Source: Vezdaea acicularis (taxonomy: Eukaryota). Taken from it: a stretch of 58,104 nt of DNA. How positions within the stretch are numbered: the stretch's first letter is position 1; each line of letters starts with the position of its first letter. The stretch covers positions 62,001 through 120,104 of the forward strand of contig JAPEUI010000048.1 of assembly GCA_026025075.1 (NCBI GenBank). The letters run 5' to 3'. Of this stretch, positions 1 to 58,104 are shown piece by piece. Under the pieces are notes generated by a model. It saw only the letters and a program-made list of their open reading frames with translations. It did not search any database and was not told the origin of the DNA. The position numbers and the translations under genes were made by a program.

Positions 1-2148
1 GTATTGAGCCTCAAAGCCATCCGTGATGGCTTTGATCTGAGCTTGCAAGGCAGCTTCAGCATTCCCCTTCCTATCCTCTGCATCCTCATCGTCTTCATCC
101 CCATTCTGGTCTCCTTCAAAAGAGGTTTCTCGGAGCCTCGCCTCACGTTCAAATTTTGTGACCTCCTCCATTTCTCTTTCTTTAGTTTTCGCATATAAAC
201 TATAGAGGGCGTCTAAGACCTTGTCGTAAGGTTCCCGAACGATCTCACTTCGCTTGATATTATCATCGTCTCCAACGTCTTTCTTGGGGGCGATCTCAAG
301 TCGATCCGCCCTCTTAAATGCAAGGAGGCAGCTTTCTGGATTCCGAGCGATACCCTGAATTAATAGGTCGTCTCCTTCGGTAATGAGACCTTGCATAATG
401 CAGAAAGATGCGGCGTCATACCACATTTCAGGCCAGAACTGCAGCGCCATAAGGGCTTGCTTATAAACATATATGACCCGATCATTGAAGGCTTTGATGT
501 CTTCATCCTTGAGAGCAAGCGGGTCTTCTTTTTCCCATTCTAACCAACGTTTCCAAATTTGCACCTGATTCATGTATTCGTCGAAACCATCAAAGCCGGG
601 AGCTGGAGGCAACCTAGGTAAGGTTGTGCGATTTAGGCCCCGGGTGATATTTTGCAAAGCTTTGTAGGAGGACTGAGCAGACATGTACGCTGGAGATTTG
701 TCCTGAAGCGCTTTTCGACCCTATCTCGCCACTTATAAGCAAAATCCTTTTATGGTTATTTTTAGGGGGACAAACCGTTATCTTATTCAGACCGATCTCG
801 AAAGCATTGTATTCTTTCCACATCGTTGTAACCATCTGGTTAGGGACACAAATTGCTCGCTGGTATGCTTTCCGTAGGAGATCCATTTTCTGTTGGTCCT
901 GCCAGCTGCTTCCTCCTACAGTGCCAGGTGCGGAGCGCACGAATTGAAGGTAGTCATTCCATATATGCCCAGAATCCTGATCGATCCCTACCTTAGAAAG
1001 TACAAAGTCATATGCTTGTGAGATAACATTGCGAGCTTGCCCAGTAGAGTCAGTGCTAAGGTTGTTTCGCCGGCGCACATAGTCAAGATAGACTTTCCAG
1101 AGCTGCACACTTGGAACAGAGAGTAGCGACTTATTGAATATCTGCTCTGCGTTGTAAAAGTTGTCTTGTGAGAGTTCCATCTCTGCGTATGCGACCCATT
1201 GCTCTGCCTGCCAACTGCATCAGTGGTGGTTCGGAGGGGAAGTGGACAAGAAAATCAACTTACTGCCAGAGGGAAGTATTTGAGAAACCGTTCATAGACA
1301 CCCCTAGCTTCAGGAAGCTTATTGCGCTTTCTATGTTCGCTGATTAGACCAAGCCATGCCTCTAGATCCCCCCGAGGATCGGCTTTAATCCTGTCTTCGA
1401 AGATTCCAACAGTATCGTGCGGTAATCGTGCTTTGGGAACGCCACTTGCAGTAGAGGACGCTGTCAACTGAGGATTATGCTCACTTGCGCTAACGGAGGT
1501 AGAGGCCCCTAGAACCTTCGCGCCAGGGGCACTCGCACCATTGGAGATAACACTAGCAACACCACTTGAGTTCAAAACGTCTGCCTCATGCGATGATACA
1601 CTTTGTGCAAAAGGAACATTGGCTAAAGGAGAACGTGAAATGGAACGATTGGGGGCACTAAGCGCGTTAGTCCCAGCATTTGATGCCACCCCAGGATTAA
1701 GCAGGCCTTTTGTAACTGGTGGCACGTCCTCATCGTCGTCAACAAGGAAGCCTCCAATAGTTCGAGGCTTAGGAGGTAATGCTAGGTTTCCGAGAGGCGT
1801 CCCGACTGATGTGGTGTCCGCAGAAGCAGATCGAGATTGATGTACACGGCTTTCCGGCGTCCCAGGGTGTTCTGCAGAAATGGTGGGTGAAGGAAGGGAT
1901 TCGTTAGTAGCTTGGAGAGCAAAAGATGAAAGGGGATCAGATTCCACGGTTTTAAGAGGCTTGGAGACTAGAGCATCACTGCTTTGATCATTTGAGAGCG
2001 CAGGCATTGATGATTCTTCCACTTGTTCTTTAGTAGTAGTAGAAAGAAAATCGGACCGTTGAGCATCATGACCCAAAGCTCCGTTCGGAGGTTCATCCAT
2101 CGAGCCTGTAACTCTTCTTAGATTCAGAAAGTCTTCTTCGGCATCCAT
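1..2148 (-). CDS. RNA14: mRNA 3'-end processing factor Rna14/CstF-77 (HAT repeats); runs off the left edge of the window
   Basis: Motifs RLPHDTVGIFEDRIKADPRGDLEAW, LWKVYLDYVRRRNNL, GGSSWQDQQKMDLLRKAYQRAICVP, and downstream WEKEDPLALK / FWPEMWYDAASF. Introns 1208-1263 (GTAAGT..CAG) and 721-775 (GTTTGT..TAG) join the ORFs in frame. ATG at 2148 (MDAEEDFL). Confidence 0.93.
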
Positions 2149-2651
2149 GTCCAACACAGCCAGATGCAGCTAGAAGAGGGCCCCCAATATTGTGCCGAGC
2201 TTTGCTTCGCAAGAAGTCCTTACTATCGTCAATAAGAAAAGAATTGGACGTAGTTGACTGAGAATCACCTGTCATGAAACCACAGCAGAGTACGTTGAGT
2301 TCGAGGCTTGAGGCTTGAGGGCTCTACCCGTAAAGAGCCTGCCAAAAGGTGATGTGTAAGGAGGAAAGAAGAGGAAATCCGGCTTTATAGCGCGAGTATT
2401 GTCTGAATGAAAGGAAGATTGAGCACTGGACCCATGGTTTCGGAGAACTTGCGACCGTGAAAGGCTGGTAATCACGTGACGCTCTAAAAATGCCATAAAA
2501 GCCTATAGATGTCCCCTCTATCGCAAATTACTGTGCCAATAATCACTGAAAGCGTTATGGGGGTATTAATGTGAACCTGATCTGGGTAGATGAATACTGG
2601 ATCGTGCGCTCTTTACCACGTCAGTCCAACCATTGACGAATCTGGAACCAT

Positions 2652-2686
2652 ACGCGGTCGACGCGATCTCTCGGATAAGCTCGCGA
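2652..2686. promoter_or_regulatory. MCB-like CGCG cluster in the divergent RNA14/ASF1 promoter
   Basis: ACGCG 2652-2656, ACGCGA 2661-2666 and TCGCGA 2681-2686, about 190-220 nt upstream of the ASF1 ATG. Confidence 0.45.
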
Positions 2687-2872
2687 CACCAAAACTTATC
2701 TCAAGGTTCTCTAAACATCAAAGAGTCAATAACTTCATGCCACCATATTACAACACCGCTGAGGCAATTTCATAAGTCAACAGTACCCTCAAAAGCTCAA
2801 CCTTGTTCAAGTCTTCTAATTGATAACTTCATACGTCGGGCTGCCTTCCAAAATACCACCCCACCTTTCAAG

Positions 2873-3930
2873 ATGTCTGTAGTCTCGCTTTTGGGGGTGA
2901 AGGTCCTCAACAATCCAGCCTCTTTCAGCGCTCCCTATGAGTTCGAGATAACATTTGAATGCCTGGAGCAGCTTCATAAAGGTTTTCTAGTCTATCCCGC
3001 TGCTCTCTTCGACTTGAGCTCAGTGAATAACCTTGAGTAGATCTAGAATGGAAGTTGACCTATGTCGGCTCCGCAAGCACCTCTGAGTTTGACCAAGAGC
3101 TCGACTCACTTCTTGTGGGCCCCATTCCAGTTGGTGTCAACAAGTTCATCTTCGAAGCCGACGCTCCAGATCTTACACGAATTCCTGCGTCTGACATCCT
3201 CGGCGTTACCGTCATTCTGCTCACTTGCAGCTACGACGGGAGGGAATTTGTGCGTGTGGGATACTACGTCAACAATGAGTATGACTCAGATGAGCTAAAC
3301 CAAGAGCCGCCTAGCAAGCCCATCATCGAGAAGGTTAGGAGGAACGTCCTAGCGGAGAAACCAAGGGTTACGCGCTTTGCCATCAAATGGTAAGTTGCTT
3401 TCACGTCGTTTTCACCCTCTATCCTTCCCCTTTGAGCCCTCTCCGTTCGCACTACTTCTCTAGGCACCCTGCCTCTCTTCCATCCGAAATGGCTGACAGC
3501 CTTCCTCACCAGGGATTCCGAAGAATCCGCCCCAGCTGAATTCCCCCCCGACCAACCAGAAGCCGACGCCGTCGAAGAAGACAGCCTAACCTATGGTATC
3601 GAAGAAGAGGAGGAGGAGGAGGATCTAGTCGAAGGCGAAGCCAGCGTTACTAAGGACCTTGATGAGGATGCCGAGATGGCAGGCGCCGACGATACTGCTG
3701 GAGCCCCCATCCCTATGCCAGGCAACGAAGAAGACGCGGGCAGCGAAGATCTCGAAGCCGAGAGTAGTGGCAGTGACGAAGAAGAAGATGGAGAGGAAGA
3801 AGAAGTTGAAGGCGACGGCGGCGAGGACGAGGACATGGACATGGGGGAAGAAGCTGGACATCCAGGCAAAGCAGCAGAAAACGGGCATCCTGCTAGTGGG
3901 GCGCATGCGCAGGAGGCCATGGTCCACTAG
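2873..3930 (+). CDS. ASF1: Histone H3-H4 chaperone Asf1
   Basis: [16 protein letters not shown]...[54 protein letters not shown] and [12 protein letters not shown], followed by an acidic tail. Exons 2873-2981, 3041-3389, 3513-3930. Confidence 0.98.
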
Positions 3931-4232
3931 CTCAGTCAGGTCCATTTACTTTTTAAACTTCAGCTTATGGGGGGCCTTGGACAGAGCAAGGGCCTGGAGA
4001 CGAATGCGCATGATGTTTTACTATACGGCGACTATAGCACATGGCGGGCGGATGGACGGGGTCGACATTTCCTAGTAGCTCGCAAGCGGACATAGGCCCT
4101 GAAACGGACCGCCGATAGCACCTCACTTCACATGATCAAACAGTCTCGATCTGAAGTCATTCTTACAGAAAACCACGCCTATGATAGATATTTTCCATAT
4201 AAGCTACTCACCAGCTCAGCTCATCCGACTCG

Positions 4233-7200
4233 CTAAAATCCAAATTTGCTCTTGAGACCTCCCATGACGATATTCCTTTTCTGCCTGCCCACGAATTTAC
4301 TCACATCCTCCTGCCAGCCCGCGCTATTCTCTTGCACACGATCCATCGAGTCACCAGCCAAGCCCAGCTGCTCCGTCCGCTCGTTCAGCTGCCGTTGCAT
4401 GTATTCACCCCACCCCTCATCTCTCGTGCCTGCCCTGCTATTCCCTCCACGCTTCTGCGCTTCGCGAACGGCAGCTCGCTGTTTTTCGGAGGGCGGTCGA
4501 TCAGGGCCGCCTATGAGAATATCCATGTCTGTGGGCGTCACATATTGCGTACCGGAGATCCATTGCAGGTTCGAGATTGTGGGGCGTGGGGGAAGGGTTA
4601 ACTCGGGGTTGAAGAGTTTATCTTGGGATTTGGGCCTAGGACACTGTAAGTCAAAGTTTCAAGATGTCGAAATTTAGCATAGCGTACAATGACTTGCCAG
4701 TTCCCCAGACATTAACCATGGCAACTTCGCTAGGTCCACTCCAACCAATAATATCTCCGGAATCCATGATATACGCGTCTTTGAACCTTCGAGTCTCCAT
4801 CACGTCTCGCAGTTTCACAACTCCTAGCTCTTTCAGGCCAGGCAAGCTGAAGCACCGGGCTGTGCCATCTCCGAAAAGCCCTACGAGTGCTTTTCCTCTC
4901 GCATCAAAGTCTACAATAGTGGCTTTGTGGCATAGAAACTCGTCCCATGTCTTGCTTGCCCCTTTCGCAGTGGCAGGTTTGAAGATTCTGCATCCGGTCG
5001 CAGTTGTAACTACGACTACGCCGTTAATCTTGAAGCCTTCTCGAAGTTTCGCCACAGTGGATGGGACAGCATGCGCTAACTGGCCACTGTCGGCGTTCAA
5101 GGGTGAAATGGAGATGACGGGAGATGATTCAAGGGTGATAGACCCAGCGAGGGCAACGCTGTAACGTCCACCTGCTCCAGGCAGGATCTTGAAGGTTGCG
5201 AAGCGTGAGTGAGAGGTACCGACAAAGCAAAGGATGCTAGAGTACGCTATAGAGATTCAGCCAACATATTCTTCCGGGATGGAAAGGTGGAGAGGGGGCT
5301 ACCATCGTTGTCAACGGTCATGACCCCGAACTCGATGCTTGTAGGGACCTCCAGCTGACCAGGAGGCTGCCCTTGACGACTGCGCCGTATGCTGCCCCGC
5401 TTACTCTGTTTCTCGATGTCTGACAAGCCAGCTTGGTAGATTACCGCAGGTCCCTAAACAATATTCAGTCCTTTACTAATGTTACCTACATAAGAAGAGA
5501 CCTACCCTGAGATCAATGATTGCAATATCACCACTCTCGTAGCCAATGGCCACAAAACCAATATCACTCATCTTGAGCACACATATTGGCCCTTGCTCCT
5601 CCTTCAACATCGATAGCGGCATGAGACCCGCCTTCAGCCCCGCATCTGCCCGTTCCCGGATATTCACTAGCCCACAAGGATCATCTCCGTCTGGAGGTGG
5701 AGGCTCACGCCCAAAGCTATGATTCCTATCCCATCTAAAGATGACGACTTCGCCAGACCGAAGCCCTACGGCAAGCTCGCCCGTAGTACCAGACATAGAC
5801 ATCTGCATGACCTCAAGGTCTTCTACGCGGCCTAGAGCACGAGCAATATCCACCTGCAGGACATCACCCATTTCAATTTCGTCGGCATGTCCGGCATCCC
5901 AGATCCTGATGGTACCATCAGCGTGGGCTACTTGCACGATGTTGCGACCTTCATATCTTTTGAGTGGATGTGTGGCCTCCGCGCCCCCTTTGAGGATTGG
6001 TGGGCCGTAGGGGCGTTCTTCTTTCATAGTGAGCCATCGTGTCCGCTCAAGGGAGGCAACATCGAAATGAGTAAGGAACGGGTGGACAAAGGAAAGAGAA
6101 AGGTGGAGTTGGTTGGTAGGCGATATGGGATGGCCACTAGGAAAGCTGAGCGTCGTTATTTCTCCGGTGGCTAGAAGAGCTACGACGGCTATAGGATCTT
6201 GCGCGCCAGCGAAATATGGAGAAGAGCGGGGTATCAAGCAGAAGTCAACAACGGGAGCAGGTGGAGGAGTTTCTAGGATGTGCTGGCGCTTCGGCGCCTC
6301 GAAATGACCAGCTAAGCTCTCCCACGTCGCCGTCTGATAGACTGGAGTAGGTCCAAGGTCCAACCAAGTGAGTCCTCTGGACTTGGAACTAGTAGATGTG
6401 CCACCAGCGATCAGGAGTCCTGTATCATCGGGATTCTCCTTGCAACACCATGAAACCTTAAATAGGGGCTCTTTCACAGCATAAGTTCCAGGTGTGGCAC
6501 CGTAGCTACCTAAGGCAGCGCCTTGCCTATTGACATTTGTGTTTTGTAGTGTCCTAGCGAGGACCAACCTTCCATCCTTTGGATCCCAGAAGACAAGGCT
6601 TGAGTCTTCATGCGCCGTTAGAATGAAAGTGCCAGTAGGATGCCAGACCGCCTGCGTCAGCTTTGGATGCCTTACGCTGTTCAATGGAGTCGGATCCGAA
6701 TCACCCCCTGGCGCTCCAGGTGGCAGCTCGTACAGGAAGAATTTGAGAGCTTTAGCCAGTTTGAATGAGAATATGACTGCGCCATCCGTATACCCTATCA
6801 GCATCGACCCAATATCTCTAGGGTGTAGTTCCAAGCTAACAATGGGTGTTGAGCGTGCTTTTGGATGTTGCTCCCTCCAGAAATTTGGGATCCGCCATAG
6901 GGCCATGGCCTGCCGGTCTAGATCATAGGCTACGATCTCCCCTACTCCACGTTAGTAAGATCTTCTATTTATATTGGTTTCAATCTACCGTTTTGTAACC
7001 CTAAGAAAGCCCAATCTAAACTTGGATCCGATGTCATAGCCGTGATGTAACTCGGTGGTGTATGGCTTGATACCAACTTATTTGAGACCAGAGAATATAT
7101 ACAAAGTTCATTTTTATTGGTCACACAGACTAACTTGTCTGCGCAAAACTCTAGATTCTTGACGCCAGCTTTACGTGGCAGGGGGAATACCACGGAGACC

Positions 7201-7485
7201 CTCTTTTGCCCGAAGACATAAATTTGACCACTACCATTTTTGGACTCACTTGTCCCAACCGCAAGGAGGGACTGGATTGGATCATAGGTAAATGTACTGG
7301 TTTGCGCGTTGATGCCATAGCGAGCTATCTGATAGCTTTGTTAGCTATAGAAGCTGTTAGGAGCGCTTCGTATGACATGGAGGAGTATATGTACGCACAT
7401 CATCCAGGGCAAAGAGCTCGGGAATTATGCCAGCTGAAAGATCATTTTGTACCCCAGCTTGCTTGCCGCGAAGGAAGTGAGCCAT
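4233..7485 (-). CDS. SRO7: Sro7/Sro77 (Lgl/tomosyn family) WD40 exocytosis regulator with a C-terminal SNARE-like coil
   Basis: Start MAHFLRGKQAGVQNDLSAG. Then YDPIQSLLAVGT, DPSLDWAFLGLQNG, LHPRDIGSMLIGY, WHPTGTFILTAHEDSSLVFWD, and a C-terminal YMQRQLNERTEQL. Multi-exon; several GT-AG introns link the ORF fragments. Confidence 0.93.
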
Positions 7486-7945
7486 TTTGCGAATAGCTCA
7501 TCGGCTCTTGCCAGAAGTGCTGAGATGAGTGCACTATGGACGCAGCGTGACGGTCGCGGGGTGGAGCGCGGAGCTTTATGAACTCGGCAGCTTGACAAGC
7601 CTCGCCAAATTGGCCGGTCAGCAATCCACCGAATGTCACGATCTCGTTACTTCTCTCATTCACAAGCATATACATAATTTCGAGCCATGTGGTTGTGGGC
7701 CTACGGTGAAACATTTAGATGCTCTATCTAACTTACGAACATGCCATGCCACCAATCAACTCCTTCCATACATGCTCGCAACGTAGATTCTACTACCAAG
7801 TCGTAGCCTATGCAGTGACACTGACAAGTGAGGTCTCTATCTATAACAGAATTCACCATCAAAGGGCTCCGATCAATGGTGCTATGCAGTCATAAATCCC
7901 GCAACATTTTGGGGATAGGCTCTAGTCGTTTCGATTATGCTGAAA

Positions 7946-10298
7946 TTAACCAGACCATCCCAGCCCCTCCAACTCTCCTCGCACACCTTCTTCCGTCGCG
8001 ATCTTCTTCATCTGAGTGTCCTCAAGCTTTTCACCCCCTGCGAGTCTCATCTTCAAATCGTCGATTGCACGCATCTTCTTGAGAAGGCCCCGTATCTTTT
8101 TGTCATGTGAGCTACCCTGGCTATTACTGTCTGGCGAGAGCGCAATTGGCACCTCAATCATTTCCGGAACCTCTGGGGCTGGCGCCGCTGAGGTGACATG
8201 TGAAGCACCTCCCGTAGCAGCTGACTCGTTATTTGACCTGTTTCGAGATCGCGTTCCATTTTCTAGATTGCCTTTTGATCGAGTACGAGAATGTGAGCGA
8301 ACTCGGCGATCTGCACCCTGAATGGGCTCAAATGCAGCATCAGGCGTTAAATTTGATGCTGCCTTTTCAGCTTCCCTCATCTTCTTCGCTTCCCGTCTCT
8401 TCTTATTCTTAAGTGCCACCTTTGAGAGCTGCTCATCGCTTTCAGGCGCAGGAGTGAGACTGACACCACCACCCGGAGCAGCGCCTGGTGGTAAGGGCTC
8501 ACCGGCCACAGGTTCGGAGCCTGGGACATCCTTTTTTTTCCTGCCCATCCCATTGATGTTAGCAGCAAATGACGAGACGCCATTGTTGATATGTGCAGCA
8601 CCACCTTCGTCCTCTCTCTTGAAGTGTAGAGGTGTCACTTGACCTCGAGCTCCAGGTGGTCGATATGCACCCACTGGTTTTGATGGAGTCTTTACTGTCC
8701 CTAAATAAGCTAAGGCGGATGAATGAGGTTTAGGGACCGAGCTGAAGGGGTTGGCTGGAAGTGGGTGGGTCGTAGGTGATTGAGGCCGCCAGGTGACATG
8801 GTAGAGTTCGACCATATCCTCATTGTACATGAGACCACCACCCACATGCCAGATGCGTATACCATTATCGACGCGCAAGCGCGGGCTCGTTGTCGCAGTC
8901 AAGATGCAAGTTCCATCCGGGCTCCAGTTACAGACGCTAGGATTGCCACCTTCAATTGTTGTAACTTTCTGATAGTCCTTCTCAAGATCATAGATATCTA
9001 TCTGGCCGGCAAGGTTGCCGAAACCTGCGACTAATACAAACCGACCATGAGGTGAGAATGATATCGTGTTCCGCGGTCCAAGAGGAAATGAGTGTTTTGC
9101 AGCAGCCCGAACATTGAATATAGTTGTTTTCGCAGGCATCTGTCCATATACCACACCAAATTCTTTTGAGTTAGGGGACCAACTTACATCGTAAATCGGC
9201 CCCTCTCTGTCTACAAATTGTTAGAAATTGGTTCTGTAAGGCTTCCATAGAACGTACCAAGCTGGATTCTTGAGTCAAATCCCCCATTGGCACTCAGGAT
9301 GTAGAGAGTAGTCTCCCCATAGTAGCTCTTTCCCGTTTTATCCACCTCGGTTTGGGCTAGCACAATCAAGCTTGTTCCAAGGCTATTCCATTTCAACTGC
9401 ACCTTGTCGCCCTTGAAAAATGTCTTCTGGGACAACGGAGTCTCGAATTGTGGCACATTAAAAACTTTTACAGCAGCTGGTTGGCCTTTATGTTCAGGGA
9501 TGAAGACGGCAACTGAATGCGTCTTCCCAGGCGATATTGCAAAGTCTTTGACGCCCTCGACTCTGAGCTTGTTCCATACCGTACCAAGATCCCCGCTCTT
9601 GTAGAACTGCACTTCATTGGTGACGACTCTTGCGCAGAATTGCTCGTCCGATGTGTACTGAAGATTCCATCCAGTCTGAGATTTTTGAACAAATTTACCG
9701 ACCGCGACCCGCTCTTGCTCTGTGGTCTCGTCGCTCTCAACAGTCTTCCAAACTTTCAGATTCTTGCTTGAGTCGCCATTTTCATCTTTTGAGGGTCTCT
9801 GCCAAGTGATTATGTGCGTGCCCAAGGGCGAAAACCCAAGCTCGTACACATTCTCTGCAGGTAGAGAGGCTATGGGGAAGCCGACAGAAGCATCAATGAC
9901 AAGAACCCTGGAGTGCTTTAGCTTAATCCAACGCTTGTAGTTTCCTAAATGCACTTACTCCGTCTGCGATGCCCATGCGAAATACCTTCCACAAGGTGAG
10001 TAAGTGCAGCAGCGCAGATTACCTTCCGGTCTAGACGTAGCACCATATTAGCCTGGTAAGACACCCGCGGGGATAGTAACGTATGCTGAAGTGTGGGATT
10101 CTTTATTGGAGTTTCGGTACTACATACTTCTGGAAACCAGGCAAAGGCTCGTACACCGGTGCGGCATCCACAATCCCGATTCCCTTCAAGGTTCGATCTG
10201 TAACTAGTGTGAGCTGCCTCTTCGGGTTCTGAGAGCAGCCTGAGGCTCTTATTATGTGAATGAGCGAACTCACAAGCAAACTGCGTTGGAACGGCCAT
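7946..10298 (-). CDS. Eukaryotic translation initiation factor 2A
   Basis: FSPLGTHIITWQRP, SQKTFFKGDKVQLKWN, TEVDKTGKSYYGET, LVAGFGNLAGQIDIYD, ATTSPRLRVDNG, YRPPGARG and C-terminal KKIRGLLKKMRAIDDLK. Five exons starting MAVPTQFA|YRTLKGI. Confidence 0.95.
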
Positions 10299-10678
10299 GG
10301 CTACCTAAAGCCACAGATATCTGGACAGGTGTTGCTTTCGAAAATGGGTAAGCTCGGACCGCTGAGGATGTCGGGCGTGAACTGAATGTTTTTGGTTGAC
10401 GAGAAACAACGAAGCGAGTTGCAGTTTCGGTAAAATTCAGCTGCACAGTGAACTCGGCCCCTCCCGCTCCTGTAACTTTTCGGAGGTTCCCAGTAAATCT
10501 CAATTTTGGTGACTAACAATTTTCTTAAGTTAGATGTTTTTGGACTGTTTAGAGGGACCTCTATTTACTTCAGATTACGACCGTATCAAGAAGATGTGTC
10601 CAAAGCTCAAGTGATTTTAATGCTTGAACACGGTTTTTAGAACAAAGATTTCGATGCTGCTAGGGTGAGATGTGGCCG

Positions 10679-10749
10679 GAAATTTTGAATCAAAAGTTGA
10701 AAATTTGACCAAAAGCACGCAGACGCTTTACATATCCTCGAAATTTTTG
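10679..10749. promoter_or_regulatory. RRPE-like motifs upstream of eIF2A
   Basis: GAAATTTTG, TGAAAATTTG (10698-10707) and CGAAATTTTTG (10739-10749) resemble the RRPE (TGAAAA/TTTT) element of translation and ribosome-biogenesis promoters. Confidence 0.3.
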
Positions 10750-11078
10750 GGTTGTGGTAGTACCTCGTGCAAGAATCGTCGCGAACCCCCGGTTGAGATT
10801 GTAAACCGTGTCGCAGGAACTCCGAGCGAATTAATCGGGTACGAAGGCTTCAAGTTTCTCGACTGAAACATCTCGACAGGAATATCAAGATCACGGGGCC
10901 TCTAAAAAGGACATAAATACTGTCTACATTAAACAAGGGAGAAGCCGCTACAGGCCCCCTCTAGCCCGCCAGCTACCCCATCTATTCCAGCCAAGTCCCG
11001 AAGCAAAGCAAACCTGGCCACTCATCCCATCGCATAAACACACAATGCCCCAAGATCCAGGCAATTGCCACTGACACA

Positions 11079-12011
11079 TCACTTCTCCTCAAACCCAAAT
11101 TTCCCCAACACTTTCCCGGCCTGCCCGTCCTCCGGGCTACCCATCGGCCTCCCACCTTCCGCCATCCGCTCACTCATGATCCTTTGGGCCGTCTCCGTGC
11201 CAGTCGCACCCACATTCCGCGCATGAATTGCCTGTTGAGCCGCCGGCGTCATTCCCGCCATATCCGTATCCACGTAATCCATACGTTCTTCCCTCGCCCA
11301 TCCCCCAGTCGGAACCGGCGTTCTCGCGGGGCCTTCAGCTCCATATGGTCTCCCCGCCACTGCAGCACTCGCACGCGACGAGATCGGCCCTGAGATAGTT
11401 GAGCTCGCTCCTTCGCCGAAGCCCACTAAGCTTGCGTTCCCTTCATCCGACAATCCGCCGGAAGAGACCGTGTCATCCTCAGGCCCCTCGCTCATTTTAT
11501 CCGCATCATAGACGTCACTCCCGCTTGCCCACGTAGTGCGACCACCAACACTCCCGGTTGCGCTGGCGGAGCCAACTGTAGAGCGCTCACGGGCTGGTAA
11601 ACCGGTTTGGTCGAAGTAGCCTGCTGGTGGCTGTGGAGCTTGCTGTGAGGAACCGGGGAGGAAGGCGGAGTTGGTAGAGAGGCCTTGACGGGCGGTGGCA
11701 ACGCGTTCGAGGCCAGCTAGGCGTGAGATGCGGTCAGCGCGCTCAGCATCGAGGGTTGTGCGGCTGGTAGAGTGTGTGTGGCCGCCATGAGCGTGTGGGT
11801 GGGGTAGTGAGTGGCCTTGGTGGCCATCTTTTATAGCGGTTGTACTAAGGGCGGAGAGGGAAGTTGTACCGGAGTTGGGGGTGCCGCTACGAGAGGGAGT
11901 TAGCAATGTGAGGTGGGAGAGGTTATTGCGGGTGGCATACGGGCCCATCTCAGACGGGGTGTCTGGGTTTGACGGTGGTGGGGGAAGATTGATAAGGGTT
12001 GGAGTCGACAT
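11079..12011 (-). CDS. Conserved fungal hypothetical low-complexity protein
   Basis: Long ORF starting MSTPTLINLPPPPS, with motifs TTSLSALSTTAIKDGHQG, AERADRISRLAGLERV and GGLSDEGNASLVGFGEGA. Probable 54-nt intron 11887-11940 (GTATGC..GCTAAC..TAG). Confidence 0.8.
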   Translation of the reverse strand: MSTPTLINLPPPPSNPDTPSEMGPYATRNNLSHLTLLTPSRSGTPNSGTTSLSALSTTAIKDGHQGHSLPHPHAHGGHTHSTSRTTLDAERADRISRLAGLERVATARQGLSTNSAFLPGSSQQAPQPPAGYFDQTGLPARERSTVGSASATGSVGGRTTWASGSDVYDADKMSEGPEDDTVSSGGLSDEGNASLVGFGEGASSTISGPISSRASAAVAGRPYGAEGPARTPVPTGGWAREERMDYVDTDMAGMTPAAQQAIHARNVGATGTETAQRIMSERMAEGGRPMGSPEDGQAGKVLGKFGFEEK

Positions 12012-12569
12012 AATTCTGAAGTTTTAGAATGACAAAATCGGTCAGTCAGGATTGTTTCCAGACCACTTCGAGGCTGTTTAGCTCAAGAACGCTTTTCCGC
12101 AGGGCTAATGAAGGAGCGTGCAGTGCACAAGAGAGATAAGGGTAGAAGCATGAAAGTGCTCGAAGCATAAAGCAAAGACCAATTCTCTAAGGGTCTGCAC
12201 GCTGCGGGGTTGTTGCAGGTTGGTTCCTGGATCGACGGAAGCGAAACGCCATGACGAGCGCCAAGACTTTTCGGACGTCCTCGACAACTGCATCACACAT
12301 CGAGTGTTTCAGCATTTGAAAGTCAGGTGAGTCAAGGGATCCATTCATATTAAGGTGTTAGGTAGTTCATGATACTTAAATAGGGAATGATTCCAATCAA
12401 AGCGCTCAAGTCACAAGCAGGACTCCCAGTTCCAAAGAGATTGCTGCAATTTGGGTTTCGAGCAAAATCATTATAGCTATAAAGAATAACGCCTTGAAAG
12501 GGAGAAAAAAACTGTTCATCTGTCCTCAAATCTTGTCATACTTGACCAGGCCCAAGCTAGAAATGATAT

Positions 12570-15500
12570 TCATCGACGGACCTGCTCCAGAGCTTTCTGT
12601 TCCTCATCAATAATCTCCATCGCGGTCTCCAAGTCACCGTCGGCGGCTTGAGCATAAACTACCAGCCTATCTACCCCACCGTCCTCTTCACTACCGAACC
12701 CAAGGGATTTCAACGTCTCAACGCACTTGACCACAGCGCTCACAGTCTCCACATTATTATGCGACCCCGTATCAATGATGGTAGGTGGCTGATCATCAAA
12801 CCTCACCACGCGTTCATCTGGTCTGGATTGTCGGGCCTGAGATTCCGTGGCACTACCTTGCTCTGATCGCACTGACTCAGCACGTCTCTCTGATGAATTG
12901 TCATCGTCATCGTCAAGGGGAAAACGCCCAGGTGTATGCTCGTAACTCTCCAAGAAACTCTCCCAACCCATTCTCCTGTTGCTTCCAATGAATTCAGAGG
13001 CAGGACGACGGCTATTGCTATGAGCTTTGTTTGAGGTTCTGGCGTTTGCGCTACTCAGAGACCGGTTCACGCCGTCTAAGACTCGTTTGCGCGTTGATGC
13101 AAGTTCAATGAAGGGCTCGGCAAGAGGATCGAATGGGCCTGCAAGTCTGGCAGCGTGCTCAAGCTCGGAAGAGTTAGACATTCCAGATGGACAAACAGGA
13201 ACGTCCATTCGTTGGCCAGAGACTCCTTCAGACCAGATTGAGTTCGTGTCAAGAAGGGACGGAAAGCTATTATGTTCAGTCATTTGAGACAAAGGAGGCC
13301 ACGCTCCTGGAATCCTGCTGGGAGTTGCTTGTCCCTCCTCGGCTAGCTTGCCAAGCTCACTAACATACCATGGAGTTGATGAGAAAGGGTTTCGGGAAAC
13401 TTTACGTTCGTCATTGCGCGTGTCGCTGTGGTTTTGAGGCGTCAGAGCAGCAATATAAGGCAGTGGTGAATGGCGAGATTCTCGTCCCTCCAATTGAGAG
13501 ATTGAGGGGAAACGCGTCATCTCAGGTATCTGCGAGTTCTTGTTTTCTCGTTCTGTGAAAGTTGGTTGAAGCTGCTTTGTAAATGGAGACATTATGTCCT
13601 TCTCTTCGCTTGCGCGAGCAATCTTTCTTAAAGCTCCAGTGGTGTTCGCGCGTCGTAGATTTCGGGTTTCTACAACCGGGCTTCCTGTTGTCTTAATATC
13701 GTCGCATGAAGCTAGTAAATCATCTTCAGTGGTCTTCGCGTTAATTAGGACGGGGTTATTAGCTGCTTCGTTGTCTTCAGATTTGGTCGGATCATTGGGT
13801 GAAAGTGGTTTGATCTCATCCTGAGCATCGTCAAGTCTTTGATAACCCCACGCGAGTTCAGCCCTCGAGGTCTGGACATCATCTTCGTCGCTGCTCTGGC
13901 TGTCAAAGCCCTTGAGAGTGCTTCCTTGATTCTTATCTCCAAGGAGATTGCTATTAGAGAGTTTTTCTCTCCAAGAAGGGGCGGCGAATGATCTGTAACG
14001 TCGAAGCGAACTCAACGGATCTTGTTCATAATAGGTAGAAGATTGACGAGGTTGTTGCCTGGTCGATCTCAGGCCTGAGACCGATACTGCAGGCCTCAAG
14101 CTTGGATGCCATGGTTGTGTGCGACCGGAATATGGAGAAGGAAACCCAGTGAGTGGCCGCGAGGAAAGCTGCCCGTCAACACGAGGTGGAAAGCCTCTAG
14201 CAGGCAGCAGACGGAGGGGGCCATTGAGCGGAGCTTGGGGTGGAGGAGGTTGACCTTTCAACGGAGGGAGTGGTGGTGGGGGTGGTGGAGAGGAGAAATG
14301 GCCATCAAACGGTATGGGAGGAGGGGGAAACCGGGCATCGACAAGTGGTAGAGGGGCAGGGCCACCAAAACGCGAAGCAGATGAATGCCCGTTGAGCTCT
14401 CCAGATGGAGGAATAGTTTGCCAAGGCCCCAACGACCCAGGTGCCGCATGAGATGTTGCGGGGGCAAGGGATGCGGGTGAAATGGGAGAATTGGCGTCTT
14501 GATGTCCTCCTGGCTTTGGAGCGGAGGCTGTTTGCTGTTGCTGTTGCCATTTTGCCCAACTTGAAGACGGAGACTTTTTGGTAGGAGAATCTGGCAACGC
14601 CGGCGGGTCATGTGGAAGATGAATTGGACCGTGTTGGCCGAATTGAGGCGGCTCCACAGGGAAAGAAGGCGCCGGTGATCTTACTCTGCGAAAACGCATA
14701 GGTGAACGAGACCGAGGATGTCTGTAACGCCGTCGTGAGTGGTGAGGTGGCCGAACACGACCCCATAAGCCAATTTCAGTATCCAATCTGGGATCAACAT
14801 ACTCGTAAAGCGGGTCATTCATGGTTCTTGAGCGAAGTCTTCTGCTATGACGCCCACGATACACGTCTGCTCGGCGCTCGTAGGGCGACTCTCCAGCTAG
14901 GAATGGGTGATGGGCATATCTATGCGTCTCACGTGATGCTCTAGAAGAGTTCGAACCTGATGGCCTGCTCCTTTGGAGGTAAGGCGCTTGACTCCCATGC
15001 TCGCTGGACGAATGATCACTCTCACCATCAATATCATCGCCAACTTCAATCAAGGTAGTCGGTCCATGACCGAACGTCGTACTGCTAGTTAAGGGCGTTG
15101 GAGGTGCGTCGCTTGTCAAGAAGACATTGTCCAAACCTGTGAAGTTCGCAGATAGAGGCTCTCCTTCGGAATTGGACACCCGTAGCTGGTCTTTTGGAGG
15201 AAGGTTAGGAGGCACGTCGAGCGTTTGTACGTGAGAGGAAAAAACATCTTTAGGTGATGAGGTGCCGGAAAGGTCTCCAGCTTCAAAGGGGCTGGCATCT
15301 TGAGCTATCTCTGCCCCGTCAACGTTCTTGGGCGCAACGTTCGACGGCCGCGAACCACGTGCTCCGAGCGAAAGCACCCCCTGTCCAAGTCGGCCAACGT
15401 CGGCGGCAACGCCTTCGAAGCCATTGACAATGCCTTCAACAGCACGAAGATCTGCATCTCGGGTTATCTCTGCCGCGTTCTTCGCAAAGTCAGATGCGTC

Positions 15501-17137
15501 TTGAGCAGCCTTGGCTAATTGCTCGACATGGTCGCTAAACCCTTGAAATGCATCACGGAAGACTCGCTCCATATTCTGAGGGACCGTATCCCGAATGTTT
15601 CTAATTCGTGCTTCAGCTTCCGGAAGGCCGTGTACAAGGTCAGTGGCAAGATTACTAATTCCTTCCACAACAGATCGAATAACGTGAGCGAAGGTTTCTG
15701 CAGGGTTGGGCTGTGACTCGGTCACTTCCGGGAGGCTCGAATCGGAAGATGGATCTTGCGTTGTGGGCGCTCCTTCCACTCGTTCCTTAGCTCCATTTGT
15801 ATCTGGCTGGGTCGAAGGGGCTGATACTGCTCTCCCAAGTTCGGCTTGGAAGCACCCGAAGAGAGACTTCGAATCGTCTGGAAACTCCGCTACAGAAGAA
15901 ACTTCCTTACCATCTTCCGAGGAAGAGCTAGACGAAGAGGATTCGCTAAACTCGGTGAAGTCAAAGACCTCCGCACTAGCGCCGGAAGGGGTGGGAATAT
16001 CGGGTTTTCCGACATAGGCAGCCGGCTCCTCAGAAGTGCTTTGTAGAGGTTCTGTGCGCTCTTGTTCAGGTCGCCCAATCACCAAACGCTTCTTATTCTG
16101 CTGCTCCAACAACATCAACTGCATTTGGTAGTCCTGAAGGGCATGGTTAGCCGTTGAGGGAGCCTGATGCTGTAGGGGGGCTATGAATGGAGGCTGGCCT
16201 GATTCCTGGTGAGAATTCATCAAACCATTTGGTCGATTCTGCTCAAGCTCTTGTCGTGATGATTCGAAATGTTCTAAACGCCTCCTGCGTCGCTGCTCCC
16301 TCATCTTCTGTTGAGCGTAGTAGTTGTCTGAAGCATTCTTCTGCCCTCGGAGGCATTCAAGTAAATGTCGACCGCCTTCCGGCTGTGAGCGCAGCTCGCG
16401 CAGGAGCTCCTGCGCACGGGCAACATCGTCCGAGGGATCGACTTCCACCTGTACATCCTTGGCCGGGCGAAGAACAGTACTATCTTCCAAGGCAGACAAG
16501 GATGATGCATTGAATCCATTAGGGTTGTCCGCGACGGGAGGCGGGAACTCCAACGCAGACTGTGTTTGGGTGCGATTTCCTTCCACGATATTTCTCCATA
16601 CTTCTAATGATCTAATGGTACGATCGGTATCGAACATGTGCATAGGAGCCGAAATAGGCGACAGCCTTGGGTGTGCGAGCCTTGGGACAGACGGATGCAG
16701 TGGAGAGTTCGTTCGTCGAGGCTGCGGTGGTGCAAGAGGGACTGCTTCTTCAAGGCGCTGCGATAATTCGAACCCAGAGCCAACCTATATAAATGCGTTA
16801 GTAGGTACTTAATCTCAGTCAAGCTTCTAAAGAAATCATCTTATAGGAACGAAGTATCGCTATGTGTTCTAGGACCAAGAAATCGTGACGATGAAGAGTC
16901 AAGAGGACTTGCTTGCATGGTAAGGCTTACTGTGATTATTTCGCCATCATCCTCATCCATGTATGTAAGGGCTGCGTCGGGATGCTGCTGGATTACAGAG
17001 TCATATTCCGTGCTGCTTATCCGAATGACTGCAAGTTCCTCATAAGGGACTGGCGACGAAGTGAAGTCATCACCAACGTCAGGCCCTGCAGGGTTATCTG
17101 ATGCACGAAGTTGGCAAATTCGAAACGGTGGTAACAT
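12570..17137 (-). CDS. Large disordered protein with an N-terminal PB1/OPCA-like motif and a C-terminal UBA-like domain
   Basis: Exon 1 (17137-16931) ends LTYMDEDDGEIIT. Intron 16785-16930 (GTAAGC..ACTAAC..TAG) joins in frame to VGSGFELSQRLEE and the 1357-aa ORF. Internal NHALQDYQMQLMLLEQQNKKRL; C-terminal CVETLKSLGFG...AADGDLETAMEIIDEE. Confidence 0.8.
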
Positions 17138-18404
17138 AGTGAAATGCCGAAGGTTCCAGTATGGCTTGTCTGGAACTCGTTGACGAACGCTTTCGTAATG
17201 CGGAAGTCGCAAGTACGTGGGAGCCTTCCAACAGGGCACAGTCTAAATGGGAACGGTTAAAGGTTGATCTAAAGGAACGGAGTGAGATGAAACCTCACTT
17301 TTATGGGATGTCGATGAAGGTTTCCAGTTCTTTCGGGAGGTTTACTTCCAAATGTGGACTGAAAGGAGCTGACGACGCACGAAGAATAGGCGACCGGGGA
17401 GGCGAAACTTCGTACGTCTGTCCTGTTCGCAGTAACAAGGAACTTTTGTGGGTCCTCGGTCTGCTAGTACCTATGTAAGAACACGATAGCTTTTTGGGAG
17501 GGATGACAGGCGTAAAGACGGCTCTTCTCGCTGTTAGGTGCGATGTTGATGAGCCGTGAGAATGAGCGAGCTTGAAGGAAGCAACAATAGCTCTGACGTG
17601 ACAAGGCTGCGGTAGCCTGCTCGCGTAGCGTGCGGGGCTCTCTTGGTCTTGACGACCGCGCAGCGTGCCAGGCACTACTTTCGTGAACTTTGCCGTCTAC
17701 TGCTATGGTCTACGATGAACTGTAATGATAGACATAAACTTTCAAAAGTCCTGATTACTTGTAGATAGGATCTAAGGAAGGAAGTTACAAAAGTGATGTT
17801 ATTCACTTATGGAGTGTTTATGCAATGGCCACAGCCTCGCTCCATGCCCGAAAGTGGGTACACGACGCAGCTCGAGAGCTTGAGAGTTTGGCATTGAGCC
17901 ATTTTCAAACGCTCAGGAAATTTTCACCCGATGATCTGCTAATATTCCCTCTTGGTATCGAACTAGAACTATGTAGGCTTCATTTGTATGGGAAGGAGGA
18001 TGAAAGTTTGCAGCACCACTATGTTGTAGCACTCACCATGTTGGAGACGTCCACTCCCTGTACATAATACTGGATCTCATATCAGAGCATCGTAGGAAAA
18101 CAGAGAAGAGCACGGGCAGCAAATTGCGTCAAGCCTCTCAATGTCATTGTTGTTATCACCCAACTTTTTTATTGGTCCAGGGAGAAAGGGATCTGAAACA
18201 GTCATAACTTCCTTGCTAGATTCTACGACCTAATACAGAAAGCTCCGCTTCTATTTTTTATCGATTCGTGAGAGCATGTCGGAGGGTCTGAGATTAGGTT
18301 ATGTACGGTAGTAAATCACTCTCTGAGGATCTTTTCCACGTCCCCTGCTATGTCCAAATCTGGATTAACCTCCTCTCCCAACGTCTGCCATCCGAACACT
18401 GATC

Positions 18405-21400
18405 CTAACTCTTCCTTGCCACCATCGCCATCAGCAGCTGGTGGAGGCCATTCTCACCGTAGTAATAAGTATCTTCATCTATCTTTCGTAACTTTGCGTG
18501 GCGCTGTTCAAGGAAAAGGATCTGGTTCCAAGCGTGAACAAGGCAGTCAGGCAAACGTAGGACATCTCCCTTCTTCGCTAATATCCTGCTTAGACGAGGT
18601 ATCCTCCCCACGGTTGGGTTTTTTGCGTCAACCTGTCCATCTCCATCTGTATTGTTGGGTGGATAGTAGTACTGAGCGGCTAGATCACGGAACTCGGCAA
18701 TAATGCTAGGGAGAACGTGAATTCGCTCAGCAGTGACAAAGTCAACGGCAACTTTAATCGAGCTTCGACCGTTGGTGACTTGGTGAGGGCACCCAGCTGG
18801 AATAAGTACAGCATCTCCCGGTTCCTGGTGGATCAAGTAGGACTTTGTATATCCCCACCGCTCAGTATTCATCTCCGCCAAGTCTTGGTCGCTCAAATAG
18901 TGTTTTTGCCTATTAACAGGATCATCGATATTCCTTTCAGGGTATTTGTAGCGGAGGTAGTTATTGAGCATATCTGAACTACCTGGCTGCCAGATATGCC
19001 ATATGGCCGCGGGCTTATAGCAACTTGGTTCGATCGGATCGTTAGAATCATCGTACCTTACTTCGTACTCTTTCCCCTTTTGGGCCCTTTCTTCTAATAT
19101 TGGTGCTGGCGAAGCATAGATCATAATGTTGATCGCACAGGTCACGTCTTTATGCAAATTAGTCGTACCAATCCCATCTAACCCTTTGGGGACTTCGTGA
19201 CCATTATCCCTAGGCAGGAATCGAGGAGCAGGATAAGCGCAATATGCTTTCGGACCTAGATCCGGTCTGAGGAAATCGGGTGGAAAGTAGGCCCCTAAAT
19301 TAAGCAAGCCTTCCCGCGACATAAAAGCTGGAAAAGGAAGTGCTCTTTCAAAGTCTTCGAAAAGCTCTGGGAAGTAATCTTTGAAATCTGCATTAGGGGG
19401 CCAATCCTATGATAGACCCATTAGCAAGTGTGCAAGGTTGTCTCCTTGTCTAGACTTACTTTCAGCTTCAAGCTTCTCACTTGGCCTCTATATGTACTAT
19501 GCCTAAAACCTTCAAAGAAGTCGTAAACTCTCTGGTTGTCTATGACCATGTCATTACAGCAGTCGACCAGTGCACATTTTTCTTTACTCTTTCCCTCGAT
19601 GAATTCAGTCGGATCCCATCGTCGATCCATACGATCTAGCATGCCTTTAACAATCAAGGGCTTTCCTAGCTTGGGGTCTCCTCCCAAGAACCAGGTACTT
19701 TGGAAGAAAGCCGTTTGGACCTTCAGTTGCTCATGTGATTGACTTCTGGACTGATAAATGATGTCTGGCCCAGGCAGGTGATTGCTCCCGATATCCGGCG
19801 TAGTGTGTGAAAGGATCTTGATACCGAAGGGCCTTGGGTTTCGAAGAATTTCTTCCTCAAGCCCAGTGTATTTCAATCTGAAGCGCTTCAGGGTACCCAC
19901 AGATGGCAGAGAACTCTTGTGGATGACTCGGTCCGCTTGCTTAATGTTCTCACGAACAAGCATATAGAACTGGTATTTTGTGTGGCGCATCCTGTTGAGA
20001 CATTGATGAACTCGAGGGATGAAGTAAGCCACTGTTCCTAAGATGTCGCTCTCGCTCTCGAGAGGAGCATGGAGGGGAGAACGGCTATCGCCCGAAGTTG
20101 ACATCGATGAACTATGCTCACCATTTTGCTTCTCTGGATCAGTTGACTGCTTAATTTCTTCTTGATACCGCTCGACTGAGTCATCAATCAACTGCCAACA
20201 CTTCTCGCAGAGCTCTTTCCCACAAGCTACGCAAACCCAAGACCCTAGGTAGCACGAGGCGGCGCACGCATCACAAGTCACCCTTTCGTCTTTCGTACTG
20301 TTTCGAAAGACAATAGGACATCGGAACGGATAAGAATCCTCCGTCGTACGAGTCTCACCTTTAACCGGGTCGTTGTAAGACTTGGTAGAGACATACGGTG
20401 AGCTTAGTAGATCCCTGAGAACAGGAGCCGTGAGGGCTTTAATATCATGAAGGGCATCAGCATGGCTCTTATATGATCCGGAGACGTTTGAGTCCACATT
20501 TGGAAAATCGTAGAGGTCATGTAAGTCTTTAGCAGGTGCCGAAAGACTGCATTCTCCAAGGCTATGTTCCCAATTGGCTATTTCGTTGTCGTGACGTTCA
20601 AGTGCTTGATATCCTGTCATATCACCAAGCAAGATCCAGTTTTTCAGATCTGGCCATTCTGCGCCTCTGAACCCCTCAATTGCAGGACGGAAGGTCTTCG
20701 GAATTTTGCGCCCGGGCTGCGCATTTGATTGGACTACAATCTCCCCAATTTTCTTGTAACCTCCAATATTGCGCTGATTAGGTTCAAATCTATCGATAAC
20801 AGACCCGCTTTGCACGGCAGCGAAGGCACGAATGTCTTTGAATCGACAAGCTCCACTGTCCGCTGCCTTTTCGGAACAAGCTGTACATTTGAGAGGAGTG
20901 CCGTTGCAGCTCCAGTGCTCAGACTTGTGTGGCTGTAGTCCATTGCATGGTTTCTTCTGCACAAGATAGTATGGGTTAGGCCGATTAGTAACGAGTCTTT
21001 TCGTCTTGATCCATTCTACATCGGGATGTTTCTGGGCGACAGCCGGAGTAAGTAGTTGAGCTGTTCTGTCAAATCTGCCGCGCTTCTGGTCGATGATTTG
21101 TTCCAGCTGTTGGAAGGCTTTTATTTTGGAGACCTCGATGTTGATTCCTAGTTGAGAATCAGATTTGGTGCACTCCTTGTCTTCAACTTGCTGCCGCGAC
21201 TCTACACCACCACTATGCTCTGAACGTGGTTGGAGATTACGTTCGCTTGCGTTAATTTGGGTTGATAAACGCATAGGATTATAGAGGTCATCTACTTCGA
21301 CATAGGCTTCATCAGTCCGACGTCGCTTTGTGGAACTGGGGCAGGACGATGGCTCGCTGTCAGATCCATGCCTTCTCTTTTCCGGGCCGGGTCTGCTCGG

Positions 21401-21490
21401 TATGGAGTTCATGGACAGATCTGATTCAGTTCCACCTTGCATGGTTCCTGAGCTCGATTTGTTCGGAGTTATATGATCTATCCGATCCAT
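18405..21490 (-). CDS. KDM3/JMJD1 (JHDM2)-family JmjC histone demethylase with Cys-rich zinc finger
   Basis: CTAC...CRFKDIRAF, CDAC...WVCVACGKELCEKC, LKLK|DWPP (intron 19407-19459, GTAAGT..GCTAAT..TAG), RPDLGPKAYCAY, TTNLHKD, AIWHIW, QEPGDAVLIPAGCPHQVTN and IKVAVDFV. The Fe-binding HxD...H triad is intact. The 3' end may extend to 18316 via a further intron. Confidence 0.88.
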
Positions 21491-22528
21491 CTTCGGTTTG
21501 TTTTCGTATTTACCCCACCTCCCTCAACTTTCTACTTGGCAAAATTTATTATCAGCGCTATTTGACTTCTGGATGATCGTGTGAAAGGTGATTGACGGCT
21601 GAGACGAAATCCTTCGTGAAACGCAGATACAAGAGTGGCGAGTGATTCAAGGAGGGAAGCCGAGAGCAACCTACTAACCAGGCAGTCCTAATACCCAGCA
21701 CCTACAGCCCTGCAAGCACCTTATTACTGGTGGGAAGGCTCTAGAAGCTTTGAGGAGATGGTCTTTATGGCGACTCCATTCCTAGTTCAGAGTGTCGTTT
21801 TGGTCTTGCGAAGGGACGTAGCTGAGAGCTATGCTCTCCTTGTATGATTCATTGGTCTCGTGTGTGGGTGTTTCGTAAACTTCACATTTGTCTTAATATG
21901 ACAGCATTGTGTTGAAGTGCTGTGGGGTCTTCTGGCGCTATACAAGGCGAGGACGAGCGAAGAGCAAAGTAGATTCAAAGGCTTGGCATGAAAGACGCGT
22001 CTCGACGCCAGCCGACGCTAGTGCTCGCGTGTCTTTTAAGCTTAAAATCTATGGCGTTCCAGAGCCTGAAGAGAAGCCCAACGAGATGCTGGCTGAGCGC
22101 TTCCGGGAGATCGCCGCGGGAAATTTTTCAGATATTTTGTAGCAGCAAATTGTTCTACTTGTGGTTCTCTCGAGCTATACACGTAGCTTCAGCTTGTAAT
22201 GAAATGAGTACTGCTATTCGAAGGCATTTGGCTTGCCAGGCTAGTCCTTTGCCTTCTCCAGCGGAAAAGATGATGACATTTCCAACGCTTGTGATGCGTA
22301 TTGCGTCACCGCCTATCCTCACGGACCCAACGTCTCTCTCAAATTAGAAGCCTAACAACAAACCGCAGATTTACCACAGCCTGAGAGCATTTGAGAACTT
22401 GTAACTCACTAGAAAAAAAGTTCTGGTATCCTGAATCAAGAGAACTCCCAATCTTTCCAGTCATAGTTGCATTTGTTTGATCTCAGCCATTGTTTGGCAT
22501 ATCGACATCTACCCCAATTACTGCAAGT

Positions 22529-23335
22529 ATGCCTAGCGTCCTGATTGTCGGGGCCACTCGCGGTCTAGGAGCTTGCGTAGCCAAACAATATTCCGAGCAA
22601 GGTTACTCAGTCTACGCCACTAGTCGCTCTTCAAGAACTCCAGATCTTGGCCCAAAGGTCAACTGGATCACCAACGTCGATCTCGGTTCAGAGTCAGCTA
22701 GCAAAGCGCTGCTCCACGGCCTCAAAGGTGTAACGTTAGACATAACAATCCTCACTGCAGGCTACTTTGCGACTGAAAGTTTCGACGAACCGAATTTCGA
22801 GAATGAAGTCAAGATGTACACAATCAGCGCAATTGCGCCTGTCTTCCTTGTCTCCGGTCTGGTGAAAGAGGGGCATATTAAGAAAGGTGGAAAGATCATA
22901 ATCTTGTCGTCGGAGAGCGGCAGCATCACGCTAAGGCACGAGAAAGAAGGCGGAGGCAACTTCGGTCATCATGGGAGCAAAGCTGCTTCGAACATGGTGG
23001 TGAAGCTCCTGAGCCTTGACCTGAAAGATAAGGAGATCGCCGTCGGAGCTATTCATGTAGGTCATGAATCTTCTTGCTGGGCCTTTCAGCTAACACTCTA
23101 ACAGCCCGGCTTCATGCGGACAGAAATGACGAAGAATGTTGGATTTGACAAGTTCTATGATGATGGAGGTGCGGTAACGCCAGAAGTCGCCGCGAAGTCA
23201 TTAAGGGAGTTTGTGGATACCTTTGATATTAAGATGACTGGGCAATACTGGGCACCGCGAGGCCCCAGGGATATAGGGACTGCTGAACCTGTTCTAGGCA
23301 AGGGTCTACCAACCCCTCTTCAGCTTCCTTGGTAG
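22529..23335 (+). CDS. Short-chain dehydrogenase/reductase, CsgA/C-factor-like
   Basis: VLIVGATRGLG Rossmann motif, LSSESGSI, SKAASNM, and IH|PGFMRTEM across intron 23057-23104; ends LQLPW. Confidence 0.9.
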
Positions 23336-23523
23336 CATAGGGATCATTTTCGGCTTCATATGAGCCCGAGAGCGTATGATGATAGAAATAAGTGGCATAT
23401 AAGCTACAAATATCGATTGAGATCCTCCGTTAGCAGTCTGACCGGAACGCCGTTGACCATTTGATTATGCCACTATAGTACTATTTTATACAAGTGAACT
23501 CACAAGCCTCTTCCATCCACCTT

Positions 23524-25269
23524 CTAGTAATGAATAGCTTTTGAATATGTAGCCATGGCTGCCTCCTTGAATGCTTCTGCCAGTGTTGGGTGTGCATGAC
23601 TTGTCCTCGCCACATCCTCCGAGCTTGCGCCATACTCAATAGCCAACACACCTTCTGCAATCATTTCTCCTGCGTTCGGACCAACTATATGGATCCCAAG
23701 TATACGATCCGTCTCGGCGTCTGAAAGAAATTTGACCATTCCTTCAGTATCGAGGTTTGTTTTTGCTCGAGAATTTGCGGTGAAAGGGAAGGTGCCAACT
23801 TTATATTTCGCATTAGCTGCTTTGAGTTCTTGCTCATTTTGCCCAACCCATGCGACCTCCGGATGTGTATACATAACGGAGGGTATGGCGCCGTAATTCA
23901 CGTGACCATGGCCGGTCTTGATATACTCAATGACAGCAACACCTTCTTCTTCAGCTTTGTGTGCTAACATAGGACCAAAAGTGCAGTCGCCAATGACGCG
24001 GATGTGGGGGATCTTAGTACGGTATTCCTGGTCAATTACAAGTCGGCCTTTCTCATCTGTCTCGAGCCCGATATTCTCGAGACCAAGGCCTGCAGTATAT
24101 GGTCGTCGACCAATGGCTACAAGAACCACGTCGGCGTCGAGCTAAGAGAAGAAGTCAGTTGTTGTTAGGACAAAGGGAGGTTTTGGCGCTCACAGTCTCC
24201 TTCTTTCCGTTCTTAGCTCCTTCAACTTCGAGGTTGAGGCTCGATCCACTTGCATCGCCGCCGAGAACTTTTGTGTTAAGCTTGAACTTGATTCCTTGTT
24301 TTGTCAAGATCTTCTGAGACATTTTTGCAATCTCTGCGTCCATCCCCGGGCCACCAATTTGGCCTAAGAACTCGACTACAGTGACTTCGGAACCCAATCT
24401 CGACCATACGGAGCCCTAGCCATGTGTTAGCTACGTTCTGACTTGGGGGAGCAAATATGCTATACCATTTCTAGCCCGATGATACCTCCACCAATCACGA
24501 CCATCTTCTTCGGTACCTCCGTTAGCGCGATAGCTCCTGTGCTGGTGATTACTCTTTTTTCATCAATTTTCAGCCCAGGGAAGGGTGTTGCCTCGCTGCC
24601 AGTCGCGATGACGATATTCTTCGCTCGTAGCAATTGCTCGCCCCCATCGATAAGGTTGACCTTGACCTCGTGCTCTCCGACGAATGTACCCGTCCCAGGA
24701 ACATACTGAACGTTGTTCTTCTTGAACAGGAATTCCACTCCCTTCGTAAGTCCGCTGACAGAAGTGTCCTTCGCCTTCATCATTTGGGACAGGTTGAGCT
24801 TGACATCTCCAACCTCAATCCCACGATTCTTCGTATCGTGCAGAACTTGATGGTATAGATGAGAATTGTTGAGCAGAGACTTCGATGGTATACATCCGAC
24901 GTTCAGACATGTCCCGCCTAGAGCGCCTCGTTTTTCAATACATGCTACCTGGTAGACATGGAACGTAAGCTTAACCACCTTTGCTAGGAGCATCCGCCAT
25001 GAGTGTCTGACGAACCTTGAGTCCTTCCTGTCCAGCTTTGATGGCAGCTACGTATCCTGCAACACCACCACCGATGATTACCACGTCCTTCTCTTCTATC
25101 TAGCGGTTAGACAAGCAATACGAGCTGGAGGTTCAATCAACCTACCAACTTCTGTTGCATATCCTCTTCGCGGTCGGATAACAAAAGAAGAGCTGTTAGT
25201 AACAAATTTGGAACGCAGCGGTCTCAGGGACTGTGAAGCAAGCTGCGAGATAGCGGATCTTGAAAGCAT
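23524..25269 (-). CDS. LPD1: Mitochondrial dihydrolipoamide dehydrogenase (E3)
   Basis: Presequence [30 protein letters not shown], redox motif [24 protein letters not shown] and [14 protein letters not shown]. Five exons. Confidence 0.98.
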
Positions 25270-25665
25270 AGTGAAGCTGGGGAGGGTAGTTGACGGCTGG
25301 AGGTTGCGGCGAAAATACGGCAGCCGCAGAATGTTAGTTGGATGATGTAAGCAATACTTCAATTGAGGGAACCGCAGATCATGAAATCCACGACTCTACT
25401 TGAATATACTGTCTCCCTTGTGAGATATATACAAAGCTTGAACTTCTGATTACTGTATCGGAAAACGGGTTCAAAGGTTTCGCGGACCAGCGAGTTGCGT
25501 TGAGGAATTAAAGGGTAGATCTTTTCTCGGCAAACACCGGCAGAGGCACGCCCTGAGACGTGCCCGATAATTCACGAAAACTTCATTTTTTAGAAACAGA
25601 TGCTGGCATGGCAAATAGATTCTCACTTCAGTGTAAACTCACTGGAAGGTTCAAAGGTGCGCCTT

Positions 25666-28128
25666 TCACGTGAGTTGTATCCCCACCGTGACATCTCGGG
25701 CAACTTCACAGCCCCTTCGTATAACCTCCTTCTCCTTGTTCTTTCGAATAAGATCACTTCGCGATACAGTCCTCTTGAGAAATGTCCTTAAACTTCTTGA
25801 TAGATCAGGTATACTTCGAACATCAAATATATCAGCCACCATCCCCGCTTCGTCCCCAGCATCCGGACCCCCTTTTGCATGTAGGAAGATCGTGATCATC
25901 AAGACCTCAAGGAACGTCGAAGTGGTGTGCTGTAGAGATTTGAAGTTTAGCTTTCGAAGAGCTGAGAGACCCATCCCCTTTCCAGCAATGATAATTCCGA
26001 ACATCTTCGCCAGCTTGAAGATAGCGTCCGTATCCAATTGATCATCTTCGTAGTCCTCGGCGCTATCATAAAGGGAATCCTCACCCATCTGCTTGAAGAT
26101 ATCCCATAACCGGCACTTGAAGTGAAACTCCATCTTGAGATGGGTCTCAAAGCACATCTTTCGCGCAACTGTTGCGTAATAAGGGTTCGGCTTGGCTTCC
26201 GCTTTGCAGCAGCATATTAGAACTGTTGGGATCTCCTGCGTTTTGATTTTCTTGATTCTAAGCAGCTTCATGAGCTTCATATGAGCGTCCTTAGCATCAG
26301 ACGCCGACATGATGGTGATAAATATAATCCGCCGCACTTCTGTATTCATCCCCCAGTCCTTTGCGATCTGAGACAGGGCAGCAACCCCACTGTCAAGCTC
26401 CACATCCTTTAAGCGGTCCAATTGCCCATGGTGCCCCTCTTTGATTATGGTCTTAGGTGGGTCACCGGTGTGGTTATCTTTCCAGCTTGCACCAACTAGC
26501 CACCATTTCCCATCGCTATCTGCACTCCGGATATGCTCAAGCCCCACGCCCAGTGGTTCCGTGGCCCGGAGTGATCTCGTGTTTAGTGACCCTAGGGTCT
26601 TTTTCATGGCCGTGATATGCTCGGATGCAATCGAAGATGCCAATATCCCGGTCTTCATGCGGTTATTCTTCAAGTTATTGATTGTTTCAATCATGAATTT
26701 CGTTCTGATAGACAGATTCGCTTCCCCAACCCGATCAACAGCGGTTCGAAGCATAACGACTATGTCCTTGAGTGCAGATGTGCCGTCTGCAATGGTATCC
26801 TGTCGCAATTGCGGTCCCGAATTTCGGACAACTTTCAATATTAGCTCCGTATTGATTTCGGTGATTTCAGCAAGGAATTGCCGTAGATAGTCGAATATCA
26901 ACCTCTTCCCGATTACTTGAAAATTATACAGGTGGGAGAGGAGGGCTACGAGATTCGTCATCCCCTTTCCTAAATCCTGTCTCCCAGATTCTGCGTATCG
27001 CAAGTCGAATCTTTCAATAATCGATTGAACAGTTTGTGCTCCAAAGTCCTGGCCCACGACCTTGTAGATTGCTGCAATAAATCCCGCATGCAATATGATA
27101 AAGTTGTCTTCATGGGCAGCATCCTGAGAAACTAGGCTAATCAGAAGGTCCACCAAGTTTGAAGTGATATACTGCCTCGCGTTTTCGCGGTACAAGCGCT
27201 CTACATCTCCCAAGATGGAGAGGATGTTGGCCCCAGATATTCTGTTCATGAGACCCTGGAGTTGGCGCCGAAGTCGTAGTAGAAGCTCTGTATCATCTGA
27301 TTTCGACCTCCTCAGCGAGGGAGGAACATACTTTGCGGATTGCGAAGGAGAGGTGACCGCGGCAACGTAGGGATTCTCCCTCTTTTTGGGTGGCAAATCA
27401 GAGACCGAATTGTCAAAATCAAAGCTCTCAAAAGAAGCTTCATCGGAATCTTCCTTGCTTTTGTCAGACGCCTCTGAGTTCCCCTCCAGCTCCGACCCCT
27501 CGACCTCGTCGGCGCTGTCCGTCCCTCCCTTATGTGCATAAAGCGTAGCTTTCAGCCTCTTACTCTCCAGCCACTGCCCATCCACAGCATCTCTCTTCCT
27601 CTTACCAGGCTTCCGTCCATCTTCCTCGGGTTCTGAGCCATCAAGTCCATCAAGCAGTAGATCCAAACCGTCCTCCTCAAAATCCTTCGACAGCTTTTTG
27701 TTCTTAAGCTTTAACTTCTTCTCAAGTGCCAATATCTCCGTGTCATCCTCACTCAGCTTTGCTTTGACGCCCTTAGATAGTCGAGGCGGCGGAGACAGCG
27801 AGTCCCTCTTACGTGTAGGCTCTACTCTTATGGAGGTCTTAAGTATAGACTTCGGGAGGCTCGAAAACTTGTGCAAAATTTTCTCCCCTTGGCTGTCGTC
27901 TGCCGTCTCTTGCTCCTTGTGTTCCTTGTACCGAAGAGAATGTTGGGCTCCCTTACTCGACCTTCTCCTTTGGCTGCTCACGACCTTCTCCGTTCGCTCC
28001 GCTTTTCTCCGTGCCTTTCTCCCCAACGCACCTTTTTTTGCCTGATACGAATTCCCTCTATTTCCCACTCCAATCTCCTCTCTCAACCGTTTTGGCAAGC
28101 TTGTGGTATCATGAGGTTGCCTGCCCAT
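25666..28128 (-). CDS. SGD1: Sgd1/NOM1 nucleolar MIF4G + MA3 domain protein
   Basis: 820-aa ORF with KYVPPSLR, LQGLMNRIS, LLSHLYNFQVI, NSGPQLRQD, RTKFMIETINNLKNN, GKWWLVGASW and MNTEVRRIIFITIMS. Confidence 0.93.
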   Translation of the reverse strand: MGRQPHDTTSLPKRLREEIGVGNRGNSYQAKKGALGRKARRKAERTEKVVSSQRRRSSKGAQHSLRYKEHKEQETADDSQGEKILHKFSSLPKSILKTSIRVEPTRKRDSLSPPPRLSKGVKAKLSEDDTEILALEKKLKLKNKKLSKDFEEDGLDLLLDGLDGSEPEEDGRKPGKRKRDAVDGQWLESKRLKATLYAHKGGTDSADEVEGSELEGNSEASDKSKEDSDEASFESFDFDNSVSDLPPKKRENPYVAAVTSPSQSAKYVPPSLRRSKSDDTELLLRLRRQLQGLMNRISGANILSILGDVERLYRENARQYITSNLVDLLISLVSQDAAHEDNFIILHAGFIAAIYKVVGQDFGAQTVQSIIERFDLRYAESGRQDLGKGMTNLVALLSHLYNFQVIGKRLIFDYLRQFLAEITEINTELILKVVRNSGPQLRQDTIADGTSALKDIVVMLRTAVDRVGEANLSIRTKFMIETINNLKNNRMKTGILASSIASEHITAMKKTLGSLNTRSLRATEPLGVGLEHIRSADSDGKWWLVGASWKDNHTGDPPKTIIKEGHHGQLDRLKDVELDSGVAALSQIAKDWGMNTEVRRIIFITIMSASDAKDAHMKLMKLLRIKKIKTQEIPTVLICCCKAEAKPNPYYATVARKMCFETHLKMEFHFKCRLWDIFKQMGEDSLYDSAEDYEDDQLDTDAIFKLAKMFGIIIAGKGMGLSALRKLNFKSLQHTTSTFLEVLMITIFLHAKGGPDAGDEAGMVADIFDVRSIPDLSRSLRTFLKRTVSRSDLIRKNKEKEVIRRGCEVARDVTVGIQLT

Positions 28129-28448
28129 CGCATGTATCTCCGTTCGAGGAAGTGTGCAAAAAAGTTCGCTAAAGGTTTCGATAAGTTCAGGTTAAGTCTT
28201 TCCCCGCCATTTTGCGAACTCGAAAAATATATCACCACCAAGCATTCGCCGATTACAGGAAGCGGCGCTCTTTCGACCTGTATCAAACCCCGGCTATGGA
28301 GACGGTCCGAACTTCGCGAGTCTGAGAGCTGCTAACCGCTGATCTAAGTGCGCTCTACGCTCTGCCTTTAGCACTTACGGCGCACAATCTCGAGTCGGAC
28401 CACCATCTCTTACCCGAGCGTTACCAACGGAGCTATTTTCCACGCAAC

Positions 28449-28989
28449 ATGCCATCAGAACTCCTCTCAAACGATGAAGTAGGCCCCCAAGAGTCTCGCT
28501 ACCCCATCCCTTCCCCATACTCCAACCACAACCCTTGTTCCTTGCACAGGTACACCCACTTAGCCCCCACCATAGTTCCTCACCCGCCTCCTCCCCCTCC
28601 TCAGCACCCGACATGGACCCAGCCACGGCTCGATCTTCCTGACTCAGAAGCGGCTTTCTCACGACCATAAATCTACCGCCAGTTCCCCCTCGTCCACTTC
28701 TCTTCCCGCTCCCGCACCAGCCACCCTCTTATCCGACCTTGAACCTCCGCTTGCCCTGCTACCCGTCCTAATACGGGCGACCAACGGCGAATCTAAGGAC
28801 CGTAGAAGCAAGAAAGTGAAGCTATCGACAGTGGTAGAGGCGGAGGACATACCAGTGTTCTACGAGAGGTATGCGGAGGTGTGTAGACAGGGTATGGCGG
28901 GCATGAAGAAGAGAGATAGGAGCGGGCGGAAGAAAGGGAAGAAGAAGGATGGGGCGAAGGGTGAAGAGGGCAAGGACGTAGTAAAGTGA
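28449..28989 (+). CDS. SRP14: Signal recognition particle subunit Srp14
   Basis: Exon 28449-28478 (MPSELLSNDE), intron 28479-28575, exon 28576-28989: FLTRL..HGSIFLTQKRL...LIRATNGESK...KVKLSTVV...FYERYAEVCRQGMAGMKKRDRSGRKK. Confidence 0.93.
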
Positions 28990-29511
28990 GGATGTTAAAA
29001 CTAGAGGAATTGGGGGTCCTAATATTTGCTGCAGAGGTGTGGAAGCTTACGTCTCATCTCAAGCCGAGAAAAGCAAGCATTCGAGACTTTCTCTCACTCA
29101 CGCTCGGTTTAGTTGCATTCAATCGAGCTACTTTGAGCAAAAACTTTTGAATTCTCCATAGCTAAGCACGGAAGGTCAGCGATACTATTGAGAATGCTTG
29201 AAGCATTCCATCGATTCGTACGGTATCGTAAGACAAGCAACGAAGCCCTTGAGCAAGTCGAAACGTTGCTGTCGAAGCAAGAGGTAAAGCCAGTAGTCCG
29301 AGAGCTGAAGAAAAAGTCTTGGAAATGACATATTTTGCAAATTTCTCAGATGATCTCGCCATAAGCTGTGAGTCTGATCAGTCCCGTCGCCAGTTCTCTG
29401 TCCTTGGGTATGGAAGGGAAGCTGCCGTAGTCTGAAAGGTGTTGATGACAGGAGTCAAGGAATTAAAGACCCTATTCTCAAACATAGGGCTACGCCTGGC
29501 TTATAAGGTGC

Positions 29512-31996
29512 TTAGGTGATCTGATCTTGCGCAGCACCCGTCATCTCAGTACCCTCCATAGCTTCGCCTCCTCCAATATTTGCATATTTGACAAAGGTCA
29601 GGCCGAGAGGGCGACCACCGTACTGGTAGCCGGAGAACTTCGCTATAGGATAGTTAGCAAGAAAGCTTCAATCAAGATAATAGTACACAAAGAGCAGCTC
29701 ACATATAGCCGTCTCAGCTGTGTCCGCATTGTCAAATTGAACCACGCCAGTTCCACGGGACCGCCCATTCGGTTCATACTGAATCTCTGCACGCTCAACC
29801 TTCCCAATAGTTCCAAATAGGTCGACAAGGTCCTCGTTGCTAGTAGCCCATGGGAGCTGCCAGGTGGTTAGAAAAGACGACGTGAGCTGCTTAGAGGCTT
29901 CCAACTTACGTTTCGCACATAAATGATCTCATTTTTGTCTCCTCCAGAGGTGGCAAAGTCAGTGAACGGATTGGGAGGAGCAGCCACAGCGGGTGTGCCA
30001 CCGCCTTCACGGGGTCCACCGTCGTAGCCGCCGCTGCCGTACCCTCCACCTCCGTATCCTCCTCGGCCTCCGAAGCCCCCACCGAAGCCTCCACGACCAG
30101 CAAAGCCACCCCCCCGCGCGCCGAACCCGCCTCTTCCGAATCCACCACCTCCTCCGAAACCGCCGCGTGCTCCAAATCCAGGCCCGGCCCCAGCAAATCT
30201 GTCTTCTCTAACTTCAAGGGCACGGTCCTGGAACATGTACCCATTGAACTGAGCTATGGCATTACGAGCATCGTCAGGATGTTCGAAAGCAACGATACCA
30301 GTGCCTTTATGGTGTCCATCAGGGCCTATGTGAACGTCGGCTCGGAGAACTTGCCCTTGTTGAGCTATCGGTCGATAATGTCAATAAGAGATCCCGAATT
30401 CGCGGCCAGACAGTTTATGCTAATGTTGAGGAGGATTACATACCAGCCTGGCGGAACAGATCCTTTAAGTCTTGCCATCCAACGGAATAGGGGAGCTACA
30501 ACAACTATGTTAATGCCGCAAACCTTGGGTGTTGAAAGAAAGAAGGGGGTTAGAAACAAACGTTCGAGACGTAGATTTGACGGCCACCACCACCTCCTCC
30601 TGATGCGCCGCCATAACCTCCGCCGAAGCCACCACGGCCCCCGACTGGACCACCAAAATCGCCGCGTGCTGGTGGACCAGTGAAACGAGGTTCAGCCTCG
30701 CGATCCTAGTTGACGGAGATGGTATCAGTAATGATAAAACTTACGGAATGGCGTGGGCGATCAGGGATGGGGATGCAGGTGTGGCTTTACCTCACGAACA
30801 TAGACGAGTCTTCCCATCAAGTTCTGATTGCTGAGAGTGTTGACGGCCTGCTGAGCCTGCTCCCTCGTAGCATATTCTACGATTCTATATCCCCTTGATC
30901 AGTACTTGTTCGAGGCAGTCTCTTGAGAATAGATCTGCACTTACCCGCATCCCTACATAACCCGCGGACATCCAGTCCAATCCGTCAATCCAAACATCCA
31001 TCAAAACACCAAAGGAACCAGAAAGACCAGCCACAATCACATATTGGCGCCCACCTTCGACATTCCATTCGGAAGTAACAACACATCGGCGAAGAGAACC
31101 TCCCCAGCTATTACTCTAGTATCAGTCCTAATCTTTCACGGTCCGTACCGAGTCATGTACTAACCCTGTCTCATGAAATCTTTAAGATGGTGCCATTTCA
31201 CATCATATGAAAGGTTGCCGACGTAGACACGACGGTCTTGTTGAGAAGTTTGTCGGATATTTTCCATCATCTGCTCCTTGGCCACCGCTCGATCTGCAGG
31301 GTCTCTACGTGGTGCACCTCCGTAGTTCGAGCCGGAATAACCTCCTGAACCTGCCGGCGCTCCACTCATAGGCGAGCGAGACCTACGGTCGGATCGTCGA
31401 TAATCGTCGCGACTCCGAGAGCGGCTACGAGGCGAGTAGGACCGATGACGGCGAGGACTGCGGGAGCGGCGTCGTGGAGAGCGTGATCTCTCACGCTACA
31501 AACAGTCAGCCTAATGGTGAACGCTCTCCGAGTATAAGAGAGAGTTGTGATGATCGGGGCCACTGCTATTCGAGCCGTCCAGATAATAGTACTAGCGTGA
31601 GTATATTCGAAGTTCGTTTCCGAGGCTGCACGGACGCTCTCAAGATGAGGGAGATGCGTGGAATTCAGAATACAAGAGAGGAGGGTGGTTTGATAGGACA
31701 CATGCGTGATTTGCATAGGGCTGAAGGCAATAATGCGGGAAAGCACGATTGTGGAACGCCAGCTGAAGCGAGTGCAACAGAGTTTTAGTGAGATGGGGAG
31801 AAAGGCATTAAACTTACTTTGGATGGACGATATACGTCGGCGGAGTCTGCTGCAATCAAGGTGAGCAATGGTCGAGTACAAAGAAAACTCTCTTTGCAAG
31901 TGCAAGATTTCGGGATGAAACGTGAAAGGACAAGAAGTGTGGCGAGGGGCGCCGAGGGGGAGCTAGATTGAGGGGGGACGAAGGTGACCAACCCAT
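29512..31996 (-). CDS. Gbp2/Hrb1-like SR-type protein with three RRMs and RGG linkers
   Basis: ATG-G exon at 31996-31993, exon [13 protein letters not shown]-rich exon, [31 protein letters not shown] (via an 8-nt micro-exon), [14 protein letters not shown] repeats, IYVRNLPW and [11 protein letters not shown]; stop TAA at 29512-29514. Confidence 0.92.
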
Positions 31997-32889
31997 TGTG
32001 TTTATATTGTTGCCGATCTTCTACAGCCTTGAGCGTAGACTACTCGTTGCGACAGGCGTAAGTTGCTGGGCTATTTCTGCAAGAAGAGCAAAGAAGAAGT
32101 AGGCGTGCAGGGGGGGCTTTTGATGCGAGAGTGCTAGACGGGAAAAATTCGAGTATGGATTGGGTGGTAATATTCTAGTGGTGAATGGAGCACCAGCCAG
32201 GACTGTTGACGCGCCTGTGCGGGCCTTGAAGTCGGCTTCCCAAACGTCCTCGAGGTTTGGGGGTTGGGGGTTGGTACAGCGAAGAAGGAAGACGATGGTG
32301 TGCTAGAGCGGCAGTTGCCTTCGTTTGCCTAACCTCAGGAAGAATGTCAACGGGTGATCGCTTCGAGATTGTCTTCGGCCTTTGTCTTTCCGACTGACAT
32401 AGAGCGACGAATAAGCTCCTGCACCAGACACCGGCGTGTCTGCACACGCGAGGTGCCCGTCGCAAGCTGCCTGTCCTACCACGCCGCAATCGATATCCTC
32501 CGCCTGCATTCACTAACCGGGCGAGAGTATGTGTGAGGGGGTGGAGCAGGCGGGAGGCTATCAATGGCGGTCCAGCAGCAGGAGGGGGGGGGGGGAGGGG
32601 TTCTCACTCTACCTGCTACCGCACAATATATCGGCAGAGCCGTATACTTTGACCTGAGAATATGTTCTGAGTTGAACGTTGGTGCACAGTTGAAGGTGTA
32701 AAGTCTATAGAGACGTTTATAGCGTCCGAGAGATGTGAAGATCGAGACTAGGTTGATTGGCCAACATTAGCAAGCATACCATCACGCGCGGAGGGAGCAA
32801 GGGATGGCCTGAGTTTGAGAATGCCACACCAAGATCAACACCGTTAATTTCGACCTCAGCAACAGCGGATCAAGGTACAGACCGAGACG

Positions 32890-33513
32890 TCACAGCATGG
32901 ATCTGAGGGTGGTAGGTGAACGTACAGTCAATATTCGATGCAGACGTTGAACGTGGCGGTTCTGCCCTCTATTGGTCGATGAATAGTCGTTGGAGTTCGA
33001 GCTCACCACAATACAAAGCCAGAGAGGACAAAGGGTTGCAGCGTGGAAGGGGCTAATGCCTGGACGGAAACTTCGCGCTACGCTAGCCGTATCACTCACA
33101 CACGCGAAAATCTTCGGAACAAAATTGAGAAAATCCCGCTTTACCCCCACAACTCTTGCCCTCATCATGTTTTTTTTCCCATCAGTCGGGCCTGCCATGG
33201 ACTGTCTCTTGCTCGACAGTATTCCTATCGCCCTGGCCATATTGGATACAAAGGGGCCCTTGACCGGTTCGCCAAAGGGGACCAGATCCGACAAGGTTAC
33301 CTGCTGGCTTTATTGCATGTTTCGGGATACAGGAACAGCATCGATACCCTGAGGTACCTTGTGTAGCTCCAATCTTCCAAAGGTACATGGTGCTATGAAT
33401 GAAGTTCGCCACAGTCCTCGGGGGATGGCTGAACTCATGGCCCCTGTACGACTCGAAAGCTTCCGGTGGCTTTGTTTAAGCCAGGATCCGCAGATCCTTA
33501 CAATGTCACCCAA
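32890..33513 (-). pseudogene. Possible decayed ORF of unknown family
   Basis: ORFs 33310-33513 and 32890-33294 are in the same frame, separated by a single TAA. No recognisable motif. Confidence 0.2.
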
Positions 33514-34074
33514 CCACTAAGATGCACTGTGTCCGTTTCTCAGTGTATCTCTATTCCACCATTTCCCGCGTGTGGGACGAGATGCAAGATCAAATCCACT
33601 CACAGGCGGAAGAGCGAACATCCGCGAATAGAGTGAGCGAGTGAGCTAACGCACTCCATGCCACAATCAATGCGACAGGGAAAATGCTCGCACTAGCTGT
33701 CGAGGCTTCAAGATGTTCACTCTGTGTGGATCCTTTCTATTGCAGGAATACTGCGGCAGCAGAGATCGCATTTACTTTCACACTGTTGGTCTCGATAGGC
33801 AGCGTCAAATGTTTTGTCATGACAATACTCCGATGTAGCATACACCGTAGTCTGTACTTCATCAGAACAATCCCTCAGGCGCCCTGGGATACGGAACACA
33901 AGGAGGCTACGTGAAGATCGTGACGATTGTTGGTAATCAAGATTTGGGTGTGCGTGGTCAAAGCGAGGCCCGCAAATCGATGAGAACCAATCCTCGCTCT
34001 CAACTCATCACATAGCGTGGATAACGGTGTTTTGCAATCCTGCTATTGGACTGGCTAGGTAGGCCAATCAAGGG

Positions 34075-34950
34075 TAACTTACTTATGAATCCAATAAAAT
34101 TATAGACTTCAACATCATATAAAATTCAAAATTTCAATTTTGTCTGATACTGGAAGAGGTAATGAAGTAATAACGCCGCTTATTACTTTTGACTATAGCG
34201 TATCCATTAAAATAATTATTAATATATCTTTCAAACATTAATATAAGAGGGTTATCAAGTTGCTTCTGCATTTTATTTTATCTTATTCTTATGTTAAACA
34301 ATTTGATACATTATAAAAACATCAGAATGAATTATAAATTTAAAATTTAGAAATTTACATTTAATTTATAAACAAAATCATCATTTTATTTTACGGTAAG
34401 TAAAGTTATTATAATTTATAATTAATTTAGAAAAGCTAAATTACTTTTTGAAAATTTTGAAAATTTTGCAAAAATATTTATGCTATAAAAAATCAAGCGT
34501 TTCAAAAAACTTCATGTTTCTAAAATATCTTTTCAATAAACAAAATTGATTTTACATAGAAATCAGGAGCAATATTTATCTCAATTAATATATAAATATT
34601 ATATTAAATATCAAATCAAAAAACTATAAATAGCAATTAAAAAAAATTAAAAATAAGCGTTAGATCATATTTAATATATTTTATGTAACACGTAAATTGA
34701 TACGTCAAATTTTTATAGAAAATATTTGTTAATTATCCAGAAAATCAATATTGTTTTGATGTCAAATAATATTTTGCAAATTTAACATTCACTAATTTTG
34801 ATTTTTATCATGAAATATCAAAAAAAGAACCTATAGCAAAAATGCTATTACTAGGTTCAATTAGTATACGTTATGTAAGAATAGCACGTTATTACAACAC
34901 GTAAGAAAATTTACGCGCAACGTTCAAAAAACAAATAATATTTTTGACAA
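34075..34950. other. Sharply bounded AT-rich island (about 15-20% GC), probably a hypermutated repeat or transposon relic
   Basis: Hand counts give 7/60 GC in 34321-34380 and 9/60 in 34561-34620, against about 50% in the flanks. No ORF of 60 aa or more lies inside it. Confidence 0.8.
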
Positions 34951-35511
34951 CATGACCTGGAGTGATTACAAGCTATTCATTCAACAGCATGTGAGATCCC
35001 CGTGGCATTCTATCTTGGGACGTCGCCAGCGACAGCTCTCGATAGGAAAGCCTTTGAAGCAGGTCCGCATAGAGTGTGCCACCAGGGGATCGTGTATCGT
35101 GAAGAAATGCAGCATTCGCCCAGTCGGGCGATAGACGCGGCGGCAGAGGAGAGCGAAGGATCAAGGTGCGGACGCCCCCTCCAGGCACTCGGGACCATGG
35201 AAGAGCGGGCCGGGCGTGCTTGTGTGCGCTCGTGCAGTGGCCAGATGCATGGATCCGCAAGCCTCTCTGGACTCTATCAGCGCGCGGAAAACAGGCCACG
35301 GCGCGATCTGGGAGCGGACTTAGGAGGCCAAAGCGGAATCCCGATGCGGCTCTGCGCCAGACCGCTGTTTGACTCGCCAAGCGCTGCGTCGTCGGATTCC
35401 GCGCTTTATCGGCGCTGCTTTCGCTTCCTCTCGTCCACTCTTTTCTCTCCGCACCGTCGACGAGCTATGGAGTGATTTCTCAACCACCACGGCATACGTA
35501 ATCGCCCATCC

Positions 35512-36476
35512 ATGGCTGTCCCGGCCACGAGGTTGACGCACCTTGCGAAAGTCAATGCACGGTCCAGCTTTCTGCGGCCTTTCGACCTGCGGCCGCCACC
35601 ATGGCGGCTGCTGCTGCTGCGACCTCCCCCTCCGTCCTTTAGCCTAACCAAGGCACCAGTGCAACGACCGTATCATTCCTACGACCGCGCGCCTTCCGCC
35701 CCAGCCTACAATGCTACCGAAGACGCCATTCTCTCGGCGGCTATGCGCCATGTTCCGGAACATGGCTTTACGGAGAAGGCGCTGGCCTTGGGCGCCGAAG
35801 AGGCTGGCTATCTCGACCTCTCCTCCGTCAATCTCTTTCCCCAGAGGGCGTTCGAGCTAGTGAATTACCACCTCGTGACGGAACGCCTCCGATTGAAAGA
35901 TCGGCTGCAATTCGAGGAGATCGAAGAGAAGCTGCATACGAAGCTGGGAGTGGGCGCTAGGGTCAGGCTACTGGCCATCGAGAGGCTGATGGCGAATAAG
36001 GACGTCGTGGGGAGGTGGCAGGAGGTAGGCGCCATCAAGCCTTTGGCTTGTGCCTCTTCGGTCCTTTCGACCGAGCCCATCCCTGCCTCTTTTTGAACAC
36101 CCTCTTTCCTTAGTCTCTGTGTTCTAACCGCTCCTTCCTACAGGCCTTGGCGCTCATGGCATACCCTACCTATGTCCCACAATCTTTGGCTGAACTGGCT
36201 CGCCTCTCGGACGAGATCTGGTTCCTGGCAGGCGACACCAGCGTCGACAGCAGCTGGTACACGAAGCGCGCCAGCTTGGCGGCCATTTACTCAAGCGCCG
36301 AGGTATACATGACGCAAGACACTTCTACAAACTTTGCCGACACGCAGCAATTTCTTGACCGGAGGTTAGAAGATGCGAGGGCGGTGGGAGATACAGTGTC
36401 GAGCGTGGGGGAGTGGCTTGGCTTCACGAGGCATGCCGTCGTCAATGTGCTGAGAAGTAAAGGCGTCAGGATATGA
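35512..36476 (+). CDS. COQ9: Ubiquinone biosynthesis protein Coq9
   Basis: AILSAAMRHVPEHGFT, WQE|ALALMA (intron 36025-36143), LARLSDEIWFLAGDTSVDSSWYTKRASLAAIYSSAE and TQQFLDRRL. Confidence 0.96.
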
Positions 36477-36637
36477 TAGGAGTCCGTATAATTTGTACAT
36501 ATCAATTGTAAAACTAGAGGGAACGCTCTGCCGACGCAAAATGCTTATGTACGCTGTACCCTCTTCGTCCAACTGAGCTACAAGCTCATCCAAAACAACC
36601 AACTCCTTCCTCTTACCACGAACGCCCTTATCATCCC

Positions 36638-38322
36638 TCAATCCTTCACCATCCACAACCCCAACTTCCCACTCGCGGTCCCGCCAGCCACCCAATCCAT
36701 CGTCGGATGCCACACCGCAACAGCCGGCACCGCCGTCATGCCCTGCTCGTTCCCTCCTAGTTGGGCCAACTGCTCTCCCTTACCATCGTAGAGATCCACA
36801 TACCGATTCATATTGCCCACCGCAAAGCGCTGCACGCCATCCTGCGGCTGCTCCTGCCACTGCGGTCGCAGGATCGTGACCCACCGGCCGGTCTGGTTAT
36901 TGTGCTTGATGACGCTGATCGGCTCTAGCGGATCGGGCTCAAAGGCTTCGCTTTTGGAGGGAGTGGAGAGGGAAGGGAGCGCGTGGATCTTGATAGTGTC
37001 GTCGTAGGAGGTCGTGGCGATTTGCCCGGCGGCGTTGAAGGCGGCGTGCGAGACGGACAGGCGCGATTCGTGCTCGCCGACGCAGGCGGGGACTTTGTCG
37101 GAGCCGCGGCTGGAGATGTAGCGGAGGTCCCAGAGCTTGAGCGTTCGGTCGAGGGAGGCGGTCGCGATGTAATGGTCTTGCAGCGGGTGGGCGGAGAATC
37201 CGCCGATTTTCTTCTCGGAGAGGGTGTAGAGTGAGGTGGAGGAGGAGCGGGTGTCGTGGGAGCCGAAGAGGCCGTTGAGCGTGCTGAAGTAAAGGAGGTG
37301 TGGGGAGGAGAGGGGAATTTGCACGCCGGAGATGGGTTCTTCTACTGCGTCGTCGATAGGGGTATAGGAGGTGGTGGAGGCGGAGGTTGTCAGGTCGAGG
37401 GCGCGGATAGTGGAGTCATAACTGGAGGTGTAGATTGTGGAAGGAGTCGTCCATATGGAGCTGATCGTGCGGGCGTGTAGGTGGAAGGTAGTGATCTCGG
37501 GCTCAGGGCCATCCTCGTCCTCATCATCACCGTCGTTTGCTGGGGCTTCAGGGTTTTGGGAGGCGTCGAAGATACCGAGATTTCCCATCTTGTCGCCAGC
37601 GAGGACAAGAGGCTTGTCTCGAGTTGGGTGGAAGGCCATAGAGTACTGCAGAAGCATTAGTCAGAGCTATGATTGCTGATATGGTGGGTCCAAATAGGCT
37701 TACTATGCGCTCAGGGGCAATCTTGAGCTCTTGGGATAATGTTAGCTCTTTGCGCTCCTCAAACAGGACCGGGGACCTTACGGTTTGGCTCAAAGCCTTC
37801 ATACAAATTCATTCCATTCATACGCTCCCTCAGCGCTCTGAGTTCCTTGTCCCCAGTCTCCTTCACATCCTTGTCCGTGAAGGTCTTCTCATATCGCGGC
37901 CCCTTTACTACATCTACCAAAAAGTTGTTACTTCGATCCCAGTCTTTGCCATTGACCACGATATCGCCTAGCTGTAGATCCCCATTTATCCTTTGCCTCT
38001 TTGCCCTCTCTGCCTGTTGAATAGCAACATAGTCGTCTTCTGCTTTGCGCTTCGCGACTTCACTATCTGCTTCAATGCCGGCTATACGCGAAGACGTGCG
38101 GCGAGGCGCGATGTCCTCCTTTTTGACCGAGGCTTTCCTCTTATTCGATGCAGAGCTTTTGCTGGGTTTGGGAGCTGCGGGCTTCTTTGACAATCCAAGG
38201 CCAGCACTGGCGGCGTTGAGTTGGAGTTCTTGGAGTAAGGCCTTATTTTTCGCAATATTGGCTTGACGTTGTCGCTCATACTCGTTCAATTCCTCCTCCT
38301 TTTCTTTTTTGACGCGCGCCAT
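36638..38322 (-). CDS. CMR1: DNA damage-binding WD40 protein Cmr1/WDR76
   Basis: LNEYERQRQANIAKNKALL, RRTSSRIAG, IAPERI|YSMAFHP, ATASLDRTLKLWDLR, HESRLSVSHAAFN and HNNQTGRWVT. Introns 37730-37781 and 37646-37703. Confidence 0.95.
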
Positions 38323-38572
38323 TGTGGACAAGGTTCACCTGGGGTCGTATCTGCGCAAATTTCAAGAGAGGCTGCGTTTCTATTCAGACTGTAAGGAATT
38401 TGTTCAAGTCGCGTCATGGAGGGCGTGATTAGATTGGTTCGCGTTCGCGCTAAAAATTTCCGGGATGCTGATGAAATTCTACCAAGCTGTTCATCACCTC
38501 CGTCGCATATATGCATGCTACCGGCTCATGTGCTATCCAAGTCGCTCTACTTGAATTTTAGGAATCTATGTT

Positions 38573-40075
38573 ATGTCTAGGCATGTTCTGACGACGGTAA
38601 ACCATTCAATTGGCACCTTAACCCCTGGACAACAATACCTGCGCCTCCCTTTTCTATATCAGACTCGTACGCTCCACCAGGTCCTCCGCCTTCAACATCA
38701 GGAGCATGGCGACATCGTCGCCAACTCCCTCCATACAAAGGAGGCAGTGTACGAGCCTCTAGGGCGACCCCTTTTGGATCAGCAGTCCCAACTTTCGGAC
38801 ACGGGGCAGACGGAGTACCAGCCTGTGAGGTCTGTGCCTTTAGATCAGCCACGCAGGCGTGCAGAGACTCCTGTGGTTAAGAAATATGTCCCTTGGCGGG
38901 AAAGAAGACGGCGTCCAAAAAGAAATCCCCTCGAGATTCAAGACATCTTCCCCTACGACACCACGGAAACAACTCAGCATGTGGGGCGGCGTCCGGCTTT
39001 TCGACGTGCACTCGATTCGCCAGCTATAAGCTACTATTATGATCCGTCCACAGAAGCAGCAGAAGCGGATGGCTCTCCAATCCGTCCTAAGCGCCTCTCG
39101 AGTCTTACTACGAGCGAAGCAGAGAGCTTCCAGCGCCTTCTCTCATCTATGAATATGCCGTCTCTCTCGTCCTCACAAATCCCCAGCGTCTTCACCGAAT
39201 CCAGCCCAGCCTCCGAAACTACGCAAACTTCATCGGTAGAATCCCTAGATGCGATATTTTCTGAGATAGCTGCGCTTCCGAGATGGGAAATCGACGCGGA
39301 AGCACAGCAAGCAGAAGCTACGCCAAGCAAAAAGAAAAAGGACGAGAACGATATAACTAAGTTAAGGCGCATTGAACGGTCGATGGGCTTTACTGAGAAT
39401 GTTGCTGCGTTGTGGACCATCCTTGAGGAAGAAGTCTTCACTTTGATCGCGCCCCTCCTCTCCGCTCTCAATGCTAAGAAACGTGGAAGGCCTAAGAAAG
39501 GAGAAACGCCTGCTGAGTCTTCCCTCACGCTCCCTAAGAAGGCACTCGCGACAGCCTCTCGCGTCTACCCACCCCTACTCACCCTCGCCCTCCGCCTCTT
39601 CCTCCAGCGCTTCCAGTCGCCACAGCCGGCACTTCTCCTCTACCAGCGCGTGAAAAGCATGGGACCGATCTCGTACGCCCTGGGCGCTAGCACGGACCTC
39701 TACAACCTCCTTCTCTATCTACAATGGCACTTCTACAAAGACTTCCGGGCCATATCCGCCCTACGGGAGGAGATGGAAGACGCCGGCGTCGAGCCCGACT
39801 CGCGCACCGTCCGGCTGCTAGCAGAGATGGTGCGGCGCGGCGACGTGATGGCGCGCGGGATGGAGCGCCGCGGAAAGCTCATACTGGATATGCTTGGTTG
39901 GAAAGAAGGATTGCTGGGTTTGAAGGCCTGGCTGGAGGAGATGAGGGAGTTGGAGAGGTTGAAGGCGAAGGAGCCCAGGGCGTTGGAGAGGAATGTTAAG
40001 GTTAGGGAGAGGAGAAGGAGGGCGGCTGCTAGGGCGGCAAGGAAGGAGAGGGTCTATGATCCGATGCTTCGTTGA
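38573..40075 (+). CDS. Mtf2-like mitochondrial protein
   Basis: Presequence-like LPFLYQTRTL, SSLTTSEAESFQRL, LWTILEEEVF, YPPLLTLALRLF, and VKSMGPISYALGASTDLYNLLL...EMEDAGVEPD, which is typical of fungal Mtf2-family C-termini. Confidence 0.8.
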   Translation: MSRHVLTTVNHSIGTLTPGQQYLRLPFLYQTRTLHQVLRLQHQEHGDIVANSLHTKEAVYEPLGRPLLDQQSQLSDTGQTEYQPVRSVPLDQPRRRAETPVVKKYVPWRERRRRPKRNPLEIQDIFPYDTTETTQHVGRRPAFRRALDSPAISYYYDPSTEAAEADGSPIRPKRLSSLTTSEAESFQRLLSSMNMPSLSSSQIPSVFTESSPASETTQTSSVESLDAIFSEIAALPRWEIDAEAQQAEATPSKKKKDENDITKLRRIERSMGFTENVAALWTILEEEVFTLIAPLLSALNAKKRGRPKKGETPAESSLTLPKKALATASRVYPPLLTLALRLFLQRFQSPQPALLLYQRVKSMGPISYALGASTDLYNLLLYLQWHFYKDFRAISALREEMEDAGVEPDSRTVRLLAEMVRRGDVMARGMERRGKLILDMLGWKEGLLGLKAWLEEMRELERLKAKEPRALERNVKVRERRRRAAARAARKERVYDPMLR

Positions 40076-43000
40076 TAGCCGCTGCTGAAGTCCTGGGCTA
40101 GAATTGCGTCTATTCAAAGCAAGTACGTCCTTATCATCATCCTTGTCATCGCGAGCATGCTGTGTCGATCCAAGCATCGCCTTCATTTGGCCAGATGGCC
40201 CAGCTCTCTGCGTCGAAGCGCTAGAAGTCGTGAGCAAGGGAGCCGGCCTGTTGTCCGAGTTTGGTTTGCCTTTCTCCCAAGATTCCCGGATGGCCACGCC
40301 TAGACTCAGCGCGACGCACCGATCAACGCTGTTGCCAACAACATGCCATTGGTTTGCGGCATACCCAATGAGGACATCAGTATCATTGAAATTTTGGGCG
40401 CGACGAGCCTCCATCACCGTGAGCAGGCGGTGCTCGTCCCAATGGAGGATCGTGCCGGTAAAAGCGCACGACGGCTGAGCTGCTGTAGTAATCGTTGGTA
40501 TCAGACCATTGGGATCGACGCGTCGCCACGATTTTGAGTCCTCTCGGACCTTGAAGCGATTTGTCCAACCAAAGCTCTCCAAGGAATGTTGAGTAAATCG
40601 TCCAGCATTGAAGGCACTCATATAGCTTGAAGAGCGGGGGCACATAGGAATCTGCGATATCATATTGCGATTTATGGCAGACTCAATGCGAGAACACCGA
40701 TGGTCTGGATGCGATATACACGTACGAGGATGGCCATCTCCGATGTAGGGTAGGTCCTTGGTTAACTCTTTAGCTGTGATGAAGTCGAAAGGCGTCACAT
40801 TGTGCTGTCGAGACCCATAGCTGACGCCATTGGTACCCTTACCAATCGAAGAATTTCCCTTCCCTTCAGGGTGCGAATGCGTAAGAGGCGGATGCGGTGG
40901 CAAATCGTATCCTGGAGCGGCTATCGAGATGAAAACCCGTGTCCGACTTTGAGCGCTTCCACAACTCCAAGCGTCGATGTAGAACTGCTGTACTTGATAG
41001 CCCATCCCGACTAGTGAGCAAATCAATTGCGCGAAAACATCTGTCTCTTTGCTCTTTGCACCTTTCTTCGCAATCCCACGTACGTTCTCCATTAGCCCAT
41101 ATTTTGGGCGGTAAAAATCGACAAATGCTGCGACTGAAGCCACCAAAGATATGTTAGCAAGGGATTTGTCACTAGCCTTCCGATTATTCGCAGTAGAAAA
41201 GCCTTGGCAAGGACTACCGGCAGAGATGAAGTCAACCTCGCCGGGTGAAGGAATATAATCGGAGAAGTCGCCCTTCATAGCTCGAGCTAGGAAGTCGTTA
41301 ACGGAACCAAGGAATAGCTTTGTATCCTCTGCCTCCTTCAAATTTGCATGGTAGGTATGCAGGGGTGTCGAGTCGTAATCGACTGCCCATTTATTCCGTA
41401 TCGCGCCGCCGTCTTCAAGTCCTCTTCCAAAATTTCCACCTCCGCAGTACAGGTCCATACCATTAAGATAGGGCCGTTCAGGTGCAGCATCAGGATCAAA
41501 ACCTTGGTTCAGAGAAGTGGGGAATGGTGTCTTTAGCGGTAGCAAACGTTGCACTGGACCATCTCCAACCTCATGCGAAGTGATGAAGAAACAGTTCGCA
41601 GTGCCGTTCTTGTCATAGGGCGAAGGAATCAATTTCGCCTGTCGTTGTGCTTCAGTATAGAATCGGACGTGACATGCGTCGGCAACGTTCTTTGCTGGTA
41701 CGAGGTATAGATTGTTGGTATATACTAGCTCGTTCCTCTTCGCATCATTCGAGTCCTCGTAATCCCTTGCCCGTCTCTTCAGTCTTCGTGCGCGTACGTA
41801 TTCCTCTGCACCCTCTGTAAGGAACTCAACAATCTCAACAGGTTCAAGTCTATCTCGTTCCCCTCTAGCTTTCGTCAGGACCAAGACCGTATCGCCAATC
41901 TTGTACTTCTCCATGACATCTTCAAGATCCGACTTCAGGAGGTTATCACATTTGCACCTGAATGCTGATCCCTTAAGAGTAACGAAAGATGCATTGTCGC
42001 TCTGGTAACTTTGACGGACAAAAAATTCAGCACCTGTAGAGTCGGGTTGGGCGTGAAAAGCTACAGATGGCTTGCAACACACATCGTCGAGGGTAAAAGG
42101 ATCACTCCCACAATTGCAGTTATCGGACATAAAGAGCTCGTTGCTATATGGATAGTGGGCGACCTCACAAGTTGTATCAGATGGCTCGTAGAGCCACAAG
42201 ACTTTGAGTCGGTAACTTCCATCTTTTCGTTCTGCAATACCTTGGACGTAGGCATACCAGATAGTCGTCCTACCCTTCCAACTAGTGCCCTGGTCGCGCG
42301 CCGTCCCAACCACATCGCCGACTTTAACACTAGTAGGTCGAGTCGGTATGATATTTCCGCTTTTGTCGCGAGGCATTCGTGTAGGACTTTGGACGACGGC
42401 GCCCACTAGTTGTTGCCTGGCTGCCTTAGCTCTAGCTTCGAAATCCGGGTCAAAATCTAGCTTGCTTCCGGTAGGTTCGTATATATTGTGGGATACAGGA
42501 AAGTTACTTTCGGTTTTATGATCCGGAGGTCCGCGACCTGCGAGGCTGCCATTCATCCGCGGTTGCTCATCGGCTGTAAGCCCCAATGCATCTTCTTGCC
42601 CATGTCTCGCATGAGCGACATGAGGAGTGGGGATCTTTGCCGACAGAAAATGAGCCCATGGCATATGTTTGAAGCAATCATAGACATATTGCGTTACAAC
42701 TGTCTTCGGTTGTGTGAGCGGTTGCTTTCGGATTGCGTCCAGATACCTCTGAACAATCTCTCTCCATATAGGGTGGTTTGTAATTTCGTTAGAAAAGTTG
42801 GCTTCGTCGATACCATATGCTTCCTTAAGAAGGAAGTCTGGATGGGCGGCGCATACCCTCCGAAAGTCCGTGCAATCGTATTGCGCAAGCCATTCTTGAT
42901 ACGCCACATCATCGCTATGGAGACTGTTTGTAAACTCGAAAAATCTGACTCGGAAATCATGTATTGTTACCCGCTCATTATTTTCAAGGTAATCGATAAA

Positions 43001-43913
43001 GTACTTGGCGAACCCTGCGAGCCACATGAACGCGTCATGGTATCGCGCATATTCGGGAGCAGGTGAGCCGAGTCGGTACCATATATCACAGTGGCTACCT
43101 AAGGAAGACTGAATCCAGACCTGGTTGCTGACTGAGTGATTCTCGATACCATAGTTTCCAATCGAAACGACCTTAAAGGGTATCCTCTGGACGTAGTATT
43201 GGCTTCCGCCACGTCGGAGGATGCCGTCGAAGAAGTGATATGAACTCGCTTGAATCGCAGCCTTGAGGTGGTGCAGAGGGGTGAACTCGTCAGAGTGGTT
43301 CCCATAATGGTCTTTGTAAACACAAAAGTCGACTAGCTCTATGTCCACATCTTCGTCTAATATTAAGTCGTCAATGCTGCCGCTTTCGGATGAGGTCTCG
43401 TCTATGGCTACTTTCTAGAACGTCGATCAGACTTGGATCTCTTGGGCAAAGGGGTCTGGGCTCACTTTGAGTTGAGCTATCACGCTTGCCTCGCTTGTGA
43501 CCTCTAGAGGGGGTTGCCAGCCATCGTATAGCGATTTTGGGTAACACATCTCACCGACTGACATACTAGTGAGCGTCGTGACAGGTTGAGGTAACGCTGA
43601 CGCCAGTGCGTTTTCTACATCTTCGCGGTCTTCGAGAGTCGTAGCGATGTTGCGGCCGTTTGTAACATGTTGATTGTCACCAGTGCTGCCCCCGGCCGTG
43701 GAGGCCGATGCCGAGTGACATATGTTGCGTCTGGCAATGTCCTCTCGTAGACTATGCATGATCGTGTTCGTTGCCTCTCCATCTGTAAGATCAAAGTCGG
43801 GTTAGTTCTCGTGTCATCAAGAAGGCACCATGGAAGAGCTGAAATCCAAGTGGGGAAAGTGCTCCACTATAGGTGGAGGAGAACTACGTACCCAGAAGAA
43901 TATTGGAACTCAT
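39818..43913 (-). CDS. dim-2: DIM-2-type C5-cytosine DNA methyltransferase (two BAH-like domains plus DNMT catalytic domain)
   Basis: Motif I MDLYCGGGNFGRGLE, motif IV SAGSPCQGFS, motif VI LMENVRG, motif VIII QSRTRVF, and motifs IX/X LTVMEARRAQNF / VGNSV. BAH signatures VLWLYEPSDT and ELFMSDNCNC. Introns 43783-43891 and 43415-43465 give an in-frame start MSSNILL at 43913. Confidence 0.93.
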
Positions 43914-43990
43914 ACTGCCACCTCAATTTTATCAAATACCCGCTAAGACTTTAACGATAAGCTAAGTAGCTGGCTTCACCTTATGGGAAT

Positions 43991-44018
43991 GCGCGTCAAC
44001 AAGACGCGTTTGTCGCGA
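43991..44018. promoter_or_regulatory. MCB elements upstream of dim-2
   Basis: GCGCGT at 43991, perfect ACGCGT at 44004-44009, and TCGCGA nearby, about 80-105 nt upstream of the predicted ATG. Confidence 0.5.
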
Positions 44019-44559
44019 TGGAATAAATAAACTATAAACGTATCATAGTCGGAGAAGTTCAAACATTAAAATGGAGATAGAAAGATATGGAGTGTCGAAT
44101 TCAGCGACAGAACTTAACGAGTGACGAGGCGGATTTAAAGCATTATCGCATCTAAAGGCAGTGGAATAAGGTGAAGTCTTGGGGAACAAAGGTGGCGGAT
44201 CACGCTAAAAATCGCTAACTGTCAACGAATGTCCTAATCCGTCCTGAGAAAGTGCCCCGCGCACGTTCCTGATAGGTGCGACCCCACGTCAGCTGGTAGT
44301 CATAACAAAGCATTTTTCAAACCAATCAAACTTGCGCAAAGCGATGATCAAAGTCGTTTGGCACAAAGCAAAATCTTGCCTTCGAATTACGAATGCACCA
44401 GTCACAAACTCTTGCAACCCTCAGATCTGAGGGAGCACACATGAAACGAATAAGTTGTAGAAAGTCCTTGATGCTAACTATCGTACAAATTGATTGATAG
44501 GAATACTTTGAGATTTCCTCATAATTCAACATCCCCTACATGCTTGGGTATCATATTAA

Positions 44560-44883
44560 TTACTTTCCCAATCCTAGCGCATTCTTTGTCTTGTCGACAA
44601 CAGTTTCGCCAGTGCTGCCATGGGCTCCATGGTCTTTGCTGCGCTCGACGTGGTCGAATGCACTTTGTTGACCCGACTTGCTTTCATCTGGAGCCTCACG
44701 GGCTACTCGGTCGGTGGTGTCAGTGGCGGTCTCCTTGACTTTCTCATAGGTTGACTTTGAGGAATCTGGGGTTATCGACTCCTTGGCCTCTGTTGGGATA
44801 GGTTAGTATGAATAGACCGACTAATAAAGGAAGGGGTGGGAAGACGAACTGGTGGAGAAATCCTTTCGTCCTACGTCAGACAT
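44560..44883 (-). CDS. HSP12: Hsp12/Hsp9-family small stress hydrophilin (87 aa), absent from the ORF track
   Basis: Exon 44883-44850 (MSDVGRKDFST), intron 44790-44849 (GTTCGT..ACTAAC..CAG), exon 44789-44560 (KAKESITPDSSKSTYEKVKETATDTTDRVA...DKTKNALGLGK*). Confidence 0.93.
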
Positions 44884-44997
44884 GATGATAGAGTTTATTG
44901 AAGGGGGTGATATGTGTGCTTTGATTTTTGTCTTAAGTTTTTAGATTCAAGGTGTGAATTTGATCGATGATGTTACGGACTACGAAGGAAGAGGTTG

Positions 44998-45070
44998 TTT
45001 ATATAGAGACATTCAACCCCATGATGCCCCTCTCGCCAAGTAGGGTCTCGGACCATGACGTAGGGAGGGG
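44998..45070 (-). promoter_or_regulatory. TATA box and STRE motifs of HSP12
   Basis: TATATAAA on the minus strand at 44998-45005; CCCCT at 45027-45031 and AGGGG at 45066-45070. Confidence 0.5.
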
Positions 45071-46184
45071 CAAGGGCTCTCACGCAATCGCAGCGACCAA
45101 TTCGCCTTGCGCTACTGGACGGACCCATTCCAGGTCGACACCCTGTTGGTCTCTAATAGGAGGCGGCCGTTTGACACCCTTTCAAGCGCTCCCCCACATG
45201 TCAGGTGGTATCCAAAGGCCCCGAGGTCGTGCATTGTGGCTCAGTTTGAAGCCTCGCCGATCCTCTAAACCAGTTTTCTGCACAAGGTCTTTTGAATTTT
45301 CCTCAGCTGGGGCGTAGTGGCTGATGCGGTAATCGATATGTCATTGGGCCGGGATCTTCATGCGGTCTCACAAGGCAGCGTTTTTCACTCCGGCCCATGT
45401 GCAGGGCGCTGGAGTGGATATGACGTAAATAGCGGCTGCTGCACACAAATCCGATTCTAGCCTTCTCTAGGCATTACTCTCAAGCGGAAGGTCCTCGTGA
45501 TGCAGCCAGCATCTACCTCTAATCACATGCTATGTGGTCAATTCTCGGGATTATTGTGGAGAGGTCAAGGTCTGATAGCAAGATTGTATCTCACTGAGAA
45601 TCGTATTGTAATTAAATCTGGGTATTCCTTGAGGGCAATATCATAGAGTCTGCCGAAGAGACATGACGTTTTCCACGTGATTATCCCAGATCTCATTCTA
45701 TCACGTGATATGGTTAGAGTAGCTCCATTTTCAGCAATATCTGTTTCGTTCCTGATCTCGGTCGTAGGAGATTCCACTCTATTAATCGTGAACTAGTCAA
45801 TGACACAAACAAACAGGGTTCTCCACCGGAAGGCACACGTGTACCGTGGGTGTCCATCACGGTGGGGTTCGGATGAGTCCGAAGCAGACTAGCCCGGAAG
45901 GGTTGGTCGTATGAGTCTATCCTAGCTACAAGGTCAACATGGATAACTTCAGTCCGCTACTTTCATTCAAAATATCTTCTTATACCACAGAATGACTGCA
46001 AATCTGTTCAAAGCTTACAGTGCACGCTCCCAGCGGAGACCCTATGCTCATCAATCCACCCAAGCACATGAATCATCGCTTAGACGTCACCATTTTGGGC
46101 GCCATAGACTACCATTGACCGATCCACGGTAGTACAAGATAATACTCTCGGTCAGTAATATAGCAGAGGGCCCTCTTCATTGAA

Positions 46185-47570
46185 ATGGTCTTGCGGCAAG
46201 ACGACAAGCCCGAGATAGATTGGTCGTTCGACGACGCGATCAAGCTTCTGCAATCGGACAAAGCCCTTCCCGAAAGCCCACCTAAACTTGGGGACTTTGA
46301 TTTGATCTGGCAATACCTGAGATCAACGCCCGACCAAAATGTTGCAGGTGTCGAGAATGACGACCCTTTGACAACTTCCGGTGACAATCTCTCTACGCCC
46401 CCAGATAAAAAAATACCTAGCCCTCGGACGAAATCGGTCTTGAAATTTCAAGAGGTCGAAATCATCGGTGATAGCCAGAACGACAGCAGTCGTCTTAGAG
46501 CGTATGATTCTGATGCGTCTCAGCTAGGGAATGTACCTAAATGGAAGAAGTATGTTGATAGAGCGCAGAGGCGTCGCATGCGTGAAGCATCGAAGGGCCA
46601 CACCGACAACGAGGTAGATCTTGGAAAAGATGTGAGGATTTCGAAAACTTTAGGAGAAGAAAGCGGCAAGGGTTCAGCACGGGCACATAGAAGCCCTACT
46701 TTAATGTCCCAGAATTTGCGTTCAAGCGGCTATGGAGGTGCCGACTTATCGTCTCAAGAAATTAGGATTGTCCCTCCGTCAGGCATGACGGCAGTGGACC
46801 AAAAGCTGCGAACTATGCAACTACTTCGTCAGAGGTTCCCCGAAGACGCAAATAGCCTTCTGTCCTACTCCCACTATATACCGAAGAAAGCAATCCAGGA
46901 CATCCATGTCTTTGTCGATCTTTCCAACATCATACACGGCTATCGAGATCACCTCAAGCTCTCCAACGGCTTTCCACTGAGCGCACACGTAGCTGTCCCT
47001 CACCTGGACTTCCACACCCTAACACTCATTCTCGAACGAGGCCGTCGCCGCGCCAAAGGCATCGTCGTCGGCTCCCAGTCAGGCTCGAAAGACGCCTCAC
47101 AGGAAGAGCGCGACGCCGAGGCGTGCAAGTACAAATGCCACATCCTGCACCAAGTCAAAAAGGTGCCGCACATGACCCCACGAAAATTGGGCTTCATCCG
47201 CCAGGAGCAGGAGCTGGAGAAGAAGGAGACCGGCTACACGAGTACGTCCGACGCCGCTACCCGACCGAAATATGTCGAGCAGGGCGTCGACGAGATTCTG
47301 TCTCTCAGCATGAACGAATCGCTACTCGATACCGCCCAGCCCGCCACTCTGGTCTTGGCTAGTGGCGATGCCGCGGAAGGCGAGTATTCGCCGGGTTTCA
47401 TGAAGGTCGTGGAAAGAGCCCTCATGCGGAAGTGGAAGGTCGAGGTGTTGAGCTTCTCGAAGAATCTCAGCTTTGCCTATCGCTCGCCAAAGTTTGTGGC
47501 TAAGTGGGGGAAGCAATTCAAGGTGCTGGAGCTGGATGACTTTGCCGCGTATTTGATGCATGTGTCATGA
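46185..47570 (+). CDS. Fungal NYN/PIN (LabA-like) domain putative ribonuclease
   Basis: IHVFVDLSNIIHG, LILERGR, EQGVDEIL, TLVLASGDAAEGEYSPGF and WKVEVLSF in a 461-aa intronless ORF. Confidence 0.8.
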   Translation: MVLRQDDKPEIDWSFDDAIKLLQSDKALPESPPKLGDFDLIWQYLRSTPDQNVAGVENDDPLTTSGDNLSTPPDKKIPSPRTKSVLKFQEVEIIGDSQNDSSRLRAYDSDASQLGNVPKWKKYVDRAQRRRMREASKGHTDNEVDLGKDVRISKTLGEESGKGSARAHRSPTLMSQNLRSSGYGGADLSSQEIRIVPPSGMTAVDQKLRTMQLLRQRFPEDANSLLSYSHYIPKKAIQDIHVFVDLSNIIHGYRDHLKLSNGFPLSAHVAVPHLDFHTLTLILERGRRRAKGIVVGSQSGSKDASQEERDAEACKYKCHILHQVKKVPHMTPRKLGFIRQEQELEKKETGYTSTSDAATRPKYVEQGVDEILSLSMNESLLDTAQPATLVLASGDAAEGEYSPGFMKVVERALMRKWKVEVLSFSKNLSFAYRSPKFVAKWGKQFKVLELDDFAAYLMHVS

Positions 47571-48094
47571 ATGATACGAGTCTCGAAGGATAGGAGGCTT
47601 TTTTGTACTTGAGTATCGGTTTCGGACAATTCGTTCGTCACGTCGCTACACTTGCTTCCCTGGAAAATCTGTGCTATCTTTCAAGTGCTGCATTTGATCT
47701 AAGGAAAACAAGTAGTGCGGTGTTCTAAGCGTCTTTACGCTCTATTGCGGGTCATGGCATTATTTTATGTTCATCTGCAAGGACACCATGCAAAGCAAGC
47801 CGCGTTAGGATAAACATCTAGATTAACTCGCTGCGTATCAAAAGGGGCATAAAGCTCTATAGAAACCCAGGGTCATAAGCCTTATCCTGCATGTCGTAGT
47901 CATACCCAATATAGTAGTACAAGCGACCGTCACAACAAAAAAAAATCATAACGACACGAAGTGAGTCTACGCCGAAGAACCCAGCCTTTCATCCGGCCCA
48001 TCTCGATAACCCCCGATCCAGGCCCCTAGCAAAGGAATACAAGAAGAATAAGCCCTCAGAACGCCGTTAGGAAGATACAATATTGCACGCCTAA

Positions 48095-51000
48095 CTAATC
48101 AACATGCCCCACCTCCTCGCCCCCTTCCCTTCTAACCCGCTCCCGCTCCAGTTCCCTTTTCAACTCCTCATTCTCCATTCGTCCCTCCTCGAGTCTCTTC
48201 CGCGCACCGCTGCGATCGAGCAAGCGCGCCTCCCGCTCGGCTTTAAGTCGTTTCTCGAGCTCGCGCAGACGGAGGATCCAGCGCTGCTCGGCGGGATCGG
48301 TGGGGGAGGCGCCGTTATGCGGTTGTGCGAGTGACAGGGCGGAGAGGGAGGGGGTGGAGGAGACGGCGCTGGTGGAGTGGTGGCGGGTTAGGCCTGTGGA
48401 GGAGGGGACGGCGGTGAGGTTGGGGGAGGTGGTAGTGGTGGAGAGAGCGCGTTGGAGGGAGGGTTGGCCGAGGCTTTGCGGGAGGTTGTTGTCTTTGTCT
48501 GATGCTTTGGGGGTGGCGTCGAGGTCGGCGTTGTTATCGCTGGGTTTGGGGATTGCGGCTTTGGCGGCGTTTCGCGCTTCTTTGTCGCGTTTGTGGAGGA
48601 CGCCGAGTTCGGCCTTCAATAGTTTGTTCTCGCCCCGGAGCTTGACCACTTCTCCGGCGGGGCCGTCCTTGCTCATGCCCATCCGCCCAACCATGCCTTC
48701 CACGCGCTCCAGCTTCTTGAAGCGCAGCTCGACGCTGTGTTCGAGGCCCTGATACTCTTTCCATAATTCGCGCTCGACGGCTTTGACGCGCGTTTTGAAG
48801 CTATGCACGAGGCCCTCGACGGTCTTGAGGGCGAAGAGGAGGTTCTTGCTGAAGCCTGGTAGCATGTTGGCTACGACGTCGAGAGTGGGCAGGGCACGCC
48901 CGTTGACGAGGGAGTGGCTGCGCGCCCAGTCGGTGCCACAGAGGGTGGATAGGCGGTTCCAGAGTGCGAGGAGGAGGGTGTTGCGCTCGGCGAGCTGGTC
49001 GCGGAAGGAGTTTTCGAGGGCGGTGATGCGCTTGCGATCGCCCGCACGGGCGGACTCGAGCTCGGTGACCTTCGTCTCCTGCTGTGACAGGAAGCGGTGT
49101 GTTTGCTGCGAAACTTTCTGGATCTGGTCGCAGCGATGGTTATCGGCGCGGCGGGCGTGACGTTCTTTATCGAGGAGGTCGGACAGGCGGCGGGCTTCCA
49201 TGCTGCTGTTTTCGAGGAGCATATCGCGGTCCTTAAGAACACGCTCTTTCTCTGCCAGGGAGGATCGGGTCTGGTTGAGGTCGTTGAGCGTGTTATCTAG
49301 ATCACGCTGGATGCGCGTGACGCTCTTGATGAGCGAGGTTTTGTTGCTGGCGTGGTCGCCGAGGACGTCGCGGAGGGCGCCTTCGAGGTCTTTAAGACGC
49401 GCTTTCCATTCGGTAGCTTCGGTCTCGCGGATAGTGAGGTTCTTCTTCAGGCGGCGCGCGTCGTCCTTAGCGGCGGAGACTTGTAGGTTGAGTTCATTCA
49501 TGATGCGCTGCACTTCTTGCTTCTTTTCACTATCAACGACTCCGCGCTGATGACGCTCGCTGGAGAGACGATGCTCCAGGTCTTTCGCGCGCTCTTTCTC
49601 GTCAAGGAAGGCGGTGTCGGCGCGTTTCAGGGACGATTGAAGCTCGCCGATCTTGATCTTGTCGCCATCTTGCTCCTCACGGAGAAAGGCAATCTCACCC
49701 GACATGGACTCTTGCTGGACGGTAAGCCGCTCCACCTTCTTGTTGGCTTCCGTAAGACTCTGCCTCAAGCCCTGAACCTCGCGATTGGCGTCTTCTAGCT
49801 CTTGCTGAACGTGCTCGCGATCTCTGGTGTTGGCAGCATGATCGTCCTCGAGTCGCACTAGACTTTCGCTCATAGAGCGCATTTCTAATTGAAGAGCGTT
49901 AAAGTTCTCTTCCCGATTGGAGAGCTCGGTATCGAGATGTTGAAGCTCGTCCAGCTTCTGCTCGAGTTCGTCCTCAAGATTGTCGATTTCCCGCTGAGCT
50001 TCCTGCTTGAGCTCTTCGAATTCGCCTTCAAGCTGTTCACGAGCTTTCAGTGCTTCGTCTCGTTCGGCTTGCATGGTCTGGAGATCCTGAGTAGCAAGGT
50101 CCATATCAGCTTCGAATCCAGTGATAGCTTGCTCCATCTGGATTTTATCTTGGTCTGCCGCATCCATCTCGTCTAAACAGCTTTCTAGCTGTCGATTCAG
50201 CTCCTGGTTCTCAAGTTTGAGCTTCGAGATATGATCTCGTAAAACACCATTCTTATTCTCGTAGTCCTCTCGCTCTGCATCACTCATTTGAGTAGTACGT
50301 GTGGCACCACTTGCTCTGGATAATGATCTGTTGTGAGCGCGTGATGCAGAACGCTCAAATATGCTCTCTCCACCAATTGACCGTGCCCCCTCTGTATGTA
50401 AGAGGCCAAGCTTTACATCCTCTAGCTCTTGATAGAGGCGCTCTCTTTCTCGGTTGCGTGATGTGAGCATCGAAGTTTGTGCGCTGACTTCTCGCCGTAG
50501 CTCCTCATTTTCGTACCTGAGCTGCTCCACCAGAGTGCTACTAGCAGCGCTGTATGCGCCATTTCGTTCGTGGCTACGATCAGAACTGCCCGAAATGGAT
50601 CGAGACGACATGTGATTTTTCCTGCTGGAGTTGTGAGTGTTCCCTGGGCGACTGCCGGTTGCCTCGTTCTTAAGACGCCAGATCTCATCGCGAAGGTTCT
50701 GATTCTCTTCTTCTGTTTGTTCCCGGCTTCTTGTCTCGGTCTCAAGCAATGCACGCCATGAGTCTGTCTCTTCTCGGGCTATTTCAAAGTCGCCACCTCG
50801 TCTTTCACCTAGGTTCTTTACGACTTCGGCGAACCGTCTTTTCTCCCCTTCTCGGATGACTGCTTCGTTCCTGAGCCTTTCAACTTCGACCTCGTAAGTT
50901 TCAACTCGCTCCCTCCAATATGATATGGTTTCCTCTACTTCTCGAGCATCACGATCCATCGATGTAGAGCTTCTGGGAGCGTCTGAGGTAACTACCGCAC

Positions 51001-52738
51001 CATCCTCGCTCTCCTTTAATTTTTTCTCGAGATCCCGTACCTGGCGCCGGAGCGATTTCATCTCCTTGGTCATGTGGACAAGGGTCGCTTTGAGCTCGAC
51101 GTTCTCTGAGACCATCTCTTTTATGCCCTCTTCGGATCTCTTGTCCAAGGCTAGTCCAAGATGGAAGATCTTCAGCTTTAGGTCAAAGTTCTCTTTCGTC
51201 AGTCGATCGATGGTGCTGCTTTGCTCTTTTAGTGTTAAATTACTTTTGCTTCCCCGACTAGGGGTTGGAACTGCTTTGCCAAAACGCTTCCCTGGTGATG
51301 GAGGCCGATTTTTCTTCCGATACTCTCTCGCTACGGATTCTGGTACTTGGATGTTCCTCACTCGCTGAGCTATGATTGTGTCTGTCGGAGCTGTCAGGGT
51401 TCGACTTGTAGCCCTCGGTGTCTCCATCGTCGATGACCCAAGGCCATTTTCAGTATTGACACCTTCTGATTCGTCGGTTCTAGGCCCTCTATCTTCTTCG
51501 TCTAACGGAGTTAAATTCCTTTCGCCCGTCGAAGCAGTTATTCCAGACGTGCCACTGAAGTTTCTCCGCTCGTTGTTATCCCCAAGATTCGAGATACCGG
51601 ATGCAATACTCCCAAGGCTTGTAGAACGGGAGAGTTCAAAACTATGCCCACCCAGTGAACTATTTGTAGGAACCGCACCACCAGACTGTAGAGCGTAATC
51701 GGCGCCGAGGGTGATGTCGCTTGCAGCATCTGTAGATGTGTTCGTCACGAAGGAAGAGCCTGAAGATCGTTGACTTGCATGTCGATTGCGCAAGTACTTT
51801 GGGCGTCTGCCAGATTTTAAAGAGCGAGCTCCGTTGTTGTCTAGTTCTGCTGCGTCGTCTGTATCGTCTATTCCTGCATCAGATCCTTGAGCTTGTGTGC
51901 TAGACTTCGAAGGACTCTCTGCCGATGACATGGCAGTGGAGGTAGTATCCTTGGCTTTGCGTGGTGTAGTCTCTTGTTCATCCTCTTGATCCCGCATTAT
52001 ATCGTCCTCTGGACTTCTCAGTCTTCTCTCCGGGCTGCGGTCATCCGCCGTCTCATAACCTCCTACGGTAGCCATTGAGACAGCTCGAGATATTGTTCTC
52101 GCAGCTGCAGCGGCTGTCGGCGAAGATGACATGTTCTCAAGAGACGAAGTGTTGTCGCTTGTGTGGATATCAGATATGGAACGGCCTCTTGGGGAATCGT
52201 CCCGTGTTGGTGCTGGCGTTTTATAGATGCTCGGAGGCGTCCCCGCACCATCTGATACTTGACTTGACTCTTCCTCAATCGTCTCCTTCTCCTTGCCTCC
52301 CAAGCCCTTGTTCGCGCCTTTCCTCTGTCGGTTCGAATATGACGGGAGCATCGAGTCGCCCTCTGCACCAAAGAGCAAGGAGTCGTCTACCCCAGTGCCT
52401 CCACCACCCGGACCTAAGACTGATGGCTCTGGAAGGAAGCTTGACTCTATGTCCATCAACTGCTTTCTCATTTCTCGCTCATCCAGTGTCTCTGTACCAT
52501 CGGGTCTAAGCCCACCGACTTCGCTTGACGCATGTAGGAGACTGCTGTCGCCATTTGGCAGAGGTGGTAAGGATGAGTTCGCAAAGACTGAGGGAGCATT
52601 GTCATGTATGCTTTCCGAGTGTTCGAAGCTTGCGTGATGCGGCGATGGTGGTTCATCATCGTCGAAGCTACCGGGAATTTTCTGCGACTCTCTTCTGACC
52701 GTTGACGCGGCCGAAGACGATGTCTGCAAAGGGTCCAT
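48095..52738 (-). CDS. apsB: ApsB/Mto1 gamma-tubulin receptor (CM1 motif, long coiled coil, C-terminal targeting motif)
   Basis: CM1 motif LTLKEQSSTIDRLTKENFDLKLKIFHL, EVSAQTSMLTSRNRERERLYQE, ERNTLLLALWNRLS and WILRLRELEKRLKAEREARLLDRSGA. First ATG at 52738. Confidence 0.93.
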   Translation of the reverse strand: MDPLQTSSSAASTVRRESQKIPGSFDDDEPPSPHHASFEHSESIHDNAPSVFANSSLPPLPNGDSSLLHASSEVGGLRPDGTETLDEREMRKQLMDIESSFLPEPSVLGPGGGGTGVDDSLLFGAEGDSMLPSYSNRQRKGANKGLGGKEKETIEEESSQVSDGAGTPPSIYKTPAPTRDDSPRGRSISDIHTSDNTSSLENMSSSPTAAAAARTISRAVSMATVGGYETADDRSPERRLRSPEDDIMRDQEDEQETTPRKAKDTTSTAMSSAESPSKSSTQAQGSDAGIDDTDDAAELDNNGARSLKSGRRPKYLRNRHASQRSSGSSFVTNTSTDAASDITLGADYALQSGGAVPTNSSLGGHSFELSRSTSLGSIASGISNLGDNNERRNFSGTSGITASTGERNLTPLDEEDRGPRTDESEGVNTENGLGSSTMETPRATSRTLTAPTDTIIAQRVRNIQVPESVAREYRKKNRPPSPGKRFGKAVPTPSRGSKSNLTLKEQSSTIDRLTKENFDLKLKIFHLGLALDKRSEEGIKEMVSENVELKATLVHMTKEMKSLRRQVRDLEKKLKESEDGAVVTSDAPRSSTSMDRDAREVEETISYWRERVETYEVEVERLRNEAVIREGEKRRFAEVVKNLGERRGGDFEIAREETDSWRALLETETRSREQTEEENQNLRDEIWRLKNEATGSRPGNTHNSSRKNHMSSRSISGSSDRSHERNGAYSAASSTLVEQLRYENEELRREVSAQTSMLTSRNRERERLYQELEDVKLGLLHTEGARSIGGESIFERSASRAHNRSLSRASGATRTTQMSDAEREDYENKNGVLRDHISKLKLENQELNRQLESCLDEMDAADQDKIQMEQAITGFEADMDLATQDLQTMQAERDEALKAREQLEGEFEELKQEAQREIDNLEDELEQKLDELQHLDTELSNREENFNALQLEMRSMSESLVRLEDDHAANTRDREHVQQELEDANREVQGLRQSLTEANKKVERLTVQQESMSGEIAFLREEQDGDKIKIGELQSSLKRADTAFLDEKERAKDLEHRLSSERHQRGVVDSEKKQEVQRIMNELNLQVSAAKDDARRLKKNLTIRETEATEWKARLKDLEGALRDVLGDHASNKTSLIKSVTRIQRDLDNTLNDLNQTRSSLAEKERVLKDRDMLLENSSMEARRLSDLLDKERHARRADNHRCDQIQKVSQQTHRFLSQQETKVTELESARAGDRKRITALENSFRDQLAERNTLLLALWNRLSTLCGTDWARSHSLVNGRALPTLDVVANMLPGFSKNLLFALKTVEGLVHSFKTRVKAVERELWKEYQGLEHSVELRFKKLERVEGMVGRMGMSKDGPAGEVVKLRGENKLLKAELGVLHKRDKEARNAAKAAIPKPSDNNADLDATPKASDKDNNLPQSLGQPSLQRALSTTTTSPNLTAVPSSTGLTRHHSTSAVSSTPSLSALSLAQPHNGASPTDPAEQRWILRLRELEKRLKAEREARLLDRSGARKRLEEGRMENEELKRELERERVRREGGEEVGHVD

Positions 52739-53557
52739 GACGGCGCCTTTGGCAAAGTCTATCGGTGCAGACGCGTCCCGTATATATCTGGGCTCGTCAG
52801 ATGACGGGACGTCTATAACCTCATCGAGATGTCGCAGGGTTGGCGAAGGGAATTGACGCGTGATCTGCGAGTCCCGAGTCCAGTGAGCTCGCGAAAGTTG
52901 GGGAAGGAAACGTGGGATTGCAACCACGGAATATGAGGTAGTAGCGTATTTACTCCGCCACAACACTCAATCAACGAGTCGAACCGTGTCCAAGGGTGTT
53001 GCGCAATTTCGTCGAGTTCATCAGTGTCGTACGATGTTCAGCGTGTTTATGGTTGAGAGGGGCCGCACCAGCTGATAGTCTTAGCGGTTTGTTTTGACAT
53101 CAGGGGCTTTCGCTGTTTTTTCGCTTAACTTTTCGGGCGCCCCGCTTGGCTTTATCACCTCCTTCTAGGTGCCTTCTCGAAGGGGAGTCTTCTGCGCCTG
53201 TTGCAACGTCCGTTACAGGTGACCTTTGGCAGATCTAGAAGACCCCTGCCCTTTGCATTTGGCCTCACATTTATCACATGTTCGTGCCCCGAAAAGCCGT
53301 CGTCCTTTCAACTGCCTCAAAATTGCTGAACATGACATACTCAAACATGCATTTTACACAAGTAAAGGACTGATTTATGTTCTGTCAGTACGCACATCCA
53401 AAATCAAAAAGTGACGCCTCTGCTGCTAGTCAGCATTCCGTATATCGATGGGGCTAATCACGTGTGGCGGGGCCATAATCAAGCTTCCCTAGCGTAACGC
53501 GGGGTAGGGATCGTGCAAGCGTTGCCGAGATTCTTATGGTGTCGGCTGCCCGCATCC

Positions 53558-55233
53558 ATGCTTTATTCTCGACCTCACCTTTCGCTCTTGCCAAATGCAC
53601 TCCTAATGATCATGGAGACAACCAAGGAGACAACGAATGGATCGCCTATAGGCAGAGAGCAGTCCGGTGAATCAACATCACGAAAGAGCAGTTTGTGGTC
53701 GACCACTGCGCTCGCATCGAGGCTTCGACGAAATAGCTCCCAGGCTTCTCCTGACGCCGAGGGCGATGACTCACCGGGAAAGAGCCCGGTCAATGAATCG
53801 TCGAGGCGACCAAGCTTGGCTCCAAGTATAGCTAGTAACAAGTCTATGTCAAGGATAGCACGCCTACGGAGCATCGGATCTATAGCATCTCGTAAAGCGA
53901 GCCTTCATTCCCCTCCACCACCGTGAATCTTCCCATCCCACCTAATCCTATATCCCTGACCTTCAATAGGAATACATCAAGAGCTCTTCTCCTCACTCTG
54001 CCGAATGAACTTCTAATACAAATCCTAGTAGAGTTGGACATACAGGATCTATATGTCCTTCGTCGCACAAGTCAGATCCTTCTCAATCTTGTCTCCCTCC
54101 TGCAAAGGGATATTGTCCAACATCATGTCAGGCACCGTTTGGAGCCACTGGTGCTCCAGCTCTATCCACCGCCGTCCCCAGAAAACATGACGATTGGCTA
54201 CTTAGCAGGCATTGAGCACCGAAGACTAGTCAGCAAGCGACTGGCAAACCATGTGGCTGATTACGTTAGAGATGAGATCTACCAGAGCTCCTCTAGGAGA
54301 CGAAAGCGAATGTTCGAGGCAAGACAGGAGACCCTGCGTCGACAGATGTTTCTGCCGATCTTCATCATTTTCCACTTTCTGGAGAATCTTCGACAAGTCC
54401 ACATCGACCACAAACGAGCTCTGATGAAAGCAATAACTTGCAATCATAACCATCATGATGAACTTGATGAGTCACTGTACTTCCGCTGTGAGGCATCTTT
54501 GTGCTGCATAGATACGACCATCTATCCATCCGACATCCCTCTGGAATTTCAGTATATGCGTTTGGAAGGGTCTGTTCTGGAAAAATATGAAGCAGCTACG
54601 TTGTTAGCGGCAACACATATGTTCACTCTGCTGAAGCAGGCCCTAGAACGATGGTGGAGGCCACCAAGCTATGCGGGCAGAATTGAACGGACATTGCGTG
54701 CCATGCCGACCTCAGCTCCAGCGCCCCGTGCGTTCGTATCACTGCTAGCACTGGGAGGGCTGAGAGAGGTGGAAAGGACATGGCGCCCGAATAGTGTGAT
54801 CAAGCGGAGAAAATTCCTCGACCAGACAGTGGAGAGATTGCAGTGTACCGATGCCAGCAAGTGGGACGAGGAAACGCATCGTTGGGCAAAGAACCCAGAC
54901 TTTCCGATGCCGCCGATTACTTTTCCCGGACGGATGTGCGTGCACTTCTCGAGCTTGTGGCATGATGCAGCCATGATGAGGCTGAAGTGGTTTGTGGGAA
55001 ATGGTGATATCAAGGAAGAGGACAGGAAGATGTCTTACATGGCTTTCATCTCTCGAATGCTCAAATGCAAGGTATTGAGCGATGATGAGGAAGGCGGAGG
55101 GAGTACGCAAGATGGGGAGCTTAATGAAGAAGATGGGAATTCGGGGGAGGGGGAGGAGGAAGAAGATGATGATGATGAGGAGGAGGAGCAGGAGGAGGGT
55201 GAGCAGCTTCCTCCCGGTACGTCCTGGTACTGA
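53558..55233 (+). CDS. F-box protein with acidic C-terminal tail
   Basis: Intron 53923-53969 (GTGAAT..CCTGAC..TAG) fuses the two ORFs in frame. F-box LLTLPNELLIQILVELDIQDLYVLRRTS. The start could instead be ATG 53606 or 53612. Confidence 0.8.
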
Positions 55234-55602
55234 AGGTGAGCCGCTACTGTGCACTCCATAACGCCCCACCAAGACCTTAGAGAGCGATGCCTGGTTACGG
55301 TGACTGCTAGCACCGTCACCGGTCGTCTCAACTCCACCGTGCAACGCTGTGTGACGATCGAGGCAGCATTGCAGAAGTGCCGCAAAGGATACCGAGGTCG
55401 AATGGAGAGGTAAATATGTTTGCAACTGATAGTTGAAGCCACCGGGAATTTAAAAGTCTCAGGCGTGGCGCTAAGTACGGCAGGCTTTCTTGGCGATGCT
55501 TAGGTCCCCATTGGACGTGGCGGCCAGGACGCGGCGTCCGTGCTGGGAGGAAGCAGCGTTATCCCTCAGCAGCCATCCCTCGCTCGCTTACGTCGTCGGG
55601 TC

Positions 55603-55697
55603 CATCGGGCATCGCGTGGGCATCGCATGGCATCGCATGAACGGAACCGCCGTTCTGCTGAGCTGGGGATCTGGGATTCGGGATTCGGGGATACGGG
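55603..55697 (+). repeat. Short imperfect tandem repeats, (CATCGCRTGG)-like and (GGGATTC)-like
   Basis: Seen directly: catcggg catcgcgtggg catcgcatgg catcgcatg, and gggg atct ggg attc ggg attc gggg atac ggg. Confidence 0.7.
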
Positions 55698-56834
55698 ATG
55701 GTACGACAGTACGAATGGTTATGGCTGGTAGGGCGTAGATGAGTGGCCCGGGATAAATACCCTGCATATAGCAGCCGTGGATCTCGAACCCAGGGCTCGA
55801 AGATGGCGTCGCTACGTTTCAGGATCGCCTCGGCTCAAGAAACTCAGAATAGTTACTTCGTACATCGCTTTCTCCGCGCTCTGCTGGACGTCCTCTTAGA
55901 AGCCGCGATCGGACCGTGATATCTACCGCTCGTTCGAGGGTTGACCTTAGCCGCATCCACCGTCCTGGCGGCGCAATGGAAGCCCTGCCAAGGCGCGAGC
56001 TTGTTTGCTGCTAAGTCGAGGGCAGGGAATGCCAGCGGACCGCGACCATTCCCTTCACACAACCCACCTTCTCATCCTCAACAAAAGACAAGATATCCGC
56101 CTTCCTCGAGCCCGTTTGGCCGTCGCTCCTTGGCGATTCCGCGCGATTGGCAGCCATGCCTGAGCGACGCGCATTCCCATCGCCAATCGAAGTGGACAGG
56201 TCGGACGGCCATCGGCAAATGACGGAGGGGTCGGGGGGGGGGGGGACGACAGGGCAAGTGGTGCAACGACAGAGCCAGCGAGAGCGTCAGGAATGCGGCA
56301 GTCCAAGGACGCAATAAGTATCTGCCAACATATCCATGGGCCCATCGTCTTTCGCATCCTTCCATCACGCTTCCCCCGTCGACTTCGATCAGCATCCTTG
56401 CTCGTCCACGCGCTGGCCCGTCTGTGCGTTCGCGGGAGGATTCGTAGTCCCGTTTGCGATCGATTATCATGTCGCATGTAGAATCGACGAAGCCGCGAGC
56501 AGCACGCTCTTGCGACCGCCCCTCTTAATTGCGCCCGCGACCCTCCTTTGGCGCGCTGCCTGCTGCCTCGTATGCCCTCAGCAGCATCCTCTGTATTCGT
56601 AATTCGTAATTCTGGCGACGCCTAATCTTCTCTCTGGCCGGACGCCCCTCTTCACTTGGGCACCTCTCGGACGCATCCGAAGACCGTCATATGCGGCGCC
56701 CTTCTCGCCGTTACACCGTCACAAGCCGATAGAGGCGCGAAAGTGCCACACCGCCAACTCACCACTTAATTGTGGTGTCAGCTCCTCATCGTGCGATCGA
56801 TGGTCGAGGACGACAAGGCGGTCGGCATATGACA

Positions 56835-58104
56835 ATGGACTTTATAGTAAGTGGCTGCCCATCCCTCAATCGCGGGGTATTGTTTTGGTGCGCTGAGAGC
56901 TCGCTTTCCAAGATCTGCCCGCAATGCAACTGCCATGTTTACGCCCAGAGCAGAGGCAGCAGAGGCAGCCTCCTCTCAATCTTAGGCGACTTGGATGCTG
57001 ACAAGGGCTTTCTACTAGATCTCTCTTGCTCACTTCTGCGAATTGCACGGTCCCACTTCGATCTTCTCCACCCAGGTCCAACCATCGCGGTGCCTGACCT
57101 GCTCTCCACCGAGGTCGAATGAATCGACACCTCCGCAGACCTCTGCAGGCCCCGTCCTGCCCGAACAAAATGAACTTCAACAGCACCGTTCGAACAGCGA
57201 GCCCATCTCGCGTGCACACTCGTTCTCGCGGCGTACAGAACCTCTGCCCGAACAGAAGTCGGGGCTGCTCAACCGGAACCTGGAAAAGTCACAATACAAC
57301 CAGCTCCAAGCAAACGAAACAGCTGTGATTTCGCCACTGGAAACACCGCCAATGAGTCCTCGAGGACCTGGCCCGTCAGAAGTGCTCCACGTAGGAAGCC
57401 TGGACCACGACTCCCTCCGCAGACCCACCAGCTCCAACTCAGAAACCTGCCTCAACTGCTCAATGTCCCTCCCCAAGGGCGTCAGCGAACAGATACCAGA
57501 CGGCCTTCCCGGAAGCCCGACCAAAGACGGCAAAGGCAAGAACGGCAGCCCCGTCCTCCGCACCAAAGACGTCTTCCTCTCCAGCACCAAACTCGGCTCC
57601 AGCAGCTCGTCCTCCTCCGCCTCCGACTCCCCCAAATCCCCACAAAGCTCCCTCCACCACAGAACCAAGCCCAGCAGGGAATCTCTCCGTTCAGCCACCT
57701 CCACCTCCTCCTCATCCACCTCCCTCAACCCGCAATCCGCCTCCCGCTTCTCCACCGCCACAAACGCCACCATCACGCCCCTCACCCTCCCCTCCGCCCA
57801 ACCCCACCCCCACTCCCTCACCTACCTCACCACCTCCTCCCCCCCCAACCCCCCCACCTACTCCCTCCTGCGCCGCTCCATCATCCGCACCCTCTCCTGC
57901 GAGCTCCTCCCGCACAACACCTCCTCCGGCCCCCTCGTCTTCGGCGACCGCACCACCGGCTCCACCATCGCCTTCGTCTTCCGCCTCCCCGACGCCCGCG
58001 CCCGCCACCGCGGCCGCAAACGCATCTACGCCCTCTTACTCGTCGGCCGCGAAGAGTCCCGGACCATGCGCGTCGCCGGCTGGGTTCTCCGGCGCTTCGA
58101 ACGC
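56835..58104 (+). CDS. LST7: Folliculin/Lst7 homolog; runs off the right edge and is absent from the ORF track
   Basis: Exon MDFI (56835-56846), intron 56847-57018 (GTAAGT..GCTGAC..TAG), then ISLAHFCELHGPTSIFSTQ and later YSLLRRSIIRTLSCE...GPLVFGD...FRLPDARAR. Confidence 0.92.

Follow-up and report, generated by a model that had tools for sequence, protein, structure and literature searches.

The window, that is, the whole 58,104-nucleotide stretch of Vezdaea acicularis DNA that was analysed (contig JAPEUI010000048.1, positions 62,001 to 120,104), carries on its minus strand a KDM3-family gene composed of two exons, 21490..19460 and 19406..18405, which together encode 1010 amino acids. Two neighbouring minus-strand open frames (19421..21523 and 18405..19406) are linked by an intron of 53 nucleotides, and splicing joins 677 and 333 codons into a reading frame of 1010 codons with 0 internal stops, in which the first ATG lies at 21490 and the TAG stop at 18407..18405. 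The span of 18405-21490 given in the preliminary description is exactly that of the coding sequence. The possibility of further introns within the weakly conserved insertions was considered and rejected, the other sets of donor, branch and acceptor sites being such that they would remove the zinc finger or the DWPP block. The features of the gene are the following.

19460..21490, minus strand: exon 1, codons 1-677 (ATG 21490..21488, open frame, splice donor, checked translation)
19407..19459, minus strand: sole intron, 53 nt, GTAAGT ... CTAAT ... TAG, interrupting the LKLK/DWPP motif, which splicing restores as LKLKDWPP
18405..19406, minus strand: exon 2, codons 678-1010 and the TAG stop at 18407..18405 (open frame, Pfam JmjC, PDB match to KDM3B)
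21317..21379, minus strand: basic stretch KRR-x14-KRRR, residues 38-58, possibly serving as a bipartite nuclear localisation signal (from the sequence)
20840..20887, minus strand: Cys element CxxC-x9-CRF, residues 202-217 (aligns with most fungal orthologues and a fish KDM3B-like protein)
20198..20275, minus strand: KDM3-type zinc finger CxxC-x8-WxCxxC-x4-CxxC, residues 406-431 (fish BLASTP, alignment, hhalign)
19460..19705, minus strand: N-terminal part of the catalytic domain, residues 596-677, before the intron (BLASTP against the fish protein P0277, E 2e-7)
18663..19406, minus strand: JmjC core, residues 678-925 (PDB search, alignments, AF2 model, Foldseek)
19154..19152, 19148..19146 and 18785..18783, minus strand: iron ligands H762, D764 and H885 (aligned to KDM3B, codons verified)

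The roughly 130 N-terminal residues of the protein are poorly conserved among its relatives. The Cys element, CTACSEKAADSGACRF, is conserved from fungi to fish, as judged from the alignment with the fish KDM3B-like protein (P0277), and the zinc finger has the sequence CDACAASCYLGSWVCVACGKELCEKC. The preliminary description had placed seven residues before the Trp of this finger; the pattern is indeed present, but the spacer consists of eight residues, as it does in the fish protein, to which the zinc-finger block is related with an E value of 5e-5 in BLASTP. The zinc finger of animal KDM3 enzymes is of the C2HC4 type; its His is replaced by Ser in Vezdaea and, in the alignment, is not conserved in most fungi. 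When the fungal and plant N-terminal profiles were compared with hhalign, only the zinc-finger region was aligned (probability 68%, E 4.8e-5), whereas MAFFT pairs a portion of the zf-4CXXC_R1 domain of plants with the fungal CxxC...CRF element, which may be a remnant of that domain. A Pfam scan of exon 1 at E<=0.1 returned 0 families; among those not found at this threshold are Tudor_KDM3B and PWWP_KDM3B, both present in P0277, and zf-4CXXC_R1 (PF10497), which is matched by the plant proteins P0043 and P0057.

The catalytic domain is divided by the intron. On the upstream side, residues 607-664 can be matched to positions 32-90 of the crystallized KDM3B construct (E 0.026), and in exon 2 the Pfam JmjC family PF02373 is recognized with an E value of 6.5e-7. 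All seven motifs named in the preliminary description were found in the 1010-codon translation in the order proposed there; in addition to the two Cys-rich elements they are LKLKDWPP (residues 674-681, spanning the intron), PDLGPK (725-730), TTNLHKD (758-764), IPAGCPHQVTN (879-889) and KVAVDFV (895-901). The JmjC domain can be aligned with that of human KDM3B/JMJD1B over about 240 residues, with H762, D764 and H885 in register with the His, Asp and His of the human enzyme, and in a 40-sequence alignment the two His positions do not vary and the Asp position hardly does. In a PDB sequence search with the JmjC part, all seven distinct sequences recovered at E<=0.001 were KDM3B or JMJD1C, the best being KDM3B at 8.7e-38, a match that chance would not give. 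An AF2 model of the JmjC core has a mean pLDDT of 80.6, and the first 10 PDB structures that Foldseek ranks against it are again all KDM3B or JMJD1C (E 8.6e-19 to 2.4e-14); the next family, KDM5B, follows at 3e-6, 12 orders of magnitude weaker. The nearest Atlas clusters, with a score of 0.95, are plant JmjC proteins and one named ‘JmjC domain-containing histone demethylation protein 2B’ (JHDM2B). The PDB search, the motif set and Foldseek thus agree on a JmjC protein of the KDM3/JMJD1 type with an intact iron triad, as had been proposed from the letters of the sequence.

The order of the elements (Cys element, zinc finger, pre-JmjC block and JmjC domain) is colinear with that in KDM3, and in BLASTP the zinc finger and the pre-JmjC block occur in the same order as in P0277, the CxxC...CRF element being common to the two proteins. 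The Vezdaea protein differs from the animal enzymes in its size (about 1010 amino acids against 1781 in the fish protein), in the Tudor and PWWP domains that were not detected, in the His to Ser exchange in the zinc finger and in the substitutions D767C and H842N. Plant KDM3 proteins (IBM1/JMJ25, JMJ26) likewise have a zinc finger as well as a JmjC domain, placed at the C terminus, with KDM3-type motifs, and their JmjC identity to Vezdaea is about 29-33%, but they carry zf-4CXXC_R1 and/or WRC in Pfam, where the Vezdaea exon 1 has no match; a supplementary table of PMC10538959 includes a column headed ‘zf-4CXXC_R1+JmjC’. The term animal/plant-style, applied to the gene at the outset, is therefore apt for the core, comprising the Cys element, zinc finger and JmjC domain, but not for the accessory domains. 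Xylona heveae L228DRAFT_267001 belongs to the same family, has the same layout and shows 53-57% JmjC identity to Vezdaea; the nearest fungal relative is matched with an E value of 1.3e-83. Compared with the deposited fungal orthologues, the protein from Vezdaea (Vezdaeales), a lichen-type fungus, has a longer, poorly conserved N terminus and several private insertions.

By extrapolation from animal and plant members, the protein would be a nuclear Fe(II)- and 2-oxoglutarate-dependent dioxygenase of the KDM3 (JHDM2/JMJD1) family, in which the Cys element and zinc finger on the N-terminal side precede a C-terminal JmjC catalytic domain, and it would remove mono- and dimethyl groups from H3K9 through hydroxylation of the methyl groups and so oppose H3K9me-dependent silencing. 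Against this stands that H3K9me3, to our knowledge, is not a substrate of the animal KDM3 enzymes. The silencing mark in Neurospora is H3K9me3, as stated in an excerpt of PMC9023284. In animals KDM3A/B remove H3K9me1/2, and the plant members share the layout of zinc finger and JmjC domain, according to the available text of PMC2579438. A literature search found no study of activity, expression or localisation for any fungal KDM3; isolates of a Vezdaea species have been established, according to PMC13616976. By this analogy, H3K9me1/2 demethylase activity of the Vezdaea protein is on balance probable, and a role against silencing through the H3K9me-HP1-DIM-2 pathway is inferred, the one new observation relevant to it being a DIM-2 gene elsewhere in the window. 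The explanation as a whole, namely a KDM3 orthologue of vertical descent that erases H3K9me1/2 and belongs to a family lost in the crown classes of Pezizomycotina, is given a probability of about 0.65.

The principal competitor to this explanation is that the KDM3-family protein is no longer an H3K9 demethylase and serves as a scaffold, as a reader, or as a hydroxylase or demethylase acting on another substrate. The lineage-specific substitutions D767C and H842N lie in highly conserved columns (Asp in 186 of 192 family JmjC segments and His in 167 of 192, respectively), and the zinc-finger His has not been kept. The activity of JMJD1C/KDM3C is debated, as indicated in part of PMC7280979; neither DMM-1 nor Epe1 has shown demethylase activity, in the account given in the accessible portion of PMC9023284; and a 2026 paper (PMC13149330), from the text at hand, describes a different chemistry of KDM3A, on acetyl-lysine. 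However, the metal triad is retained together with the consensus residue at 55 of 62 columns with at least 85% conservation across the 192 segments, and the PAGxPHQVxN and KVAxDF blocks are unbroken. Two of the seven departures from the consensus, moreover, are common to a clade of genes with long open frames: the Cys at 767 is shared with four Geoglossomycetes, and the Asn at 842 occurs in 11 sequences in all, including those of Xylona, Peltula, four Geoglossomycetes and Tuber, C909L being found in the Vezdaea sequence alone. Such sharing agrees with a functional enzyme whose pocket has been tuned, and loss of H3K9 demethylation is considered unlikely, though it is the alternative with the greatest weight. 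That the gene is an unexpressed relic heading for loss is much less plausible still: KDM3 has been lost repeatedly in Ascomycota and the protein collection holds no entry identical to Vezdaea KDM3, whereas the DIM-2 encoded in the same window, about 20 kb away, is 100% identical to a deposited Vezdaea acicularis protein, but the 3033-nucleotide frame is free of stops and is interrupted by a canonical intron, and the catalytic and zinc-finger residues are conserved.

The preferred reading, an orthologue inherited by descent, bears directly on the origin of the gene, for which either ancestral retention or horizontal acquisition had been suggested. A maximum likelihood tree was calculated from 52 rows and 297 columns, comprising only KDM3-type sequences of animals, plants and fungi, and so without non-KDM3 JmjC outgroups and without a DMM-1 sequence. 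In this tree Vezdaea, Xylona, Peltula and three Geoglossomycetes form one clade (support 100/99) that is sister to Orbiliomycetes and Pezizomycetes; Pezizomycotina (100/97) and Ascomycota (95/95) are recovered, and Ascomycota and Basidiomycota are sisters (87/95). The Vezdaea gene thus lies inside Pezizomycotina, Ascomycota and Fungi, in the order of the species tree. Horizontal transfer, with a plant, animal or basidiomycete as donor, might be suspected from the animal/plant-like motif set and from model ascomycetes being without relatives, but the gene tree matches the species tree down to Pezizomycotina, and union of the Vezdaea gene is rejected in approximately unbiased (AU) tests at p 0.0021 for plants, 0.0026 for animals and 0.028 for Basidiomycota, the groupings for these tests having been chosen with the free tree already known. 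The short intron is of fungal type, and the GC content of the gene, 0.477, may be compared with 1-kb stretches of the window that mostly lie between 0.44 and 0.62. Because the tree follows the species tree and union with plants or animals is rejected, the gene is taken to be inherited and not transferred: the retained-ancestral half of the original suggestion stands, horizontal origin has next to no likelihood, and membership in the KDM3 family together with vertical descent can be accepted with great confidence.

The protein might instead correspond to Neurospora DMM-1 (or to Epe1/KDM2) and not to KDM3, as DMM-1 likewise joins a JmjC domain with Cys-rich domains and works at heterochromatin borders. 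This is scarcely conceivable, however: the Vezdaea JmjC domain lies towards the C terminus, at residues 596-925 out of 1010, unlike that in the DMM-1 layout as far as this is described, no KDM2/PHF8-type chain was found at E<=0.001 in the PDB sequence search with the JmjC part, and published trees, in the portions accessible, separate DMM-1 from the KDM families (PMC4949671, PMC9676040). By architecture the protein is not of the DMM-1 or Epe1 type, and the layout of DMM-1, as described in part of bioRxiv 10.1101/2023.01.30.526367, sets it apart from Vezdaea KDM3. DMM-1 and Epe1 may nonetheless be functional analogues, being JmjC proteins that limit how far H3K9me heterochromatin spreads, according to an extract of PMC9023284.

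The distribution of the KDM3 family in fungi is uneven. When 1.84 billion representatives were scanned in full with HMMER, 129 matches reached E<=1e-30, and the taxon survey rests on the best 150 of 1702 HMMER matches, with E 8e-30 as its lower edge, so that divergent crown-class relatives could fall below this value. Thirty representatives were looked up and 20 of them bore names; none of the 20 came from the crown classes of Pezizomycotina, all being from Pezizomycetes or Orbiliomycetes, Dipodascopsis, Basidiomycota, zygomycetes, Glomeromycota, chytrids or fish. In a word-indexed protein search, 0 of 18 named ascomycete matches were from crown classes; this search missed animal KDM3B despite its PDB E value of 1e-37, and claims of absence do not rest on it alone. 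Among the matches listed there were no named relatives from Sordariomycetes, Eurotiomycetes, Dothideomycetes, Leotiomycetes or Lecanoromycetes. DIM-2 from many crown-class genera was retrieved from the same database, and coverage of those classes is therefore not the limit. Proteins missing from metagenome-assembled genomes are weak evidence of absence, as Vezdaea KDM3 itself has no identical entry. In the accessible parts of JmjC surveys covering A. nidulans, N. crassa and 109 proteomes (PMC4949671, PMC9676040), a KDM3 group is not listed. Both the lack of KDM3 in model ascomycetes and the patchy ascomycete spread, which had been named beforehand as support, are borne out to this extent, relatives occurring in some classes and none being named from the crown classes among the matches listed.

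In Basidiomycota, zygomycetes and chytrids the family is broad, and orthologues have been deposited as ‘Jmjd1a protein [Coprinopsis cinerea]’, ‘Lysine-specific demethylase 3A [Neolecta irregularis]’ and ‘Similar to Lysine-specific demethylase 3B [Pyronema omphalodes]’. The proposal of an undescribed system cannot be upheld, given these names of the KDM3/Jmjd1a type and the wide occurrence of the family in non-model fungi; the Vezdaea gene is a new member of the known KDM3 family, which has an uneven distribution. This distribution suggests that KDM3 is ancestral in fungi and was lost on the lines to Sordariomycetes, Leotiomycetes, Dothideomycetes, Eurotiomycetes and Lecanoromycetes, and that it would have been kept in Taphrinomycotina, Lipomyces-type yeasts, Orbiliomycetes, Pezizomycetes, Geoglossomycetes, Xylona, Peltula, Trizodia and Vezdaea. 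An older review (PMC2442719), in the part available, describes fungi as lacking the JHDM2 family, but the Vezdaea gene and its relatives say otherwise.

For the window alone, the gene is a matter of routine annotation. Fungal chromatin textbooks rest on yeasts, Neurospora and Aspergillus, and the Vezdaea gene and its relatives point to KDM3 as an ancestral fungal enzyme that persists in many less-studied lineages, including lichen-forming and truffle-type ascomycetes that also have DIM-2. They supply a concrete candidate for a catalytic eraser of H3K9me1/2 in fungi with DNA methylation, and a clear pattern of KDM3 loss that can be compared with the rise of DMM-1-type boundary control. In plants, IBM1 limits genic H3K9me2 and non-CG methylation, as described in sections of bioRxiv 10.1101/2023.01.30.526367 and PMC2653724. 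A bolder and rather doubtful proposal is that fungal KDM3 is an ancestral, IBM1-like guard whose catalysis protects genes from H3K9 methylation and from DNA methylation of the DIM-2 type. If so, Vezdaea, Xylona, Geoglossomycetes, Pezizomycetes and most Basidiomycota would still use this guard, crown Pezizomycotina, having lost it, would have come to rely on LSD1 and non-catalytic boundary factors such as DMM-1, and the containment of heterochromatin in Neurospora would be a derived state and not the general fungal one.

The proximity of the KDM3 and DIM-2 genes in Vezdaea was considered as a meaningful linkage and rejected. In Xylona, Peltula and Trizodia, the three relatives listed with both, the two proteins are recorded on contigs that differ in length, and since the linkage is conserved in none of the three, it is treated as coincidence. 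In a search of sequencing runs with the window, no matches from RNA were listed; the DNA matches, with shares of 0.63-0.82, were to contigs that bear the label moss metagenome and come from one study that may be the window's own source.

The KDM3 gene lies on the minus strand and consists of two open frames separated by a short intron, encoding a protein in which a basic stretch and seven motifs can be located.

19421..21523, minus strand, upstream open frame (open-frame scan)
21490, minus strand, first ATG of the upstream frame
19459..19407, minus strand, 53-nt intron with GTAAGT at its start, CTAAT inside and TAG at its end
18405..19406, minus strand, downstream open frame (open-frame scan)
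18407..18405, minus strand, stop codon TAG
Residues 38-58 of the protein, basic stretch KRR-x14-KRRR
Residues 202-217, 406-431, 674-681, 725-730, 758-764, 879-889 and 895-901 of the translation, in order, CxxC...CRF, zinc finger, LKLKDWPP, PDLGPK, TTNLHxD, IPAGCPHQVxN and KVAxDFV

Removal of the intron fuses ...LKLK in frame to DWPP... and gives a coding sequence of 3033 nt (1010 residues) with no internal stops. In a scan for donor, branch and acceptor signals, the sole candidates for extra introns would remove the conserved zinc finger or the DWPP block, and the two-exon model was therefore kept. The seven motifs named in the preliminary description were all found in the order that it stated, and their window coordinates were verified; the zinc-finger pattern is present, but the spacer preceding its Trp is of 8 residues, not 7, as it is in a fish KDM3B-like protein.

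The sole Pfam family in exon 2 is the generic JmjC domain (PF02373, E 6.5e-7), and exon 1 has none at E<=0.1. When exon 2 was compared with all PDB sequences, all 7 distinct matches at E<=0.001 were KDM3B or JMJD1C (top match E 8.7e-38 across ~240 residues), and in the alignment the metal ligands of KDM3B are in register with the His and Asp of TTNLHxD and the His of PAGxPHQV. Exon 2 was modeled with AlphaFold2 from a 40-sequence alignment (mean pLDDT 80.6, pTM 0.77); in a Foldseek search of the PDB with this model, KDM3B or JMJD1C took every one of ranks 1-10 (E 8.6e-19 to 2.4e-14), ahead of KDM5B as the next-best family (E 3e-6). The TM-scores are only ~0.55, in part because exon 2 does not include the first ~100 residues of the crystallized domain. 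The start of that domain is encoded in exon 1, where residues 607-664 can be aligned to positions 32-90 of the KDM3B construct and residues 595-677 match the fish KDM3B-like protein (E 2e-7). The protein Atlas neighbors of exon 2 are plant JmjC clusters and “JmjC domain-containing histone demethylation protein 2B” (score 0.95). The zinc finger matches that of the fish protein (E 5e-5) and a plant profile (hhalign probability 68%, E 4.8e-5), and the CxxC...CRF element is kept in the fish protein as well as across fungi. In contrast to animal KDM3, the Vezdaea protein has no Tudor or PWWP domain (Pfam, with the fish protein as comparison), and it differs from plant KDM3 in having neither zf-4CXXC_R1 nor WRC domains (Pfam); where the animal finger has His, the Vezdaea one has Ser, at a position that the alignment shows to be variable across fungi. 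The proposed KDM3 identity holds, based on the PDB sequence matches, the Foldseek ranks and the motif set.

The JmjC domain was scored over 62 columns that are >=85% conserved among 192 distinct family segments, and the Vezdaea protein matches the consensus in 55 of these. The seven departures are Y705F, D767C, I841V, H842N, L856M, S902T and C909L. The Vezdaea protein shares D767C with four Geoglossomycetes (the column has 5 Cys versus 186 Asp), and H842N is found in 11 sequences, with Xylona, Peltula, Geoglossomycetes and Tuber among them, so that in sequence comparison both look like features of a lineage rather than decay. The original observation of an intact KDM3-type gene was confirmed.

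A word-indexed protein search (584-2000 aa) gave 58 matches at E<=1e-5 from 2424 candidates; this search is insensitive, because it missed animal KDM3B. Its 18 named ascomycetes were Xylona (53% identity with Vezdaea), four Geoglossomycetes, Peltula, seven Pezizomycetes, Neolecta, Saitoella, Taphrina, Lipomyces and Dipodascopsis, and none of the 18 was from the Sordario-, Leotio-, Dothideo-, Eurotio-, Lecanoro- or Arthoniomycetes, class membership being presumed for all matched ascomycetes except three taxa that were looked up. The other matches were 6 Coemansia or Entomophthora, 8 unnamed, and 25 plants and Chlorella. All 1.84 billion cluster representatives were scanned with HMMER, which yielded 1702 matches at E<=0.001, of which 864 reached E<=1e-10 and 129 reached E<=1e-30; the distribution drawn from the scan rests on the best 150 of the 1702, reaching E 8e-30. 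Organisms were looked up for 30 representatives from this list, and 20 were given names: Trichophaea/Wilcoxina, Pyronema, Kalaharituber, Dactylella (Orbiliomycetes) and Dipodascopsis, 10 Basidiomycota (Agarico-, Ustilagino-, Tremello- and Pucciniomycotina), Tieghemiomyces, Acaulospora, two chytrids and the fish KDM3B-like protein. A search at 183-583 aa gave 21 matches, adding Orbilia, Paraglomus, Dimargaris, Neoconidiobolus and two further basidiomycetes. A 556-aa protein from a Trizodia sp. MAG (P0348) matches exon 1 over ~540 residues (32% identity, E 3e-80) but reaches only 55 residues into exon 2 (62% identity), ending at PDLGPKG; from its sequence, either the gene model or the gene itself would be truncated. 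No protein identical to Vezdaea KDM3 was found in the 15-billion-protein collection (584-2000 aa, 183-583 aa and the HMMER representatives), so that it apparently has no protein record of its own. The annotation on deposit seems to have overlooked the gene, although the neighboring DIM-2 protein is present.

39821..43414, minus strand, DIM-2-type cytosine-5 DNA methyltransferase (1198-aa frame with DNA_methylase, DUF7893 and BAH domains)

This frame is 100% identical to “MAG: DNA methyltransferase Dim-2 [Vezdaea acicularis]” (P0059). The same database contains DIM-2 homologues from Lachnellula, Zasmidium, Aureobasidium, Alternaria, Clonostachys, Bombardia, Thermoascus, Xylographa and many lichen-forming Lecanoromycetes, and the classes of these genera are therefore well covered. 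One study gives the JmjC families of A. nidulans as KDM2, KDM4, KDM5, KDM8, jmjd6-like, dmm-1-like and AN0128, in a tree that took in N. crassa and both model yeasts (PMC4949671), and a 109-proteome survey (94 Aspergillus species plus outgroups) describes six groups, none of them KDM3 (PMC9676040). Together with the search results, among the best 150 of 1702 matches in the case of HMMER, these surveys bear out the suggestion that KDM3 is absent from model ascomycetes. A 2008 review describes JHDM2 as “not present in fungi” (PMC2442719), which is out of date because fungal KDM3 matches were found. It should be noted that absences among lichen relatives are weak evidence, because metagenome-assembled genomes, that of Vezdaea included, have annotation gaps.

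Vezdaea is placed by NCBI taxonomy in Pezizomycotina, leotiomyceta incertae sedis, order Vezdaeales, and by a 2025 phylogenomic paper in a redefined Lichinomycetes (PMC12238968). Matches were obtained in 203 of 205 scanned sequences; removal of one partial segment (P0183) and collapse of 10 duplicates left 192 for FastTree. Every unnamed ascomycete-type top match was placed in the group of the Pezizomycetes, that of Lipomyces or that of Taphrina, and none joined the Vezdaea group. A maximum likelihood tree of 52 selected rows and 297 columns (LG+C20) agrees with the species tree: Ascomycota (95/95) contain Taphrinomycotina (96/89), Lipomyces-type yeasts (100/99) and Pezizomycotina (100/97), with Vezdaea, Xylona, Peltula and three Geoglossomycetes forming a group (100/99) that is sister to Orbilio- plus Pezizomycetes, and Ascomycota and Basidiomycota are sisters (87/95). 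In AU tests, with groups chosen after the free tree was known, union of the Vezdaea group with plants (p 0.0021) or animals (p 0.0026) was rejected, as was, only marginally, union with Basidiomycota (p 0.028). Horizontal transfer, one of the two origins first proposed, is therefore unsupported, whereas the other, retained ancestry, stands; judged from these sequences, the Vezdaea gene is a fungal KDM3 by vertical inheritance.

The gene thus belongs to a known family whose fungal orthologues are deposited but unstudied, and the suggestion of an undescribed system is not upheld. In the literature searched, with partial coverage, neither a functional study of any fungal KDM3 nor a paper on the pattern of KDM3 loss in Ascomycota was found. 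The chief value of the finding lies in the phyletic pattern and in a testable IBM1-like hypothesis for fungi retaining both KDM3 and DIM-2.

From the observed residues and elements we infer a substrate, activity and targeting for the Vezdaea enzyme. By homology, Fe(II) would be bound through His762, Asp764 and His885, and 2-oxoglutarate and O2 would be used to hydroxylate the N-methyl groups of H3K9me1/2, with release of formaldehyde. The zinc finger and Cys element may aid folding or chromatin targeting, and the basic stretch could be a nuclear localization signal. The Neurospora DNA methylation pathway involves DIM-5, HP1 and DIM-2, with H3K9me3 as the silencing mark (PMC9023284), and IBM1 limits H3K9me2 and non-CG methylation in Arabidopsis genes (bioRxiv 10.1101/2023.01.30.526367). 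A pathway of the Neurospora type is plausible in Vezdaea because a DIM-2 gene is present, and by analogy it could be limited by KDM3 as by IBM1 in Arabidopsis. Counted against this reading are the nature of the Neurospora mark and the fact that animal KDM3 is not known to remove H3K9me3.

The DIM-2 gene is ~20 kb from the KDM3 gene, a linkage that looks coincidental because the records of Xylona, Peltula and Trizodia have the two proteins on contigs that differ in length. Between the two genes is a sharp-edged AT-rich island of ~0.9 kb (~34060-34950; GC 0.21 versus ~0.5 around it) without a long open frame, which may be the relic of a repeat, RIP-like or degraded, or simply an AT-rich intergenic tract. 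Four housekeeping neighbors are present:

48098-52966, minus strand, Mto1/centrosomin-like protein (Cnn_1N + Mto2_bdg)
25669-28191, minus strand, MIF4G/MA3 protein
7949-9220, minus strand, eIF2A
5485-6951, minus strand, Lgl-like WD40 protein

Directly downstream of the KDM3 gene is an uninterrupted 1404-aa frame (12573-16784, minus strand) with no Pfam family at E<=0.001 and weak Atlas neighbors in unnamed basidiomycete clusters (top score 0.78). At the end of the window (57001-58000), the GC content is 0.62 with a strongly negative GC skew (-0.445), and several open frames overlap on both strands.
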